Below are positions 1-64,000 of a stretch of 64,000 bases of DNA, piece after piece. Position numbers and translations under genes: made by a program. The stretch comes from an uncultured delta proteobacterium (GTDB taxonomy: Bacteria; Myxococcota; Myxococcia; Myxococcales; Myxococcaceae). Numbering within the stretch: the first letter of the stretch is position 1; each line of letters begins with the position of its first letter. The stretch lies in NCBI GenBank assembly GCA_963771175.1, contig CAVYSY010000032.1, positions 512,001 through 576,000 of the forward strand, written 5' to 3'. The notes under the pieces are model-generated. The model was not told the origin of the DNA and did no database searches. It was given only the letters and a program-made list of their open reading frames with translations.

Positions 1-163
1 CACTGCTGAGTCGAAACGACTGAAACGAAGCGCTATCCGGGAGCCAGCCAACTCCAGCCCGCCGGCTCGGGGACGCGGAGCATCACCACAGCGGATGCGC
101 CAGGGCAAGCCACGCGGCGAATGCGCTGGCCACCCACGCCCCGGGTTGGTAGCAGCTTCCCCC

Positions 164-1716
164 ATGCGCCTCACCCTCCACCGTGGCGTCAGCCTGGCCG
201 TCCTCGCCTCGGCCCGCACCGAGGCCGAGCACCACGAGGACCTGGGTTGCAGCATCCAGGGCCCCACCGCCCGGCCCGTGCGTCAGGCCCATGTCCTCCT
301 CAAGCAGCGGCTCGCGGAGCTGGGGCCGGAGCGCTCCCTGCGCGAGGCGAAGTCCCTCGTGCGCTGGCTGGAGGAGACGCCCCGCTACGCCGCGCTATGC
401 GAGGGTGACAAGCGGCGCGGCGGCCGGCGCCTGCTGCGGCCCGAGGTGCTGTTCCCCGACGCGACGCGGCACAAGCCCCGCGTCCTCCACCTGCGCCAGG
501 AGCAGCTGGGGCTCGACTTCCCCGTGAAGGCCCGCGAGTGGCCGGCCCTGGCCGAGCTCTTCGCCTCGCTGGCGCGCGGAGCCACCCGCGCGGAGTTGCG
601 CGCCCTCTCGGCGGTCCCCGCGGTGGGCGAGCTGCTCGCGGACCTGTCGCAGCGCGGGCTGGCTGGTCCGCCACGAAGGCGCCGGTGGAGGTGCCCGCGC
701 CCGGCGCCCTCTTCGTCGGCCACAACACCGTGCTGGTGGCCAGCACCCAGGCGCGCGTCCTGGTGGATCCGTACTTCCGCCCGGCCAGCGGGTTCGACCC
801 GCCGGACTACCAGCCGATGCAGCCGAGGGACCTGGGCCAGGTCGACGCGGTGCTCATCACCCACTCGCACGGGGACCACTTCCACCTGGGCTCGCTGCTG
901 CAGCTCCCCCGCGACACGCGCATCTTCGTCCCGACGGTGGAGCGCGAGAGCCTCTTCTCCACCGACTGCGTGCTGCGGCTCGAGCAGCTCGGCTTCACGC
1001 GCGTCGAGGCCCTGCGCTGGGGCGAGGAGCGGCCGTGGGCGACGTCACCGTGCGCGCCCTGCCCTTCTACGGCGAGCAGCCCACCGACGGCGAGGGCCTC
1101 TACCCGGGCCTCTTCAACGAGGGCAACACCTGGCTGGTGCGCACGCCCGACTTCTCCGCGGCCTTCTTCGCCGACACCGGGCACGACGTGCGCGGCGACA
1201 TGCGCGCCGTCTGCCGGCGCGCTGCGGAAGGAGGCCCCGGTGGACGTGCTCTTCTGCGGCGTGCGCGGCTTCCGGCTCAAGCCGCTCTTCTTCGGCTTCA
1301 CCACGCTGGACGCCTATCTCGTCGACGTGCCCCTGGACGCGCTCGCGAAGCCGCAGCAGCTCATGGCCGGGCCGGAGGAGGCCCTGCACTACGGCGAGTT
1401 GCTCGGCGCGCGCTACGTGGTGCCCTGCGCCGACGGTGGGGCTCCCTGGTACTGGCGCGAGGGCATGGGCCCGCGCTACCCGGGCTATCCCGGCGAGCCG
1501 GTGAGCGGCGCCAGCACCCTGGACGAGAACCCGGACGCGGACCCCTACCCCGAGCGGCTGAAGCAGGTGCGCCGGCAGGTGGGTCATGGGCCCCAGGCCC
1601 TGCTACTGCGCCCGGGTGAGTCCCTGGCCTGGCGAGGCCGCAAGGCGCCGGAGCGCCTCCAGCACCCCGGCTTCGTCTGGCCCTTCGGCGGCATGCAGGC
1701 ACGGCGCGGCGCGTGA
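164..1716 (+). CDS. MBL-fold metallo-hydrolase with N-terminal extension (split by about 3 frameshifts)
   Basis: ATG at 164 (MRLTLHRG). Motifs LFVGHNTVLV..VLVDPY, THSHGDHFH and PFYGEQ..ADTG are spread over ORFs 95-1504, 538-1716 and 1035-1619. Confidence 0.75.
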
Positions 1717-1726
1717 AACGGACCGC

Positions 1727-2011
1727 TCAGGTTCCTTGCTGCTGGGCTCCGAGCTCGGGCCCGAGCTCCCGGATGGGCTCCTCGGGGATGGTCTTCAGGT
1801 TGAGCAGACCCGCCAGGACGTGCAGCTTCTCGTGCACCGATTCGTTGGTGAACTCGTGGAGGTCCGTCAACGCCTGGGCGTAGTCCGTGAGCGCGGCCAG
1901 CCACTCGTGCAGGCTCTCCGTGCTCGTGGGTTTCGCACGGGCCGCTTCGATTCGCGCGAAGGCCTCGTGCAGCCGGTCAGCAGCCTCATCTACATGCTTG
2001 GGGAGTGCCAT
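1727..2011 (-). CDS. Small helical hypothetical protein (94 aa)
   Basis: MALPKHVDEAADRLHEAF..., high GC3, purine-rich RBS upstream of ATG at 2011. Confidence 0.65.
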   Translation of the reverse strand: MALPKHVDEAADRLHEAFARIEAARAKPTSTESLHEWLAALTDYAQALTDLHEFTNESVHEKLHVLAGLLNLKTIPEEPIRELGPELGAQQQGT

Positions 2012-2208
2012 GGTCCCTACCCTCTCTGCTTCACCATGGGACCGCCCCGCCCCGACGTGCCAGGGCGCGCCGCAAGCCGGGTCGATGAGCGAGCACACGA
2101 GCCCGAGGAACCTGGGCCCGCCATGCACACGCGCTGGAGCGGACGGATCCTGAATCTCTGTAGCGCGGACCGGGAGGACGGTCGCGACAGAGGGGAAAGG
2201 GGGTCGAC

Positions 2209-2430
2209 ATGCGAGGACGTGAGCGCATCTGCAAGAAGCACATCAAACAGGCAGGCTGGAGCGTCGCGAACGAGGGTGAACAGGGGCAGAGCTACCACCT
2301 CGAGCTCCACGGGCCCCGAGGGGAGCAGATGAAGGTGGATGCCCCCACCAAGGCCCGCGCCTACCGCCATGCGGAGCGGCAGGTGAACGGCTCGGAGCCC
2401 GGAATGGCGCTCTGGGTCGGACAGGCCTGA
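2209..2430 (+). CDS. Hypothetical protein (73 aa)
   Basis: GAAAGGGGG RBS-like sequence before ATG, and it fills the intergenic gap. Confidence 0.5.
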   Translation: MRGRERICKKHIKQAGWSVANEGEQGQSYHLELHGPRGEQMKVDAPTKARAYRHAERQVNGSEPGMALWVGQA

Positions 2431-2521
2431 CCCACCTGGGGGGCAGCCGACCGGGCTGGTCCATCCCGCCCTCGACTGCCCTCGGGCCTACTCTACACGT
2501 CAGGACATTGAGGGGCGCGTC

Positions 2522-3385
2522 ATGAACGTTCAAGAGACCGACAAGCCGCAGGAGGGCCAGGAGATCAAGCAGGCATCTCCTGACGAGCAGTCGAGCAAAC
2601 CGAGCAAGGCACCGCCTCCGATGCAAGCGGATCAACGTCCCCCCATCGAGCGGGGCGCGCACCTGCTGGCGCTGAGCACACTCAAGAACGCGGAGATTCC
2701 CTTCGTGGTGGCGGGCGCCTACGCGCTCCACCTCTACACGGGCATCTATCGCGACACCAAGGACCTGGACATCTTCCTCAAGCGCGAGCACGTGGAGCGC
2801 GCGATGGAGTCCCTGGGGAGCATGGGCTTCCAGACGAACATGCACGACCCGGTGTGGATCGCGAAGGCCTACGCCAACGACGAGTACTTCGCCGACCTCA
2901 TCTTCAGCTCGGGTAACGGCGTGGCGGTGGTGGACGACTTCTGGATTGAACGGGCCAATCCGGGCGTCGTCCATGGGCTGCCCATCCTGGTGGCGCCGCC
3001 CGAGGACATCATCTGGTCCAAGGCCTTCGTCTGCGAGCGCGAGCGCTTCGACGGTACGGACATCAACCACCTCATCCTCGCCCGTGGCAAGCAGATGGAC
3101 TGGAAGCACCTGATGATGCGGTTCGACCCGCACTGGGAGGTGCTGCTGGCCCACCTGATCTTCTACCGCTTCAGCTACCCGGGCCAGCGCGACCACGTGC
3201 CCCGCTGGGTCTGGGACGAGCTGCTGGATCGGGCTCGCGACCAGCACAACGAGCCCGAGAAGAAGAAGCTCTGCCGGGGAATGTTGATCGCCAAGGGGCA
3301 GTACAGTGTGGACGTCGAGCACTGGGGCTACGCCGACGCCCGCCTGGAGGAAGTGCCGACCTTCCGCGACTACAAAAAGGACTGA
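2522..3385 (+). CDS. Nucleotidyltransferase family protein (Pol-beta-like)
   Basis: AGAYAL..RDTKDLDIF motif. Confidence 0.8.
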   Translation: MNVQETDKPQEGQEIKQASPDEQSSKPSKAPPPMQADQRPPIERGAHLLALSTLKNAEIPFVVAGAYALHLYTGIYRDTKDLDIFLKREHVERAMESLGSMGFQTNMHDPVWIAKAYANDEYFADLIFSSGNGVAVVDDFWIERANPGVVHGLPILVAPPEDIIWSKAFVCERERFDGTDINHLILARGKQMDWKHLMMRFDPHWEVLLAHLIFYRFSYPGQRDHVPRWVWDELLDRARDQHNEPEKKKLCRGMLIAKGQYSVDVEHWGYADARLEEVPTFRDYKKD

Positions 3386-3468
3386 GGCGCGCGACACGGC
3401 CCTTGCTCGCCTGGCAGTCCACCACTAGCAAGGGGGACCCTCGTTCCCCTGAACCGAGGCCCTCCTCG

Positions 3469-3867
3469 ATGTCCCTCTCCACGCTCTGCCTGCGCTGCGG
3501 CCTGTGTTGCGACGGCACCCTCTTCACCCACGTGCCGCTGCTGCGCACCGAGGTCGCACCGTTGCAGGCGCTCGGGCTGCCGGTGAAGGAGCGCGAGGAC
3601 GGCACGCCGGTGCTCCCCCAGCGCTGCGCGGCACTGGACGGGAGCCGGTGCACCGCCTACGCGGAGCGTCCCGAGGGCTGCCGCCGCTACCACTGCAACC
3701 TCTTCTCCGCGCTCGCCGAGGGTGAGGTGTCCCTCGACGAGGCCCTCGCCGTGGTGGACCGGGCGCATGCCCTGCGCGCCTCGACGGGCCCGGAGCGCGG
3801 GCCCGAGCTGGAGGACTACCTCGACCGACACTTCCGGGGTCGCAACCGGCGCTCCACGGCGCAATAG
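3469..3867 (+). CDS. YkgJ-family cysteine-cluster (Zn/Fe-chelating) protein
   Basis: CLRCGLCC..CAAL..C..Y..RP..CRRYHC pattern. Confidence 0.8.
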   Translation: MSLSTLCLRCGLCCDGTLFTHVPLLRTEVAPLQALGLPVKEREDGTPVLPQRCAALDGSRCTAYAERPEGCRRYHCNLFSALAEGEVSLDEALAVVDRAHALRASTGPERGPELEDYLDRHFRGRNRRSTAQ

Positions 3868-3948
3868 CCCGCGGTGATTCGTAGCGTGGGCGACGGAGCG
3901 GGCGGGGATTGATTGGAGCCTCGGGAGGGCGTCGTTAGCCTGACGGGC

Positions 3949-5355
3949 ATGCGCTCCTGGATCTTCGCCGCCGCGTTGCTGTGGGTGTCCTCGTCCGGCT
4001 GTAGCCACTCCTCCACGAAGACGCCCGCCGATGCCGGGCAGGGCTCCGGACAGGATGCCGGACAGGACGCCGGGCCTCGCACGGAGCCCCCCGATGCGGG
4101 CCCGAGCGACAACAACCCGAGCCCGCCCGTGGGAGCCAGCGTGCAGGTGCCCGTGACGGTCCCCGAGGGCCTGCGCGACTCCCCGTTCAACTCACCGCGC
4201 ACCCTCACGGTGCCGCCCGGCTTCTCCATCTCCGTCTTCGCACGCATCCCGGGTGCACGCTTCCTGGCGGTCGCGCCCAATGGAGACGTGCTGGTGTCAC
4301 AGCCGGACACGGGGACGGTGAAGCAGGTGCGGCCGAGGCCCGGACAGGCGCCCGAGGTGCTCGACTGGGCCACCGACCTACGCCGTCCCCATGACATCGT
4401 CTTCCACACCCGAGGGGGCACCACCTGGGTGTACGTGTCCGAGACGCACCGGGTGACGCGCTCGGTCTGGGAGCCGGGCGACACGCAGCGCCGCGACGCC
4501 GAGGTGCTGGTGGACGGACTGCCGGACTCGAGCTCGCCCGAGCTGAATGGCCGCTACGGGCACGAGTTGAAGAACATCGCGGTGGACTCGGCGGGGCGCC
4601 TCTACGTCTCCATCGCCTCCACCTGCAACGTGTGCCAGGAGGACACGCGGAGCACGCCCGAGCGCGCCACCCTCTACCGCTACGGGCCGGACGGCGGCGC
4701 GGGGCAGCTCTTCGCCCGGGGCCTGCGCAACGCAGAGGGCCTCGCCTTCGTGCCCGGCACGGACACCCTCTGGGTGACGGTGAACGCGCGCGACAACATC
4801 CCCTACCCGTTCGACGACGGCACCGGCCAGTACGGCAAGGTGCTGGCCCCGTACGTGGACGATCACCCGCCCGAGGCCCTCACCCACGTGCGCGAGGGCG
4901 GAAACTACGGCTGGCCCTTCTGCAATCCCAACCCGGACACGTCGAGCAAGCTCGAGCAGATGCCCTTGGATCGCGACTACGACCTCAACCGCGCCGGGAG
5001 CGTGGACTGCGACCGGATGGAACGCTTCGACCAGGGCATCCAGGCGCACTCGGCGCCGCTGGGGATGTTCTTCCTCAACGGCACGGCCTTCCCCGCGCCC
5101 TACAACCCGGGGGTGGTGGTGGCCTACCACGGCTCGTGGAACCGCACGCGGCGCACCGGCTACAAGGTGACGTACTTCGCATGGGACACGGCGGCGGGCC
5201 AACCCACCACGGAGATGGAGCTCGTCACCGGCTGGGTGTCACCAGACGGCAGGAGCGTGTGGGGCCGCCCGGTGGACGTGGGCGTCACCGCCGACGGAGG
5301 CCTGCTCATCAGCGATGACCAGGCGGGAGCGCTGTACCTGCTGCGCAAGCAGTGA
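3949..5355 (+). CDS. PQQ-dependent sugar/sorbosone dehydrogenase family lipoprotein
   Basis: Signal peptide ending in Cys, with GLRNAEGLAF, NYGWP, AHSAPLG, HGSWNR and GRPVDV motifs. Confidence 0.85.
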   Translation: MRSWIFAAALLWVSSSGCSHSSTKTPADAGQGSGQDAGQDAGPRTEPPDAGPSDNNPSPPVGASVQVPVTVPEGLRDSPFNSPRTLTVPPGFSISVFARIPGARFLAVAPNGDVLVSQPDTGTVKQVRPRPGQAPEVLDWATDLRRPHDIVFHTRGGTTWVYVSETHRVTRSVWEPGDTQRRDAEVLVDGLPDSSSPELNGRYGHELKNIAVDSAGRLYVSIASTCNVCQEDTRSTPERATLYRYGPDGGAGQLFARGLRNAEGLAFVPGTDTLWVTVNARDNIPYPFDDGTGQYGKVLAPYVDDHPPEALTHVREGGNYGWPFCNPNPDTSSKLEQMPLDRDYDLNRAGSVDCDRMERFDQGIQAHSAPLGMFFLNGTAFPAPYNPGVVVAYHGSWNRTRRTGYKVTYFAWDTAAGQPTTEMELVTGWVSPDGRSVWGRPVDVGVTADGGLLISDDQAGALYLLRKQ

Positions 5356-5555
5356 GAGCCCACGTCTTGATCGAGCCGGGCCTCGAACCGCAGCACCGTC
5401 GCGGTGTCGGCGGCAATCACCCATCGAGGCACATTCGCGCTCATGTGCTTCTTTCCCTGGCAACCGGATGACTCGAAAGGTAGCATCCGCTCCCCACATT
5501 CCAGCCACCTTTGAAGTCACGACAACTTCAGAGGTCAAGCCACCTGGAGGAGCAC

Positions 5556-5978
5556 ATGAATCGAGATCAATTCCTGACGTGGTCGGAGACCGTCCTGCTT
5601 CCCTGCGCCGCGCCGGGCGCCATTCCGAGTGGGGGTGGCGCCTACCGGAGCATCCGCACGGCCCCGAGGCAGTACCTCGGCGTCGATGTGCTCCAGGATG
5701 GAACCCTGCGCGTCTACCTCTACTCCAACAGCTCCGCGCTCAAGGAGCGCTGGCTGCGGCTGAAGCTCGCCCTGGAAGCGGGTGGCGCTGGCGCTCCCGT
5801 AACGCTGGACTCGCTCCCGCCGGAGGCGCGCCCCCGCCTCTACGTGCGCGACAACGGCGAGGAGCAGCGCGGCTTCTTCGGCTTCGAGTGGCGCCGCGGC
5901 TCGCGCGACCTCCTCCCCGAGCAGATGCCGCTGACCCAGTATGTGGAGTGGCTGCGCGAGGTGGCGCTCAAGGGGTGA
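5556..5978 (+). CDS. Hypothetical protein
   Basis: GGAGG RBS before ATG at 5556 and coding-like GC3. Confidence 0.65.
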   Translation: MNRDQFLTWSETVLLPCAAPGAIPSGGGAYRSIRTAPRQYLGVDVLQDGTLRVYLYSNSSALKERWLRLKLALEAGGAGAPVTLDSLPPEARPRLYVRDNGEEQRGFFGFEWRRGSRDLLPEQMPLTQYVEWLREVALKG

Positions 5979-6008
5979 GGGCTCGGCGCCTCCACCCCAG
6001 ATGCCCCC

Positions 6009-7100
6009 TCATCCCTTGGGCATCGCCACCAGGTCGAAGTCCGGGATGTGCTCGCGCATGTACTCGCGCATGCGGTTGATGAGGGCGGCTTCGATCTGCC
6101 TCGCCCGCTCGCGACTCACCCCGTACTTGTCCCCGATGTCCTGCAGCGTCAGCGGCTCGTCGGAGATCAGCCGGTTCTCGAAGATGTAGCGCTCCTTGCC
6201 TTCCAGCGTCTTGGCGAACTCCTGGAGCTTCTCCCGGAAGAGGGACTTGAGCTGCTCGTTCCCCAGCCGCTCCTCCGCGCCCTGCTGCGCCGAGGGCAGG
6301 AACCGCTCCCCCCGCGTCGCCGACGAATCCTCCCCTCCCACCGGCGCGTCCAGCGACACCTCGTCGTGTCCCAGCCGCTGGTCCATCTCCATCACGTCCT
6401 GCTCGGTGACGTTGAGACGCTCGGCCAGCAGCTTCGGCGTCACCTCGAAGCCCTGGGCCAGCAACTTCTCCTGCTCCTGGCGCAACTTGAAGAAGAGCTT
6501 CCGCTGGGCCTCCGTCGTCCCCAGCTTCACCATCTTCCAGTTGTCCATGATGTAGCGAAGGATGTAGGCGCGAATCCACCAGGCCGCGTAGGAGCTGAGC
6601 TTCACCCCGCGCTCCGGGTCGTACTTCTTCACCGCCTGCATCAGCCCGATGTTGCCCTCCTGCACCAGGTCCAGCAGGGACAGGGGGTTGCGGTGGTACT
6701 CGTGCGCCAGCTTCACCACCAGGCGCAGGTTGGCCGCCACCAGGCGGTAGGCCGCCTTCACGTCCCCCGTGTCCCGGAAGTGCCTGGCCAGTGCCACCTC
6801 CTCCTCTCGGGAGAGCAAGGGGTGGCGCGTCACCTCGGCCATGTACGACTGGAGGGGGTCCGCCCGGGTCAGCCCCGACTCCCCCGCCTTCACCAGGGCC
6901 GCCGGAGCGCGCGCGGGGGCCTCCTCCACCTCGGCTTCTACCTCCTCCAGTTCCTCGGGGGCGGGCTCCAGGGCCTCCGGTTCCAGCTCGGCGGATTCCG
7001 CCTCCACCGCCTCCGCTTCCTCGGGGGGTGGGGCAGCGGCGGGCCGCTTCGCCCGGGTCCGGGAGCCTGGGCTCCCCGTTTTCTTCCTCCCATTCGCCAT
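6009..7100 (-). CDS. rpoH: RNA polymerase sigma factor, sigma-32/RpoH family
   Basis: ANLRLVVK, DLVQEGNIGLMQAVKKYDP, RpoH box QRKLFFKLR, and region 4 TLQDIGDKYGVSRERARQIE. Confidence 0.9.
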   Translation of the reverse strand: MANGRKKTGSPGSRTRAKRPAAAPPPEEAEAVEAESAELEPEALEPAPEELEEVEAEVEEAPARAPAALVKAGESGLTRADPLQSYMAEVTRHPLLSREEEVALARHFRDTGDVKAAYRLVAANLRLVVKLAHEYHRNPLSLLDLVQEGNIGLMQAVKKYDPERGVKLSSYAAWWIRAYILRYIMDNWKMVKLGTTEAQRKLFFKLRQEQEKLLAQGFEVTPKLLAERLNVTEQDVMEMDQRLGHDEVSLDAPVGGEDSSATRGERFLPSAQQGAEERLGNEQLKSLFREKLQEFAKTLEGKERYIFENRLISDEPLTLQDIGDKYGVSRERARQIEAALINRMREYMREHIPDFDLVAMPKG

Positions 7101-7169
7101 GGGGAGTTTCCTTATGCAAAGTGAGCCGATTGTTGCCAGAGGGTAATGCAGGGGTTATGCCCCTGTCTG

Positions 7170-9581
7170 ATGAGCGACATTCAAGACCCGGAGCAGCCGG
7201 GAACCACTGCCGAAGCGTCGACCCGCCCCGCCGAGTACGTCGCGGATGTCAGCTTCGAAGACCTGAACCTCTCCGAGCCCCTGCGGCGTGCCATCGCCGA
7301 GCGCGGCTATACCCACCCTACCCCCGTCCAGGCCAAGGCCTTCGGCCCCGTCATGGCGGGCAAGGACCTCATCGTGCGCAGCAAGACCGGCACGGGCAAG
7401 ACGGCCGCCTTCGGCCTGCCCCTGCTGGAGAAGATTGCCGCCGAGGACAAGCGGGTGCGCGCCCTCATCCTCTGCCCCACGCGCGAGCTGGCGATCCAGG
7501 TGGCCGAGGAGCTGTCCTCCCTGGGCAAGCACAAGGGCGTGAAGGTGGCGGCCATCTACGGCGGCGCCTCCATGAAGCAGCAGGAGGACGCCCTGGAGGA
7601 GGGCACGCAAATCATCGTGGGCACGCCCGGCCGGGTGTTCGACCACATCAACCGCGGCAACCTCAAGCTCGAGGGCTGCACCCACGCGGTGCTGGATGAA
7701 GCCGACGAGATGCTCAACCAGGGCTTCTACGAGGAGGTCACCCGCATCCTCGACCGCCTCCCCAAGGACCGGCAGGTGCTGCTCTTCAGCGCCACCGTCC
7801 CCACGGACATCCAGAACCTGATCGCCCGCTACACCACCAACGCCGAGACGCTGCTGCTCTCCGGCGACGTCTTCACCGTCGAGCACATCCACCACATCCG
7901 CTACGACGTGTCGGACGCCTTCCCCAAGCCGCGCAACCTCATCTACGTGCTGGAGGCGGAGGAGCCGCAGAACGCCATCATCTTCTGCAACACCCGGGAT
8001 GACACGGCGCTGGTGACGGCGGTGCTCAACCGCAATGGCTTCGACGCGGACCTGCTCAACGGGGACCTGCCGCAGAAGGAGCGCGAGCGGGTGATGGGCA
8101 AGGTGAAGCGCGGCGAGGTGGCCTTCATGGTGGCCACGGACATCGCGGCGCGCGGCATCGACATCTCCGGCCTCGAGTACGTCATCAACTACTCGCTGCC
8201 CGAGGACCCGGCCGTGTACCTGCACCGGGTGGGCCGCACCGGCCGCATCGGCAACAAGGGCACCGCCATCAACCTCTTCTCCGGCCGCGAGCTGGCCACG
8301 TACACCGTGCTGGAGAAGAAGTACGGCATCAAGTTCGAGAAGCGCGAGATGCCCGCCCCCGAGGAGGCCATGCGCCTGTGGGCCGAGCGCCACGTGCGCG
8401 AAATCCGCGAGGCCGCCTCCGGCTCCATCTTCGAGGGCTTCCTCCCCCTGGCCACCCAGCTCAAGGGCCGGGCGGACGCGGATGACCTCATCGCCTTCCT
8501 GCTCAAGTACTTCTTCAGCCACCTGCGCATGGAGAAGGCCCTGGCCGCCGGGGAGACCGAGCGCACCGAGCCGCAGGAGCGCAAGCCCGAGAGCCGCCGC
8601 AAGGAAGGCGGCAGGGACCGGGAGCGCCCCCGCGAGAGGGAGCGCGAGCGGGAGAGGCCTCGGCGCGAGGAGCGTCGGGAGGTCCGTGGGGAGGCCGGCG
8701 AGCGGCGTGAGCGGGTCGAGCGGCCCCGCCGTGTCGAGCGCGAGCGCGGCCCCGGAGGGATGGAGGCCGGCCCCGGCGAGGTGAAGCTGTGGATCAACCT
8801 GGGCACCGAGGATGGCCTCGGGCCCGGCAGCATCGTCACCGCCCTGGAGGAGGCCGGCGCCCCCGCCAACAAGGTGGTGCGCGCCGACCTCAAGCCGGGC
8901 TTCGCCTACGTCTTCATCGCCCAGGAGGACCTGCCGGGCTTCGAGGCCCTCAACGGCAAGCAGTACAAGGACAAGGCGCTGAAGGTGGAGAAGAGCCGGC
9001 CGCGCGGCGAGCGCGACCCGAACCGGCCGCCGCCCTCGCCCGACGCCGGCCCCGGCGAGGTGAAGCTGAAGTTCAACCTGGGCACGGACGACGGCCTGGA
9101 CGACGCGAAGTTCGTCACCGCCCTGGAGGCCGCTGGCGCCCCCGCGGGCAAGGTGCTGAAGACGGTGCTGCGCCCCGGCTACGGCTACGCCTACGTGGCC
9201 GAGGCGGACGCCCCCGCCTTCGAGGGTCTCACCGGCAAGCAGCACGGCGAGAAGGTGCTCAAGGTGGATCGGCACCGGCCCCGCGGCTTCCGCGAGCGGC
9301 CGCCGCGCGCCGAGCGTCCCGAGCGCACCGAGACGCCCGAGGTGCCCGGCCAGGCGCGCCTGTGGGTGGGCCTCGGCCGCTCCGAGGGACTGGATGAGGC
9401 GGCCCTCACCGGCGCCCTGGAGACGCTGGGTGCCCCGGCGGGCAAGGTGCAGCGCGTGGAGCTCAAGCCCACCTACGCGTATGTCTTCGTCGCCGACGAG
9501 GACGTGGCCGGCTTCGAGGCCCTCAACGGCAAGCAGCACGGCGAGAAGACGCTGAAGATCGAGCGCGCTCGCCGCCGGTAG
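7170..9581 (+). CDS. deaD: DEAD-box RNA helicase (DeaD/CsdA-like) with three C-terminal DbpA-type RRM repeats
   Basis: Q motif, SKTGTGKT, PTRELA, DEAD, SAT, ARGID and HRVGRTGR motifs, followed by three repeated domains of about 75 aa. Confidence 0.9.
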   Translation: MSDIQDPEQPGTTAEASTRPAEYVADVSFEDLNLSEPLRRAIAERGYTHPTPVQAKAFGPVMAGKDLIVRSKTGTGKTAAFGLPLLEKIAAEDKRVRALILCPTRELAIQVAEELSSLGKHKGVKVAAIYGGASMKQQEDALEEGTQIIVGTPGRVFDHINRGNLKLEGCTHAVLDEADEMLNQGFYEEVTRILDRLPKDRQVLLFSATVPTDIQNLIARYTTNAETLLLSGDVFTVEHIHHIRYDVSDAFPKPRNLIYVLEAEEPQNAIIFCNTRDDTALVTAVLNRNGFDADLLNGDLPQKERERVMGKVKRGEVAFMVATDIAARGIDISGLEYVINYSLPEDPAVYLHRVGRTGRIGNKGTAINLFSGRELATYTVLEKKYGIKFEKREMPAPEEAMRLWAERHVREIREAASGSIFEGFLPLATQLKGRADADDLIAFLLKYFFSHLRMEKALAAGETERTEPQERKPESRRKEGGRDRERPRERERERERPRREERREVRGEAGERRERVERPRRVERERGPGGMEAGPGEVKLWINLGTEDGLGPGSIVTALEEAGAPANKVVRADLKPGFAYVFIAQEDLPGFEALNGKQYKDKALKVEKSRPRGERDPNRPPPSPDAGPGEVKLKFNLGTDDGLDDAKFVTALEAAGAPAGKVLKTVLRPGYGYAYVAEADAPAFEGLTGKQHGEKVLKVDRHRPRGFRERPPRAERPERTETPEVPGQARLWVGLGRSEGLDEAALTGALETLGAPAGKVQRVELKPTYAYVFVADEDVAGFEALNGKQHGEKTLKIERARRR

Positions 9582-9717
9582 TCGGCTCGCTCGGAGGGCG
9601 GGGTTGCGGCCCACACCGCCCCCGCCCCGAGCACCCCCCGGATGGCCTGGACTCGCCCCGCCGTGTCCGACGACCGCTCGCCGCAGGGAGGCACGGGCCA
9701 TACCTACACGCCACCGG

Positions 9718-9903
9718 CAGCACTGCCTCACCGGGCACCCAGAGAAGGCCCTGGAGTACTTCCTGCGGGCGGCCGAGACAGCGCTGATCGACCTGGAGTG
9801 GACCGACCGCTGCCCCGCGCTCGCGCCCCTGCGCGCGCTCCCGGGCTTCGCCGAGGGCCGACGTCAGGTGCGAGCCCGGGTGGCCGCCATCTGGAATGGG
9901 TAG
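9718..9903 (+). pseudogene. Orphan C-terminal fragment resembling the tail of myxobacterial kinase/TPR proteins
   Basis: EKALEYFLRAAETALIDLEWTDRCPALAPLRALPGFAE..RARVAAIW with no convincing start. The family resemblance is from recall only. Confidence 0.45.
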
Positions 9904-9917
9904 GCCTCGGGGGCGCG

Positions 9918-10646
9918 TCAGAAGTCCTCGCGAGCCTCGGCCAGGGTGTACTCCTTCCGGGCGCGGACGAGCGGCCCTGTCTTCTCCACCAGCCACGCGG
10001 GCGCGCCCTCCGGCAGGTAGAAGGACTCCTCGAAGGGCGACAGCCCCAGGTGGCGCAGGTACTCCTGGAGCATGTCGAAGGTGAACCGGTCCCTCACCCG
10101 GCGCGACTGGTACTGCTCCGGTTTCTCGAAGGAAAAGGGCTCACCGAACTGGTCGAAGGCCCAGCGGCCTCCGTCGTTGAGTGCGCTCACGGCGCGTATG
10201 CAGTTGAGCCAGGCCGTCTGGTGCGGGCCATACATGGCGAGCGCCACGGCACCATAGCGGCCCTTGTCGTTCCGGATGGTATTGGGCACGGCGACCACAC
10301 GCAGGCACCGGCAGCCCAGCGTCCGAGCCATGTAGCGCATGGGGCCGGCGGCATCGGTCCCCCGCCAGCCGTTCTCGACGTACGCCGTCCAGGGGCCGCG
10401 GGTCGGGATGAAGAGATGCCGCTGCGTTTCGGAATCCGTGAGGGGCAACAGGGCGGAGAGAGCCTGTTCCAGGGAGCCCGTCACCGGGCGAACCTCGACG
10501 GCGACACCATCGGGCGCCAGCAGCCCTGCTTGCCACGCCGCGTAGGCGCGAGCGGCATGCTCCGCATCGGTCTCCAGAAATCCCATCTCCGAAGTGACGG
10601 GCGCCCAGCGGTCGTCCAGGAGCAGTCCCTTCATGTTCTCGGTCAT
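9918..10646 (-). CDS. Putative immunity protein (SitI-like)
   Basis: 242-aa aromatic-rich soluble ORF starting 17 bp downstream of the lipoprotein toxin gene. Confidence 0.6.
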   Translation of the reverse strand: MTENMKGLLLDDRWAPVTSEMGFLETDAEHAARAYAAWQAGLLAPDGVAVEVRPVTGSLEQALSALLPLTDSETQRHLFIPTRGPWTAYVENGWRGTDAAGPMRYMARTLGCRCLRVVAVPNTIRNDKGRYGAVALAMYGPHQTAWLNCIRAVSALNDGGRWAFDQFGEPFSFEKPEQYQSRRVRDRFTFDMLQEYLRHLGLSPFEESFYLPEGAPAWLVEKTGPLVRARKEYTLAEAREDF

Positions 10647-10663
10647 CCGCTGAGCCTCGCCCC

Positions 10664-11938
10664 TCAGGGCACGATGAGGAGGATGGTTTCCGCATCCGGG
10701 TCGTTGGATGTGGTGCGCGACTGGTGGCCGGGACCACGGCCCGACGTGGGCGCGTCATACTCCACCTGATAGCGGCGGCCTTTATAGTCGAACTGCAGGT
10801 CCGGGCGGTTGACCCCGACGCGCTGGCCGTTGCGATACGTGAGTTGCTGCTGGTTCACCCGGATGTTCGTGGCGCCTATGTCATCCAGGTATTGGATGTC
10901 CGCCTGAAGCTGCGCGTTCTGCGTGGGGCTGGAGCCAATGGGACGGCTCACCTCTCGTGCGCCGGGCACCTTCGGCTTGACCGCGATATCCTGAGGCAGG
11001 CGTGGGCCAGGAATCACTGGCCGTGTCGGGTTGTTGCCAGCGAGCGCCTGGACCAATCCTGGCGATGGCGCGGGTGAGGCCGACGCGGGAGCGGGCGCTA
11101 CTGGCGCGGGAGCGGGTTCGAGAGGGGGTGCGGCGGATCGCGACACCGGCCGTCGCGGCGCCGGAGCATTCCCCCCGAGTCCCTCCTCCCGAGAAAACGG
11201 ACGAAGTGCTGGCGCCGAGCCCACCCGCACCACGCGCGAGAAGACTCCCTGCAGGACCTTGGTCCCCGTCAGGGTCAACAACAGGACCTTCAGCTCGCGC
11301 TGGACCGTCTCCGCCAGTTGCGTCCGAACCTCGAGCATCGCCCGGGCAATGCGAGGCGTGGTGGCCGGAGAGAAGAGGGTGGGCACGATGAGCGCGCCTC
11401 CCGCGCCCCTGTAATAGGCATACCTCGAGGGGCTCGACCCGGGGACATTGGCCGCCGTGTCCACCAGGGCCGTATCCCGGTCCGGGTAGATGGATGCACT
11501 CAGCGGTTCCGCGCTCTCGAGTCCCAGGTCCACATGAGACTCCGGGACAAGCACGGGCTGCGGCAGCCCCTCACAGTAGAGAAGATACCCTCCTGCGGTG
11601 AGGACAAAGCCCACGGCGGTCACACGGACATCGACGAAGTCCCGATGCGCTCGGGGGTCAGCCAGCCCTTGAGAGGCCCGAGGCAACTGGACGCCGCTCT
11701 GGCGCAGTTCCGCTGCCCGCCGTGGCGTGGGGGCCTCGAAATCGACGTCGACGGCCTGCTGCCCGAAACCTGCCGTATCCCGGTAGTGCTGAGCCGCGAC
11801 AGGGCTGTTCTGCGCGTACCACGCAGGCCCCACCAGGTCGGGCTTCGCTGCACATCCCGCGAGAAACAACAGGAGCGCAAGCCCACTCAACCCACGGAGC
11901 CACCACCCCCTGGAATGGCAATACGTCACGAGGCGCAT
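10664..11938 (-). CDS. Lipoprotein polymorphic toxin (SitA-like) with C-terminal PD-(D/E)xK-like nuclease domain
   Basis: Lipobox LLLFLAGC, Pro/Ala linker, and C-terminal NRPDLQF..YQVEYD. Confidence 0.7.
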   Translation of the reverse strand: MRLVTYCHSRGWWLRGLSGLALLLFLAGCAAKPDLVGPAWYAQNSPVAAQHYRDTAGFGQQAVDVDFEAPTPRRAAELRQSGVQLPRASQGLADPRAHRDFVDVRVTAVGFVLTAGGYLLYCEGLPQPVLVPESHVDLGLESAEPLSASIYPDRDTALVDTAANVPGSSPSRYAYYRGAGGALIVPTLFSPATTPRIARAMLEVRTQLAETVQRELKVLLLTLTGTKVLQGVFSRVVRVGSAPALRPFSREEGLGGNAPAPRRPVSRSAAPPLEPAPAPVAPAPASASPAPSPGLVQALAGNNPTRPVIPGPRLPQDIAVKPKVPGAREVSRPIGSSPTQNAQLQADIQYLDDIGATNIRVNQQQLTYRNGQRVGVNRPDLQFDYKGRRYQVEYDAPTSGRGPGHQSRTTSNDPDAETILLIVP

Positions 11939-12187
11939 GAATCCCTTCCCGTTCGAGGCGAGTGCTCAGGGTCCACGGGGAGCCCTACGAAGCAACGATG
12001 CAGAACCCACGTGGAACCCTGAAGGACGCGAGAGGTAGATGGCAGCGGGCTCGCCCGGCACCGATGACGCAGCGCACCACCCACATGACACGGGACCAGA
12101 GAAGCGCGCCCTGGATTCATCAAGCCATCGTCGAATTCGTCAAAGATGACGCTTGCGCTGGGCCGTCTTGCTGGTTACCTAGGGTCC

Positions 12188-15100
12188 ATGCCCACGCCCC
12201 CCAGACTCTTCGGCGAAGCCCTCCGCGCAGCTGCGGCTCCCTGGCGCGAGGAGCTCGGCAAATCCGACCGGGACCGGCTCGATGCCTTGCTCGGCCTCGC
12301 CGTCAGGGAGCACATCCCTCTGTCCGACTGTCTCGCGGCGCTCTTCCCGGGCACGGAGACACGGAAGGCCCAGACCGCCCTGACCTCCTTCCGCAAGCGG
12401 CTCAACGATGCCGCGAAGGGAGAGGGCCGCGCCGACCTCGGTCTTCGCTTCCAGGTGGACACCAAGAAGCAGAACCCCCCCACCGAACGCCTCTGCTGGT
12501 TCACCGGACCCGATCCCGCCGTGATGAAGGCGGAGCAGGTCTCCGACCAGCTCACAGCCGATGTCCAAGGCATGCCCTTCGTCCCGTCCCGAGGGATCAC
12601 CACCACCGGGAATGCGATGGCCTCGGGAAAGCGGGTCATCCGCTTCTTCGTCTCCTACGCCCACGACAACAGGCAGCTCGCCGAGGCGCTCGTGAAGGAC
12701 CTGGGCACCCATTTCGCCGCATCCGCCCGCTACGCGCTCATCCCCTGGATGGACCGTGACATCCTGGTGGGTGAGCGCTGGAAGGAGAGCATCGAAGAGG
12801 CCATCAAGGACTGCGACTTCGGCCTCATGCTGCTCAGCCCGGCCTTCTTCGCGAGCAGATTCATCAAGGCGCACGAGCTGCCCCGGTTCGTGGGCGCTCC
12901 GGACAATCCCAGACTCAAGCCCGTCCTGCCCGTGGGATTGGTGCCGATCACGTTCGGCAGGCACGATCTCCAGGGGCTTGAAGAGCACCAGATCTTCCGA
13001 TTCCAAAACGAGCGGCTCGAGGGGCGCTACTACGATCAGATGCCGGCTGGCGCCCGGAGGCGCGAGTTCGTCCGCCAGCTCCACCTCGCCATCGAGAAGC
13101 GCCTCGACGCTTTTTTTTTGACTCCCCCTCCCGGCACGCCCCCCTCCCCTCCCAGGCCCGAGGCACGCACTCCTGACCTCCTCGCCGACCATGTCCCGGT
13201 TCCGGAGGAGACCCCCAACCACCAGCGCAACAAGGGCCTCCCGCTCGCCCTGGTGGACCTGGAGCGGCTCGACACCGGAGGACTCGACCTCGCGGAGCAC
13301 GTCCAGGCGCGCGACGCGCTCGACGAGCTCGAGTCCTGGGCCACCAACTCCGCCGCTCCGCCATTCTTCGCGCTGCTCGGGGAATATGGCATTGGCAAGA
13401 CCACCACCCTGAAGCAGCTCACCCGTCACCTGCTGGAGGAACGCAAGTCCAGACCGGAGCTGCCGCTCCCCATCTACGTGGACCTCCGCGCCTACGTCGG
13501 CGAGACCCGGGACAGCGTTCCCACCATCGAGCAGCTCCTCGCCCGTGTGATGGAGCGGAGCTGGAAGCTGCGGGACCGCAACATCACCCCCCAGGACGTT
13601 CTGCGCCTCGTCCGGGAGGAGGGCGCGCTCATCCTCTTCGATGGTCTGGACGAGAAGATCGTCCACCTCCAGCCCGACCGCGCCCGTGACTTCATCCGCA
13701 CGCTCTGGGCCGTCCTCCCTGATGCCGCACGAAGCGAGGACCCCCTGCCGCCCGGGAAGCGCCGGGGCAAGTTCCTCATCTCCTGCCGCTCTCATTACTT
13801 CCGCGACGTGTTGAGTCAGAACTCGATGCTCGTCGGCGAGGATCGCGAGGGCTTCGAGCGCAACCAGTTTCCCGCCCTCTGCCTCCTGCCATTCACCGAG
13901 GAGCAGATCCGGAGCTATCTGACTTCGCTCCTCGGAGACGCGGAGCGTGGGGCGGAGGCGTTCGAAGTCATTGCCTCCATCCACAATCTCCGGGAGCTCG
14001 CGCAACGGCCCTACCTGCTCACCCTCATCAGCGGCCGCCTCGGAGAGCTGGAGACGCTCCAGGCCCAGGGCGAACAGGTGAATGCCGCGCGGCTGTACGA
14101 ACTCGTCGTCCGCTCCTGGCTCAACCGCGACGACGGGAAGCACCAGCTCGACCCCGTGCACAAGAGCCGCATCATGGAGGACCTCGCCGCCGCGCTCTGG
14201 CGTGACGGCAGCAAGCAGTGGGACGTGGAGCGCCTCGAGGCATGGTTCGACGAGTATCTCGCCGGGAACCCCGCGCTCGCCGCGGCCTACGCGAACAAGG
14301 ACCGCGCCGTCCTCAAGGAGGATCTCCGCACCGCCACCTTCGTGCTGCGGCCCACCACGGAGGAGAAGCACTTCCGCTTCGCCCATACCTCCCTGCAGGA
14401 ATACTTCCTCGCCGCCCACCTCAAGCGCGCGCTGGTCGAGGGACAGGTGGCGCGCTGGGACCTGCCGAGGGTCTCCCGGGAGACGCTGGACTTCCTCGGG
14501 CAGCTCCTGGCCCTCGAGCCCCGGCCCGAGGCCCTGCGCTCGCTGGAGGCCATTCTGGGCGGCGAGTGCCTCGCCGCGGCCGTGCTCGCGTTCGCCTACT
14601 GGCTGCGCGCCCTCGAGCAGGGGCACCCGGTGCCCGCCCCGCAAGCGAGTGAAGCTCGCCGGGGCGGACCTGGAAGAATGGCACCTGCGCGGCCGCGGCC
14701 CCGCGCAGCCGCTGAACCTGCGCGGGGCCGACCTTTCCGGCGTGCGAGCTCAATCGCGCCGGGTCGAGCACGTGAACCTCGCCGATGCCGATCTCACCGC
14801 GCTACAGGCGAGGCAGGCGCTGTTCTTGAAGGTGAGCGCGCCGCGAGCGCGAGCACGGAATGCCGATTTCCGCGGGCTGCGGTGGCGGGAGGGCTCGCTG
14901 TTGGGCGCGGAGCTCCGCGGAGCACAGCTCGCGGGTTGTCAGTTCATCCGGGTGGACCTCGCCGGGGCGAGCCTGCCGGAGGGATGGGAGCGCCACGCCA
15001 CCGTCGTGGAGGAACGCCGAAGCGCTCCCCCTCCTCGAATGGGTACGCCGTCCCTGGCGGTGCTCCTCGGTCACGCCAACTACGGTGAGGGCGTGCGCGT

Positions 15101-17014
15101 GGAGTCCAGACGGCCAGCGCCTCCTGTCTGGCTCTTCCGACAAGTCCCTGCGGGTGTGGGACGCCGCGTCCGGCGACTGCCTTCTCACCCTCTCCGGCCA
15201 TGCCTCCCCGGTGACGGCGTGCGCGTGGAGTCCGGACGGCCAGCGCCTCCTGTCTGGCTCTGACGACCACTCCCTGAGGGTGTGGGACGCCACGTCCGGC
15301 GACTGCCTTCTCACCCTCTCCGGCCATGCCTCCTCGGTGAATGCGTGCGCGTGGAGTCCGGACGGCCAGCGCCTCCTGTCGGGCTCTTCCGACCACTCCC
15401 TGCAGGGTGTGGGACGCCACGTCCGGCGACATGCCTTCTCACCCTCTCCGGCCATGCCTCCTCGGTGAGGGCGTGCGCGTGGAGTCCGGACGGCCAGCGC
15501 CTCCTGTCGGGCTCTTCCGACAACTCCCTGCGGGTGTGGGACGCCGCGTCCGGCGACTGCCTTCTCACCCTCTCCGGCCATGCCTCCTCGGTGACGGCGT
15601 GCGCGTGGAGTCCGGACGGCCAGCGCCTCCTGTCGGGCTCTTCCGACAACTCCCTGAGGGTGTGGGACGCCGCGTCCGGCGACTGCCTTCTCACCCTCTC
15701 CGGCCATGCCTCCTCGGTGTTGGCGTGCGCGTGGAGTCCGGACGGCCGGCGCCTCCTGTCGGGCTCTTTCGACCACTCCCTGAAGGTGTGGGACGCCACG
15801 TCCGGCGACTGCCTGCTCACCCTCTCGGGCCATGCCTCCCATGCCTCCCCGGTGACGGCGTGCGCGTGGAGTCCGGACGGCCGGCGCCTCCTGTCGGGCT
15901 CTTTCGACAACTCCCTGAGGGTGTGGGACGCCGCGTCCGGCGACTGCCTTCTCACCCTCTCCGGCCATGCCTCCCATGCCCCCCGGTGACGGCATGCGCG
16001 TGGAGTCCGGACGGCCAGCGCCTCCTGTCTGGCTCTGACGACAGCTCCCTGAGGGTGTGGGACGCCGCGTCCGGCGACTGCCTTCTCACCCTCTCCGGCC
16101 ATGCCTCCTCGGTATTGGCGTGCGCGTGGAGTCCGGACGGCCAGCGCCTCCTGTCTGGCTCTGCCGACAGCTCCCTGAGGGTGTGGGACGCCACGTCCGG
16201 CGACTGCCTTCTCACCCTCTCCGGCCATGCCTCCTGGGTGAATGCGTGCGCGTGGAGTCCGGACGGCCAGCGCCTCCTGTCTGGCTCTGACGACAGCTCC
16301 CTGCAGGTGTGGGACGCCGCGTCCGGCGACTGCCTTCTCACCCTCTCCGGCCATGCCGATTCGGTGTGGGCGTGCGCATGGAGTCCGGACGGCCAGCGCC
16401 TCCTGTCTGGCTCTTCCGACCACTCCCTGCGGGTGTGGGACGCCGCGTCCGGCGACTGCCTTCTCACCCTCTCCGGCCATGCCTCCCCGGTGACGGCATG
16501 CGCGTGGAGTCCGGACAGCCAGCGCCTCCTGTCTGGCTCTGACGACAGCTCCCTGCGGGTGTGGGACGCCGCGTCCGGCGACTGCCTTCTCACCCTCTCC
16601 GGCCATGCCGATTCGGTGTGGGCGTGCGCGTGGAGTCCGGACGGCCGGCGCCTCCTGTCTGGCTCTTCCGACAGCTCCCTGAGGGGGTGGGACGCCACGT
16701 CCGGCGACTGCCTTCTCACCCTCTCCGGCCATGCCTCCTGGGTGAATGCGTGCGCGTGGAGTCCGGACGGCCAGCGCCTCCTGTCTGGCTCTTCCGACCA
16801 CTCCCTGAGGGTGTGGGACGCATCCTCGGGCCAATGCGTCTGGTCCAGCCATCTCTTCCCGGAGGGGCAAATCGCGTCAATCGACGAGGTTCACGGACGC
16901 GTCCTCCATGCATCCCCCGAAGCCTGGCGCTGGCTGGGCTGGCGCTGGAACGACCCCGCCACTGGCCAGCTTCGTATCCTCCCCGCTGAATCCCTTGGCC
17001 CACTCCCCGCTTGA
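12188..17014 (+). CDS. NLR-like STAND protein: wHTH-like N-terminus, TIR, NACHT, pentapeptide repeats, 14 WD40 repeats (frameshifts near 14640, 15080, 15405-15430 and 15985)
   Basis: TIR FFVSYAH..WMDRDI..LLSPAFFAS..HEL, Walker A GEYGIGKTT, Walker B LILFDGLDE, FAHTSLQEYF, LRGADL repeats and GH..WD repeats. Confidence 0.85.
15069..16850 (+). repeat. 14 tandem 126-bp WD40-coding repeats with very high internal identity
   Basis: Unit heads GGCCATGCC recur at 126-bp spacing (about 15450, 15576, 15702, 15828, then 16097, 16223, 16349, 16475, 16601, 16727). Two units carry a 9-bp CATGCCTCC duplication. Confidence 0.95.
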
Positions 17015-17083
17015 TTGGCTGCGCGGTGCCTCGTCCGCCCGGCGGTGACGAATCGAACCACAGGGGTCATCCCGGGTCCGCCG

Positions 17084-17119
17084 CCCCTCACCCCGACCCT
17101 CTCCCGGACGGAGAGGGAG
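17084..17119. repeat. REP-like palindromic element
   Basis: CCCCTCACCCCGACCCTCTCCCGGACGGAGAGGGAG, with stem CCCTCTCC/GGAGAGGG, overlapping the XRE gene stop codon. Confidence 0.6.
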
Positions 17120-17612
17120 GGGTTTGCGGGGTTTTCGCTCTCCTCGCCCGGTGGTAGTGCGCCACGCACAGCTCCTTGGCCAGCACCGGCTTCCCACAGC
17201 CCGGCTCCTTGCAGCGGGGAGCCTCCTCGGGGCGGCGCCTGTCCGGTGGCTCCCGCTGGCCGAACATCGCCTCCGCCACCGCCAGCAGCCGATCCACCTC
17301 GGCCCGTCCCAGCCCGCGCGCGCGCACGAACTCCACCAGCCGGTGCGCCCCCGCCGCCTCGTCCTCCTCCACCCGGAAGAGCTCCGCCAGGGGCACGCCC
17401 AGCGCCGCCGCCACCTGAACGAGCGTCTCGTAGCTGGGGCTGCGCTCGCCCCGCTCCAGCAGCGACGCGAAGCTCACCGAGATGCCACACCGGGCGGCGA
17501 AGTCCTCCTGGGTCAGCCCCCGCCGCTCGCGCAGGGTGCGGATGCGGCGCGCGAGCCCCTGCAGGTGCCCGCTCGCATCCTGGGCTGACGGGGAACTGGA
17601 GCGCATCGCCAA
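17088..17612 (-). CDS. XRE-family HTH regulator with C-terminal Cys/His zinc finger
   Basis: RIRTLRERRGLTQEDFAARCGISVSFASLLERGERSPS, and CKEPGC..LCVAHY. Confidence 0.85.
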   Translation of the reverse strand: MAMRSSSPSAQDASGHLQGLARRIRTLRERRGLTQEDFAARCGISVSFASLLERGERSPSYETLVQVAAALGVPLAELFRVEEDEAAGAHRLVEFVRARGLGRAEVDRLLAVAEAMFGQREPPDRRRPEEAPRCKEPGCGKPVLAKELCVAHYHRARRAKTPQTPPSPSGRGSG

Positions 17613-17697
17613 CCCATGTTAGCGCACCCCTTCTGTTAAGGTCTCGCGCCGTCGCAGGTCCCCCGCGCGAGGGACGCCCCAGGAGAGCACCCCGGCC

Positions 17698-18927
17698 ATG
17701 CACGCCGTCGAAGCGATTCACCACTACTTCCGCAAGGCCGCTCGCATCATGGACGTGGGTGAGCGCATCGAGACGCTGCTCGCCACGCCCCTGCGCGAGG
17801 TGAAGGTCCAGGTCTCCATCGAGCTCGACAGCGGGGAGATCCGCACCTTCCACGGCTACCGCATCCAGCACGACAACAGCCGCGGCCCCATGAAGGGCGG
17901 CCTGCGCTACCACCCCACCATCAACCAGGACGAGTGCGTGGCGCTCGCCTCGCTGATGACGTGGAAGACGGCCGTGGTGAACCTCCCCTATGGCGGGGCC
18001 AAGGGCGGCATCGCGGTGGACCCCACCCAGCTCAGCTTCAAGGAGATGGAGCGCCTCACCCGCAAGTACGTGGACCAGATTCAAGACGTCATCGGTCCCA
18101 CCCGGGACATCGCCGCGCCCGACGTCAACACCAACCCCCAGGTGATGGCGTGGATCATGGACCAGTACTCGCGCTACCACGGGCACTCGCCGGCCGTCGT
18201 CACCGGCAAGCCGCCGGAGCTGTACGGCACCAAGGGCCGTGACTCGGCCACCGGGCGCGGGCTGCTCTACATCACCCGCGAAATCCTCCGGGACACGGGC
18301 ATGCCCATGAAGGGCACGCGCTTCGCCATCCAGGGCTTCGGCAACGTGGGCAGCCACACCGCGCAACTGCTGTCGCAGGACGGAGGCGTGGTGGTGGCCG
18401 TCGCGGACGTGTACGGCGGCGTCTACAACCCGCAGGGCCTGGACGTCCCCGGCCTCTTCGAGCACGTAAAGCGCACCGGCACCGTCACCGGCTTCGGCGG
18501 GGGCCAGGCATGCAAGAGCGAGGACGTGCTGGCCGCCGACTGCGACGTGCTCATCCCCGCCGCGCTCGGCCATTCGCTCAACCGCACCACCGCCAACGCG
18601 GTGCGCGCCCGGCTCATCATCGAGGGCGCCAACGGCCCCACCGACCCCGAGGCCGATGAGATTCTCGAGAAGAACGGCGTGCTCGTGGTGCCGGACATCC
18701 TCGCCAACGCGGGCGGTGTGACCGTCAGCTACTACGAGTGGGTGCAGAATCTCCAGCACCTCTCCTGGGAGGAGGACCGGGTGAACGCCGAGCTGGAGAA
18801 GACGATGAAGGAGGCCTACGACCGGGTGGCCCAGGTCGCGCGCTCGCGCAAGGTGACGTTGCGCACCGCGGCATTCATCCTGGCGATCGGCCGCGTGGGC
18901 AAGGCCACGGTGCTGCGCGGCATCTGA
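17698..18927 (+). CDS. gdhA: Glu/Leu/Phe/Val dehydrogenase (glutamate dehydrogenase)
   Basis: GPMKGGLRYHP, GGAKGG, APDVNT, QGFGNVG and EGANGP motifs. Confidence 0.92.
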   Translation: MHAVEAIHHYFRKAARIMDVGERIETLLATPLREVKVQVSIELDSGEIRTFHGYRIQHDNSRGPMKGGLRYHPTINQDECVALASLMTWKTAVVNLPYGGAKGGIAVDPTQLSFKEMERLTRKYVDQIQDVIGPTRDIAAPDVNTNPQVMAWIMDQYSRYHGHSPAVVTGKPPELYGTKGRDSATGRGLLYITREILRDTGMPMKGTRFAIQGFGNVGSHTAQLLSQDGGVVVAVADVYGGVYNPQGLDVPGLFEHVKRTGTVTGFGGGQACKSEDVLAADCDVLIPAALGHSLNRTTANAVRARLIIEGANGPTDPEADEILEKNGVLVVPDILANAGGVTVSYYEWVQNLQHLSWEEDRVNAELEKTMKEAYDRVAQVARSRKVTLRTAAFILAIGRVGKATVLRGI

Positions 18928-19010
18928 CAGACGAGCAGGCGGGCGTCTCCCCGAGGCTCCCGCCCCTTTCGCCCGGGCAGCGCTTCGGTTATCAGGCCCG
19001 ACACAAGCCC

Positions 19011-20226
19011 ATGGTCACCCTCCAGCAGATCGAAGACGCCCAGCAGCGCATCGGAGAATGCCGTCTACCGCTCTCCCTGCCCGAAGTCGGAGCAGTTCAA
19101 GGAGCTCACGGACTGCTCGGCGCTCTTCTGCAAGCTGGAGAACCTGCAGCGCACGGGTGCCTTCAAGGAGCGCGGCGCCCTCAACAAGCTGCTCACCCTC
19201 ACACCGGAGGAGCGGGCCCGCGGCGTCATCGCCGCCTCGGCGGGCAACCACTCGCAGGGGCTCGCCTACCACGCGGGCCGTTTGAGCGTGAACGCCACCA
19301 TCGTGATGCCGGAGCGCACCCCGCTCATCAAGGCCACGCGCACGCGCGGCTACGGCGCCACGGTGGTGCTGCACGGCACCAACTTCGACGAGGCCTACGC
19401 CGAGGCCCTGCGCATCCAGGATCGCGAGAACCGCGTCTTCGTCCACCCCTTCAATGATCCGCTCGTCATCGCCGGCCAGGGCACCATCGGCCTGGAGCTG
19501 CTCGAGCAGATTCCGTACATGGACATGGTGGTGGTGCCCATCGGCGGCGGCGGGCTCATCTCCGGCGTGGCGTGCGCGCTCAAGGAGACCAACCCGCGCA
19601 TCAAAATCATCGGCGTGCAGGCCGCGGCCATCGCGAGCATGAAGGCCTCGGTGGACGCGGGGAAGCTGGTGGAGCTGCCCGCCGGCACCACCATCGCGGA
19701 CGGCATCGCGGTGAAGCGCCCCGGCGACTACACCTACGAGATGATCCGCCGCTACGTGGACGACATCGTCACGGTGGACGAGGAGGAGATCGCCAACGCC
19801 ATCCTCCTGCTGCTCGAGCGAGAGAAAACGGTGGTGGAGGGCGCGGGAGCGGTGGGCCTGGCGGCGCTCATCCACGGGAAGATTCCCTCGGCGCGCGGCC
19901 GCAAGGTGGTGCTGCTCATCTCGGGCGGCAACATCGACGTCAACCTCGTCAGCCGCATCATCGAGCGCGGCCTGGTGAAGGACGGGCGACTGGTGCGGCT
20001 GAGCGTGCGCATGCCGGACCGGCCGGGGATGCTCGCGCAGCTCACCGCGGAGATTGCCCAGCAGGGCGCCAACGTGGTGGAGATCTACCACAACCGAGCC
20101 TTCTCCAAGGCGGGCCTGGGCGAGGTGGCGGTGGAGGTGACGCTGGAGACGCGCGGGCGCGGCCACATCGTGGACCTGATCGCCAGCCTGTCGCGGAACG
20201 GCTGGCAGGTCGCGGAAGAGACCTGA
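19011..20226 (+). CDS. ilvA: Threonine ammonia-lyase with ACT domain (frameshift near 19058)
   Basis: KLENLQRTGAFKERGA, ASAGNH, PIGGGGLISG, SGGNID and a C-terminal ACT (PDRPG). Confidence 0.9.
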
Positions 20227-20378
20227 GGCGCTGGCCCTCACTTCTGGACGTCCAGAAGCAACCCGCACTCGTAGTCGGCTACGAGTGACGCAGCAGTGAA
20301 CCTGCTGGGTTGTCCGATACGGAGGGGTGTCAGTGGGGAGGCTTAGGGTGTCCGAGCAACCCGAGTCTCGGAGGCCCC

Positions 20379-20850
20379 ATGAAGCGCTCTTCCGTGGTGC
20401 TCGTCCTCCTGTCCCTGCTGTGCCTGCCGGCGTGCATGTCCTTCGTTGGCGGGCCGTGGGGCATCCCGCCATCCCAATTCCAGTTCCGGCCCATCGTTCC
20501 ACGGAGGGTACCTGGGCCCGGTGGGTGGAAGTCCGCCCGGGTCACCGTCCAATTGGTACACGTGACGGACCAGGGGGTTCGCAGGAACGTCTGGTGCACC
20601 ATCGACGTGGAGGTGCCGGAGGTCAATTTCCGCGGAGTCGTGACTGACGAATTCGCCCAATGGGAAGCCGCGAAGGCGTCGGATATCGCCTCCGAGCGAA
20701 CACTGAGACGAGAGGGGCTGTTCTCGGCGGAGCTGTGCGAACATTTCAGGAAAGAATTGGAGAAAGAGCTGGGAAGAACCGTTGATGGTGCTCGCGTCAT
20801 CAGGCCCAATGACCTGGACTCGCACATGGAATTGAAGGCGCCTCCGGTGA
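20379..20850 (+). CDS. Small lipoprotein, candidate toxin (3' end uncertain because of a probable indel)
   Basis: GGAGG RBS, signal MKRSSVVLVLLSLLCLPAC, and lower GC3 than neighbours. Confidence 0.55.
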
Positions 20851-21431
20851 CCTGTCCCCCCCTCGGTTGCTGGAACTGGTCCACCAGTACTACCCGGCCA
20901 ATCTCCGGGATGCCGACGAGGGCTACGCCGAGTCGGCGCAGTACCAACGCCTTCTGCGGACACGTCAGGAAGCCCTGAACAACTCCGGACCCTGGAAACA
21001 TCTGCTCTCCAGGTTGACAGAGGCGCTGCCCGGTTGCCGTGTGGAGGACTGGAGCGTCCTCTTCTCCGATGACAACTGCTGGCGTGCCCGGGTGTACCTC
21101 CCCGAGGTTCATCCAACTCGAGGGCGGAGGTGCAGGAGGTCCGGGCCGTCGTGGTGCTCGTCAGCATCCTGGCGCCGGTATACGTGCGCTATAGCTCCTT
21201 CCGAAAGGTCTTCGGACGGCAGGTGGAAAAAGACGAAGCTCTTCTACGAGGACGTGCCGGAGACGAAGCCCTACGCGGACACCATGGAGGCGCTGGTGCG
21301 CTCGGAACTGGGCGTTCAGCCCCTGCCTCTCGATACGCTCTTCACCCCGGTTCCCGACATCCAGTGCCGCAACACATCCCTTGGTAAGGCCCAGCTCATC
21401 GACTGCCTCTTCACCGTACGACCGCTGGTAG
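20826..21431 (+). CDS. Hypothetical protein, candidate immunity partner (frameshifted)
   Basis: LLELVHQYYPANL..VVVLVSILAPVY..LFTPVPDIQ..LIDCLFT pieced together from two frames. Probable TAG at 21429-21431. Confidence 0.55.
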
Positions 21432-21499
21432 AGGCGCGTCCCACCTCGTTCAGGGCGCCCACTTCGCTCCGGGGCACCGGCTCGGCGATACTGCGCCCC

Positions 21500-22867
21500 A
21501 TGCGCGCCCTGCTCCTCGCCGCCCTGCTCTCCGCCAACCCACCCCCTCCCCCCGCGCAGGCCCAGAAACTCGCCGCCCAGCGCGCGTGGGAGGACCTCTA
21601 CCTCGCCTACTCCTCCGCGGATCCCAAGGGCTACGAGGCCCCTCAGCGCCGCACCATCGCCGCCTCCCTGCTCAAGGGCTGTGAGGCCCTCGCCGGCTCC
21701 GACGCGGTGATGGCGTACTCGCTCGGCGAGCGCGCCGTGGCCTTCGAGGAGACGGCCGGAGGCCTGCGCTGCCTCGCCCGCACCGCGCTCGCCAGCGACC
21801 AGCGGGGCTCCGCCGAGGAGGCCCTTCGCCAGGGCCTGGAGCACTTCCCCAAGGAGGGCCACTTCGGGCTGGAGCTGGGCCGGCTCCTCCTGGAGGACAA
21901 GGATCCGCGGGGCGCCCTCGAGGTGCTCGGCAAGGTGCCGCCGCGCTCGCCCCAGGCCGCCAAGGCCCGGGCGCTGATGCAGAAGGCCCGCAGCCAGTCC
22001 TCCGAGGAGACCCAGGCCCGCGCCCAGGCCCGCGCCATCGAGCAGCGCTTCACCGGCGAGACCGAGGACAAGGGCAAGGGCTCCGTCCAGTCCGCCTCCG
22101 CCTCCTCCGGCCTCTCCTATGAGTCCGGCGTGAGCGCCGACGGCATGCGTACCCGCGCCAACGGCCGCTTCGTCGTGAAGTACTTCAACAACGAGCGCGA
22201 CTTCGGCCAGCGCGCCGACTACGAGGGCCGCATCGTCTCCGCGCTCGACGAGGCCTACGTCCATACGCGCCAGGTGCTCGGCGAGGCGCGCGAGGCGCCC
22301 GTGGACGTCATCCTCTATACCCGTGAGGAGTTCAGCACCCACCAGGGCTCCGCCCTCTCGCGCATGGTGGCCGGGCTCTACTCGGACGGCGCCATCCGCA
22401 TCAACGACGCCGCCGAGCTCACCCAGCAGACCAAGGCCACCCTCGTCCACGAGTACGTCCACGCCGTGGTGGATGACCTCGTGAACCTCGCCGGGGGCGG
22501 CCAGCAGGTCCCCATCTGGCTCAACGAGGGCCTCGCCGAGTACGTGGAGTGGCGCTACCTGGGCAGCGACAAGCCGCCCCAGGCGCTGGCCGCCCGCATG
22601 CGCGCCGCCGCCCAGGCCGGCCTCCTCCCGAGCCTCTCCTCGATGGCCGGGCAGGCCCTCATCCAGCAGGGCGACCCCGGCATGGCCTACGGCACCTCGG
22701 CCATCGCCGTCCGGGAGCTACTGCGCGATGGAGGGCCCGAGCGGCTGCTCGGTCTCATCCGCGAGGTGGGCCAGGGCACTCCCTTCGAGGAGGCCCTCCA
22801 GCAGCGCTACGGCCGCAGCCTCTCCCAACTGGAAGAAACCGTCACGTCCGCCCTCTCGCGGAGGTAA
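21500..22867 (+). CDS. Secreted TPR plus peptidase MA-like (gluzincin) protein
   Basis: Signal peptide, TPR-like helices, and HEYVH..WLNEGLAEY. Confidence 0.8.
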   Translation: MRALLLAALLSANPPPPPAQAQKLAAQRAWEDLYLAYSSADPKGYEAPQRRTIAASLLKGCEALAGSDAVMAYSLGERAVAFEETAGGLRCLARTALASDQRGSAEEALRQGLEHFPKEGHFGLELGRLLLEDKDPRGALEVLGKVPPRSPQAAKARALMQKARSQSSEETQARAQARAIEQRFTGETEDKGKGSVQSASASSGLSYESGVSADGMRTRANGRFVVKYFNNERDFGQRADYEGRIVSALDEAYVHTRQVLGEAREAPVDVILYTREEFSTHQGSALSRMVAGLYSDGAIRINDAAELTQQTKATLVHEYVHAVVDDLVNLAGGGQQVPIWLNEGLAEYVEWRYLGSDKPPQALAARMRAAAQAGLLPSLSSMAGQALIQQGDPGMAYGTSAIAVRELLRDGGPERLLGLIREVGQGTPFEEALQQRYGRSLSQLEETVTSALSRR

Positions 22868-22994
22868 CGAGCAAGCGGATTCCCCGTCCGCGAAGTTTAC
22901 CCCTCCTCCCGAGTCTCTTAGACTCGCGCGGAAATTTTATTCGTATAGGCGCTGCGACTGGAGCCCCGGACTCGGGTCAGCAGCGAGGTGACGG

Positions 22995-25900
22995 ATGTCG
23001 GACACGCGTGCGGCGATGAGGGAGTTTCGCTTCCTGGATGAGAAGCGGACGCGGGGAATCCTTTCCCCCGCGGAGGAAGCTCGTTGGAGCGAGCTACAGG
23101 GGCTCCTGGCTACCCAGGGTGTGCCCACGCAGGAGTCCGCCGAGGCCATGGACCCCGCGCAGCAGCCCCAGGGCTACTACGGCGCCGATGGTCAGTGGTA
23201 CGCCTACCCCGCCGACTACTCCCAGTCCGGCTACGCCGCGCAGGGCTACGATCCCCACCAGGGCTACGCGCAGCAGCCCCAGGGCTACTACGGCGCCGAT
23301 GGCCAGTGGTACGCCTACCCCGCCCAGGGCGAGGGCGGCTACGACCCCAACCAGGGCTACGCGCAGCAGCCCCAGGGCTACTACGGTGCCGATGGCCAGT
23401 GGTACGCCTACCCCGCCCGGCGAGGGCGGCTACGACCCCAACCAGGCCTACGATCCCAACCAGGCCTACGCGCAGCAGCCCCAGGGCTACTACGGCGCCG
23501 ATGGCCAGTGGTACGCCTACCCCGCCCAGGGCGGCTACGACCCCAACCAGGCCTACGATCCCAACCAGGCCTACGCGGCCACGCAGGGTCAGCCCTACGC
23601 CGATCCGCAGCAGGCCTACGCGGCCGGCTACGCCGAGCAGCAGCCCTACCCGCAGACGACCACGGACGTGCCGCAGCCGGCACAGGAGCCGACCCCGCTC
23701 AGCCTCGAGAACGAGAACCTCGACATCCCCGCGCTGAACGGACCCGCGCCCTGGGCAGAGCCCACGCCGGAGCCCGCCGCGCCCGTCGACGAGGCCCAGC
23801 CCGAGTTCGAAGCCCAGCCCGAGTTCGAAGCCCAGCCCGAGTTCGAAGCCCAGCCCGAGTTCGAGGCCCAGCCCGAGTTCGAAGCCCAGCCCGAGTTCGA
23901 GGCCCAGTCCGAGCTCGAGGCCGAGCCCCTCGACACGGCCGAGCCCGTCGCCGAGGACGTCTTCGAGGTCTCCGACACCGACGTCACACCCGTCAGCGAG
24001 GCCACGCCGATCCCCGAGCGGCTCGAGGAGCCCGAGTCCGTCGACATGACCGGCTGGGAGGACCCCACTCCCGCGCAGGCCGAGTCCCCGGCGGATCTGC
24101 CGATGTTCGAGGCCTCGCCCGAGCCAGAGCCCTCGTCGCCCATCGAACTGGGCGAGGACGACTTCTCCGCACTCAACTCCGACCTGGGGGCTCCCGCTCC
24201 CGCGTCCGCACCGCCCGTGGTCGAGGAGGAGCCCACGACTCCGGTCCGGACCATCGAGGTGCAACCCACCGACATCGAGCTGCTCGAGGGCGCCGTCGAA
24301 GAGCAGCTCACGCCCGAGCCGGTGCTCGCCGAGGAGCCCACCGCTCCCGTCGCCAACGAGTGGGACTCCGCGCCGCTCGCGGTGGACATGGAGTCGAGCA
24401 CCGCCGCGACCCCACCGCCGCATGCCGACGCCGAGACCTCGGAAGTCGCCCTGCTCGATCAGAGCCGGATGGAGATCACCGCGTCGTACGCGCTCCCCGC
24501 GTATCCGACGGGTGACGTCGCCCTGCTCGAAATGGATGTCACGGCGCCTTCCGCCCGGCCCCTGCCTCCCCTGGAGGAGACCGAAGCGGTCGACGAGACA
24601 CCCACGTTCGACGTCTCCGAGCTCGAGGCCACGCCCGAGCTGGAGCCAGCCCCCACGCTGGACATGCCGTGGCAGACCGACGCCGACACGGCGGCGCTCG
24701 ATGCGAGCCCCGCCCTGGAGTCCGCACCGCACGCCGAGCCCAGCCGCGGAGGAGCCCACCTTCGACGTGGCCGACCTCGGTGCCGAGATGGAGCCGACGC
24801 CCGCCCCGGCTTTCGCGGCCCAGGAACACCCGACCACGCTGGAACTGCACCCGGTGCAGGTCGCGCCCGATCTCCAGGCGGACACGATCGAGCTCGCCGA
24901 CACGTACGAGCCCGGGGCCGTGCAGCCCGAGCACAACACCCTGACCTGGGGCAGCAACGAGGTCGTGCCCTCGGGCGAGCAGCCGTTCGACCTGACCGGG
25001 GACTCGGGCGAGCCCGTGCCGCTCGTCAACGCGAACGAGTTCCTGGGCCACGCCGATGAGGCCGGGACGTCCGTGTCCTCCGAGCCCGTCCCGCTCGAGA
25101 CGGCGGATGCCGACGCGAGCTGGAGCGGAAACGAGGGCTCTGGAGAGAGCCTCCAACTCGAGAGCGCCGCGGAGTACATGAGCACTCCGGAGTTCACCTC
25201 CGCCAGCGCCACCTGGGGACACCAGCCGGGGAGCGAAGAGCTCACGGCGGAGACGAACGCCACGCCCGAGAGCACCACGGCGTACGGCGACAGCCAGAGC
25301 GCGGATGCCGAGCTGCCCTCCATCGAGGCCCAGCCCGAGTGGAGCGCGTCGGCCGAGGAGCCGGCGCCCATCGAGGTCCAGGCGGAGTGGACCTCCACCG
25401 AGCCCGCTACCGTAGAGCCATCCGCCGAGGGCCAGACCGACTGGTCCGCACCGGTCGATGAGCAGCCCGTCCTCGAGGCTCAGCCCGAGTGGAGCGCATC
25501 GACCGAGGAGGCGGCGCCCATCGAGGTCCAGGGCGAGTGGTCCACACCGGCCGAGGAGCAGCCTGTTGCCGAGGCTCAGCCCGAGTGGGCCACTCCCGCC
25601 GAGGGCCAGACCGATTGGTCCGCACCGGTCGAGGAGCAGCCCGTCCTCGAGGCTCAGCCCGAGTGGAGCGCATCGACCGAGGAGGCAGCGCCCATCGAGG
25701 TCCAGGGCGAGTGGTCCACACCGGCCGAGGAGCAGCCCGTTGCCGAGGCCCAGCCCGAGTGGGCCACTCCCGCCGAGGAGCAGCCTGTCCTCGAGGCACA
25801 GGCCGAGTGGTCCACACCGGCCGAGGAGCAGCCCGTCCTCGAGGCTCAGGCCGAGTGGGCCACTCCCGCCGAGGAGCAGCCTGTTGCCGAGGCTCAGACC

Positions 25901-28246
25901 GAGTGGGCCACTCCCACCGAGGGACAGACCGACTGGTCCGCACCGGTCGAGGAGCAGCCCGTCCTCGAGGCTCAGCCCGAGTGGGCCACTCCCGTCGAGG
26001 AGCAGCCCGTTGCCGAGGCCCAGCCGGAGTGGGCCACTCCCGCCGAGGAGCAGCCTGTTGCCGAGGCTCAGCCCGAGTGGGCCACTCCCGCCGAGGGCCA
26101 GACCGACTGGTCCGCACCGGTCGAGGAGCAGCCCGTCCTCGAGGCTCAGCCCGAGTGGGCTTCTCCCGCCGAGGAGCAGCCTGCTGTTGAGGCCCAGTCC
26201 GAGTGGGCCACTCCCGCCGAGGGCCAGACCGACTGGTCCGCTCCCGCCGAGGAGCAGCCTGTCCTCGAGGCGCAGACTGAGTGGGCCACTCCCGCCGAGG
26301 AGCAGCCTGCTGTTGAGGCGCAGCCAGAGTGGGCCACTCCCGCTGAGGTCCAGGGCGAGTGGTCCACACCGGCCGAGGAGCAGCCCGTCCTCGAGGCTCA
26401 GGCCGAGTGGACCACTCCCGCCGAGGAGCAGCCTGTTGCCGAGGCTCAGGCCGAGTGGACCACTCCCGCCGAGGGACAGACCGACTGGTCCGCACCGGTC
26501 GAGGAGCAGCCCATCCTCGAGGCTCAGCCCGAGTGGAGCGCATCGACCGAGGAGGCAGCGCCCATCGAGGTCCAGGGCGAGTGGTCCACACCGGCCGAGG
26601 AGCAGCCTGTTGCCGAGGTCCAGCCCGAGTGGGCCACTCCCGCCGAGGAGCAGCCTGTCCTCGAGGCACAGCCCGAGTGGACCACTCCCGCCGAGGAGCA
26701 GCCCGTTGCCGCGGCCCAGCCCGAGTGGGCCACTCCCGCCGAGGAGCAGCCTGTCCTCGAGGCTCAGCCCGAGTGGGCCACTCCCGCCGAGGAGCAGCCC
26801 GTCCTCGAGGCTCAGCCCGAGTGGGCCTCTCCCGCCGAGGAGCAGCCTGCTGTTGAGGCCCAGTCCGAGTGGGCCACTCCCGCCGAGGGACAGACCGACT
26901 GGTCCGCTCCCGCCGAGCAGCCCGTTGCCGAGGCCCAGCCCGAGTGGGCCGCTCCCGTCGAGGAGCAGCCCGTTGCCGAGGCCCAGCCCGAGTGGGCCTC
27001 TCCCGCCGAGGGGCAGACCGACTGGTCCGCTCCCGCCGAGCAGCAGCCCTGGATGGCCGCCGCCGAGCCGTCGGCCCCCGTCGAGCTCCAGCCCGAGTGG
27101 GCGTCCGAGAGCTCCACGCAGGACTGGAACGCCGCTCCGGCAGCTGAGCCCCAGACGGACTGGAACGCTCCCGCCGAGGCCCAGCCCGAGTGGAACGCGC
27201 CCGTCGAGGAGGTGCAGCCCGAGTGGGCCAGCGCGCCCGCGGAGACGAATTGGAACGCGCCCACCGAGAGCCAGGGTGAGTGGAACGCGACGGCCCAAGA
27301 CGCCGAGCCGCCCCTGAGCCCCGATACGAACGCGTCCCTGTTCGGCACGAGTCCGACCTGGTCGGCCGAGGAGTCGGAGGCCGGTGCGCAGGAGCAGTGG
27401 TCCGGCCAGCAGCAGGCGCCGGCGTGGGGTCAGGGCGACGGCGCGTACGGCACGCCCGTCGAGGAGCTCTCGGGCTCCGAGCAGACTCCCGAGGCCGACC
27501 TCCCGGTCATGGAGGCCGAGCCCGAGATGCCCGAGATCGACCTGGGCGAGCCCGAGGCCGACCTCCCGGTCATGGAGGCCGAGCCCGAGATGCCCGAGAT
27601 CGATCTCTCGGAGGACATCGTGGAGTCGCCCCCCGTGGCGGCTCCGGTGGCCCCCGCGCCGGTGGCCAGGACCGCGGCCCCCGCGATGCCTCCGCGGGCT
27701 CCCTCGGTCCCGGCGATGCCCCCGCCCCCGCCCATGGCGCCTCCGGCTCCCGTGGCGGCTCCGAGGGCGGCACTCGTGCCTGGGGCGCCTCCGCCTCGGT
27801 CCACGCTCCAAGCCATCCCGACGGTGCAGGCCTCGGCACAGTCGGCGTCCGCCGTGCCCATGGCCCCCATCAACGCCTTCATCGAGGGCGAGCACCGGGT
27901 CATCATCCACACGGTGGAGGGCCAGGTGAAGCGCGGTGCCATCCGCGACGTGGACCTGCTCGACGAGGCCATCCCGCTCGAGCAGCAGACCGGCTTCGCC
28001 CCCGAGCACATCCCGGTCACGCGCGTGAAGGCCATCTTCTTCATGCTCGCCACCGGCAGCCGTCCGCCGCAGCCGGAGGGGCAGAAGATCCGCGTCACCT
28101 TCAATGACGGTCGCCAGGTGGCCGGCTTCTCCCACGACTACAAGAACACCGGGCAGGGCTTCTTCGTCATCCCCGCGGACACGCGCACCAACACCTCGCG
28201 CATCTTCATCTACCGCGCGAGCGTGCAGGCCGTCGCCGAGGGCTGA
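22995..28246 (+). CDS. Giant acidic tandem-repeat protein with C-terminal DUF6982-like domain (frameshifts near 23418 and 24745)
   Basis: Continuous coding signal across three ORFs. Folded ends are MREFRFLDEKR.. and EGEHRVIIHTVEGQVKRG..RIFIYR. Confidence 0.8.
23160..23575 (+). repeat. Four QQPQGYYGADGQWYAYP repeats with YDPNQ spacers
   Basis: Direct repeats visible in both DNA and protein. Confidence 0.9.
23791..23916 (+). repeat. 18-bp VNTR encoding EAQPEF x6 plus one degenerate copy
   Basis: GA(G/A)GCCCAGCCCGAGTTC in tandem. Confidence 0.92.
25320..27295 (+). repeat. Mosaic coding array of EEQPV(L/A)EAQPEWATPA (48 bp) and EGQTDWSAP units
   Basis: Dozens of Trp-anchored acidic units. Confidence 0.92.
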
Positions 28247-28271
28247 GCCACCCCGCCCAAGCCCGTGAATG

Positions 28272-28306
28272 AACGAGGGGCCTCGTCACCGAGGCCCCTC
28301 GTTTTG
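28272..28306 (+). terminator. Intrinsic terminator
   Basis: AACGAGGGGCCTCG-TCAC-CGAGGCCCCTCGTT followed by TT. Confidence 0.75.
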
Positions 28307-28439
28307 CTTGTTGAGCCACACGTGCAGGTCGCGGAGGTCCGGCTGCGTCGGATCGTTCACAACTGCCGGCGAACGCTCGGGTCCGCACGTGGAAGTCCCT
28401 CGAGGAGAACGGCAGCCTGTCCGAACGGGTGCTGCCGCA

Positions 28440-29012
28440 ATGGTGATCTCCTCTACGTCTGCGTATCTCATCTTCCTCGGACTGATCCTCGTCGAGCGGC
28501 TCTTCGAGCTGGTCGTCTCCAAGCGCAACGCCCGCCGGGCGCTGGAGCAGGGAGGCCGGGAGGTCGGTCAGGGGCACTACAAGGTGATGACGCTCTTCCA
28601 CACGGCCTTCCTCCTGGCCTGTGTGGGCGAGGTCCTCTACTTCCAGCGCGCCTTCCCGGGCCTGCTGGGGTGGCTCAGCCTGGCCGGAGCCGTGGCCGCC
28701 CAGTTGCTGCGCTACTGGGCCATCTCCACGCTCGGCGAGCGCTGGAACACGCGCATCATCTTCGTCCCCGGGGCCACGCCGGTGACGCAGGGTCCCTACC
28801 GCTTCGTGCGCCATCCCAACTACGTCGCGGTCATCATGGAGATGGTGTTCATCCCGCTCATCCATGGTGGGTACCTGACGGCCCTCCTCTTCACCCTGGG
28901 CAACGCGGCGCTGCTCTTCGTCCGCATCCGCGCCGAGGAGGCCGCGCTCGGTGCCGAGTACCAGCGGGCTTTCGGCGAGCGGCCCCGCTTCATCCCTGGA
29001 GGCCCCCAATGA
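28440..29012 (+). CDS. Isoprenylcysteine carboxyl methyltransferase family (SrsB/BpsB-like O-methyltransferase)
   Basis: ERLFELVVSKRN, LGERWNTRI, GPYRFVRHPNY and RIRAEE motifs. Confidence 0.85.
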   Translation: MVISSTSAYLIFLGLILVERLFELVVSKRNARRALEQGGREVGQGHYKVMTLFHTAFLLACVGEVLYFQRAFPGLLGWLSLAGAVAAQLLRYWAISTLGERWNTRIIFVPGATPVTQGPYRFVRHPNYVAVIMEMVFIPLIHGGYLTALLFTLGNAALLFVRIRAEEAALGAEYQRAFGERPRFIPGGPQ

Positions 29013-30118
29013 CGGACGTGGCAGTGGTGGGAGGAGGGCCCGCGGGGCTGGCGGTGGCCATCCACGCCGCGCGCCGTGGGCTCTCCACGGTCCTCTTCGA
29101 GCGACAGTCCCTGCCGATGGACAAGGCCTGTGGTGAGGGCCTGATGCCAGCGGGGTTGCGCGAGCTCGAGGCCCTCGGAGCCCGTGAGTACCTCTCCCCG
29201 GAGGACTGCGCTCCCATCGTGGGCATCCGCTACCTCCAGGAGGACGGCACGGCGGTCGAGGGTCGCCTGCCGCCCCCGGGAGGCCTCGGCATCCGCCGGC
29301 TCGCGCTGTCGCACGCGCTGGAGAAGGTGGCTCGGAAGAACGAGGTGGAGCTCCGGGAGCGCAGTCAGGTGACCCAGGTGGAGCGCACCCCCGAGCGCGT
29401 CCTCTTGACGACCGCCGCCGGCGAGCAGTTGGAGGCCCACCTCCTGGTGGCCGCGGATGGGCTGGCCTCGCCGTTGCGACGCGCCCAGGGGCTGGAGCAG
29501 GGGCCCGAGCATCCTCCCTCGGGCTCACGGCGCTACGGCCTGCGCCAGCACTTCCGCATCCGCCCCTGGACGGAGTTCGTCGAGGTCCACTTCGCCCGGG
29601 GCGTGGAGGCCTACATCACCCCTGCGGGCTCGGAGCGCGTCGGCGTGGCCTTCCTGTGGGATGACGGAGGGATGGAGGGCCGCGTCTCCTTCCAGAACCT
29701 CCTGGCGCGCTTCCCGGTGCTGCGGTCCCGGCTCGAGGGGGCTCCCGAGGACTCCAAGCCGCGTGGCTCGGGGCCACTGCTGCGCTCCGTCCGCTCCCGG
29801 GTGCTGGATCGCTTCGTGCTGGTGGGAGACGCCGCGGGGTACGTGGATGCCATCACCGGCGAGGGGCTGACGCTGGCCTTCCGCTCCGCGGCCGCGTTGG
29901 GGACGCTGCTGCCGGACGTGCTCGCCCGCGGGGCGACGCGCGAGTCCCTCGTCGCCTACGAGCGCGCCATCCAGCCCTTCTACCGCCGCTATGTGTTCTT
30001 CACCCAGACGCTGCTCGCCGTGGCGCGCCGCCCCTGGCTGCGGACCCGGCTCATCCGACAGCTGGCCCATGCCCCGGCCCTGTTCGAGAAGACGGTGAAC
30101 CTGGTCATCGAACCGTGA
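29009..30118 (+). CDS. FAD-dependent monooxygenase/oxidoreductase
   Basis: DVAVVGGGPAG, DKACGEG, AADG and LVGDAAGYVDAITGEG motifs. ATGA overlap with the upstream gene. Confidence 0.85.
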   Translation: MTDVAVVGGGPAGLAVAIHAARRGLSTVLFERQSLPMDKACGEGLMPAGLRELEALGAREYLSPEDCAPIVGIRYLQEDGTAVEGRLPPPGGLGIRRLALSHALEKVARKNEVELRERSQVTQVERTPERVLLTTAAGEQLEAHLLVAADGLASPLRRAQGLEQGPEHPPSGSRRYGLRQHFRIRPWTEFVEVHFARGVEAYITPAGSERVGVAFLWDDGGMEGRVSFQNLLARFPVLRSRLEGAPEDSKPRGSGPLLRSVRSRVLDRFVLVGDAAGYVDAITGEGLTLAFRSAAALGTLLPDVLARGATRESLVAYERAIQPFYRRYVFFTQTLLAVARRPWLRTRLIRQLAHAPALFEKTVNLVIEP

Positions 30119-30137
30119 GGGACCGCCCCAAATGAAA

Positions 30138-30163
30138 GAGGGGCCCCGGTACCGAGGCCCCTC
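30138..30163. terminator. Hairpin terminator between convergent genes
   Basis: GAGGGGCC..GGCCCCTC, with a T-rich tail on the minus strand. Confidence 0.65.
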
Positions 30164-30192
30164 CGGACTACCGCCCTGTCCTGCTCAGGCGA

Positions 30193-30844
30193 TTACTTGC
30201 TGTCCTTCGCCGCCTTGGCCGGGGCCGCCTTGGCCGGAGCCGCCGCCGCCGGGGCCTGCTTCTTGTTCAGCTCCAGGTCGAGGGTGATGGAGACCTCCTC
30301 GCCCACCACCACGCCGCCGGCCTCCAGGGCCTTGTTCCAGCCCAGGCCGAAGTCCTTGCGGTTGATCTTCGTGGTGGCCACGCCGCCGCGCTTGGTGTTG
30401 CCCCAGGGGTCCTTCGCCTCGGCGGTGGAGCCATCCACGTCCAGCACCACCGGCTTGGTCACGCCGTGCATGGTGAGGTCGCCCGTCACCTTGAGGTTGG
30501 AGCCGGCCTTCTCCACCTTCGTCGACTTGAAGGTGATGGTGGGGTACTTCGCGGTGTCGAAGAAGTCCGGGCTGCGCAGGTGCTCGTCGCGCTTGGGCTC
30601 GTTGGTGTTGATGGAGGTGGCGTCGATGGTGGCCTCGACGGTGGACTTGGTCATGTCCTTCTCGTCGATGGTGGCCGAGCCAGTCAGCTTGCCGAAGTGC
30701 GCCGCGCACGTTCGACACCATCATGTGCTTCACGGTGAACTGCGCGCCCGAGTGGGCCGAGTCGATGACGTAATCGGCGGCGAACGCGAAGGAGGGGGCG
30801 GCGAGCACGAGGGCGGCGACGGCGGGCTTCAGGGACAGCTTCAT
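30193..30844 (-). CDS. yceI: YceI-family periplasmic polyisoprenoid-binding protein (frameshift near 30700)
   Basis: Signal peptide, IDSAHS..FTVKHM, RDEHLRSPDFFD, GDLTMHGVTK and RKDFG motifs. Confidence 0.88.
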
Positions 30845-30925
30845 GGTGTTTCTCTCCAATGGGTGACTGCGTACCGCGGGTTTCATCCACGCAGCGCGAA
30901 GCCGCGTATCTTGGGGATGCTTCAT

Positions 30926-30941
30926 AGCAACCCCCGGGCCA
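30926..30941 (-). promoter_or_regulatory. Sigma54 -24/-12 promoter for yceI
   Basis: Minus strand reads TGGCCCG-GGGG-TTGCT against consensus TGGCACG-N4-TTGCW. Confidence 0.75.
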
Positions 30942-31003
30942 CCCGGCCACCCATTCCAACACCCTGGAATCACTAGAATTTTCCACTTTCGCTCGCACGG
31001 AAA

Positions 31004-31039
31004 CTCTCAAAACGATAGAGAATACGCTCATCTTGAGAG
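31004..31039. promoter_or_regulatory. Candidate tandem UAS for the adjacent enhancer-binding protein
   Basis: CTCTCAAAACGATAG and CGCTCATCTTGAGAG, two imperfect 15-bp palindromes 21 bp apart. Confidence 0.55.
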
Positions 31040-31048
31040 GGAGGAGCC

Positions 31049-32692
31049 ATGGCGCCGAGACTGGAACTGGACCTGAGGGAGCTGCTGTCCTTCGAGCCGA
31101 ACGGGGGGCTCATCCACTTCGCGGGCCAGCGGGTGCTGCTGTTGGACCCGGTGGTGCTGGGGCTGCTGCGCAAGGAGCTCATCTCCACGGTGGGGCTGAT
31201 GGCGACGCGAGGCATCTTCACCCGGCTGGGCTTCGCGCACGGCTGGCGCACGGCGGAGACGATGAAGAACGCCTTCCCCTGGGAGGACGAGGCGCAGTGG
31301 CGCCGGGCGGGCGGGACGGCTGCACACGCTGCAGGGACAGGTGGTGATGGAGCGGGTGGAGCGGGGCGCCGAGGAGGGACCGGAGCCCTTCGCGGAGGCG
31401 CTCTGGCACGACTCGTACGAGGCGGAGCAGCACCTGCTGCAACTGGGCAAGGCGGAGGAGCCGGTGTGCTGGTCGCTCACGGGCTTCGCCAGCGGCTACA
31501 TGAGCTACTGCAACAACAAGCCCGTGTACTGCATCGAGACGCGCTGCGTGGGGAAGGGAGACCCGGTGCTGCCAGATTCTCGGCAAACCGGAGGAGGAGT
31601 GGAGCCCCGAGTGCCGCGAGTCGCTGCGCTTCTACGAGACGCAGTGCATGGAGGGGGCGCTGGCGCAGGTGACGGACGCGCTCAAGCAGGCCGAGCGCAA
31701 GCTGCGGACGAAGCGCCAGACGCTGGCGCGGGTGTCGGGCGTGCCGGAGGACCCCGCGGGCATGGTGGCGCGCACCGAGGCCATGCTGCAGGTGCTGAAC
31801 CTGGCGCGCCGGGCGGCGAAGGTGGACTCCACGGTGCTCATCACCGGAGAGAGCGGCGTGGGCAAGGAGCGGATTGCCCGGCTCATCCACGAGGAGTCGA
31901 GCCGGGAGCACAAGGCCTTCGTGGCGGTGAACTGCGCGGCGGTGACGGAGAGCCTGCTGGAGAGCGAGCTGTTCGGCCACGCGCAAGGGGTCCTTCACGG
32001 GGGCCACGCATGACCGGCCGGGCCTCTTCGAGGCGGCGCACGGAGGCACGCTCTTCCTGGACGAGGTGGGCGAGGTGCCCGCGTCGATGCAGGCCAAGCT
32101 GCTGCGCGTGCTGCAGGAGAAGGAGGTGCGGCGCGTGGGGGAGAACCAGAGCCGCAAGGTGGACGTGCGGGTGGTGGCGGCCACCAACCGCAACCTCGCG
32201 GCCGAGGTGGTGGCGGGCCGCTTCCGGCAGGACCTCTACTACCGCCTGCGGGTGATCGAATTGCGGGTGCCACCGCTGCGCGAGCGGCGCGACGACATCC
32301 TCCCGCTGGCGCGGCTACTGCTGGCGGAGGCGACGGAGCGGCTGGGGCGCCGGGTGTCGGGGCTGTCACCGGACGCAGCGGACCAACTGCTGCGCTATTC
32401 GTGGCCGGGCAACGTGCGCGAGCTGGGCAATGCCATCGAGCGCGCGGTGGCGCTGTGCGAGGGCTCGCGGGTGGAGCGGGACGACCTGCCGGAGGAGGTG
32501 CGCGCGGCCCCCCCGAGCCTGCTGCCGGGGGACTCGCCGCGCACGCTGGAGGCGATGGAGCGCGAGTACATCCTCGCGGTGCTGGCGCGCAACGGAGGCA
32601 ACCGGGCGCGCACCGCGGAGCAGCTCGCCATCGGCGTCGCCACGCTCTACCGCAAGCTGAAGCAGTACGGAGAGGCGGAGCACCCCAACTGA
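31049..32692 (+). CDS. Sigma54-dependent activator, XylR/DmpR type (XylR-N, V4R, AAA+, Fis HTH), with about 3 frameshifts
   Basis: [54 protein letters not shown] and TLYRKL motifs. Confidence 0.88.
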
Positions 32693-32696
32693 GCGG

Positions 32697-33413
32697 CTAG
32701 TTGAGGTACTTGTCCGACGGCCGCTCCTCGGAGATGACGCGCAGGTGGCGCGAGCGACCGCGCAACTGCCGCTGCAGCCGCGCGTGCTGGAAGCGCAGCC
32801 ACAGCTTCCGGGGGCTGCCGCCTCGCATGTAGATGAAGGCGATGCCCAGCGCGAAGAACTCGGGCACCTGGGTGCTCCAATGGCTCGTGAGCGCGTTGAG
32901 CACCACGAAGCCGGCGCCGATGCCCGCCAGCACGTTCCCGGTGACGGGGATGCCCCAGAAGTTCGCCTGCCCGCGCCCGATGGACAGGCCGTAGGCTACC
33001 CAGGCGATGGTGCCCATCACGAACCCACCGGGATAGCCGGCGGGCAGCGGCACCACCAGGGACAGGAGCGCGGTGAGGAACCCGGCGAGCACCGTGCCGC
33101 CCCAGAGCACCCACAGCAGGCGGCGCGAGCCCCAGCTCATCTCCAGGCCCCCGCCGATGGAGTAGAGGATCATCGCGCCGAAGATGATGCCCAGCGGGCT
33201 GCGCTCGATGAAGGCGTAGGTGAAGGGCTGCCACAGCCACAGCCGGGAGAAGACACCGCCTGGCGACAGCAGCAGCAGGTCCCCGAAACCGCGCGCCAAC
33301 AGGGATACCACCGAGCCCACCACCAGCCCGATCGCCAGCCTGGCCGCCATGGATTCCACGCCGGCGAAGCCGAATCCTCCGCCGCCGCCGCCAAAGCTCC
33401 GCATCGGTCTCAT
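32697..33413 (-). CDS. Rhomboid-like membrane protein
   Basis: WLWQPFTYAF, about 6 TM helices and a basic C-tail. No clear GxS catalytic motif. Confidence 0.65.
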   Translation of the reverse strand: MRPMRSFGGGGGGFGFAGVESMAARLAIGLVVGSVVSLLARGFGDLLLLSPGGVFSRLWLWQPFTYAFIERSPLGIIFGAMILYSIGGGLEMSWGSRRLLWVLWGGTVLAGFLTALLSLVVPLPAGYPGGFVMGTIAWVAYGLSIGRGQANFWGIPVTGNVLAGIGAGFVVLNALTSHWSTQVPEFFALGIAFIYMRGGSPRKLWLRFQHARLQRQLRGRSRHLRVISEERPSDKYLN

Positions 33414-33579
33414 CAAATCGTCCTCCACTCGGGACACCCGAGAGTCGACCAAAGGTGGGGGAACCCGGCCCGCTTCGCAACCGATTCGTCCACTTCCGGG
33501 TGCCCCAAACGGAGAAGGGCGCCCATCCCCGTCATCGGGGAGAGCGCCCAGCGAGCGACGTCACGGTGAGACGTCCAGC

Positions 33580-33777
33580 TCAGGACTTGTGACGGTAGAA
33601 CAGGGTGATGGTCAGGCAGTGGAACTCCTTGTCGGAGGACTGCGTGACAATCTTGTCCACCACGTCGACGTTCTGGTTCTCCTTGAGCCACTTGGTGATG
33701 TTCTCACCCATGTTCTCGCGGTCACGCGCGAGCGTGGTGGAGAACACCTTGACTCCCGTGAAGCTGATGACGGCCAT
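33580..33777 (-). CDS. Small conserved-looking protein (65 aa)
   Basis: Strong GC3 bias, GAGG RBS and a beta-alpha-beta-beta pattern. Confidence 0.75.
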   Translation of the reverse strand: MAVISFTGVKVFSTTLARDRENMGENITKWLKENQNVDVVDKIVTQSSDKEFHCLTITLFYRHKS

Positions 33778-33949
33778 TCCGACCTCGTGTAGACCAGAGA
33801 TTCCGCACGTTTACCGCGAGTCTTGACCGTCATCAAGGAAACGGCCCCAAATTCCGGCCCTTCCCGTGCTCCGCGGGCGAGCTCCCACCCTACCCCGCAG
33901 GGCGGGCGGGCAGCCGGAGACGTAGCCCCGGCCGCCCCCCGGATGGACC

Positions 33950-34171
33950 TCAGCGAGCGATCGCGGCGCGGCGGGCCTGACAGGTGACCTCGTCCTTGCA
34001 CGAGGGCCCGATGCCTTCCGGGTGGGGCCCCAGCGGCGTCTTGTCACTCTCCTCCACGCTGCACAGCACACACTTGCGCTTGCGGTTGCGGCGCTCGGCG
34101 CGCCGCTGCTCGGCGATCGCCTTGGCCCGCTCCCGGGCCGCCTTCGCATCCAGCTCGTTGCTCATCGTCAT
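33950..34171 (-). CDS. Small basic protein with 4-Cys zinc-finger-like motif
   Basis: CVLC..C..C after an Arg-rich helix, co-oriented after the thiolase. Confidence 0.7.
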   Translation of the reverse strand: MTMSNELDAKAARERAKAIAEQRRAERRNRKRKCVLCSVEESDKTPLGPHPEGIGPSCKDEVTCQARRAAIAR

Positions 34172-34201
34172 CTTCCGTTGGATTCGTCCAAACCGTCAGG
34201 G

Positions 34202-35398
34202 TCAGAGCGCCTCGATCAGCAGCGCGATGCCCTGGCCACCGCCGATGCAGGCCGAGCCGATGCCGTAGCGGGCGCTCCGACGCTTGAGCTCGTAGGCGAG
34301 CGTCATGGTGATGCGCGCGCCCGAGGCCCCCAGCGGGTGGCCCACCGCGAGGGCGCCGCCATTCACGTTCGTCCGGTCGCGCGGCAGCCCCAGCTCCTTC
34401 TCCACCGCGAGGTACTGCGGGGCGAAGGCCTCGTTCACCTCGAAGAGGTCCACGTCCCCCAGCTTGCACTGGGCGCGCTCGAGCAGCTGGCGGATGGCCG
34501 GCGCCGGGCCGATGCCCATCACCTTCGGATCGCACCCGGAGATGCCCCAGTTGACCAGCCGGGCGATGGGCGTGAGGCCGTGCTTCTGCGCATAGCTGCG
34601 CGTGACCATCACCATGGAGCCCGCGCCGTCGCAGATGCCGCTGGCCGCGCCCGCGTGCACCACGCCGTCCTTCTTGAAGACCTTGGGCAGCTTCTTCAGG
34701 CCCTCCACCGTGGTGTCCGGCCGGTTGTGCTCGTCCCGGGCGAACTGCGTCTCGCCCTTCTTCGTCTTCAGGGTGACGGGGGACAGCTCCTGCTCGAAGC
34801 GGCCCGCCTCCTGGGCGGCGGCGAAGCGCTTCTGGGAGAGCACGGCGTACTCGTCCACCGCGTCCTGCGAGAGGGAGTAGTCCACCGCGAGCTGCTCGGC
34901 GGTGAGCGCCATGGGGTTACCGGTGTAGCTGTCGGTGAGGGCGCTCCAGAGCATGTCCTCCATGCCGCCCTTGCCCAGCGGAATGCCGAAGCGGGCGCCG
35001 CGGATGACGTGGGGCGCCTGGCTCATGGACTCGGTGCCGCCGGCCAGCACGCAGTCGGCCTGCTCGGTGAGCATCATCTCCGCGGCGTTGACGAAGGCCT
35101 GGAAGCCCGAGCCGCACAGCCGGTTGACGCCCAGCGCCGGCACCGGAATGGGCACGCCGGAGCGCAGGCCCACGTGCCGCGGCAGGTAGATGGCGTCCGC
35201 GCTCGTCTGCACCACGTTGCCGTAGATGACGTGCTGGATGGACTCGGGGGACACCTTCGCCTGGGCGAGTGCCGCACGCGCCGACTCCACCGCCAGGTCC
35301 GTGGCGCTCAGGTCCTTCAGCGCGCCGCCGTACGTCCCGAACGGGGTACGCTTGCCGGACACAAAGTAGATTTCCTCGGTCTTGGACACGCTCTTCAT
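34202..35398 (-). CDS. Acetyl-CoA C-acyltransferase (thiolase)
   Basis: NRLCGSG, NEAFA, GHPLGASG and CIGGGQG motifs. Confidence 0.93.
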   Translation of the reverse strand: MKSVSKTEEIYFVSGKRTPFGTYGGALKDLSATDLAVESARAALAQAKVSPESIQHVIYGNVVQTSADAIYLPRHVGLRSGVPIPVPALGVNRLCGSGFQAFVNAAEMMLTEQADCVLAGGTESMSQAPHVIRGARFGIPLGKGGMEDMLWSALTDSYTGNPMALTAEQLAVDYSLSQDAVDEYAVLSQKRFAAAQEAGRFEQELSPVTLKTKKGETQFARDEHNRPDTTVEGLKKLPKVFKKDGVVHAGAASGICDGAGSMVMVTRSYAQKHGLTPIARLVNWGISGCDPKVMGIGPAPAIRQLLERAQCKLGDVDLFEVNEAFAPQYLAVEKELGLPRDRTNVNGGALAVGHPLGASGARITMTLAYELKRRSARYGIGSACIGGGQGIALLIEAL

Positions 35399-35475
35399 CG
35401 TGGGGGGCTCCAGACAGGCTGAAAAGATTCGTTCTTCCTACTCTTGGCAGGCGCGCGGTGCACGCTCAAGGTGCA

Positions 35476-36126
35476 TCACGTCGAGTGCCCGCCTCTCAGG
35501 AAGAGGCTGGCGACGATGGCAAGGGCGACGACCGTCCACAACAATCCTTGGAGGTTCTGTCGTCGAATCTCCCTTTGGCCGGGTCCCCGGTACCATGCCT
35601 GCCCGGCTCGCAGCCGGGCGTCCGAGGAGAAATCCTCCGTGGGAACAAGCCCTTGGAGTCGCTCCTGGTGGGCCCGCAGCAGGCGCTCGGGAGAGGCCTC
35701 CGCGAGGCCTCCAGAGCGATAACGACCGGGGACCTCGAATCCCGGCCGCGGGTAGCCGAAGGTGAGCACGCACCCTTCCGGGGCGAGCGGGGTGAGCAGG
35801 TAGAGGCGGGGCTTGCCGTCCGACGTGAAATGAAGGGTGGCGAAGGCGCGCTCGGAGGGGTGTGAAAAATCGTAGGCACGGGTGCCACGCCGGAAGCGGG
35901 GCTTCTCCTCATGGACGCCGAGCGGGACAAAGCCGAGCGCCCGGAGCTGGCCGGCCAGTGGAGCGAGCTCGAGTGGCAGGTCCATCCGGTCCGCGGGAGC
36001 CACGGGCCGGACGCGGACGCTGTCGGGGAAGAGGAAGAGGACAGCGCGCCAGAAATTGAGGAACAGCAGCATCCCGGCCATCCCCAGTATGGCGAGCGCG
36101 ATGAGGAGCTGGACGATGGCGTTCAT
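35476..36126 (-). CDS. Hypothetical membrane protein
   Basis: N- and C-terminal TM helices, start MNAIVQLL. Confidence 0.65.
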   Translation of the reverse strand: MNAIVQLLIALAILGMAGMLLFLNFWRAVLFLFPDSVRVRPVAPADRMDLPLELAPLAGQLRALGFVPLGVHEEKPRFRRGTRAYDFSHPSERAFATLHFTSDGKPRLYLLTPLAPEGCVLTFGYPRPGFEVPGRYRSGGLAEASPERLLRAHQERLQGLVPTEDFSSDARLRAGQAWYRGPGQREIRRQNLQGLLWTVVALAIVASLFLRGGHST

Positions 36127-36280
36127 GGCGGGGCTCCCAGGGACAAGGGGCGCGCACCCTACCTCGCGTGCAACCCGGGAGGAACCCGGCCGCACGCCTG
36201 CTGAGCGAACCTGCGGGAATACCCTATCGGCCGGCATGCACATCGTCATTCCCAGCGGGGCACCCCTGCACCGCGGGAGG

Positions 36281-36970
36281 ATGGCGATGCGCGCGAGGCG
36301 ACTCTCGAGACTGGCCGGTGTGCTGACCCTGTTGGCGCTGGCGGCCTGCGGCTCATCGAAGCAGCAGGAGGACATGTCCCCGGACTACCGCGCGCTCAAG
36401 GACGCCACGGTGACGCTCTTCCCCGGGCACTGCGCGGGCGTGGTCGTCGCCGACGGGCGCCACGCACTCACCGCCGCGCACTGCATCGACATCGCCCCCG
36501 GAGAGCGCCAACCGGTGGTGCTGCGCACCGGGCAGATGTTGAGCGGCGTCGTGAAGCTCGTGGACACCGCGCGGGACGTCGCCGTCATCCGCTTCGACGA
36601 GGCGGCTCCGGTACACCCACTGACCGTGGCCACCACCCTGCCGATCCCCGGCTCGGGGCTCCTCTTCGCCGGCCGCAACGACCGTCCGAACGAGCCGCAG
36701 GAGGTGGAATTGGAGCGGCTCGGGCGCTGCCCCTCCCTACCGGGCGTGCCCCAGGCGCTCTTCACCAGCCTGCACGGCGAGAAGGGTGACTCCGGCGCGC
36801 CGGTGGTGGACCACAAGCTCCAGGTGGTGGGGCTGGTGCATGGCGGCGCGGCGTGCAGCGTCGCGGCCCCCACGGCGGGGATCGCGCCCGTACTGGACAC
36901 GCTCGTCGCGGAGGTGGCCCGGCCCGGTGCCGAGCAGGGCGTCGGCGGCAGCGGAGCCGCTGGCAAGTAA
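36281..36970 (+). CDS. Trypsin-like (S1) serine protease lipoprotein
   Basis: Lipobox LAAC, and TAAHC, DVAVI and GDSGAP motifs. Confidence 0.88.
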   Translation: MAMRARRLSRLAGVLTLLALAACGSSKQQEDMSPDYRALKDATVTLFPGHCAGVVVADGRHALTAAHCIDIAPGERQPVVLRTGQMLSGVVKLVDTARDVAVIRFDEAAPVHPLTVATTLPIPGSGLLFAGRNDRPNEPQEVELERLGRCPSLPGVPQALFTSLHGEKGDSGAPVVDHKLQVVGLVHGGAACSVAAPTAGIAPVLDTLVAEVARPGAEQGVGGSGAAGK

Positions 36971-37069
36971 TCCGCTGAAGGAAAAGACGGGCGACCCCCC
37001 TTCCCTATCCAGGCAAAGCGCGCGAAACTGAACAGGTCCGCGGTCAGGTGTACGGACCTGCGGACCTTC

Positions 37070-37471
37070 GTGGAAGTGGAGAGCCCCGTGAAGCCCAGAG
37101 TCCTGATCGTGGATGACTCGTGGTCCATGCGCCAGACGCTGCGGCTGCTACTCTCCCCGGACTTCGAGTGCACCCTCGCGGAGAATGGGCTGTCCGCGCT
37201 CGAGCAGGCCCGTCAGCAGCCGCCCGACATCATCGTGTCGGACGTGAACATGGACGGCATGGACGGGTACGAGCTGTGCCGCCAGGTCCGTGCCGAGCCC
37301 CCGCTCCAGAAGGTGCCCTTCCTCTTCATCAGCGGCCACGCCCCCCGCCCGGGAATCCCCGAGGCCGGCGACGCCTATCTCATCAAGCCGGTGCAGCCCA
37401 CCGTCCTCATCGCGCGGCTGCACGAGATGCTCCAGCCGCGGACGCTCGCCGCGGCCCAGGTCCAGGGCTAG
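37070..37471 (+). CDS. Single-domain response regulator
   Basis: VLIVDDS, SDVNMDGMDG and YLIKPV motifs. Confidence 0.88.
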   Translation: MEVESPVKPRVLIVDDSWSMRQTLRLLLSPDFECTLAENGLSALEQARQQPPDIIVSDVNMDGMDGYELCRQVRAEPPLQKVPFLFISGHAPRPGIPEAGDAYLIKPVQPTVLIARLHEMLQPRTLAAAQVQG

Positions 37472-37492
37472 CGCCCGCCGAGAGCTCTCACC

Positions 37493-38426
37493 TCAGGGGT
37501 TCCACCACACGGCGCCCTTGCCCTCCATGGCTCGCACCGCGCGCTGACGCACGTCGGCGAGCTGCTCGGACGTGAGCGGCCGGAAGGATGCGGCGGCGGC
37601 GAGCGCGGCGTCCTGCTCGTTGGGGAAGCTCATCCCCAGCAGCGCCACGTCCGGGTCCAGGTGAGCGTGTAGTGCACGCACTCCTCCACCCCGAGGTGCG
37701 GCAGCGTGGGCTCGCTCGTCTCGGCCCCGCCGGAGCTGACCTTGCCGCGCGGGCGCGTCTGGAGCGGCCGGCCGTAGCCCTCGGTGTCGCCGAGCAGCTT
37801 GCCGGCGCCGAAGGTCTTGAAGCACACCGTGCCCACGCCCTTCGCCGCGCCAGGGGCAGGATCTCCTCGACGTAGCGCGGGTGCACGAACGGCCCCACGG
37901 GGAACATCACCACGTCGCAGCGGCCGGACTCGAGCGCGGCGCGCAGCACGTCCGGGTGGTGGCTGGAGATGCCGCGGAAGCGCGCCTTGCCCTGGCGCAC
38001 ACACCGCTCCAGCTGCTCCATACCGCCGCCCGGCGCGGCGAGCCGCTCCCAGGCGTCCAGCTTCGAGAGGCCGTGGAAGACGAAGAGGTCCACCGCCTCC
38101 AGCCCCAGCCGGCGGAGGCTCTCCTCCACCTGGGGCGCCACCGGCTGGTCGAGGAGGTCGATCTTGTCGATGACGAACATCCCCTCGCGCCGGCCGTGCC
38201 GCAGGGCCTCGCCGACGATCTCCTCGCTGTAGCCCTCCTCGTAGCTGGGGGCGGTGTCGATGAGGTTGAGCCCCGCGTCCATGGCGCGGTGCAGCGTGGC
38301 CACGCACCGCTCCAGGGGCACCGAGCGGTCGGCCAGGTCGCCGATGCCCAGCACGGTGGCGGTGAAGCCCGTCCGGCCGAGCTGCCGGCGGGGCTGGAAG
38401 CGGGGAAACGGTCGTTCATCGGACAT
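37493..38426 (-). CDS. Aldo/keto reductase (frameshifts near 37845 and 37660)
   Basis: RRQLGRTG, IDTAPSY, SEEIVG and GKARFRGISSH motifs. Confidence 0.85.
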
Positions 38427-38559
38427 GGGAGCCTCAGTCTGAATGATGGGAAGGATATGCACCGGTGTGGGTCTTACATACCCCCAAGGTTCAACCTTCA
38501 AGACGAAGGGCTATGCTCCGCCGCCCTTCTTCCCCACTTTTCTTCCCGAGGTGCTCCGC

Positions 38560-40197
<1,638 letters not shown>

Positions 40198-40303
40198 GGC
40201 TCGGGAGGATGTGCGCGGGGGAGGCGGACCGGCAGCGAGGTCCCCTCCCCCCCGCCCGCCGAAGCCTCCTCGACTGGGAGCGGGAGGCGCTATGCTCCGC
40301 GCC

Positions 40304-42566
<2,263 letters not shown>

Positions 42567-42731
42567 TGCAACAGTGTGACACCTGGATTCCTCGCGCAGT
42601 CCATCGTCTCCACGTGAAGGCGCATTCGAGGATCAGCGCACTCCACCACCGGCGGCATATTCCTATTGGACCCGACCGGGCGAGCAGGCTCGCCACGCGA
42701 CCACCTCGACAGGACTCCTCCGCCATAACGG

Positions 42732-42781
42732 ACATCCTGTTTGACGGATGTATTGACAAGATGGCGGACGAGGTCCATCTT
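42732..42781 (+). promoter_or_regulatory. Sigma70 promoter with adjacent 20-bp palindromic operator
   Basis: TTGACA (42753-58), N17, CATCTT (42776-81). ACATCC-N8-GGATGT at 42732-42751. Confidence 0.6.
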
Positions 42782-42791
42782 GCTGCTCGCA

Positions 42792-44274
<1,483 letters not shown>

Positions 44275-44372
44275 GCCCTGCCCGAGTCCCCTCCCCTGTC
44301 CCTCCGCACGAGGGACGGGGGCGGGTTCACGTGCGCCCCACTCCCCTCTCCCTCCTGAACAGGAATCCGTTC

Positions 44373-46787
44373 ATGTCCCCATCGCCCTGTGTCTTCGATC
44401 TCCCGCTTCCCGACCTGCCGCTCGAAGCAGGCGCTCGGGTCATGTCCCACGTGACTCGTGGCTGGTGGTGGGGACCGGAGCAGGACCTGCCGTGGCTCCG
44501 ATCCCGCGCCCACGTGCTCCCGGAGGAGATGGTGCGCGAGAACGCCCTGCGGGTCGTCCGCCGCACGAAGGAGGAGCTCCGCCGCCTCACCGAGACTCCA
44601 CGCCGGGAGGGCCCCACTCGCCCCGACGCGTCGGTGCCCACGGTGCTGCTGGTCCACGCGCTCACGGGCGACATGCGCGCGGGTGGCGCGGGCGGCTGGT
44701 GGGAGCCGGTCATCGGCCCTGGCCGGGCGCTGGACCCGGAGCGGGTGCGCCTTCTGTGCTTCAACAACCTGGGCTCCTGTTACGGAAGCTCGGGCCCCGC
44801 GGACGAGGGCTTCCCGCGACGCGTGGACGACAGCCGCTTCGGACCGCCCGCGCCCCTGCCCAAGGGAGACCTGAGACTCAATGAGCACCACCTGCCCGCC
44901 ACCCTCACGCCGTGGGACCAGGCGCGCGGCATCCTCCAGGCGCTGGACGCACTGGGCATCGAGCGGGTGGCCCTCGTCACGGGCGGCTCGCTGGGAGGAA
45001 TGATCGTCCTGTGCCTCGCGGCGCTGGCACCGGAGCGCTTCGAGCGGATCGCCCCCATCGCAGCCTCCGAGGCGGCGAGCCCGTGGGTCGTCGGATGGAA
45101 CCACGTGGCACGGCAGGCGCTGCTGCTGGACCCGGAGTTCCCGGAGGCGCCCGCGCGCGGCCTGGAGTTGGCGCGACAGCTCGCGATGCTCACCTACCGA
45201 GCCGAGCCCGGCCTGGAGTCGCGCCAGGGCCGGCACCGGCCTCGACCGGGGGACACCGCCGCGCCCGGCTGGTCGTCTCGCGCGCTCTACCCCATCCAGA
45301 GCTACCTGGAGCACCAGGGCGCGAAGCTGCGGGCGCGCTTCGATGCACAGTCGTACCTCGCGCTGCTGGGAGCCATGGACCACCATGACCTCTCGCGCCC
45401 GCCCGACGGAGACACGGGAGAGACGTGGGGCCCCGCGCGCATCCAGGCGAGCGCCCTGTGCGTGGGCATCGACCGCGACCAGCTTTTCTACCCCGAGCAC
45501 ATGAAGCACCTTGCCGAGCGCCTGCGCGCCCTGGGTCGCCACGCGGAGTACGCGGAACTCTCCAGCGCGCACGGCCACGACGGCTTCCTCATCGAGTGGG
45601 GGCCGCTCGATGCACTGCTCCGGAGAGCGCTCGCCCTGCCCCCGGGCGGAGGCGCGAAGGAGCCTCGCCCCCGGAGCGAGAGCACACGCACGGTGGTGAA
45701 CCTGCTCCTGCTGGGACGGGGCACCGTCGGTGGCCACCTGCTGGAGCAGCTCCGCGCGCAGCAGCCCGTGCTGGCGCGGGAGCACGGCGTGGAGCTCCGG
45801 GTGGCCGGCATCATCGACACCCGGCACCTGCTCTTCGACGAGCGGGGAGTCCCGTTGAGCCAGTGGCGGGAGCGGCTCGAACTCACGCGCCGGAGCGACT
45901 CGGGGGCCACGGAGGTGCTGGATGCGCTCGAACGACTGCGCGAGTTGCCGGTGCCGGTACTCGTGGACTGCACGGCGGCCGATGGAATGGAGCTCCTCTA
46001 CGCGGAGGCCTTCCGGCGAGGCATCCACGTCGTCGGGGCCAACAAGAAACCGCTGACACTCCCGTGGGAGTCACGGGAGCAGCTCTTCGCCACGGCCCGG
46101 GCGCACCACCGGACCTGGCATTACGAGACCACGGTCGGCGCGAGCCTCCCCGTCATTCGCACGCTCGCGGACCTGGTGCGCACGGGCGACCGGGTGCGAC
46201 TCATCGAGGGCGCCCTGTCCGGCACGCTGGGTTTCCTCAGCGATCAAGTCACGCAGGGCACGCCGCTGTCCCGGGCCGTCCGGCTCGCACGCGAGCGCGG
46301 CTACACCGAGCCACACCCGCGCGATGACCTGACGGGGCTCGATGTCGCGCGCAAGGCGCTCATCCTCGCGCGGGAGCTGGGGCTCGCGGTGTCCCAGGAG
46401 GACGTCCAGGTGGAGCCCTTCGTGCCGAAGCACCTGCTCGCGGAGGAGGACGTGGAGCGCTTCCTGGGCTCACTGGAGGGATGGGACCGGACCTTCGCGT
46501 CACGGATGGAGGGCCTGCGCGCCGAGGGCCGGGTGCTGCGCTACCTCGCCCGGATCGAGCCACCCGCGAAGGAGGGCCGGCGCCCGGTGCTGAAGGTCGG
46601 CCCCGTGGCGGTGCCCCCGGAGCACCCGGCGGCGCGCCTGCGCGGCTCGGAGGCCTTCGTGGCCTTCACCACCGAGCGATACTCGGACTTCCCGCTGCTC
46701 GTGCAGGGCGCGGGAGCGGGAGGCGCCGTGACGGCGGCGGGCGTGCTCGCGGATATCCTGGAAGTAGCATCGGAAGGCTTGACCTGA
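44373..46787 (+). CDS. metX: Fusion of homoserine O-acetyltransferase (MetX) and homoserine dehydrogenase
   Basis: HALTGD, GGSLGG and HGHDGFL, followed in frame by GRGTVGG, VDCT, ANKKP, YETTVGASLP, GYTEPHPRDDL and GAGAG. Confidence 0.85.
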   Translation: MSPSPCVFDLPLPDLPLEAGARVMSHVTRGWWWGPEQDLPWLRSRAHVLPEEMVRENALRVVRRTKEELRRLTETPRREGPTRPDASVPTVLLVHALTGDMRAGGAGGWWEPVIGPGRALDPERVRLLCFNNLGSCYGSSGPADEGFPRRVDDSRFGPPAPLPKGDLRLNEHHLPATLTPWDQARGILQALDALGIERVALVTGGSLGGMIVLCLAALAPERFERIAPIAASEAASPWVVGWNHVARQALLLDPEFPEAPARGLELARQLAMLTYRAEPGLESRQGRHRPRPGDTAAPGWSSRALYPIQSYLEHQGAKLRARFDAQSYLALLGAMDHHDLSRPPDGDTGETWGPARIQASALCVGIDRDQLFYPEHMKHLAERLRALGRHAEYAELSSAHGHDGFLIEWGPLDALLRRALALPPGGGAKEPRPRSESTRTVVNLLLLGRGTVGGHLLEQLRAQQPVLAREHGVELRVAGIIDTRHLLFDERGVPLSQWRERLELTRRSDSGATEVLDALERLRELPVPVLVDCTAADGMELLYAEAFRRGIHVVGANKKPLTLPWESREQLFATARAHHRTWHYETTVGASLPVIRTLADLVRTGDRVRLIEGALSGTLGFLSDQVTQGTPLSRAVRLARERGYTEPHPRDDLTGLDVARKALILARELGLAVSQEDVQVEPFVPKHLLAEEDVERFLGSLEGWDRTFASRMEGLRAEGRVLRYLARIEPPAKEGRRPVLKVGPVAVPPEHPAARLRGSEAFVAFTTERYSDFPLLVQGAGAGGAVTAAGVLADILEVASEGLT

Positions 46788-46814
46788 AAGGTCACCCGCC
46801 GCACATTCAGGAGC

Positions 46815-47608
46815 ATGGGACGACACACGACAAAGGGTGGGGACGCCTTCCCCCGGGCGCCCACGCAGGAGGAGTGGGAGGCGATGGGACCGGAGGAGCG
46901 GGCTCGGGTGGTGGAATCCCTGCCCGGAGAGGTGACGTGGGACGAGATGGCCATGCCGGAGGGCGACAGGCACTTCCGGGCCAAGGTGCGCACGATGGAC
47001 GCGCTCAAGGGATACTTCGCCCACCAGCGGCGCAAGGTGTACCTGGGCGCGGAGCTACCGGTGTACTACCCGGGAGAGCGGCGCTTCGCGCCGGATCTGC
47101 TCGCCGTCCTGGACGTGGAGACACACGAGCGGGAGAAGTGGATCGTCAGCCACGAGGGCAAGGGGCTGGACTGGGTGATGGAGGTACACGTGGGCGGCGA
47201 CCGGAAGAAGGACGCCGAGTACAACGTGGAGCGCTATGCCCGGTTGGGCATTCCCGAGTACTTCATCTACGACCGCTCGAGGCAGAGGCTGGAGGGATAC
47301 CGGCTGCCGGAGCCCGGGGCGAGGCAGTACGAGCGGATGGAGGCGAGGCAGGGCCGGTACACCTCGGAGGTGCTGGGGCTGGAGCTGGAACTGACGGGGG
47401 ATGAGCTGAGGTTGTGGTCCGGCAACGCGCTGCTGCTGGAATCCGGGGAGCTGCTGGAGCGGCTGAAGGAGAAGTTGCAGGAAGCGCAGCAGCGAGCGGA
47501 GGAGGAGACGCGGCGGCGCGAGGAAGAGCGCGACGCCGCGAGGAAGCGGAGCGCCGTCTGGCGGAGCTGCGGGCCGAGTTGGAACGCCTTCAGCACGGCG
47601 AGGAGTGA
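46815..47608 (+). CDS. Uma2-family endonuclease with coiled-coil tail (frameshift near 47530)
   Basis: FAPDLL, WVMEV and YARLGIPEYFIYD motifs. Confidence 0.85.
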
Positions 47609-47639
47609 GGACTCCCCTTCTGGCGGCCTGGCCGCGCCC

Positions 47640-48713
47640 TCAGGCCATGCGCTCGATGCGCTGGGAGTAGACGGGGGCCTCCGGCTCCTGGGTGAAGGCC
47701 CGGAGCTTCCGGTAGTCCTCGTACTCGGCCTGGAGGGTCAGCACGTCCCCCGCCTCGATACGTGTCTCGCCGGTGGGGTGCAGCATCTCGGAGCCGTCAT
47801 CCTTGTGGCGCATCGAGAGCGCCAGCCCTCCGAAGCGATCCCGCACGTCCGAGATGGTCATCCCCGGCAGCCCGTCGCGCGCCTCGAAGACGGACACCAC
47901 CATCAGGTGCGTGCCGATGCGGAACGAGTGGATGATGCGCGGGTCCAGCGCCGCCAGCGCCATGGCCGGCGCCGCCAGCGACGAGCTGCTCAGCGCCTCG
48001 GCCTTGAAGGTGTCGCGCACCTTCGCCACCAGGTCGTCGTCGAAGAGCCGGATGACCACGCGGATGTCCGGGTTCATCCGCCGCGCGTCCAGCGCGATGT
48101 TCAGGTTGGCCAGGTCGTCGTCCGTGGCGCAGACGATGGCCGCCGCCTTGTGCACGTTGGTGCGCGGCAGGCACTGCGGGCTGCGGATGTCGTCGATGAG
48201 CAGCGGCACCTGCTCGTCGCGCAGCACCGCGACGAACGTCGCATCCTCGCGCTTCTCGACCACCACCACGTCCTTGCCCAGCGCGCGCAGCTGCGACACC
48301 ACCCGGTACCCCACGCGCCCCGCCCCGCACACCACCACGTGCCCCTTGAACGTCTCGGCGATCACCTCGAACCACTCCTTGTCCTGCCGGTGCCTGGCGA
48401 AGAAGAGGTACGCGAAGCGCACCACGCCGTCGACCAGCACCGCGATTCCCACCGGCGGGATGATCATGTCCAACAGCATCAGCAGGCTGTCATCCACGTC
48501 CAGCGACGGCTGCCCGTAGAGCAGGAAGTAGACGTGACGCAGCGCCTTGCCCAGGCTCACCGGGTGCCCATCCGGCGTCACATGGCGCCAGCGGTACACC
48601 AGCGGCATGAAGCCGAAGAGCAGCACCGCCATGAGGACCGTCGTGCGGAAGCGGCGCAGCAGCGCAACGAGGTAGCGCGCGTTCATCGCCAGGCGGCGGC
48701 GGGGAGTCACCAT
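47640..48713 (-). CDS. Potassium channel family protein (TM, TrkA-N, TrkA-C)
   Basis: Two TMs, GHVVVCGAGRVG, TDDDLANL and an RCK-C domain. Confidence 0.85.
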   Translation of the reverse strand: MVTPRRRLAMNARYLVALLRRFRTTVLMAVLLFGFMPLVYRWRHVTPDGHPVSLGKALRHVYFLLYGQPSLDVDDSLLMLLDMIIPPVGIAVLVDGVVRFAYLFFARHRQDKEWFEVIAETFKGHVVVCGAGRVGYRVVSQLRALGKDVVVVEKREDATFVAVLRDEQVPLLIDDIRSPQCLPRTNVHKAAAIVCATDDDLANLNIALDARRMNPDIRVVIRLFDDDLVAKVRDTFKAEALSSSSLAAPAMALAALDPRIIHSFRIGTHLMVVSVFEARDGLPGMTISDVRDRFGGLALSMRHKDDGSEMLHPTGETRIEAGDVLTLQAEYEDYRKLRAFTQEPEAPVYSQRIERMA

Positions 48714-48766
48714 CGCCACCCTCCGTACCATGCCCGCGCCACCTCGGCCACCGCGGGCTGGGAGGC

Positions 48767-50007
48767 TCAGGCGCCCGTCGTCGGGGTGATGCCCGTCTCG
48801 GCTTCCTGCTTCGCCCGCTTGCGCTCGATGAGCCACACCGCCAGCACGCCCAGCTCGTAGCAGAGCAGCATCGGACCGGCCATCAGCGACAGGTTCACCA
48901 CGTCGCCCGTGGGCGTGAGGATGGCCGCCGCGATGAGGCACACCACGAAGGCGTGCCGCTGGTACTTCATCAGGAAGCCCGCCCTCACCACGCCCACCAG
49001 GCCCAGCAGCGCCATCACCAGCGGCAGCTCGAAGATGATGCCGAAGGACGAGCACGAGCAGCAGCACCAGCGAGAGCTGCTCGTTCATCGTCAGCATCGG
49101 CCGCGTCCACGCTCGCGCCACGTGGCGCGCCTTGCCCAGCGCCGAGCTCCTTCTCCAGCCGCCACAGCCCCGCCGAGCTCCTCGGCGCGCGTGGGCGCCA
49201 CCCCGGCCAGCAGGCTCGCCGCCTCGTCCAGGGCCTTGCCCGACGCCGCGTAGTCCTCCTTCGCGTACGCCTCCACCGCCTCCGCCCGCTTCTCCACCGC
49301 CTGCCGCAGCACGCTGCGCGCCGGCGCGCCGAAGCCGTCCGCCGCCGCGTCCACCAGCCGACCCAGCCCGTCCAGCCGCGCATCCAGCTCCACGCGCTCC
49401 GAGGGTGCGCCGCGAGGCCTCCCGCGTCTGCCCCACGCCGTCCGCCTTCAGCGCCGCGCTCGCCTCCTGGGCCAGCGCCCCCGCGCGCTCCGCGTCGCCC
49501 AGCCGCAGGAAGCGCAGCGCGTCGTCCGCCGCGCAGCCGCCCCACGTCCAGCCGCTGCCGAGAGCGCCGTGCTCTCCTCCTCGTTGAGGAGGAACTTGAA
49601 CATCGAGCGGCAGCACCACGAAGTAGCAGAAGAGCGCCCCCAGCCATGAAGGCCAGCGAGCCCATCGCCACGAAGGGCGCCGCGTAGCGCGCGCTCCTCC
49701 GGGTAGAGCCCCGGCGAGACGAAGCCCCAGATCTGCCAGAGGATGACGGGCGTCGTCAGGAAGATGCCGCAGTAGACGCCCACCTTCATCAGGACGTTGA
49801 TCTCCTCGATGCCCGATGTGTAGACGAGCGCGCGCCCCTCGGGCGGCAGCGCATCCAGCACCGGCTTCATCAGGAGCCCGAAGATGGGCTTGGCGAAGAC
49901 CAGCGCCGCGGTGCCCAGGATGAGCACCGCGGCCGTGCACCTTGAAGCAGGCGGGAGCGGAGCTCCGTCAGGTGCTCCGACAGACTCATCCGAAGTTCGT
50001 TATCCAC
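48767..50007 (-). CDS. tatC: Tat translocase subunit TatC with helical insertion (several frameshifts)
   Basis: MSLSEHLTELRSRL, QIWGFVSPGLYPEE, FELP, AAILTP..D and LCYELG motifs. Confidence 0.85.
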
Positions 50008-50025
50008 GGGCGCGAATCTCGAGGG

Positions 50026-50487
50026 CTAGCCGCTCTTCGGGGTGTTGCGAGCCACCGTGCCCGGAATGGGCTCGAGGCGGGGAAGCGCGTCCTGCTCCGA
50101 GGCTCCGGCGGCGGACGGCTCGGAGGTGGGAGACGTGGGGGACGGAGTGTCGGCGGCGGCGAGCTCGGGGCCCGGCGTGGCGGTCGCGGCCAGGGCCTGG
50201 GCGTCCGGAGCAGCAACCGGCTCGGCGGCGGGCGGGGCCACGGGGACCGGCGAGGGCATCGCGGCCGGGATGGGCGGGGAAGCTTCGGGCGCGGCTCGTC
50301 GAGGAACTCCTGGTCCATCTTGTAGAACTCGCGCTCCACCACGGTGCGCACCTCATCGGTCTGCCGGCGGAACTCGCGCACGAACTTACCGATGGCGCGC
50401 GCGAACTCCGGGCAGCCGCTGCGGCCCGAGGATGAGCAGCGCCGCTACCAGGATGAAAACCAGTTCGCCTGCACCGATGTTGAACAT
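50026..50487 (-). CDS. tatB: Tat translocase subunit TatB (frameshifted)
   Basis: MFNIGAGELVFILVAALLILGPQRLP and a Pro-rich tail. Confidence 0.85.
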
Positions 50488-50611
50488 GAGCGGGTGCTCC
50501 CAGAAAACCGCCCCGGGGTTATCGCGCCCTGGAACGCGGGGTGCAACCCGATTGGTCCGGCCCCTGTCCGTCTGCCCTACAATCAAGAGCGGGGCGTCGC
50601 GCCCCCGGTGC

Positions 50612-51857
50612 TCACGGCCGCGACGGCGCTCGCCCCCGCGGGACTCCGGCCGCCTGGTCGCGCTCGCGGATCCGACGCTCCACCAGGAAGAACATGACCG
50701 GCAGTGTGAGCGAGAGGGCGATCGACACCAGCACCACCTGGGTCATCCCGCCCAACTGCCCGTCCGGCAGGTCCGTCAGCATCTGCGAGGAGAGGAAGGC
50801 CCCGCTCGCGGCGCCCAGGTGCTGCACGGCCGACTGGAAGGACATGAAGCGCGCGCGGATGGCCTGCTCCGGCACCTTCGAGGCGAGCGTGCTGTAGGCC
50901 ACGTTGCGCACCCCGTTGGACAGGAAGAAGAGCGCGAAGCCGGCCACCAGGGGCACGCTGGCCGACGGCTGGATGAAGAGCACGTAGAGCGTGGCGATGA
51001 ACAGCACCACGCCCACCGTCCCCACCCGGAACGAGCCCAGGCGATCCACCGCCTTGCCGGCCATCCGCAGCGTCACGAAGCTCACCAGACCGCCGACGAA
51101 GTAGATGGCCTCGAGCTGCTCGCGCGGAGTGCCCAGGTTGTGCTGCACGTAGCCGGAGATGTTGGGGATGATGACGAAGCCCGCCACGTTGAGCAGCGCC
51201 GTCATCGGGTAGGACAGCAGCACGTCCGAGCGCCCGAGCAGCTCCCGCACGAGTCACGGCTTGGGCCCGCTGGCGCTCCAGGTGCCCGCGCATCGGCGGC
51301 AGGAAGAAGATGGCACCGGCCGACCAGCAGCAGGCCCAGGCCCGCCACGAGGAAGAAGGGCAGTGCGCCAGTCACCCCACTCGGGCCACCTTCAGCGCCA
51401 GGGGCACGCCCAGCACGGAGGCCACCGAGAAGGCCCCCATCACCGCTCCCATGGCCCGCCCGCGCCGCTCCGGAGGAATCAGGTCCGCGATGATGGAGAG
51501 CGACAGCGACGTGGCCGGGCCGCCGAAGAGGCCCGCCACCGCCCGCGCCAGCAGCAGCGTCGTCAGCCCCGTGGCCAGACCGCCCGCCGCCGTGCTCACC
51601 ACCAGCCCCAGCATCGCCACCGCCAGCGCCTTGCGCCGGTCGAACCGGTCCAGGAAGTAGCTGCCCGCCACCCCGCCACGCACGCCGCCGCCGTGTAGGC
51701 CGCCGCCGATGGTGCCGATGTGCGAGGTGGCGATGCCCAGCCCCGCGGCGAAGTCGGGCCCCAGCGGCATCACCATCACGAAGTCGAGGATGTTGACGAA
51801 CTGGACCGCGCCGATCAGGAAGACGACGGCACGCTCGGAAATGGCGCGGGAGGACAT
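50612..51857 (-). CDS. MFS transporter (frameshifted)
   Basis: [23 protein letters not shown] and [10 protein letters not shown] motifs with multiple TMs. Confidence 0.85.
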
Positions 51858-51865
51858 GAGCCTCC

Positions 51866-53924
51866 TCATACCTTGAAACGCCGGCTCTCGGCGCGAAGCA
51901 CTTCGGACTGCCGCTGCAGGCTGTCGATGGCCTCTTCCAGCGCCTTCACCGAGCGCGTCTGGTGGTCCGACACGCCCTTGATGGCCTCCACCGCCTTGAG
52001 CACCTGCTCGCTGCCCTTGGTCTGCTCCTTCTGGGCACGGTTGAGGTGGGTGACCATCTCGTTGATGTTCTCGATGGAGCGGGTGATCTGCTTGCTGCCG
52101 TGCGCCTGCTCCTGGCTGCTGCGCTGCACGTGCGCGGTGATGGCCTTCATCCGCTCGGCGCTCTTCATGATCTGCTCGCCGCCCTTGGCCTGCTCGTTGG
52201 AGGCCTTGGAGATCATGCTGCACCGTCTCGGAGATGCGGTGGATGGCCTGCGTCACCTGCTTGCTGCCGCGCGCCTGCTCCACGGTGGCCCGGGCAATCG
52301 CCTTCACCATCTGCGTGGACTTCTGCGCGCTGTCGTTGATTTTGCGCAGGGTGCCCTCCGCCTCGCGGCCGAGCTGCACGCCCTCCTCCGCGTTGCGCAC
52401 GCCCTGGTTCATCACCTGCACCGCGTTGCGGCTCTCGTCCTGCACGCGGCTGATGAGGTCGGCGATCTCCTTGGTGGACGCGCCGGTGCGCTCGGCCAGG
52501 TCCTTGATTTCATCGGCGACGACCGCGAAGCCCTTGCCGTGCTCGCCCGACTGCGCGGCGATGATGGCGGCGTTGAGCGCCAGCAGGTTCGTCTGCTCGG
52601 CCACGTCGTCGATGACGTTGAGGATGTTGCCGATCTCCGAGATGCGCCGGCCCAGGCTGTCGATGACGCCCGAGGCCGTCTGGCTGGAGCCCTTGATGCG
52701 CTCGAGGCCGAGCATCGTCTTGCGCAGGGCCTCCACGCCCGTCTGGGCGTCCTCGGACACCTGCTCGGACAGGCGCGCCGTCTCGTTGGCGTTGGCCTCC
52801 ACCTGCCCGATGGAGCTGTCCATCTGGCTGATGGAGGAGCTCGTCTCCTCGGTGGAGTCGCGCAGCTCGTCGATGTTCTTGGCGACCTCCTTGATGGAGA
52901 AGGTCATCTCCTCGATGGCGCTGGTGGTCTCCTCCACGCTGGCGGCCATGGCCTGGACGTTCTCCGCCACCTCGTCGTTGGTGGCCGCCATCTCCATGAT
53001 GGAGGAGCTGCTCTCCTCGGCGCTCTGGTAGAGCACCTCGACGTTCTCCGCGATACCGCGCAAGCTGGCCAGCATCTCCTCCATGGAGGAGGACGTCTCC
53101 TCCACGCGCCCCTGGATGGTGGAGGCACCCGAGGACACGGTGGTGCCGGCGCGAGAGAGCTGCTCGATGACGTTGGAGACCACCTCGGACACGCCGCGCA
53201 CCTGGCCGAGCGTCTTGCGCAGCGACTGGCCGATGCCGTCGAGCGCCTGGGCGAGCTGACCCATCTCGCCCCCGTCTTCCATCGCCACCCGGCCCGTCAG
53301 GTCTCCCTCGGCCATCTTGCGCGCCACCGCCATCATCCGATCCAACGGCCGGAGGATGAGCACGTGCGTGACGACGAAGATGAGCCCCATCACCAACACC
53401 AGGCCGATGATGAGGGCCGCCACCAGCAGGATGGTGAGCTTGCGCAGCATGTCCCGCAGGGGCGAGGAGTCCACCACCACCACGACCCGGCGCGGCGTCA
53501 GCTCGCCCGGTGACGTCTGCACCGCCTGCGTCACGAGCACGTCCCCATTGGGGATCTCCAGCGACGTGGGCGCCCCCGGTTGGGACACGCGCGAGAGCAG
53601 CGACTCGAGCCGCTCGGGCCGCTCGCCACCATCGAGGAGGACCTCTCCGGTGCCAGAGACGAAGGCGGCATAGGTGAAGTCCTTGTCCGATTCCGCCAGT
53701 CCACCCACGGCCCGCATGGCCTGCGTGTCCGATTCAGGATGGGCGAGGATGCTCGCGAGCTCCTGGGCCTTGGCGTGGCCATGGTCCAGGAACCGGGTCT
53801 CGAGGAAGTCCGAGACCATCCAGGAGATGGACAGGTGGAGGGCCCCGAGGACGAACGCCAGGGCCAGGGTGAAGGTGACAAAGAGGGCGACCCGGAGACC
53901 GGGTTTCTTCAGGCGTCGGAACAA
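51866..53924 (-). CDS. Methyl-accepting chemotaxis protein (frameshift near 52215, start approximate)
   Basis: Two TMs, HAMP, and [31 protein letters not shown]. Confidence 0.9.
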
Positions 53925-54074
53925 GGCCTCGGGACTGTAAGAAGGTTGAGCCTCGAAGGGCAAGAAACCGACAGTCCGGACCGGGACGCCCGCCCCTGAC
54001 TCCCGGCACATGGAGCGAGGAGGCAGGCACACGCGCCGTGTTCGCGCCATACTGCTTGGGTGGGAGCCCGCGCC

Positions 54075-55106
54075 ATGACCCAGACGCTGCTGCTGACCGA
54101 CCCTCTCTTCCTCCGGCACGATCCGGGCGCGGAGCACCCCGAGCGGCCAGCGCGGCTGGCGCGCATCCTCCACCTGCTCGACACGGAGCCCATCCATGGG
54201 ACCGAGCGGCGGACCCCTCGCCCGGCCACCGAGGAGGAGCTCGCCGCCGTCCACACGCCCCGGCTGCGCGCGTACCTCAAGGGGCTGCGCGGCCGACACG
54301 AGGTCATCGACCCGGACACGGTGACGTCGCCGGACAGCTACGACGCGGCGGTGCTGGCGGCGGGGGCCTCGGTGCAGGCGGTGGAGGAGGTGCTGGCGGG
54401 CCGGGCGCACAACGCCTTCGTGCTGGCGCGGCCGCCGGGGCACCATGCCGAGCCGGACCAGGCCATGGGCTTCTGCCTCTTCAACAACGTGGCCATCGCC
54501 GCGGAGGCCGCGCGCCGCCTGGGTGCCGAGCGGGTGCTCATCCTCGACTGGGACGTGCACCACGGCAACGGCACGCAGGCGGCCTTCTGGACGCGGCGGG
54601 ACGTGCTCTACATGTCCGCGCACCAGTACCCGTACTACCCGGATACGGGCGCGCCCTTCGAGGTGGGCGAGGGCCCGGGCGCCGGCTACACCGTCAACTG
54701 CGGACTGCCGGGGGGCGGGACGGACGCGGACTACGGGGCGCTCTTCCAGGACCTCTTCCTCCCGGTGGCCGAGGCCTTCCGGCCGGACCTCGTGCTGGTG
54801 TCCGCGGGCTTCGACGCGCACCACAGGGACCCCCTCGGCGACATGCAGCTCACCGAGCGCGGCTTCGCGGCCATGTGCACGGCCATGAAGGAGCTGGCGG
54901 GGAGCGCGTGCGGCGGGCGGCTGGTGCTGGTGCTGGAGGGTGGCTACTCGCTGGAGGGCCTCTCGCGCTCGGTACACACCTGCGTGGAGGTGCTCGCGGG
55001 AGAGACGAAGGACAGCTTCCCGGAGGGGGTCTCACGGGAGGCGGCGGCGGCGCTCCAGCGCAGCCGTGAGGCACTCAAGCGCTACTGGCCCGTGCCAGGC
55101 AGGTAG
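54075..55106 (+). CDS. Histone deacetylase family protein
   Basis: [32 protein letters not shown] and LEGGY motifs. Confidence 0.93.
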
Positions 55107-55157
55107 GCGAGGCCGAGGTGGAGACCCATATGACGACCGATGGTGTTGGGGTGAGAC

Positions 55158-55700
55158 GTGGATCGTGAAGCCGTGGAGAAGTTGCAGCGCGCGGGACTGA
55201 AGGTGGAGCAGCCCGAGATGCTCCGGGTGGCCATCCAGCGCGACGAGAACAAGAAGGTGATGACGCTGCGTGGGGAAGTGCCGGTGATGGGCAACGAGGG
55301 GCTGGTGCTGGTGACGCTCCAGCCCATCTCGAAGCTGTGGACGGGCTCGGCGGTGCCGCCGGACCTGTCGCGGACGCCGCCACCGCAGTACCAGCCCTTC
55401 CTGCTGCTGCTGGAGTCGACGGCCGCCAACTACTGCGCGGCCATCGGCAAGCCCGAGACGGATGACGAGTTCGAGCGGCTCTACCGCCAGCTCCGCCGCC
55501 GGCCGGACGGGGATGACCCGCACCCGCTCTTCTCGTACCTGCAGGGCGCGGTGCGCCTGTACCTGTCGCTGCGCGACGTGAGCCAGGCCGAGTTCGAGGC
55601 GGTGGTGAACCGGCTGAGCCAGTCGGCGAAGTGGCACTCCTCGCACGTGGGCAGCACCAACTACTACCGCGAAGTGCTCAGCGGGCTGTTCGGAGCCTGA
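55158..55700 (+). CDS. Hypothetical protein
   Basis: 180-aa ORF with high GC3 in an operon-like position. Confidence 0.7.
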   Translation: MDREAVEKLQRAGLKVEQPEMLRVAIQRDENKKVMTLRGEVPVMGNEGLVLVTLQPISKLWTGSAVPPDLSRTPPPQYQPFLLLLESTAANYCAAIGKPETDDEFERLYRQLRRRPDGDDPHPLFSYLQGAVRLYLSLRDVSQAEFEAVVNRLSQSAKWHSSHVGSTNYYREVLSGLFGA

Positions 55701-55730
55701 GCGCGCGAAGGAATTGAAAGGAGCTTGCCG

Positions 55731-56408
55731 ATGATCGACCTGTACACCTGGACGACGCCCAACGGGCACAAGGTGTCCGTCACGCTGGAGGAGCTGGGCC
55801 TGCCCTACTCGGTGCACCCGGTGGACATCGGCAAGGGCGAGCAGAAGCGACCCGAGTTCCTGAAAATCAATCCCAACGGGCGCATCCCGGCCATCGTGGA
55901 CCGCGAAGAGGGAGACTTCGCGGTGTTCGAGTCGGGGGCCATCATGCTCTACCTCGCGGAGAAGGCGGGGAAGCTGCTGCCGAGCGACCGCAAGGGTCGC
56001 TCGCGGGTGACGCAGTGGCTGATGTTCCAGATGGCGGGGGTGGGCCCCATGCAGGGGCAGGCCAACGTCTTCTTCCGCTACTTCCCGGAGAAGATTCCGG
56101 CGGCGATCGCTCGCTACCAGAACGAGACGCGGCGGCTCTACACGGTGCTCGACACGCGGCTGGGGGAGAGCGAGTACCTCGCGGGCGAGTACAGCATCGC
56201 CGACATCGCGAACTGGGCGTGGGTGCGCGTCCACGCGTGGGCGGGCGTGTCCATCGATGGGCTGGCGAACCTGCAACGCTGGCTGGCGGCCATCGAGCAG
56301 CGGCCCGCGGCGCAGAAGGGGCTGGCCGTGCCGCACGTGCAGAAGCTCGACACGGACGCGGACCGCGAGCAGGCCGTCAAGATGGCGCAGACCCTCGTGC
56401 AGCGGTAG
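55731..56408 (+). CDS. Glutathione S-transferase (YfcG/Nu-class-like)
   Basis: [23 protein letters not shown] and YSIADIA motifs. Confidence 0.9.
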
Positions 56409-56706
56409 GCGCGGGCCGGGGCCACACGCCCGGGAGCAGCGTCGCGGGCATGATGCTCGCCACGAAGGTGGCCGTCCCCCCCTGGGGTCCCGAGCCATCC
56501 GAAGTAAGTCCGTGCGAGCGGAGGCCGCCGGACATGCGCTCGCGCAACTGGTCCGATGGCAGGGTTGGTCGGAATAGCGGATTGAGGCGGGTCGACGGGA
56601 GGGCATGGCGATGTCCTCCGCCTGTGCTCGGACCAGTTCGTGACGAGCGCGCCGGGAGGTCGGCGAGTCTCGAGGGACAGGGGACCCTCCGGACTCGATG
56701 TTGAGC

Positions 56707-56824
56707 AACTTGTCCACTTAAGAGCAGTCGATAAATCGGCTGGAGCCAGCCTGCCGCGCCAATGAATCCAAGCACTTAGCAGCTCCGCCGGGTAATTTAT
56801 CGATAGCTCTTTAGTGGACAAGTT
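56707..56824. repeat. 118-bp element bounded by 30-bp inverted repeats
   Basis: AACTTGTCCACTTAAGAGCAGTCGATAAAT matches the reverse complement of 56795-56824 at 27/30. Confidence 0.85.
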
Positions 56825-56891
56825 CGCGAACTTCGCGCCCGGATGGCCGGGGGTTCTCGGAGGACAGGACACCCCTCCGGGCTCGGTTCCG

Positions 56892-56922
56892 AAAAACCTG
56901 TCCGACAGTCGGACAGGTTTTT
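56892..56922. repeat. Perfect palindrome (myxobacterial REP-like)
   Basis: AAAAACCTGTCCGAC-A-GTCGGACAGGTTTTT. Confidence 0.85.
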
Positions 56923-57390
56923 GAAGAGCGCGGCCGGGAGGCCGACGTCTCTCGCGGGTCGTGGCCGGCCTGCGCGCGGTGCTGAGACGCTGGCGCTGTT
57001 CGTCGCCCCTGAAGGGACTCACGTCTGATGGCCTGATTCCGGTTTCCGCCGGAGTTCACCCTCACGTAGCCCGTCATCTCCACGTTCAAGCAGCACTGCC
57101 CCAGGTTCCACGCCACCACGCCCCACCTCCGTCCCCCCCAAGGGTCGCTCCCCCGGCGGAGACCCGCTCACCCGAAGACACCGCACGGGCCTCCCGACGA
57201 GCGAGCGCGCAGCCCGCGTCACCCGACCAGGCCCGTAAGCTCACCTCGCATCCAGCGCCCGACCCCCTGCCCCCTGGCGGAATCGCACTGTCCCAGGCAC
57301 GACGCGCGCGCCGCCTGCCGCACCGCGCCAATTCTCCTCCCCTCCCCCGCCCTTCCGTGGCAGGAAGGCCCCGACATCCGGAGGAGACAC

Positions 57391-58152
57391 ATGGCGGAGA
57401 TGAGCTATCGGACGGCGCTGGTGACGGGGGCCTCGAGCGGCCTGGGACGCGGGCTGGCGCTCTGGTTCGGCCGGCGGGGCGTCAAGGTGTACGCCGCGGC
57501 CCGGCGCCGCGAGAACCTGGAGGCGCTCGCCAACGAGGCCCGCGCGGCCGGAGCCACCGTGGAGCCCGTGGAGCTGGACGTCTCCGACGCGGACGCCACC
57601 CTCGCGCGCATCCGCGAGCTGGATGCCGCCAGCGGCGGGTTGGACCTCATCGTCGCCAACGCCGGCTTCGGCCAGGAGACGTCCGGCAAGCGCGTCAAAT
57701 GGGAGACGGTGAAGCAGACCATCGACGTCAACGTCACCGGCGCCGCCGCGACCCTCTGCGCCGTGCTGCCGCAGATGGTGGAGCGCAAGCGCGGTCACGT
57801 CGTGGGAGTGGCCAGCCTCGCCGCCTTCCGGGGCCTGCCGCGCAACGCCGCCTACTCCGCCTCCAAGGCCTTCCTCCACACCTTCATGGAGAGCCTGCGG
57901 GTGGACCTCAAGGGCACCGGCGTCAACGTCACCTGCCTCTATCCCGGCTTCGTGAAGAGCGAGATGACGGCGCAGAACAAGTTCAACATGCCCTTCCTCC
58001 TGGAGACGGAGGAGGCCGTGGAGCTGATGGGCAAGGCCATCCTGCGCGGGGAGGCCCAATACGCCTTCCCCTGGCAGATGGCCGGCATCATGGGCCTGGT
58101 GAAGAGCCTGCCCAACGCCCTCTTCGACGCCGCCATGCGCAAGGCGCGCTGA
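57391..58152 (+). CDS. Short-chain dehydrogenase/reductase
   Basis: TGASSGLG, ANAG, YSASK and PGFV motifs. Confidence 0.92.
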   Translation: MAEMSYRTALVTGASSGLGRGLALWFGRRGVKVYAAARRRENLEALANEARAAGATVEPVELDVSDADATLARIRELDAASGGLDLIVANAGFGQETSGKRVKWETVKQTIDVNVTGAAATLCAVLPQMVERKRGHVVGVASLAAFRGLPRNAAYSASKAFLHTFMESLRVDLKGTGVNVTCLYPGFVKSEMTAQNKFNMPFLLETEEAVELMGKAILRGEAQYAFPWQMAGIMGLVKSLPNALFDAAMRKAR

Positions 58153-58168
58153 CGGCCACGGCGCGCCG

Positions 58169-60742
58169 CTACGGCGCGCCCATGATGAAGTCCTGCACGC
58201 CCACCTGGCCCTTCTCCGGGACCACGTCCTCCGGTTCCGTACCCTTCTTGAACCAGATGTTGGTGGCGTCCTTCGAGCCGGAAGACGCGAGCTTCCCCGT
58301 CTTCTTGTCGATGCGCAGCAGCTTCAGGTTCTCGCGCAGCCACTCGGGCGGCCAGAACTCGGACTGGGGCCGGGCCGCCAGCGCCGGCTTCATGTAGTTG
58401 AGCCAGATGGGCAGCGACGCGCGGCCACCCGTCTCGTAGCGGCCCAGCGGGTGCTCGTTCTTGTCGTAGCCCACCCACGTCACCGTCACCAGGTCGCGCG
58501 TGAAGCCGGCGAACCACGTGTCGAACGAGTCGTTGGTGGTGCCCGTCTTGCCCGCCGCCGGCTTGCCCAGCCGCTGCGCCGGCGCGCCCGTGCCCTCCTG
58601 CACCACGCCGCGCAACAGAGAGGTGAGGATGTAGCCCGTCTCGGGGCTCATCACCTGCTCACCCGGCTCGAACATGCGCGCGTAGCCCGCCGCCACCCGG
58701 TCCTGCAGCGGCGCCCAGGCGTCGTCGTACGCCGTGTGGTCCTCCAGCGTGCGCCCGAAGCGATCCTCCACCTTGCGGATGAAGTACGTGGGCTTCTTGC
58801 GGCCGTAGCGGTCGAAGGTGGCGTACACGTTGGCCAGGTCGTACGGGTACACGCACGAGGAGCCCAGCGCCGCCGAGAAGTCCATGTTCATCGGCGTGGT
58901 GAGGCCCAGCTTCTCGCTCCATGCCGCCATGTTCTTCACGCCCACCGCCGCGAACGTCTTCACCGCGGGGATGTTCATCGAGTTCACCAGCGCCGTGCGC
59001 AGCAGCACGTCCCCGAGGAACTCGTCGCTGTAGTTGTCCGGCTTCCAGCTCACCCCGTTGTCCGGGTCGTGCTCGACGATGGGCGAGTCCACGATGATGG
59101 TGGATCCCGTCCACCCGAGCTGCTCCAGCGCCGCCGAGTACACCAGCGGCTTGAAGGAGCTGCCCGGCTGACGGCACGCCTGGAAGGCCCGGTTGAACTC
59201 GTTGGCGTCGAAGTCGTACCCGCCCACCATCGCCGTGAGGTACTGGCGGTGCGGGTCGATGGACACCAGCGCGCTCTGCAGCTCGGGGTCCTGCTCCAGC
59301 CGGAAGAGCGGCACGCCCTCGGGGACCTCCTTGTCCAGCTTCCTGTCGAACTGGACGTTGTCGTCCGTGAGCTCCTTCTTCACCACGTGGCGAACCACGA
59401 TGACGTCGCCCACGCTCAACACCCGCTTGGCGGAGGTGAGCATCAGCCCCGGGTAGTAGCCCTCGGGGTTCACCTTGCGCGCCCAGCGCATGCCCAGCAG
59501 CGGCAGCAGTCCCTTGTGCGGGCCCACCTGCACGTCCGCGCCCTCGGCCTCCACCTTCGTCACCAGGGCCACGTACAGCTTGCCCTCCTGGAGCTTCTCG
59601 TCGCCCACCGCCTTCTTCGCCTTCTCCAGGAAGGCCTTGCGCTCCTGCTCCGTGGCGAGCTGCAGCACCGGCCCGCGGAAGCCCTGGCGCTTGTCGATGG
59701 ACAGCAGGCCATCCAGCACCGAGTCCTGCGCGGCGCGCTGGCGCTCGCTGTCCATGGTGGCGAAGATCTTCAGGCCCTCGTTGAGCAGCACCTTGTTGCC
59801 GTAGCGCTCCACCACGTCGCGGCGGACCTGCTCGGTGAAGAACGGGGCGAACTCGTGGAAGACGTCCTCCACCGGGTACACCTGCACCGGCTCCTCATCG
59901 GCCTGCTTGCGCTCGGCCGCGGAGATCATCCCCTCGTCGAGCATGCGCCGCAGCACGTAGGAGCGGCGCTTGCGGGCCGACTCCGGCCGCAGGAAGGGCG
60001 AGTAGCGGCTGGGCGCCTGGGGCAGGCCGGCGATGAGCGTCATCTCCCCCAGCGTCAGGTCGCGCACGTCCTTGCGGTAGTAGTTCTCCGCCGCGCTCTG
60101 CACGCCGTAGCTGTGGTGCCCGAGGAAGACGTTGTTGAGGTAGAGGTAGAGGATCTCCTCCTTCGTCAGCGCCTCCTCCAGGCGCCGGGCGAGGATGGCC
60201 TCGCGAATCTTGCGCGTGAGGTTCTTGGCGGTGGCGCTCTCGTAGCCCTCGGCGGCGATGAGCACGGCCTTCGCCGTCTGCTGCGTCAGGGTGGAGCCAC
60301 CCTGCATGCTGCCGCCCAGGCCCAGCTTCTTGCGGATCGTCTTGAAGCCGGCGCGCGCCGTGCCCAGCACGTCCACACCGTGGTGGTCGAAGAAGCTGGA
60401 GTCCTCGCTGGCGATGAAGGCCTGCACCAGCCGCTTGGGGATGCGCTCGTAGGGCACCACCTTGCGCCGGTGGTGGTAGAACTCGCCGGCCAGCACCGCG
60501 TCGTCGGTGTAGACCTCGGTGACGATGGGCGGCCAGTACTGGTCCACCCGGGGGATCTCCGGCAGCCCCTGCGAGAAGTGGTAGTACACACCCGCCACGG
60601 CGATCACCGCCGCGGTGGCACCGGTCAGCGTGGCCCACGCCGCGAACTTCAGCAGCCGCACCCACCAGGAGCGCTTCGGCGGCACGCCATCCAGCACCAG
60701 CTTCGACTGGGAGCGATCGGTCTTCTCGGAATTCATACTCAT
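58169..60742 (-). CDS. mrcA: Penicillin-binding protein 1A
   Basis: Transglycosylase motifs SEDSSFFDH, GGSTLTQQ and RKIRE. Transpeptidase motifs SSFK, SMN and KTGT. Confidence 0.93.
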   Translation of the reverse strand: MSMNSEKTDRSQSKLVLDGVPPKRSWWVRLLKFAAWATLTGATAAVIAVAGVYYHFSQGLPEIPRVDQYWPPIVTEVYTDDAVLAGEFYHHRRKVVPYERIPKRLVQAFIASEDSSFFDHHGVDVLGTARAGFKTIRKKLGLGGSMQGGSTLTQQTAKAVLIAAEGYESATAKNLTRKIREAILARRLEEALTKEEILYLYLNNVFLGHHSYGVQSAAENYYRKDVRDLTLGEMTLIAGLPQAPSRYSPFLRPESARKRRSYVLRRMLDEGMISAAERKQADEEPVQVYPVEDVFHEFAPFFTEQVRRDVVERYGNKVLLNEGLKIFATMDSERQRAAQDSVLDGLLSIDKRQGFRGPVLQLATEQERKAFLEKAKKAVGDEKLQEGKLYVALVTKVEAEGADVQVGPHKGLLPLLGMRWARKVNPEGYYPGLMLTSAKRVLSVGDVIVVRHVVKKELTDDNVQFDRKLDKEVPEGVPLFRLEQDPELQSALVSIDPHRQYLTAMVGGYDFDANEFNRAFQACRQPGSSFKPLVYSAALEQLGWTGSTIIVDSPIVEHDPDNGVSWKPDNYSDEFLGDVLLRTALVNSMNIPAVKTFAAVGVKNMAAWSEKLGLTTPMNMDFSAALGSSCVYPYDLANVYATFDRYGRKKPTYFIRKVEDRFGRTLEDHTAYDDAWAPLQDRVAAGYARMFEPGEQVMSPETGYILTSLLRGVVQEGTGAPAQRLGKPAAGKTGTTNDSFDTWFAGFTRDLVTVTWVGYDKNEHPLGRYETGGRASLPIWLNYMKPALAARPQSEFWPPEWLRENLKLLRIDKKTGKLASSGSKDATNIWFKKGTEPEDVVPEKGQVGVQDFIMGAP

Positions 60743-61704
60743 GTGGGGTCCAGCGCGGCGCGCTTGAGCACGTCCTTCAACTCCGGGGGCAGTTGCGCCT
60801 CCACCGCCACCTTGCCCCCGTGAGCCGGGTGGGGAAATTCGATGCGCTCGGCGTGCAGGAACAGACGTTTCAGGCCCCAGCGGGCCTTCACATCGCGGTT
60901 GAAGGCGAAATCACCGTACTTCTTGTCTCCCGCCACCGGATGGCCGATGGCGGTCAGGTGCCTTCTTATCTGATGAGTGCGTCCGGTCTCGATGACGCAG
61001 GAGAGGAGGGCTGCCTCGCCTGATTGCTTGATGACCTTCCATCGAGTGACGGCCTCCTGCATGTTCACCCCGCGTCGGGCCTTGGACTCGGCCGTCTGCT
61101 GGTGCTCAGCGAGCGGGAGATTAATGACGCCCGAGTCGCGCGGCATCTTCCCCTTGACCAGTGTCAGATACCGTTTGGCCGGATGTCCGTGGGTGAAGAT
61201 TTCCGTGAAGTGGACCATCGCCGGCCGGCGCTTGGCCACGAGGATGACCCCGCTCGTCTCCCGGTCCAGCCGGTGCGCGGGGCTGGCGGCGAAATCGTTC
61301 CTCACGGCTTTTGGCCCCAGGTGGGCGCGCACGTAGTCCACCAGCGTCCCCCCGGTAATCCCACTGCCGGTGTGGACAGCCATCCCACTCGGCTTGTCCA
61401 CCGCCATCATCCAGTCGTCCTCCATGAGGATGATGAGCTCGCTGGGGTCCACGGGGGGAGGGGGTGGGGGCTTGCGCTCCTCGGGGGTGGCCGGGGCGAG
61501 GAGCTGCTCCTCGGTCCCCCGGATGGAGACCATGTCGCCGGCCGCCAGGGGTTGTTCGGGCTGAGCCCGTTTTCCGTTCACCCGGACCTTCTTCACGCGA
61601 ATCATCTTGAAGAGGTGCGAGGTCGGTACATTGGCGAGCTTCTTCCGGAGGAACTTGTCCAAACGGATGCCCGCGTTGTCGTCGTCGATTCGGAACTCGA
61701 TCAT
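60739..61704 (-). CDS. RluA-family pseudouridine synthase (RluC/D-like, with S4 domain)
   Basis: RLDKFL, KPSGMAVH, HRLDRETSG, TGRTHQIR and LFLHA motifs. Confidence 0.92.
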   Translation of the reverse strand: MIEFRIDDDNAGIRLDKFLRKKLANVPTSHLFKMIRVKKVRVNGKRAQPEQPLAAGDMVSIRGTEEQLLAPATPEERKPPPPPPVDPSELIILMEDDWMMAVDKPSGMAVHTGSGITGGTLVDYVRAHLGPKAVRNDFAASPAHRLDRETSGVILVAKRRPAMVHFTEIFTHGHPAKRYLTLVKGKMPRDSGVINLPLAEHQQTAESKARRGVNMQEAVTRWKVIKQSGEAALLSCVIETGRTHQIRRHLTAIGHPVAGDKKYGDFAFNRDVKARWGLKRLFLHAERIEFPHPAHGGKVAVEAQLPPELKDVLKRAALDPT

Positions 61705-61747
61705 TTGACTGGCGCACGGACCAGACCACACCGATAAATTCGGGTCC

Positions 61748-63223
61748 ATGCCGAAAGCCCCCTCGATTGAACAGCTCCTACAGAACGGAAGCGCGGAGTG
61801 GAACCGGCTGCGCAAGGCCGGCAAGGTGCCCACCGAGCACACTGGCGCCACCTTCGCGCAGCTCTTCTCCGCCAACACCGACCTGTCGGGTCTGGGACTG
61901 GTGGGCAGCGAATGGGAACGCTGCGACCTGTCCAAGGTGAATTTCCGAGATACAGACCTCTCCAACGCCTACTTCCACGGCGGTCGCCTGCAGGACTGCG
62001 ACTTCCGCGGCGCCAACCTCGAAGGCGCCACCTTCGAGAAGCTCAAGCTGCTGCGCTGTGACTTCACGGGCGCCAAGGGGCTCGACGAAGCCGACTTCGA
62101 GGACGTGGACATGGACCGCGTCGTCGGACTCGAGGGCGAGGAGGCCCCGCCGCCCCCTCCGCCCCCGGTGCAGGGCATCACCGCCTTCACCCGCGAGCAG
62201 CGCGACAAGGTGATGGGCCCCGGCGGTCTCGCGGGCCCGTCCATGCCCGAGCTGCCCGCGGAGAGCGAGCTGCCGCCCTTCAAGCCCCAGGACAACCCGG
62301 GCCAGCTCTTCTTCCGCGCCCTCAAGCGCCTGGGCGCACCGCCGCTCTGGGTGCTGGACGTGCCCGGCCTGCGCCCGCTGCTGCCCGCGCGCATGCCTCC
62401 CGGCTCCTCCCTGGAGACGCTCTACCGCGAGGCGGTGAAGACGCGGCTGGAGAACAAGAAGCCCTCGGCGGACCCCAGCGCGGTGGAGAGGGCCCAGCGC
62501 TCGCTGCGGCTGGGCAGCAAGGACTCCAACCTCGCCGCCATGTACCTGCGCGAGGTGGGCGTCGTCCCCGACTTCCGCTTCTCCGCCGCCAAGGTGCTCA
62601 AGGACGCCCTGCGCGAGGAGCTGCAGGTGGATGACATCACCGGCTCGGTGGACCCGCGCACCACCGGCGCCCTGCTGGAGCTGCGGCTGCCCCACGAGGT
62701 GGTGGAGCACACCCACGAGGTGCGCCGCCGGCTCGCCGCCACCCAGCTCTACACCGCCCTGCTCGAGGCCGGCTTCAACCCGGAGAACAACTGGGAGGAG
62801 GCGCTGGAGTCGGCGGACGCCGCCATGGAGCTGGCCCAGCTCGCCACCGGTGAGGATCGGCAGGCGCTGCTCGAGGGCTTCCAGGTGTTCTCCGCCCTCC
62901 CCGAGGAGGCCCGCCTGCGCCGCCTGGCCTACCTGGCCGAGGCCCTCGGCCACCTGGAGCTCCTGGGCCGGCTGCCCGAGGGCATGGAGCCGGCGTGGCT
63001 CACCGGCCCCGAGACGCGCGAGTGCCACGACCGGGAGATGACCTACGTGCAGTCGCTGCGCGCCGAGGACATCCCCGCCAAGGTGCCCGCGCTCGCCAAG
63101 GCCGAGCTGGGCGTGCCCGAGGGCGAGGTGCCCGAGGAGAGCGAGGAGGACCTCTTCGTCCACCTGCGCTGCGACGTGTGCGGCAAGGAGAAGCTCATCG
63201 TCCAGTCGCCCGGCGAGGAGTAA
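61748..63223 (+). CDS. Pentapeptide-repeat protein with helical domain and C-terminal CxxC
   Basis: TDLSN/DFRGANLEGA repeats and CDVCGK. Confidence 0.82.
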   Translation: MPKAPSIEQLLQNGSAEWNRLRKAGKVPTEHTGATFAQLFSANTDLSGLGLVGSEWERCDLSKVNFRDTDLSNAYFHGGRLQDCDFRGANLEGATFEKLKLLRCDFTGAKGLDEADFEDVDMDRVVGLEGEEAPPPPPPPVQGITAFTREQRDKVMGPGGLAGPSMPELPAESELPPFKPQDNPGQLFFRALKRLGAPPLWVLDVPGLRPLLPARMPPGSSLETLYREAVKTRLENKKPSADPSAVERAQRSLRLGSKDSNLAAMYLREVGVVPDFRFSAAKVLKDALREELQVDDITGSVDPRTTGALLELRLPHEVVEHTHEVRRRLAATQLYTALLEAGFNPENNWEEALESADAAMELAQLATGEDRQALLEGFQVFSALPEEARLRRLAYLAEALGHLELLGRLPEGMEPAWLTGPETRECHDREMTYVQSLRAEDIPAKVPALAKAELGVPEGEVPEESEEDLFVHLRCDVCGKEKLIVQSPGEE

Positions 63224-63240
63224 CGGCCGGACGCACCCGC

Positions 63241-63280
63241 GGACGGGGGGAGTGAACGACTCGGGACACTCCCCCTGTCC
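63241..63280 (+). terminator. Hairpin after the pentapeptide gene
   Basis: GGACGGGGGGAGTG..CACTCCCCCTGTCC. Confidence 0.5.
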
Positions 63281-63342
63281 CATCCGGTACACCCGCCGGG
63301 CGCCAGCGGCCATGACTGCCCTGATTCCAGGGGTTTGGCGCG

Positions 63343-63358
63343 CGGCACGAGGAGTGCT
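63343..63358 (+). promoter_or_regulatory. Possible sigma54 promoter
   Basis: CGGCACG-AGGA-GTGCT with correct GG-N10-GC spacing. Confidence 0.4.
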
Positions 63359-63420
63359 TAGGGGAAGGCACATGAGCCGTCGGGCTCATGACATTGCCCT
63401 CGAACCCCGGAGCACCCTCC

Positions 63421-64000
63421 ATGAAGCGAATCCAGATCCTCGCGCTCAGCCTCTTCGCGCTGGCCTTCGGCCTCGTCACCACCGGTTGCGGCGGCGGCGA
63501 CAGCAGCGTCACCATCAAGCTCACCGACGCCCCCGGCGACTTCAAGGCGGCCGTCGTCACCATCTCGGAGGTCTATCTCCAGGGTGAGGGTGGCAGGGTG
63601 GTGCTGCGTGACACGCCGGCGACCACCAACCTGGTGAGCCTGGCCAACGACACCGCGGACCTCGTCAAGGACGCCATCGTCCCGGCCGGCTCCTACAAGG
63701 AGCTGCGCTTCGTCATCTCCGGCGCCTACATCGAGGTCGAGCAGGCCGACGGCAGCACCCTCATCTACGCCACCTCCAACGACTACGCGGGCCTGCCCGC
63801 GGGCGCCAAGGTCGCCGGCATCCTGCAGACGCCGAGCTTCAGCTCCTCCGGCCTGAAGGTGAAGTTCGACGGCGACGTGGAGGTCTCCGGTGAGCAGAAG
63901 GTCATCCTGGTGGACTTCGACGTCTCCCAGAGCTTCGGCAAGGATCGCGGCCAGGGCGACAAGTGGGTGATGAAGCCCGTCATCAAGGGCGCGGACATCA
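63421..64000 (+). CDS. DUF4382-like lipoprotein (runs off the window)
   Basis: MKRIQILALSLFALAFGLVTTGC, IKLTDAP, LVDFDVSQSF and MKPVIK. Confidence 0.8.
   Translation, partial: MKRIQILALSLFALAFGLVTTGCGGGDSSVTIKLTDAPGDFKAAVVTISEVYLQGEGGRVVLRDTPATTNLVSLANDTADLVKDAIVPAGSYKELRFVISGAYIEVEQADGSTLIYATSNDYAGLPAGAKVAGILQTPSFSSSGLKVKFDGDVEVSGEQKVILVDFDVSQSFGKDRGQGDKWVMKPVIKGADI

Follow-up and report, generated by a model that had tools for sequence, protein, structure and literature searches.

A Frame-Disrupted Gene of an Archangium-like Myxobacterium Encodes a Bacterial NOD-like-Receptor-Type Protein With TIR, NACHT and WD40 Domains

Introduction

Which protein, if any, is made from a region of DNA that carries all the parts of a large NOD-like-receptor-type protein and holds them in no single open frame? 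The question is raised by a stretch of 64,000 nucleotides (the window, to which all positions refer) from the genome of an Archangium-like myxobacterium, in which three ORFs (12146-15088, 14082-15263 and 15341-17014) have to be joined to obtain the complete coding sequence. We conclude that positions 12188-17014 of the forward strand are one large gene encoding a bacterial NOD-like-receptor-type protein. An earlier note, made from the letters alone, had described one gene of about 1600 codons after bridging of the indels, with a TIR domain retaining a Glu at the expected catalytic position, a NACHT NTPase, pentapeptide repeats and 14 WD40 units, and had likened it to the fungal HNWD sensors; all of these elements were recovered at their positions, and the single gene is borne out by orthologues and relatives with single ORFs. 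Here, we describe the architecture of the protein and its distribution, we weigh how it could work and what could trigger it, and we then return to the breaks in its reading frame.

Gene Model and Domain Architecture

The indels were placed by combining three-frame translation, orthologue alignment and unit-to-unit alignment of the WD40 repeats. The corrected gene measures 1607 codons from the ATG at 12188, or 1601 without two 3-codon duplications. This ATG is a better start than the alternative at 12146, which is less likely, because its Met is conserved among the aligned homologues and is also where the deposited gene call (P0003) begins; the residue numbers given below count from the ATG at 12146, and 14 has to be subtracted for the start at 12188. 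No sigma-70-like promoter was found in 11800-12300. From the N-terminus, the order is NNH6, TIR, NACHT, pentapeptide repeats, 14 WD40 units and a conserved tail:

12188-17014, (+): whole gene, about 1601-1607 codons with the indels bridged
12218-12538, (+): NNH6 (NACHT N-terminal helical domain 6), residues 25-131 (Pfam PF22737, E 2.8e-22)
12644-13120, (+): TIR domain, with the Pfam TIR_2 core at 12644-12946 (residues 167-267, E 1.1e-12)
12875-12877, (+): GAG codon of Glu244, the Glu of FIKAHELP, at the putative catalytic position of TIR NADases
13314-14638, (+): NACHT NTPase module with its helical/winged-helix continuation (Pfam PF05729, residues 409-512, E 1.3e-7)
13379-13405, (+): Walker A motif GEYGIGKTT, with Lys418
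13640-13654, (+): Walker B/DGLDE motif
14650-15000, (+): pentapeptide-repeat segment between NACHT and the WD40 array (Pfam PF00805, E 7.8e-10 within 14634-15092)
15067-16849, (+): 14 WD40 units of 126 bp, expected to form two 7-bladed propellers
16850-17011, (+): C-terminal tail of about 54-55 residues, conserved in the homologue consensus and in the orthologue L004
17012-17014, (+): stop codon TGA

The TIR assignment does not depend on Pfam only. In fact, the AF2 model of the domain (pLDDT 89.8, pTM 0.83), whose last helix ends near residue 325, has RPPT-TIR as its top Foldseek match (E 5.7e-4), and the matches listed are nearly all TIR domains, the few others being flavin reductases and similar folds. 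Glu244 aligns with the second Glu of the W-T-E-Y-E stretch of BtTir (PDB 7uxr; sequence alignment, E 0.0086), with which the reported spacing of W204/T205/E208 in AbTir agrees. A Glu is kept at this position in 49 of 63 homologues and replaced in eight of them (four Asp, three Ala, one Ser); in alignment A2, a separate set of 49 homologues, at least 90% keep it.

The NACHT match reaches 32.0 bits, above its cut-off of 26.7, and both GEYGIGKTT and FDGLDE are nearly invariant (at least 90%) across 49 homologues. For the pentapeptide segment, NCBIfam models give matches only below their cut-offs, while the tail has no Pfam match at E up to 1.

The N-terminal domain deserves separate mention, since the segment LFPGTETRKAQTALTSFRKRL, in which the earlier note had seen a winged helix that might bind DNA and autoregulate, falls within NNH6. 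The AF2 model of this domain is of moderate confidence (pLDDT 71.7) and shows the order helix-strand-helix-helix-hairpin. Its nearest structural neighbours are mostly winged-helix domains, with scores below significance (best Foldseek E 0.12; best VIA Z 6.2, rmsd 3.2 over 65 residues, where the tool sets its caution line at Z 8), and many of them come from STAND/AAA+ and kleisin proteins, where the winged helix binds protein rather than DNA. A DNA-binding, autoregulatory function is thus unsupported, and NNH6 is more likely an accessory domain with a protein-contact or regulatory role.

In the WD40 array, Pfam recognises 3 + 4 + 7 = 14 stretches over the three frame pieces, and Tandem Repeats Finder reports a period of 126 bp with 13.7 copies at 15083-16821 (91% matches). 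The units are highly uniform, with a mean DNA identity of 92.9% among units 2-13; 26 of the 42 unit positions are invariant in the window gene, and variation peaks at the hypervariable positions 6, 8, 24 and 26 (entropy 1.7-2.2 bits). Across the window protein and two sets of 12 and 43 homologues, within-protein entropy is highest at positions 24, 6, 8, 26 and 5, and the repeat backbone is uniform within each protein but particular to it. The repeat DNA occurs at no other locus of this genome. The closest solved structure to this part is that of Npun_R6612 of Nostoc punctiforme (2YMU, E 3.4e-142), in which 14 repeats form two propellers, as expected here; it spans a WD40 region only and is uninformative on the TIR/NACHT part or the ligand. 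In highly repetitive prokaryotic WD40 proteins, the repeats are reported to differ mainly at sites predicted to be hotspots (Hu et al. 2017, PMC5587647).

Relatives and Genomic Context

Intact relatives are found in Myxococcota, Verrucomicrobiota, Planctomycetota, Acidobacteriota and other phyla, and they cluster at 1585-1605 residues with 14 WD40 units. Intact ORFs of 1586-1639 aa are present in 7 of the 12 related loci examined; among 53 longer homologues, 24 measure 1585-1605 aa and, in 16, the starts of the first and last recognised WD40 units are separated by exactly 13 x 42 residues. Within the genus, near-full-length orthologues occur in only 3 of 17 other genomes searched, and their flanks have no similarity to the window outside 12057-17014. 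Two relatives (P0109 and P0127) carry a nucleoside phosphorylase where the TIR domain would be. The gene therefore behaves as an accessory gene: it is patchy in the genus, its flanks are unshared and its effector is exchanged among relatives.

In the window the gene lies among housekeeping genes, which encode a sigma factor, a DEAD-box helicase, a glutamate dehydrogenase and a PALP/ACT enzyme. A defence scan covered the 93 flanking ORFs of eight related loci, out of 142 ORFs called in 12 loci. Further adjoining TIR genes were found at one locus only (L028), and the remaining matches were to generic kinases or candidate families; with defence neighbours at one locus in eight, the gene is not typically located within a recognisable defence island. 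PADLOC gave no match to an NLR or Avs model at E up to 0.01 and only weak matches to TIR (best 1.5e-6) and P-loop models, but its models derive from tested enterobacterial members, so the missing NLR/Avs match says nothing on the superfamily assignment.

Comparison With Known Systems

By its domain composition the window protein belongs to the bacterial NLR-related NACHT proteins, as a member of a widespread subfamily: N-terminal effector, central NTPase and C-terminal repeat sensor lie in one polypeptide. The same tripartite layout is described for bacterial NACHT (bNACHT) proteins, whose family list includes NNH domains, TIR effectors, pentapeptide repeats and beta-propellers, and several of which are reported to guard E. 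coli against phage (Kibby et al., bioRxiv 10.1101/2022.07.19.500537). Unlike the arrangement reported there, NNH6 precedes TIR in the window protein rather than adjoining NACHT. Our literature search found no experimental study of the NNH6-TIR-NACHT-pentapeptide-14 WD40-tail subfamily.

The closest parallel to the sensor comes from fungi. HET-E, HET-D and HET-R of Podospora combine NACHT with WD40 units of very high internal identity, and the accounts of these HNWD proteins describe a handful of hypervariable, presumably ligand-contacting WD positions and a predicted double-propeller sensor (PMC12222747; bioRxiv 10.1101/2020.01.06.895854). Uniform units with few hypervariable positions are also what the window protein and its homologues have. 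The differences are that the fungal effector is a HET domain, which Pfam does not find in the window protein, where TIR is present; that the reported unit number is variable in HNWD, whereas it is apparently fixed at 14 in the bacterial family; and that the window gene has no known polymorphic partner.

The Avs (antiviral STAND) proteins have a similar layout: each is a STAND sensor for phage proteins, encoded by a single gene and carrying an effector at its N-terminus. Their sensors are mostly TPR-like instead of WD40; among STANDs associated with defence, WD40 sensors are also mentioned (PMC12803255). In plant TNLs, TIR is likewise fused to a STAND NTPase and a repeat sensor, with NB-ARC in place of NACHT and LRR in place of WD40. 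Finally, the TIR NADases (AbTir, BtTir, SARM1 and the TIR domains of plant TNLs) share with the window protein the TIR fold, the Glu at the catalytic position and an aromatic residue four or five positions earlier, although sequence similarity is low (best PDB match E 0.0086; Foldseek identity 11-25%).

Proposed Mechanism and Its Alternatives

From homology we infer ligand sensing, oligomerisation, NADase activity, cell death and an anti-phage role. In the proposed mechanism, the C-terminal double WD40 propeller, with four varied contact positions per unit, would bind a foreign or altered-self protein, and the pentapeptide beta-helix and the conserved tail perhaps share in this binding. The ligand would free the NACHT module for nucleotide exchange and oligomerisation, which would gather the N-terminal TIR domains into composite active sites around Glu244 that cleave NAD+. 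The resulting loss of NAD+ would halt or kill the infected cell (abortive infection). That the gene encodes an intact single-polypeptide NLR-like STAND receptor of about 1600 residues working in this way is the reading that we consider probable, with some reserve.

One alternative concerns the output. The TIR domain might not kill through NAD+ depletion and could instead signal to an unlinked effector through a nucleotide product (a cyclic ADPR isomer), or serve as an assembly scaffold only. AbTir, BtTir and similar bacterial TIR domains are reported to produce cADPR isomers, Phe or Tyr is found here at the AbTir W204 position, whose residue is described as informative about cyclase activity, and Glu244 is lost in the eight homologues noted above. 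Against this, there is no conserved adjoining gene to read such a signal, as the flanks differ between orthologues, and relatives with a different nucleotide-cleaving enzyme where TIR would be fit a self-contained effector, so that we regard a signalling or scaffolding TIR as unlikely.

The trigger may also be other than a phage: by analogy, the receptor could start programmed cell death in response to conspecific non-self (kin discrimination) or to a cue from development or stress. In favour of this, the host belongs to a genus of social myxobacteria, the sensor design is that reported for fungal HET-E/HET-D, and a defence-island context is missing at seven of the eight loci scanned. This is balanced by the occurrence of the family equally in non-social lineages (Prosthecobacter, Planctomycetota, Acidobacteriota, Thiothrix), by a unit number fixed at 14 rather than variable and by the lack of a linked polymorphic partner gene, which leave a trigger of this kind with a small share of the probability.

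A bolder combination would make the protein a bacterial counterpart of fungal allorecognition NLRs, with a fixed 14-blade double propeller. Concerted evolution would keep the units uniform while the four contact residues per blade are re-assorted, the recognition surface would be private to each lineage, possibly to each strain, and in social myxobacteria could follow both phage proteins and a polymorphic protein of conspecifics, and the winged-helix-like NNH6 would gate the TIR executioner. Taken jointly, these propositions are speculative and rather improbable.

The Reading Frame: Errors or Mutations

As assembled, the frame is disrupted by seven single-base indels that cause five net frame changes. 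The breaks and the associated repeat anomalies are the following:

14641, (+): extra base (+1), first frame break, absent from the orthologues L002, L003 and L004
14747 and 14759, (+): extra base and missing base, a local frame shift altering four residues (orthologue alignment)
15084, (+): extra base (+1), second net frame break (orthologue alignment)
15403 and 15431, (+): two extra bases, C and A, in WD unit 3 (unit-to-unit alignment)
15830-15838, (+): in-frame 9-base duplication in WD unit 7 adding His-Ala-Ser (unit-to-unit alignment), against strict 42-residue units in the relatives
15973-15980, (+): 8-base insertion in WD unit 8, last frame break (three-frame translation and unit alignment); it repeats the unit-7 duplication minus one base next to a run of C

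The frame-breaking indels, leaving aside the in-frame duplication at 15830-15838, which may be real or artefactual, are very probably assembly errors, and the gene is probably intact in the living organism, because housekeeping genes of the same assembly are split, orthologues are in frame, public contigs lack the indels and dN/dS is not raised; the earlier suspicion of artefactual indels is thereby upheld. In this assembly (completeness 81.66%), rpoB falls into three frame pieces (two frame changes), rpoC into four (three changes) and secA into seven, with six changes in about 2.5 kb. In L003 and L004 the NACHT, pentapeptide and WD40 parts all lie in one frame, and L004 ends in the same tail. 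The contig check covered the four indel sites outside the repeat array: these four indels are absent from the three orthologues and from every covering contig of the public runs X1, X2 and X3. In particular, the base at 14641 is missing at full depth in X1 (18.1/18.1) and X2 (9.79/9.79), the pair at 14747/14759 is absent in all three runs and, for the site at 15084, the covering contigs of X1 and X2 all omit one base at 15081. Downstream of the first break, dN/dS between the window and the orthologues is 0.25-0.30, compared with 0.29 between two intact orthologues, and no stop codon is seen in the orthologue-guided frame.

A true pseudogene in this strain, with seven real indels and no full-length protein, would explain why indel density at the gene (7 in 1.35 kb) exceeds that of its apparently intact neighbours, the five net frame changes being clustered in 14641-15980 while about 11 kb of neighbouring sequence has long unbroken ORFs; moreover, the indel-free contigs, at 95-99.5% identity to the window, come from close strains and their origin in the same strain is not provable. 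We nonetheless judge it very unlikely, as the essential genes secA, rpoC and rpoB are broken equally or more densely, and the WD40 units are still uniform and vary only at the usual positions. That there are two separate genes, one for a TIR-NACHT protein (12188-15088, as deposited) and one for a WD40 protein (15341-17014), is hardly credible despite the separate ORFs and the 966-aa P0003, since the last ~150 residues of P0003 are the pentapeptide region translated out of frame and a single ORF of about 1600 aa is present instead in the orthologues and in over 20 relatives.

A practical warning follows for genes of this kind, which noisy long-read assemblies make resemble pseudogenes. Short-read assemblies in turn collapse the WD40 array, leaving orthologues with 2-5 units compared with 14 in intact relatives; both collapse in short-read assemblies and single-base errors in long-read ones are reported for HNWD arrays (PMC12222747; bioRxiv 10.1101/2020.01.06.895854).

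Implications for the Family

If the proposed mechanism is true, this family would share with plant TNLs, animal NLRs and fungal HNWD proteins the compact, single-gene logic of effector, NOD and repeat sensor, with a sensor that differs at only about four residues in each blade while the rest of its scaffold stays constant. The published accounts of bacterial WD40-type NLR sensors that we draw on give no ligand. With so few variable residues on a constant scaffold, the family may be a tractable system for studying the retargeting of WD40 double propellers and for finding out which ligands bacterial WD40-type NLRs recognise.

Gene Organization and Domain Architecture

The receptor gene, in a window of about 69% G+C, is one coding region in pieces that are spread over three overlapping plus-strand ORFs (12146-15088, 14082-15263 and 15341-17014), and three-frame translation gives the following continuous reading path.

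Reading path of the receptor gene (three-frame translation)
12146 to ~14640, +, frame 2
~14640 to ~15084, +, frame 0
~15084 to ~15402, +, frame 1
from ~15402, +, frame 2 for about ten codons
up to ~15980, +, frame 0
~15980 to the TGA at 17012-17014, +, frame 2

Domains and repeats along this path (+ strand; residues counted from the ATG at 12146)
residues 25-131, NNH6 (PF22737; Pfam, E 2.8e-22)
residues 167-267, TIR_2 (Pfam, E 1.1e-12)
residues 409-512, NACHT (Pfam, E 1.3e-7, which exceeds its cut-off)
between NACHT and the WD array, pentapeptide repeats (Pfam, E 7.8e-10)
in the frame pieces, 3 + 4 + 7 = 14 WD40 stretches (Pfam)
15083-16821, tandem repeat with a 126-bp period, 13.7 copies (Tandem Repeats Finder)

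The start at 12188 is favoured because its Met is conserved and the deposited gene call begins there. Once corrected, the gene has 1607 codons, or 1601 without two 3-codon duplications, and it is therefore of canonical size when compared with the cluster of relatives at 1585-1605 residues, which comprises 24 of the 53 longer ones. The earlier note, made from the sequence alone, had described a single gene running from an N-terminal region through TIR, NACHT and pentapeptide repeats to 14 WD40 units, and both this observation and its coordinates were confirmed; the domain architecture is close to certain. In PADLOC and NCBIfam searches of the gene the TIR, pentapeptide and propeller matches were all below threshold and returned no system name, and Pfam found no match in the linker between TIR and NACHT. 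A tail of about 54 residues follows the last WD unit (window 16850-17011) and is kept in relatives (P0004-P0127), with the motif Pro-Glu-Ala-Trp-Arg...Leu-Gly-Trp, then ...Leu-Pro-Ala-Glu.Phe-Gly-Pro, across the family. Pfam assigned this tail to no family; it could serve as a propeller closure or as an autoinhibitory peptide.

Origin of the Frame Breaks

Compared with three same-genus orthologue loci (L002, L003 and L004, with protein identities to the window of 84%, 78% and 77%, respectively), the gene carries single-base differences at 14641 (+1), 14747 (+1), 14759 (–1) and 15084 (+1). Alignment among the 14 repeat units revealed extra bases at 15403 and 15431 and, unit to unit, an in-frame duplication of 9 bases at 15830-15838, adding His-Ala-Ser after Gly-His-Ala-Ser, which recurs minus one base, by a run of C, in the neighbouring WD unit (15973-15980). 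Relatives, in contrast to both duplicated sites, have strict 42-residue WD units; the duplication may be real, recent and spread by unit conversion, or it may be an artefact. The orthologues are open in one frame throughout, and L004 is a complete open frame of 1131 residues with the same C-terminal tail as the window gene, but its array has evidently shrunk to some 2.5 units, the collapse that a short-read assembly would produce.

The window's assembly (9.83 Mb in 58 contigs) has a completeness of only 81.66%. The GC3 frame plot of the window was too noisy for frameshift counts and a test on marker genes was used instead. Among essential genes, rpoB is split by frame into 3 pieces, rpoC into 4 and secA into 7, the last changing frame 6 times within about 2.5 kb, but uvrA and one gyrB are unbroken; the errors are therefore patchy and can reach the density found in the window gene, and any “pseudogene” in this assembly needs checking. 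A second gyrB-like gene is found in 4 frame pieces.

Frame-split rpoB, rpoC, secA and second gyrB-like gene in the window's assembly (G000)
G000:C25:92475-100856
G000:C2:35015-37483
G000:C33:218341-220132

In contigs of public sequencing runs compared over 13400-15200, which are 95-99.5% identical to the window and so come from close strains, not provably the same strain, each of the four testable indels is absent from every covering contig (runs X1 and X2 at 14641/2 and 15081; X1, X2 and X3 at 14747/8 and 14758/9). X3 and X4 cover only short parts of this stretch, and the comparison took in the four indels before the array, the three breaks inside the array lying outside it. Furthermore, the window read in the orthologue-guided frame contains no stop, and past the first break dN/dS between window and orthologues is 0.25-0.30, against 0.29 between two intact orthologues. 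Because marker genes are split, orthologues read through, contigs lack the indels, and there is neither a stop nor a raised dN/dS, the breaks are attributed to assembly errors rather than to gene decay. All of these results agree with the bridging of the indels into one gene in the earlier note, and the gene is very probably intact in vivo.

TIR, NACHT and N-Terminal Domains

The TIR domain was modelled confidently (pLDDT 89.8), and the Foldseek list for the model consists almost wholly of TIR domains, from plants and animals as well as the bacterial BtpA, BtTir, PdTIR and AbTir. By phmmer, window residues 239-245 were matched to the W-T-E-Y-E-L stretch of PDB 7uxr, which is BtTir according to the preprint that gives W204, T205 and E208 as active-site residues of AbTir and E208A as inactive (bioRxiv 10.1101/2022.05.07.491051). 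This spacing fits the window protein, and Glu244 is therefore placed, by sequence, at the predicted catalytic position. Glutamate is found there in 49 of 63 homologues (Asp in 4, Ala in 3, Ser in 1, a gap in 6) and, in a separate alignment of 49 homologues, in 90% of them or more. The Walker A motif (Lys418) and the DGLDE Walker B motif are nearly invariant (at least 90%), and the stretch FRFAHTSLQEYF is presumably the conserved His-containing motif of NACHT winged-helix domains. With phmmer, the NACHT part matched none of the PDB sequences at an E threshold of 0.1.

The N-terminal segment that the earlier note had likened to a winged helix, possibly autoregulating, falls within NNH6, and the bNACHT paper (bioRxiv 10.1101/2022.07.19.500537) names this class of domain. 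The NNH6 model (pLDDT 71.7) runs through helix, helix, short strand, helix, long helix and hairpin; its structural neighbours are not significant by Foldseek (best E 0.12) and stay under the caution line of 8 by VIA-align (best Z 6.2). Despite these scores, winged-helix domains (MarR, ArsR/SmtB, OmpR/CadC, Mga, TFIIE, ORC/Cdc6, kleisin, plant NRG1) dominate both lists, which makes a winged-helix-like fold plausible for the modelled domain; the binding partner of many of these neighbours is protein, not DNA, and autoregulation found no support in any result. A prediction of the TIR and NNH6 complex scored 0.00, below the mark, and speaks neither for nor against contact.

The WD40 Array

Units 2-13 share 92.9% DNA identity, and 26 of the 42 residues per unit are invariant across all 14. 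Entropy peaks at unit positions 6, 8, 24 and 26 (numbered from the Ser before Gly-His), where 4-5 residue types each occur with no synonymous codon variants, and variation is purely synonymous at eight other positions. In 12 homologues of similar length and 43 longer ones each protein has its own uniform repeat backbone, and within-protein entropy is highest at positions 24, 6, 8, 26 and 5; such a backbone with few variable sites reads as the signature of concerted evolution with site diversification. Under the hotspot rule for WD40 proteins (Wu et al. 2012, cited in PMC5587647), the variable positions presumably lie on the top face, close to strand a and the b-c turn.

The closest solved structure for the WD part is 2YMU (E 3.4e-142), in which 14 repeats form two propellers; in highly repetitive prokaryotic WD40 proteins diversity falls at hotspot sites (Hu et al., PMC5587647), and an internal identity of 80-90% has been described for WD repeats in bacterial NLRs, as in fungal NLRs (Dyrka et al.). 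Uniform units with variable sites are a real feature that is already known.

Family and Distribution

A word-indexed protein search returned 72 relatives of similar length and 53 longer ones. By a simple pattern, the distance from the first to the last WD unit start is exactly 546 residues (13 x 42) in 16 of the 53 longer relatives, and all 14 units were picked up in six. When one genome was scanned for each species, relatives were placed at 93 loci (of 395 pattern matches; 80 kept), in Archangium, Hyalangium, Cystobacter, Pyxidicoccus and Enhygromyxa, and in Prosthecobacter and other Verrucomicrobiota, Planctomycetota, Acidobacteriota, Chloroflexota, Thiothrix and others. At 7 of the 12 related loci examined the ORF is intact, with 1586-1639 residues; intact orthologues of 1598-1639 residues include genes of Cystobacter fuscus and Hyalangium versicolor. 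At L026 (Cystobacter fuscus NCWS contig_1) and L032 no long central ORF was picked, though the TIR part was matched by tblastn, and at these loci, too, the reading frame may be broken.

Source annotations name the relatives only as “TIR domain-containing,” “WD40 repeat” or “pentapeptide repeat” protein. P0109 and P0127 are annotated with a nucleoside phosphorylase (PF01048) at the place of TIR, their match being restricted to the part from NACHT to WD40, an effector swapping on the same sensor chassis that is typical of NLR-like families. The gene is patchily distributed across its genus, with near-full-length orthologues in 3 of 17 other genomes searched, and orthologue flanks share no similarity with the window beyond 12057-17014. 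Composition as a sign of transfer gave no signal (gene GC 0.692, genome GC 0.694). Exchange of WD units with a paralogue was likewise set aside: in the 82%-complete assembly blastn with three units returned only the gene itself, and tblastn with the NNH6, TIR and NACHT pieces found no paralogue.

Genomic Surroundings

Neighbours of the receptor gene in the window
sigma-70 factor gene
DEAD-box/DbpA helicase gene
glutamate dehydrogenase gene
PALP/ACT enzyme gene
17091-17618, –, XRE-type HTH_3 gene, convergent, 77 bp from the 3′ end of the receptor gene

The XRE-type gene lies outside the segment common to the orthologues, which ends at 17014. Directly upstream of the receptor gene, about 2.5 kb (9600-12100) hold long ORFs on both strands. 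Pfam, with E allowed up to 1, matched none of them, so that no neighbour on this side can be identified as an integrase or transposase; the codon-position signal there is weak and shifts between frames, and the stretch could be frameshifted genes or non-coding DNA. No sigma-70-like site was found in a promoter scan of 11800-12300, a consensus that myxobacterial promoters may not fit. Elsewhere in the window, a 1398-residue ORF (24050-28243, +) has DUF6982, at its C-terminal end, as its only Pfam match (E 5.1e-28).

Of 142 ORFs called in 12 related loci, PADLOC (E up to 1e-8) was run on the 93 flanking ORFs of 8 loci and matched generic protein kinases in L020 and L027 and candidate families in L024 and L031. 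The sole defence-like cluster among these 8 is that of L028 (Limnocylindria MAG), where two further TIR genes, one ThsB-like (E 5.7e-24), and a PDC-M50A candidate flank the relative (7403-9454, +; 14046-15449, –; 15415-15897, –). The receptor gene is a solitary accessory cassette, outside any obvious defence island. Five loci of Prosthecobacter and other Verrucomicrobiaceae (L027, L032, L035, L039, L040) have, immediately upstream of the relative and in its orientation, an ORF of about 600-630 residues; all of them except L040 also carry one of about 1000 residues 3 kb downstream, again on that strand. These ORFs may reflect lineage synteny or a conserved partner. PADLOC matched neither the upstream ORFs of L027 and L040 nor the 1000-residue ORF of L027.

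Proposed Function

By homology, a ligand would be bound by the WD40 propellers, leading to oligomerisation of NACHT, clustering of the TIR domains, cleavage of NAD+ and, finally, growth arrest or death; this mechanism as a whole is somewhat favoured, and the chances that phage is the trigger are about even. A literature search for “TIR-NACHT” found nothing relevant, and the supplementary tables of the bNACHT preprint may already list the NNH6-TIR-NACHT-WD40 architecture and its clade. The window gene belongs, as an ordinary example, to the bacterial NLR-related NACHT proteins, its effector being a TIR domain and its sensor a double WD40 propeller; it is broken on paper, very probably by assembly errors.

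Follow-up and report, generated by a model that had tools for sequence, protein, structure and literature searches.

The described systems closest to the locus reported here include the HNWD/NWD NLRs of Podospora anserina (HET-E, HET-D, and HET-R), NACHT-WD40 proteins with high internal repeat conservation (Dyrka 2014, PMC4986451; Ament-Velasquez 2025, PMC12222747). In bacteria, the WD40 and TPR repeats of NLR-like proteins can be 80–90% internally identical and may diversify as fungal ones do (GBE 2026, PMC13449251; Dyrka 2020, 10.1101/2020.01.06.895854), and a figure legend of the 2026 paper, on HIC NLRs "in all domains of life," names NNH6 and TIR-2 as N-terminal domains of such proteins. 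For highly repetitive (HR) WD40 proteins, diversity has been described at predicted hotspot sites (Hu 2017, PMC5587647), and the bNACHT anti-phage proteins have TIR effectors as well as β-propeller and pentapeptide sensors, with NNH domains also listed (Kibby 2022, 10.1101/2022.07.19.500537), according to the available portions of these papers. The combination of concerted evolution and hypervariable positions is already in print for bacteria and fungi, and the idea is not new.

Here, we analyzed a locus within a 64,000-nucleotide stretch of DNA (the window; GCA_963771175.1 CAVYSY010000032.1:512001-576000) from an Archangium metagenome-assembled genome (MAG; hereafter G000), a soil myxobacterium. 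Positions 12146-17014 encode one NLR-type STAND protein of ~1,620 aa. As in the Podospora HNWD/NWD proteins, so far as the available accounts describe them, 126-bp/42-residue WD40 units lie behind a NACHT domain, are near-identical, and evolve in concert, with a few hypervariable codons per unit, placed here by modeling on the interaction surface of the propeller.

Results

Architecture of the Gene and Its Family

The encoded protein has a tripartite NLR layout, i.e., NNH6 and a TIR_2 effector, then NACHT, then pentapeptide and WD40 repeats; the segments run in the order NNH6, TIR_2, NACHT, pentapeptide repeats over a short stretch, the 14 WD40 blades, and a tail of ~60 residues. The features of the locus are as follows.

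12146..14640, plus strand: N-terminal and central part in window frame 2, with the NNH6 helical domain, the TIR_2 effector domain, and the NACHT NTPase with its helical arm (Pfam)
14641..14641, plus strand: reading-frame change, apparently a +1 shift from frame 2 to 0, where the NACHT arm gives way to the pentapeptide region; probably an assembly error
14652..15068, plus strand: pentapeptide-repeat region and linker in frame 0, ending in a D-strand-like SLAVLLGH before unit 1 (Pfam Pentapeptide, 36.8 bits; cut-off 20.2)
15069..16850, plus strand: 14 tandem WD40 units of 126 bp or 42 codons each, in the register G1 H2 A3 ... S42 (unit anchoring, Pfam, structure match, and AF2 model)
15081..15085, plus strand: one base too many in the unit 1 head, changing frame 0 to 1 and giving a unit of 127 bp
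15403..15431, plus strand: one base too many within CTGCAGGGTG (15403-15407) and an additional A at 15431, both in unit 3, the pair moving frame 1 to 0 (two single-base insertion columns; unit of 128 bp)
15831..15848, plus strand: CATGCCTCC duplicated in tandem (9 bp) within the D-A loop of unit 7, giving GHASHASP (alignment of units; unit of 135 bp)
15966-15980, plus strand: the duplication CATGCCTCC again, in unit 8 (134 bp)
15980..15981, plus strand: missing T in a C run of unit 8 (frame 0 to 2), CATGCC-CCCCGG against CATGCCTCCCCGG in unit 7
16826..17014, plus strand: Trp-rich conserved C-terminal tail of ~60 residues (…LFPEGQ…EAWRWLGWRW.DPATGQLR.LP…), then the stop codon (orthologue comparison)

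Pfam placed NNH6 at residues 25-131 (79.4 bits; cut-off 27), TIR_2 at residues 167-267 (48.9 bits; cut-off 28), and NACHT (PF05729) at residues 409-512 (32 bits; cut-off 26.7), and at least 90% of the sequences in a 55-member family alignment keep the Walker A (GExGxGKTT) and Walker B (FDGLDE) motifs. Over this N-terminal and central part, orthologues in three Archangium MAGs are 77-84% identical. The pentapeptide segment also appears in the orthologues and in the Pfam lists of family proteins, and the G002 and G007 orthologues pass from NACHT through pentapeptide to WD40 in a single frame. The C-terminal tail recurs in the G007 orthologue, in L024 and L027, and in two metagenome loci; a Pfam search returned no family for it at E ≤ 0.1, and its pLDDT was below 50 in the single-sequence model. 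A search with PADLOC v2.0.0 (2023 library) gave no curated NACHT or Avs model match for the window protein, P0004, or P0007, the only matches to these three being TIR-like (ThsB-like, SAVED_TIR, PDC-S66) and one to repeats (HEAT-ARM_XIII). The gene is accessory, as the complete relative G004 lacks it and carries a protein kinase and an ECF sigma factor in the corresponding slot. To our knowledge, no defense phenotype is known for the NNH6-TIR-NACHT-WD40 family.

The family is bacterial and patchily distributed over several phyla. We collected 54 full-length homologues (1,461-1,733 aa) from among proteins of 1,457-4,160 aa, and because of this size range, members with fewer than about 10 units were unable to appear. 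With a unit HMM, 14 units were counted in 43 of the 54 proteins and 8-13 in the other 11, and none had more; shorter arrays occurred in short-read, possibly collapsed assemblies (2 units in G007, 10 in L064). By these HMM counts, repeat number looks fixed rather than variable. A search for a same-species strain in which to compare the array found none.

The WD40 Array and Its Predicted Fold

The original prediction, of 14 units of 126 bp at 15069-16850, was confirmed. Tandem Repeats Finder reported one array at 15083-16821 (period 126, 13.7 copies, 91% matches, 1% indels, score 2768), and anchoring on GG[CT]CA[TC]GCC gave 14 unit starts, at 15069, 15196, 15322, 15450, 15576, 15702, and 15828 (units 1-7) and 15963, 16097, 16223, 16349, 16475, 16601, and 16727 (units 8-14), with spacings of 127, 126, 128, 126, 126, 126, 135, and 134 bp and then five times 126 bp. 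The unit list contained every head variant previously named (SSVR, SPVT, SSVN, SSVT, SSVL, SWVN, and DSVW) and every tail variant (SDK, DDH, SDH, SDN, FDH, FDN, DDS, ADS, and SDS), together with the recurrence of DSVW in units 11 and 13, SWVN in 10 and 14, and PVT in 2, 7, 8, and 12; the head of unit 1 is N-Y-V-R when read across its indel. The 9-bp duplication claimed for units 7 and 8 was likewise found in both. These two units have their head in common and are unlike downstream, with Arg/Gln at codon 16, TCG/TCT at codon 20, and the tails FDN/DDS.

WD40 was recognized by Pfam with 285 bits in seven stretches across the last seven units. An AF2 model of 15980-17011 (pLDDT 80.8, pTM 0.76, 28 strands) matched seven-bladed propellers in Foldseek with an rmsd of about 1.0 Å, and the best solved relative by sequence was 2ymu_A (E 2.6e-147). 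DSSP assigned strands on the model to register positions 6-11, 17-22, 27-31, and 37-41. The idea that 14 units amount to two seven-blade propellers fits the family norm of 14, the model of the last seven units, and the 14-repeat 2YMU, and the array is accordingly predicted, from modeling, to form two seven-bladed propellers.

Variation Is Focused at Five Codons of Each Unit

Codons 4, 5, 7, 23, and 25 hold 14 of the 19 minimal nonsynonymous state changes in the G000 array, a concentration reached by random placement in 20 of 100,000 trials for five codons picked after seeing the data. The codon choice was post hoc, yet 27 independent family arrays (internal identity at least 0.70), from which G000 was excluded, ranked the same five positions first by within-array entropy, with 2.02, 1.95, 1.84, 1.73, and 1.52 at positions 23, 7, 5, 4, and 25, respectively, and 1.16 at the next. 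The focus of variation at five codons is beyond chance.

The dN/dS comparison that had been proposed, made here between these five codons and the rest of the unit, showed high dN at the five. In G000, dN was 0.687 at the five codons, while the other 37 codons, hereafter the scaffold, had a dS of 0.0855 and a dN of 0.0185, so that the near-identity claimed for synonymous sites stands as low divergence but not as its absence. In cleaner assemblies, the five-codon dN was 0.512 against a scaffold dS of 0.06 in L027, a complete Cystobacter fuscus chromosome, and 0.414 against 0.023 in L024, and it exceeded scaffold dS in all five arrays analyzed at the DNA level (0.41-0.75 vs. 0.02-0.24), these values being simple Nei–Gojobori counts on recombining repeats at codons chosen in G000, where gene conversion, by lowering scaffold dS, inflates the contrast.

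As had been suggested, the variable residues were mapped on the predicted propeller. From the DSSP strand limits, positions 4 and 5 were assigned to the D-A loop, position 7 to the early part of strand A, and positions 23 and 25 to the B-C turn, where they flank a conserved Asp, all on the modeled seven-blade propeller. As is established for WD40 propellers, these elements make up the top face, which binds partners. Between orthologues, residues at the variable positions were 0.06-0.36 identical at the same blade index, equal to any other index, and two Cystobacter loci in synteny, with 91.75% identity across 9.7 kb and 14 units each, differ in both scaffold variants and variable residues.

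The Scaffold Evolves in Concert

Scaffold amino-acid identity within the G000 array was 0.96; measured over all 42 positions, internal identity was 0.77-0.88 in the closest relatives. For 96 of 103 units, the nearest scaffold neighbors were found only within their own protein, and identity between orthologues was the same at matching unit indices as at any index. In a tree of 65 units from five genomes, the genome label required 4 changes, the minimum possible, compared with a mean of 39.4 after shuffling (none of 200 shuffles as low), while the unit-index label required 60. Units thus cluster by genome and not by position, in agreement with the concerted evolution originally proposed for the scaffold. 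Four-gamete conflicts, which recurrent mutation or a mosaic consensus can also produce, were present at 9 of 15 pairs of nonhypervariable scaffold sites in G000, and at 3/3, 63/120, 16/45, and 2/10 in L024, L025, L026, and L027, respectively. The observation that heads combine with different tails failed as evidence of shuffling: by a hand reading of the unit list, the graph of head types and tail types in the G000 array contains no cycle, leaving mosaicism to the scaffold conflicts. Together, these results support concerted evolution combined with top-face hypervariability.

Other loci sharing the unit had also been envisaged; all 14 blastn matches in the 9.83-Mb genome fall in this array, with no second copy outside it in an assembly that is 81.66% complete, and the other WD40 loci of G000 are at most 39% identical in protein. 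Since no other locus in the assembled genome carries the unit, we conclude that there is no fungal-style exchange between paralogues. The array was also considered as the target of a diversity-generating retroelement (DGR) and rejected as such, because the genome yielded no second unit copy and the variable codon sets (TCG/CCG/TGG; TCC/GAC/TTC/GCC) lack the adenine-specific pattern; no reverse transcriptase was seen among the ORFs listed and scanned in 10-22 kb.

Frameshifts and Assembly Quality

Five 1-base indels, unmentioned in the original prediction, break the assembled gene, four of them inside the array. Orthologues continue in one frame across the site at 14641 (...PVPTPKRVKLAG...), and the extra base there is absent from short-read contigs of close relatives in run X1 (depth 8.8 of 13.6) and run X2 (9.79 of 9.79). 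The base at 15081 is absent from an X2 contig (9.79 of 9.79), and an X1 contig gives an in-frame unit 1 head (joint 15080>15335, one letter between). The unit 3 indels are without informative contig cover, as is the array interior, where none of the four runs had any depth at 15878-16154 and X1 left most of 15601-16708 uncovered; unit order is accordingly that of the assembly only.

In the conserved coding DNA of G000, taken as the 35,793 bases aligned to ORFs of 300 aa or more that are kept in the complete relative G004, we counted 24 isolated 1-nt indels, of which 18 are insertions and 6 are deletions. This corresponds to ~0.67 per kb for the conserved coding DNA of the window, against ~1.0 per kb for the five in the 4.9-kb gene. 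One such indel lies in ilvA, an extra T at 19059 (19057 in the contig comparison) that is absent from four of four relatives and from contigs of X1, X3, and X7. The assembly comprises 9.83 Mb in 58 large contigs, although its completeness is only 81.66%. Because of these background indels, the ilvA example, and the relatives' contigs without the extra bases, the five frameshifts most likely stem from noise in the assembly rather than from gene decay.

Discussion

We consider it probable that the locus encodes an NLR-type receptor whose sensor is a 14-blade WD40 array, with a homogenized scaffold and five diversified top-face residues per blade, and that the frameshifts are assembly errors. A similar appearance could arise if a 1.8-kb near-identical tandem array had been assembled from noisy or short reads, so that unit number, order, mosaic look, and frameshifts were all artefactual and the shuffled pattern not biological. 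G000 is indeed indel-noisy, with four indels within the array; relatives' short-read MAGs break or collapse here (the G010 contig stops just past NACHT, that of G002 stops within unit 5, and G007 shows two units); the contigs of runs X1 and X2 and of the other runs leave the array interior uncovered; and such arrays are misassembled from Illumina data, as the available text of Ament-Velasquez 2025 (PMC12222747) relates. However, the G000 unit count equals the family mode of 14, scaffold homogeneity and the same hypervariable positions are seen again in L027, the complete chromosome of an isolate, and in further clean loci, and the variable codons are several bases apart and turn up in more than one unit, unlike random error, which makes an artefact unlikely. 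If the five frameshifts were instead genuine, the array would be what remains of a receptor that this strain has ceased to make. The higher indel density of the gene, the position of three of the five indels (15403-15407, 15431, and 15980) outside informative contig cover, and the absence of this accessory gene from G004 would fit such decay, but it appears quite improbable given a background of isolated 1-nt indels in housekeeping genes of the same order, the lack of the extra bases at 14641 and 15081 in close relatives' contigs, the intact orthologues, and a scaffold dN/dS of ~0.22, which shows past constraint.

A real and functional array could still owe its pattern to causes other than selection for new specificities. 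The 14 units might have been recently amplified from a single one, with exposed loop residues drifting faster under neutrality; loops tolerate change, and Hu 2017 (PMC5587647), in its available text, ascribes high internal identity to recent repeat duplication. Neutrality does not predict a five-codon dN above scaffold dS in all five arrays, each of which also shows scaffold four-gamete conflicts, and at least eight related lineages with 14 units and lineage-specific scaffolds would require repeated re-amplification to one number, so that we regard young amplification with drift as very unlikely. Alternatively, each blade may retain its own contacts for one conserved, asymmetric partner, selection only shielding these contacts from homogenization in a receptor that is not diversifying. 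This would likewise give high between-blade dN on a homogenized scaffold, and the constant repeat number of 14 agrees with it; but the same-index variable residues of orthologues are no more alike than those of arbitrary blades, and the two syntenic Cystobacter loci have different residue sets, rendering a fixed ligand very improbable.

In the diversifying sensor that we favor, the array would serve a receptor-like protein, and the 14 units within each genome would recombine intragenically or undergo gene conversion, keeping the blade scaffold near-uniform, while five residues per blade stay unlike between blades and turn over completely between related species, a pattern that probably reflects selection to alter ligand specificity. 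We infer the steps beyond the sensor from other NLR and TIR systems: by this analogy, a foreign or modified-self protein would bind the propeller tops, binding would release NACHT oligomerization and gather the TIR domains, these would use up NAD+ or generate a signal, with arrest or death of the infected cell as the outcome. A ligand, and any change of specificity, are likewise what we infer. The recombination-driven diversification of specificity in a bacterium that was initially proposed thus retains its concerted scaffold, its five-position variation, and its nonconserved orthologue residues; exchange between paralogues found no support, and repeat number looks fixed rather than variable.

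Comparison with Known Systems

Beyond their shared repeat design, the Podospora HNWD/NWD proteins and the present one differ in several respects. The N-terminal effector is NNH6 plus TIR_2 here and HET there, the host is bacterial, and the present protein contains a pentapeptide stretch as well as the conserved tail at its C terminus. Repeat number, apparently fixed at 14 here (43/54), is polymorphic in Podospora, where functional alleles usually have ~11 repeats according to the available text of PMC12222747, and the unit described here has no paralogue in the assembled genome with which loci might exchange.

The bNACHT proteins share the tripartite layout of effector, NACHT, and repeat sensor. 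No member of the present family was found among PADLOC models, and the available text of Kibby 2022 (10.1101/2022.07.19.500537) contains no discussion of near-identical repeats. PMC13449251 and Dyrka 2020 (10.1101/2020.01.06.895854) are, in their available portions, survey-level, and a per-codon, orthologue-by-orthologue family analysis was not found there.

Nostoc punctiforme Npun_R6612 (PDB 2YMU) has 14 near-identical repeats in two propellers (Hu 2017, PMC5587647, available text); 2YMU is also among the best matches by fold, and its blades differ at register position 7 (R/W/N) in the alignment. The array has the features of HR WD40 proteins, namely high internal identity, 14 repeats in two predicted domains, and diversity at predicted hotspots. 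In contrast to the reading of Hu 2017, which in its available text invokes recent duplication and discusses stability, many relatives here have 14 units with lineage-specific scaffolds, which point to ongoing homogenization. As for the features of HIC NLRs, units ~85% identical or more are found in the G000 array (91% nucleotide matches; scaffold 0.96), concerted evolution is evident from the 96 of 103 units and the tree at its minimum of 4 changes, and the few diversifying codons, identified from simple counts, lie on what modeling predicts to be the binding surface.

A single NLR-type gene carries the WD40 array

Because Pfam domains run along 12146-17011 and orthologues carry them in a single frame, we read 12146-17014 of the window as one NLR-type gene of about 1,620 codons.

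Domain features of the gene
12146-17014, + strand: NLR-type gene
frame-2 ORF from 12146, + strand: NNH6 (79.4 bits), TIR_2 (48.9 bits), and NACHT (32 bits), Pfam, all over the cut-offs
14652-15083, + strand: pentapeptide-repeat segment (Pfam, 36.8 bits)
15980-17011, + strand: WD40 in seven stretches, corresponding to the last seven units and the tail (Pfam, 285 bits)

Orthologues with 77-84% identity were found in three Archangium MAGs, in two of which (G002 and G007) the NACHT, pentapeptide, and WD40 domains share one frame. Alignment of the family sequences showed that the Walker motifs are intact across the family, and no PADLOC system model recognized the protein beyond its TIR domain. The last blade is followed by a Trp-rich tail of ~60 residues (…EAWRWLGWRW.DPATGQLR.LP…; 16826-17011), which is kept from Archangium to Cystobacter and metagenome homologues; no Pfam family matched it, and a single-sequence model of the last seven units plus tail gave it no confident fold.

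Tandem Repeats Finder reported a single array at 15083-16821 (period 126, 13.7 copies, 91% matches, score 2768), and anchoring on the GH codons yielded 14 unit starts between 15069 and 16727, with spacings of 127, 126, 128, 126, 126, 126, 135, and 134, followed by five of 126. Reading the array unit by unit, we recovered every head variant after GHA and every tail variant after LLSGS listed in the original prediction, together with the non-adjacent recurrences of variants and the 9-bp duplication common to units 7 and 8 that it had described. What had been missed is that the array is not a single open frame, the translated frame changing at the following places.

Frame changes in the gene
near 14641, + strand: frame 2 to 0, upstream of the array
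15081-15085, + strand: frame 0 to 1, unit 1
15403-15407 and 15431, + strand: frame 1 to 0 via two extra bases, unit 3
15980, + strand: frame 0 to 2 at a missing T, unit 8

Two singletons alter scaffold residues that are otherwise invariant (unit register G1 to S42), namely Gly15 to Ser in unit 12 (16517-16519, SPDS) and Val29 to Gly in unit 13 (16670-16672, SLRGWD); these may be base errors of the assembly rather than true variants. The WD40 array itself is genuine and represents a known design, of which it is a clear bacterial case, here in a noisy assembly.

Frame breaks and assembly quality

The frameshifts of the NLR gene are probably not real. In the neighboring ilvA gene, the T at 19059 is surplus, being absent in four of four relatives. 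When G000, the genome containing the window, was compared with the complete relative G004 over stretches in which G004 has an ORF of 300 aa or longer, the 35,793 aligned bases contained 24 isolated 1-nt indels, of which 18 were insertions and 6 deletions. With 5 indels in 4.9 kb, the NLR gene has a rate of similar magnitude to that of these conserved genes. Programmed frameshifting or phase variation was rejected as the principal explanation, since no more than one of the five indels lies in a homopolymer run and similar indels occur in housekeeping genes. The completeness of G000 by marker genes is only 81.66% despite 58 contigs, mostly large, which fits with broken reading frames. Single-base indels within conserved genes, mostly insertions relative to the complete congener, were seen, for example, at 163, 649, 681, 1216, 19059, 31316, 31991, and 49050-49690.

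Short-read contigs from four public sequencing runs (X1, X2, X3, and X7) were also aligned over 12000-20300. Some X1 pieces were ~99% identical to the window, and one base was omitted at 14641 (X1 and X2 contigs), at 15081 (X2), and at 19057 (X1, X3, and X7); in one X1 contig the head of unit 1 was in frame and was a different head. Contig coverage of the array interior was scant, with depth 0 over 15878-16154 in all four runs and most of 15601-16708 lacking in X1, and contig support on the indels is limited to 14641 and 15081. The indels at 15403-15407, 15431, and 15980, like the unit order, are accordingly those given by the assembly. On the reverse strand, an XRE-type HTH gene (HTH_3, 17088-17612) has three bases (17233, 17245, and 17247) that are omitted in an X1 contig, which could be further assembly noise or a small true difference. 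Any frameshift or pseudogene finding in G000 is thus to be distrusted, and the array, lying in an indel-noisy assembly, should be taken neither as a pseudogene nor as proof of recent shuffling.

Five hypervariable codons and their predicted position

Among the 14 units of G000, codons 4, 5, 7, 23, and 25 each encode 3-5 amino acids, with every difference non-synonymous, while codons 16, 28, and 33 vary slightly and synonymous variants are scattered. The five codons account for 14 of 19 minimal amino-acid state changes, a concentration equaled by random placement in 20 of 100,000 trials. Their dN was 0.687 vs. a dS of 0.0855 and a dN of 0.0185 for the scaffold, i.e., the other 37 codons; the five had been picked post hoc in G000, and independent replicates were therefore sought in the family. 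There, the most variable positions in 27 arrays (identity at least 0.70, G000 excluded) were 23, 7, 5, 4, and 25. At the DNA level, four related loci with unit identity of at least 88% (L024-L027, among which L027 is a complete isolate chromosome) had a dN of 0.41-0.75 at these codons vs. a scaffold dS of 0.02-0.24.

Modeling of the last seven units plus tail with no alignment gave 28 strands (pLDDT 80.8, pTM 0.76), with low confidence in the tail, and Foldseek matched the model to the seven-bladed propellers 5yzv, 7big, and 2ymu at ~1 Å rmsd. The best solved relative by sequence was 2YMU (E 2.6e-147), a cyanobacterial WD40 protein of 14 near-identical repeats whose blades likewise differ at register 7. 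From the seven-unit model and 2YMU, the 14 units are predicted to form two separate propellers. DSSP placed the strands at registers 6-11 (A), 17-22 (B), 27-31 (C), and 37-41 (D), so that, on the model, variable residues 4 and 5 fall in the D-A loop, 7 falls in early strand A, and 23 and 25 flank the conserved Asp of the B-C turn. These elements make up the ligand-binding top face of WD40 propellers, and the equivalents of registers 5, 7, and 23 presumably line the arginine pocket of WDR5.

Concerted evolution of the units

The proposal that the units evolve in concert was borne out by scaffold neighbors, index identity, and a tree sorted by genome. All units carry a species-own scaffold variant (…SGDCLLTLS in G000, SGECLRTLS and SGSCLLTLS in the family proteins P0004 and P0007), and the nearest scaffold neighbors were confined to the unit's own protein for 96 of 103 units. 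Between orthologues, units of the same index were as identical as units of any index, and the likeness of variable residues at the same index (0.06-0.36) was not above that at other indexes. When a tree of 65 units from five genomes was built from scaffold codons only, the genome label required 4 changes, which is the minimum, and the index label 60; shuffling the genome labels gave a mean of 39.4 changes, and none of 200 shuffles was as low as 4. Two syntenic Cystobacter loci with 91.75% identity across 9.7 kb have 14 units each, with scaffolds and residue sets that differ. Four-gamete conflicts at non-hypervariable sites were present in all five arrays (G000, 9/15; L024, 3/3; L025, 63/120; L026, 16/45; L027, 2/10).

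Since no other locus with the unit was found in the G000 genome, homogenization is intragenic. DGR-type targeted mutagenesis was rejected, as the unit has no second copy in the genome and the variable codon sets are not adenine-patterned. The head-tail graph, drawn by hand from the unit list, has 13 edges, 17 nodes, 4 components, and no cycle, so the pairing of heads with different tails noted in the original prediction does not prove recombination.

Distribution of the family

When the N-terminal 832 residues were searched against proteins limited to 1,457-4,160 aa, 54 homologues were returned, and a scan of genome contigs returned 44 loci. By source names, the 54 full-length proteins span Myxococcota, Verrucomicrobiota, Planctomycetota, Acidobacteriota, and Chloroflexota, and the family hosts include Hyalangium, Cystobacter, Prosthecobacter and other Verrucomicrobia, Gemmataceae, Thermoanaerobaculia, and Limnocylindria. 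The unit HMM counted exactly 14 units in 43 of the 54 proteins, 8-13 in 11, and more than 14 in none, with an internal unit identity of 0.32-0.88. On metagenome contigs, an exact-pattern scan with the back-translated tail motif gave no matches, and a looser tail pattern gave two loci, neither a same-species strain. The homologue at L064 is 72% identical and has 10 units, and L065 is a 1.1-kb fragment.

Neighborhood of the gene

Blocks collinear with G004, which lacks the NLR gene, flank a 7.5-kb segment (9580-17127) that contains both this gene and the toxin-like pair. In G004 the slot (~4.5 kb) encodes a Ser/Thr protein kinase together with an ECF sigma factor containing DUF6596, which gives no indication of a conserved defense hotspot, and a defense island was therefore rejected. 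The neighbors of the NLR gene differ among the three Archangium MAGs carrying it, and a link between the gene and its neighbors was likewise rejected, because none of the 46 related loci searched (L020-L065) has a counterpart of the upstream 424-aa or 242-aa ORF or of the downstream HTH gene next to it.

Further features of the window
9918-11938, - strand: 424-aa ORF with a lipoprotein-like N-terminus (…LLLFLAGC…), then 242-aa ORF, just upstream of the NLR gene
23000-28300: long ORF region aligning to G004 at many offsets with ~70% identity

Neither upstream ORF matched Pfam or NCBIfam. Paralogous pairs occur on G000 contigs C49 and C27, and a copy of the 242-aa ORF alone occurs on C54; in the protein atlas, the 424-aa ORF is nearest to Myxococcota clusters with Tox-REase-5 (scores 0.87-0.88, a lead only). 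By analogy, the two ORFs look like a polymorphic nuclease-toxin/immunity pair, and myxobacteria exchange such pairs between cells. The alignment of 23000-28300 points to a repeat within the coding sequence of a very large protein (the G004 ORF is 1,861 aa), the repeat being rich in Pro, Glu, and Ala.

Possible role and relation to known systems

Domain order, intact Walker motifs, concerted evolution, hypervariability on one face, and turnover of variable residues between relatives are established for this NLR family. By extension from other NLR and TIR systems, as treated in the Kibby 2022 preprint (10.1101/2022.07.19.500537), a ligand would bind the propellers and cause the NACHT domain to oligomerize, and the oligomers might then drive TIR-dependent NAD+ consumption or signaling, leading to growth arrest. 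The host lineage is a social, cell-contact-dependent bacterium, and in G000 the NLR gene adjoins the lipoprotein toxin/immunity-like pair. We consider it improbable that the myxobacterial family is a bacterial HET-E counterpart differing in detail, in which exactly 14 blades present 70 contact residues renewed by length-neutral gene conversion in a single locus without donor paralogues, perhaps reading conspecific or predator/prey proteins (kin/non-self) rather than phage.

The family is a clean, well-replicated bacterial example of how an innate-immune-type receptor can refresh the surface it binds with while lacking any dedicated mutator, the scaffold being homogenized and five top-face residues per blade being kept diverse. 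The hypervariable-WD40 pattern is already in print. In Hu 2017 (PMC5587647), highly repetitive prokaryotic WD40 proteins are cataloged with diversity at hotspot sites; a figure legend in GBE 2026 (PMC13449251) names NNH6 and TIR-2 among the N-terminal domains of bacterial NLR-like proteins of high internal conservation; and Dyrka 2020 (bioRxiv 10.1101/2020.01.06.895854) states that the WD/TPR repeats of bacterial NLRs, with an internal identity of 80-90%, "might similarly" diversify. This diversification, raised there for bacteria as a possibility only, is directly testable because cultured Cystobacter and Hyalangium strains carry intact copies. To these accounts the present case adds a large family kept at 14 blades, with no positional blade orthology between related proteins, no donor paralogues, and a conserved Trp-rich tail.
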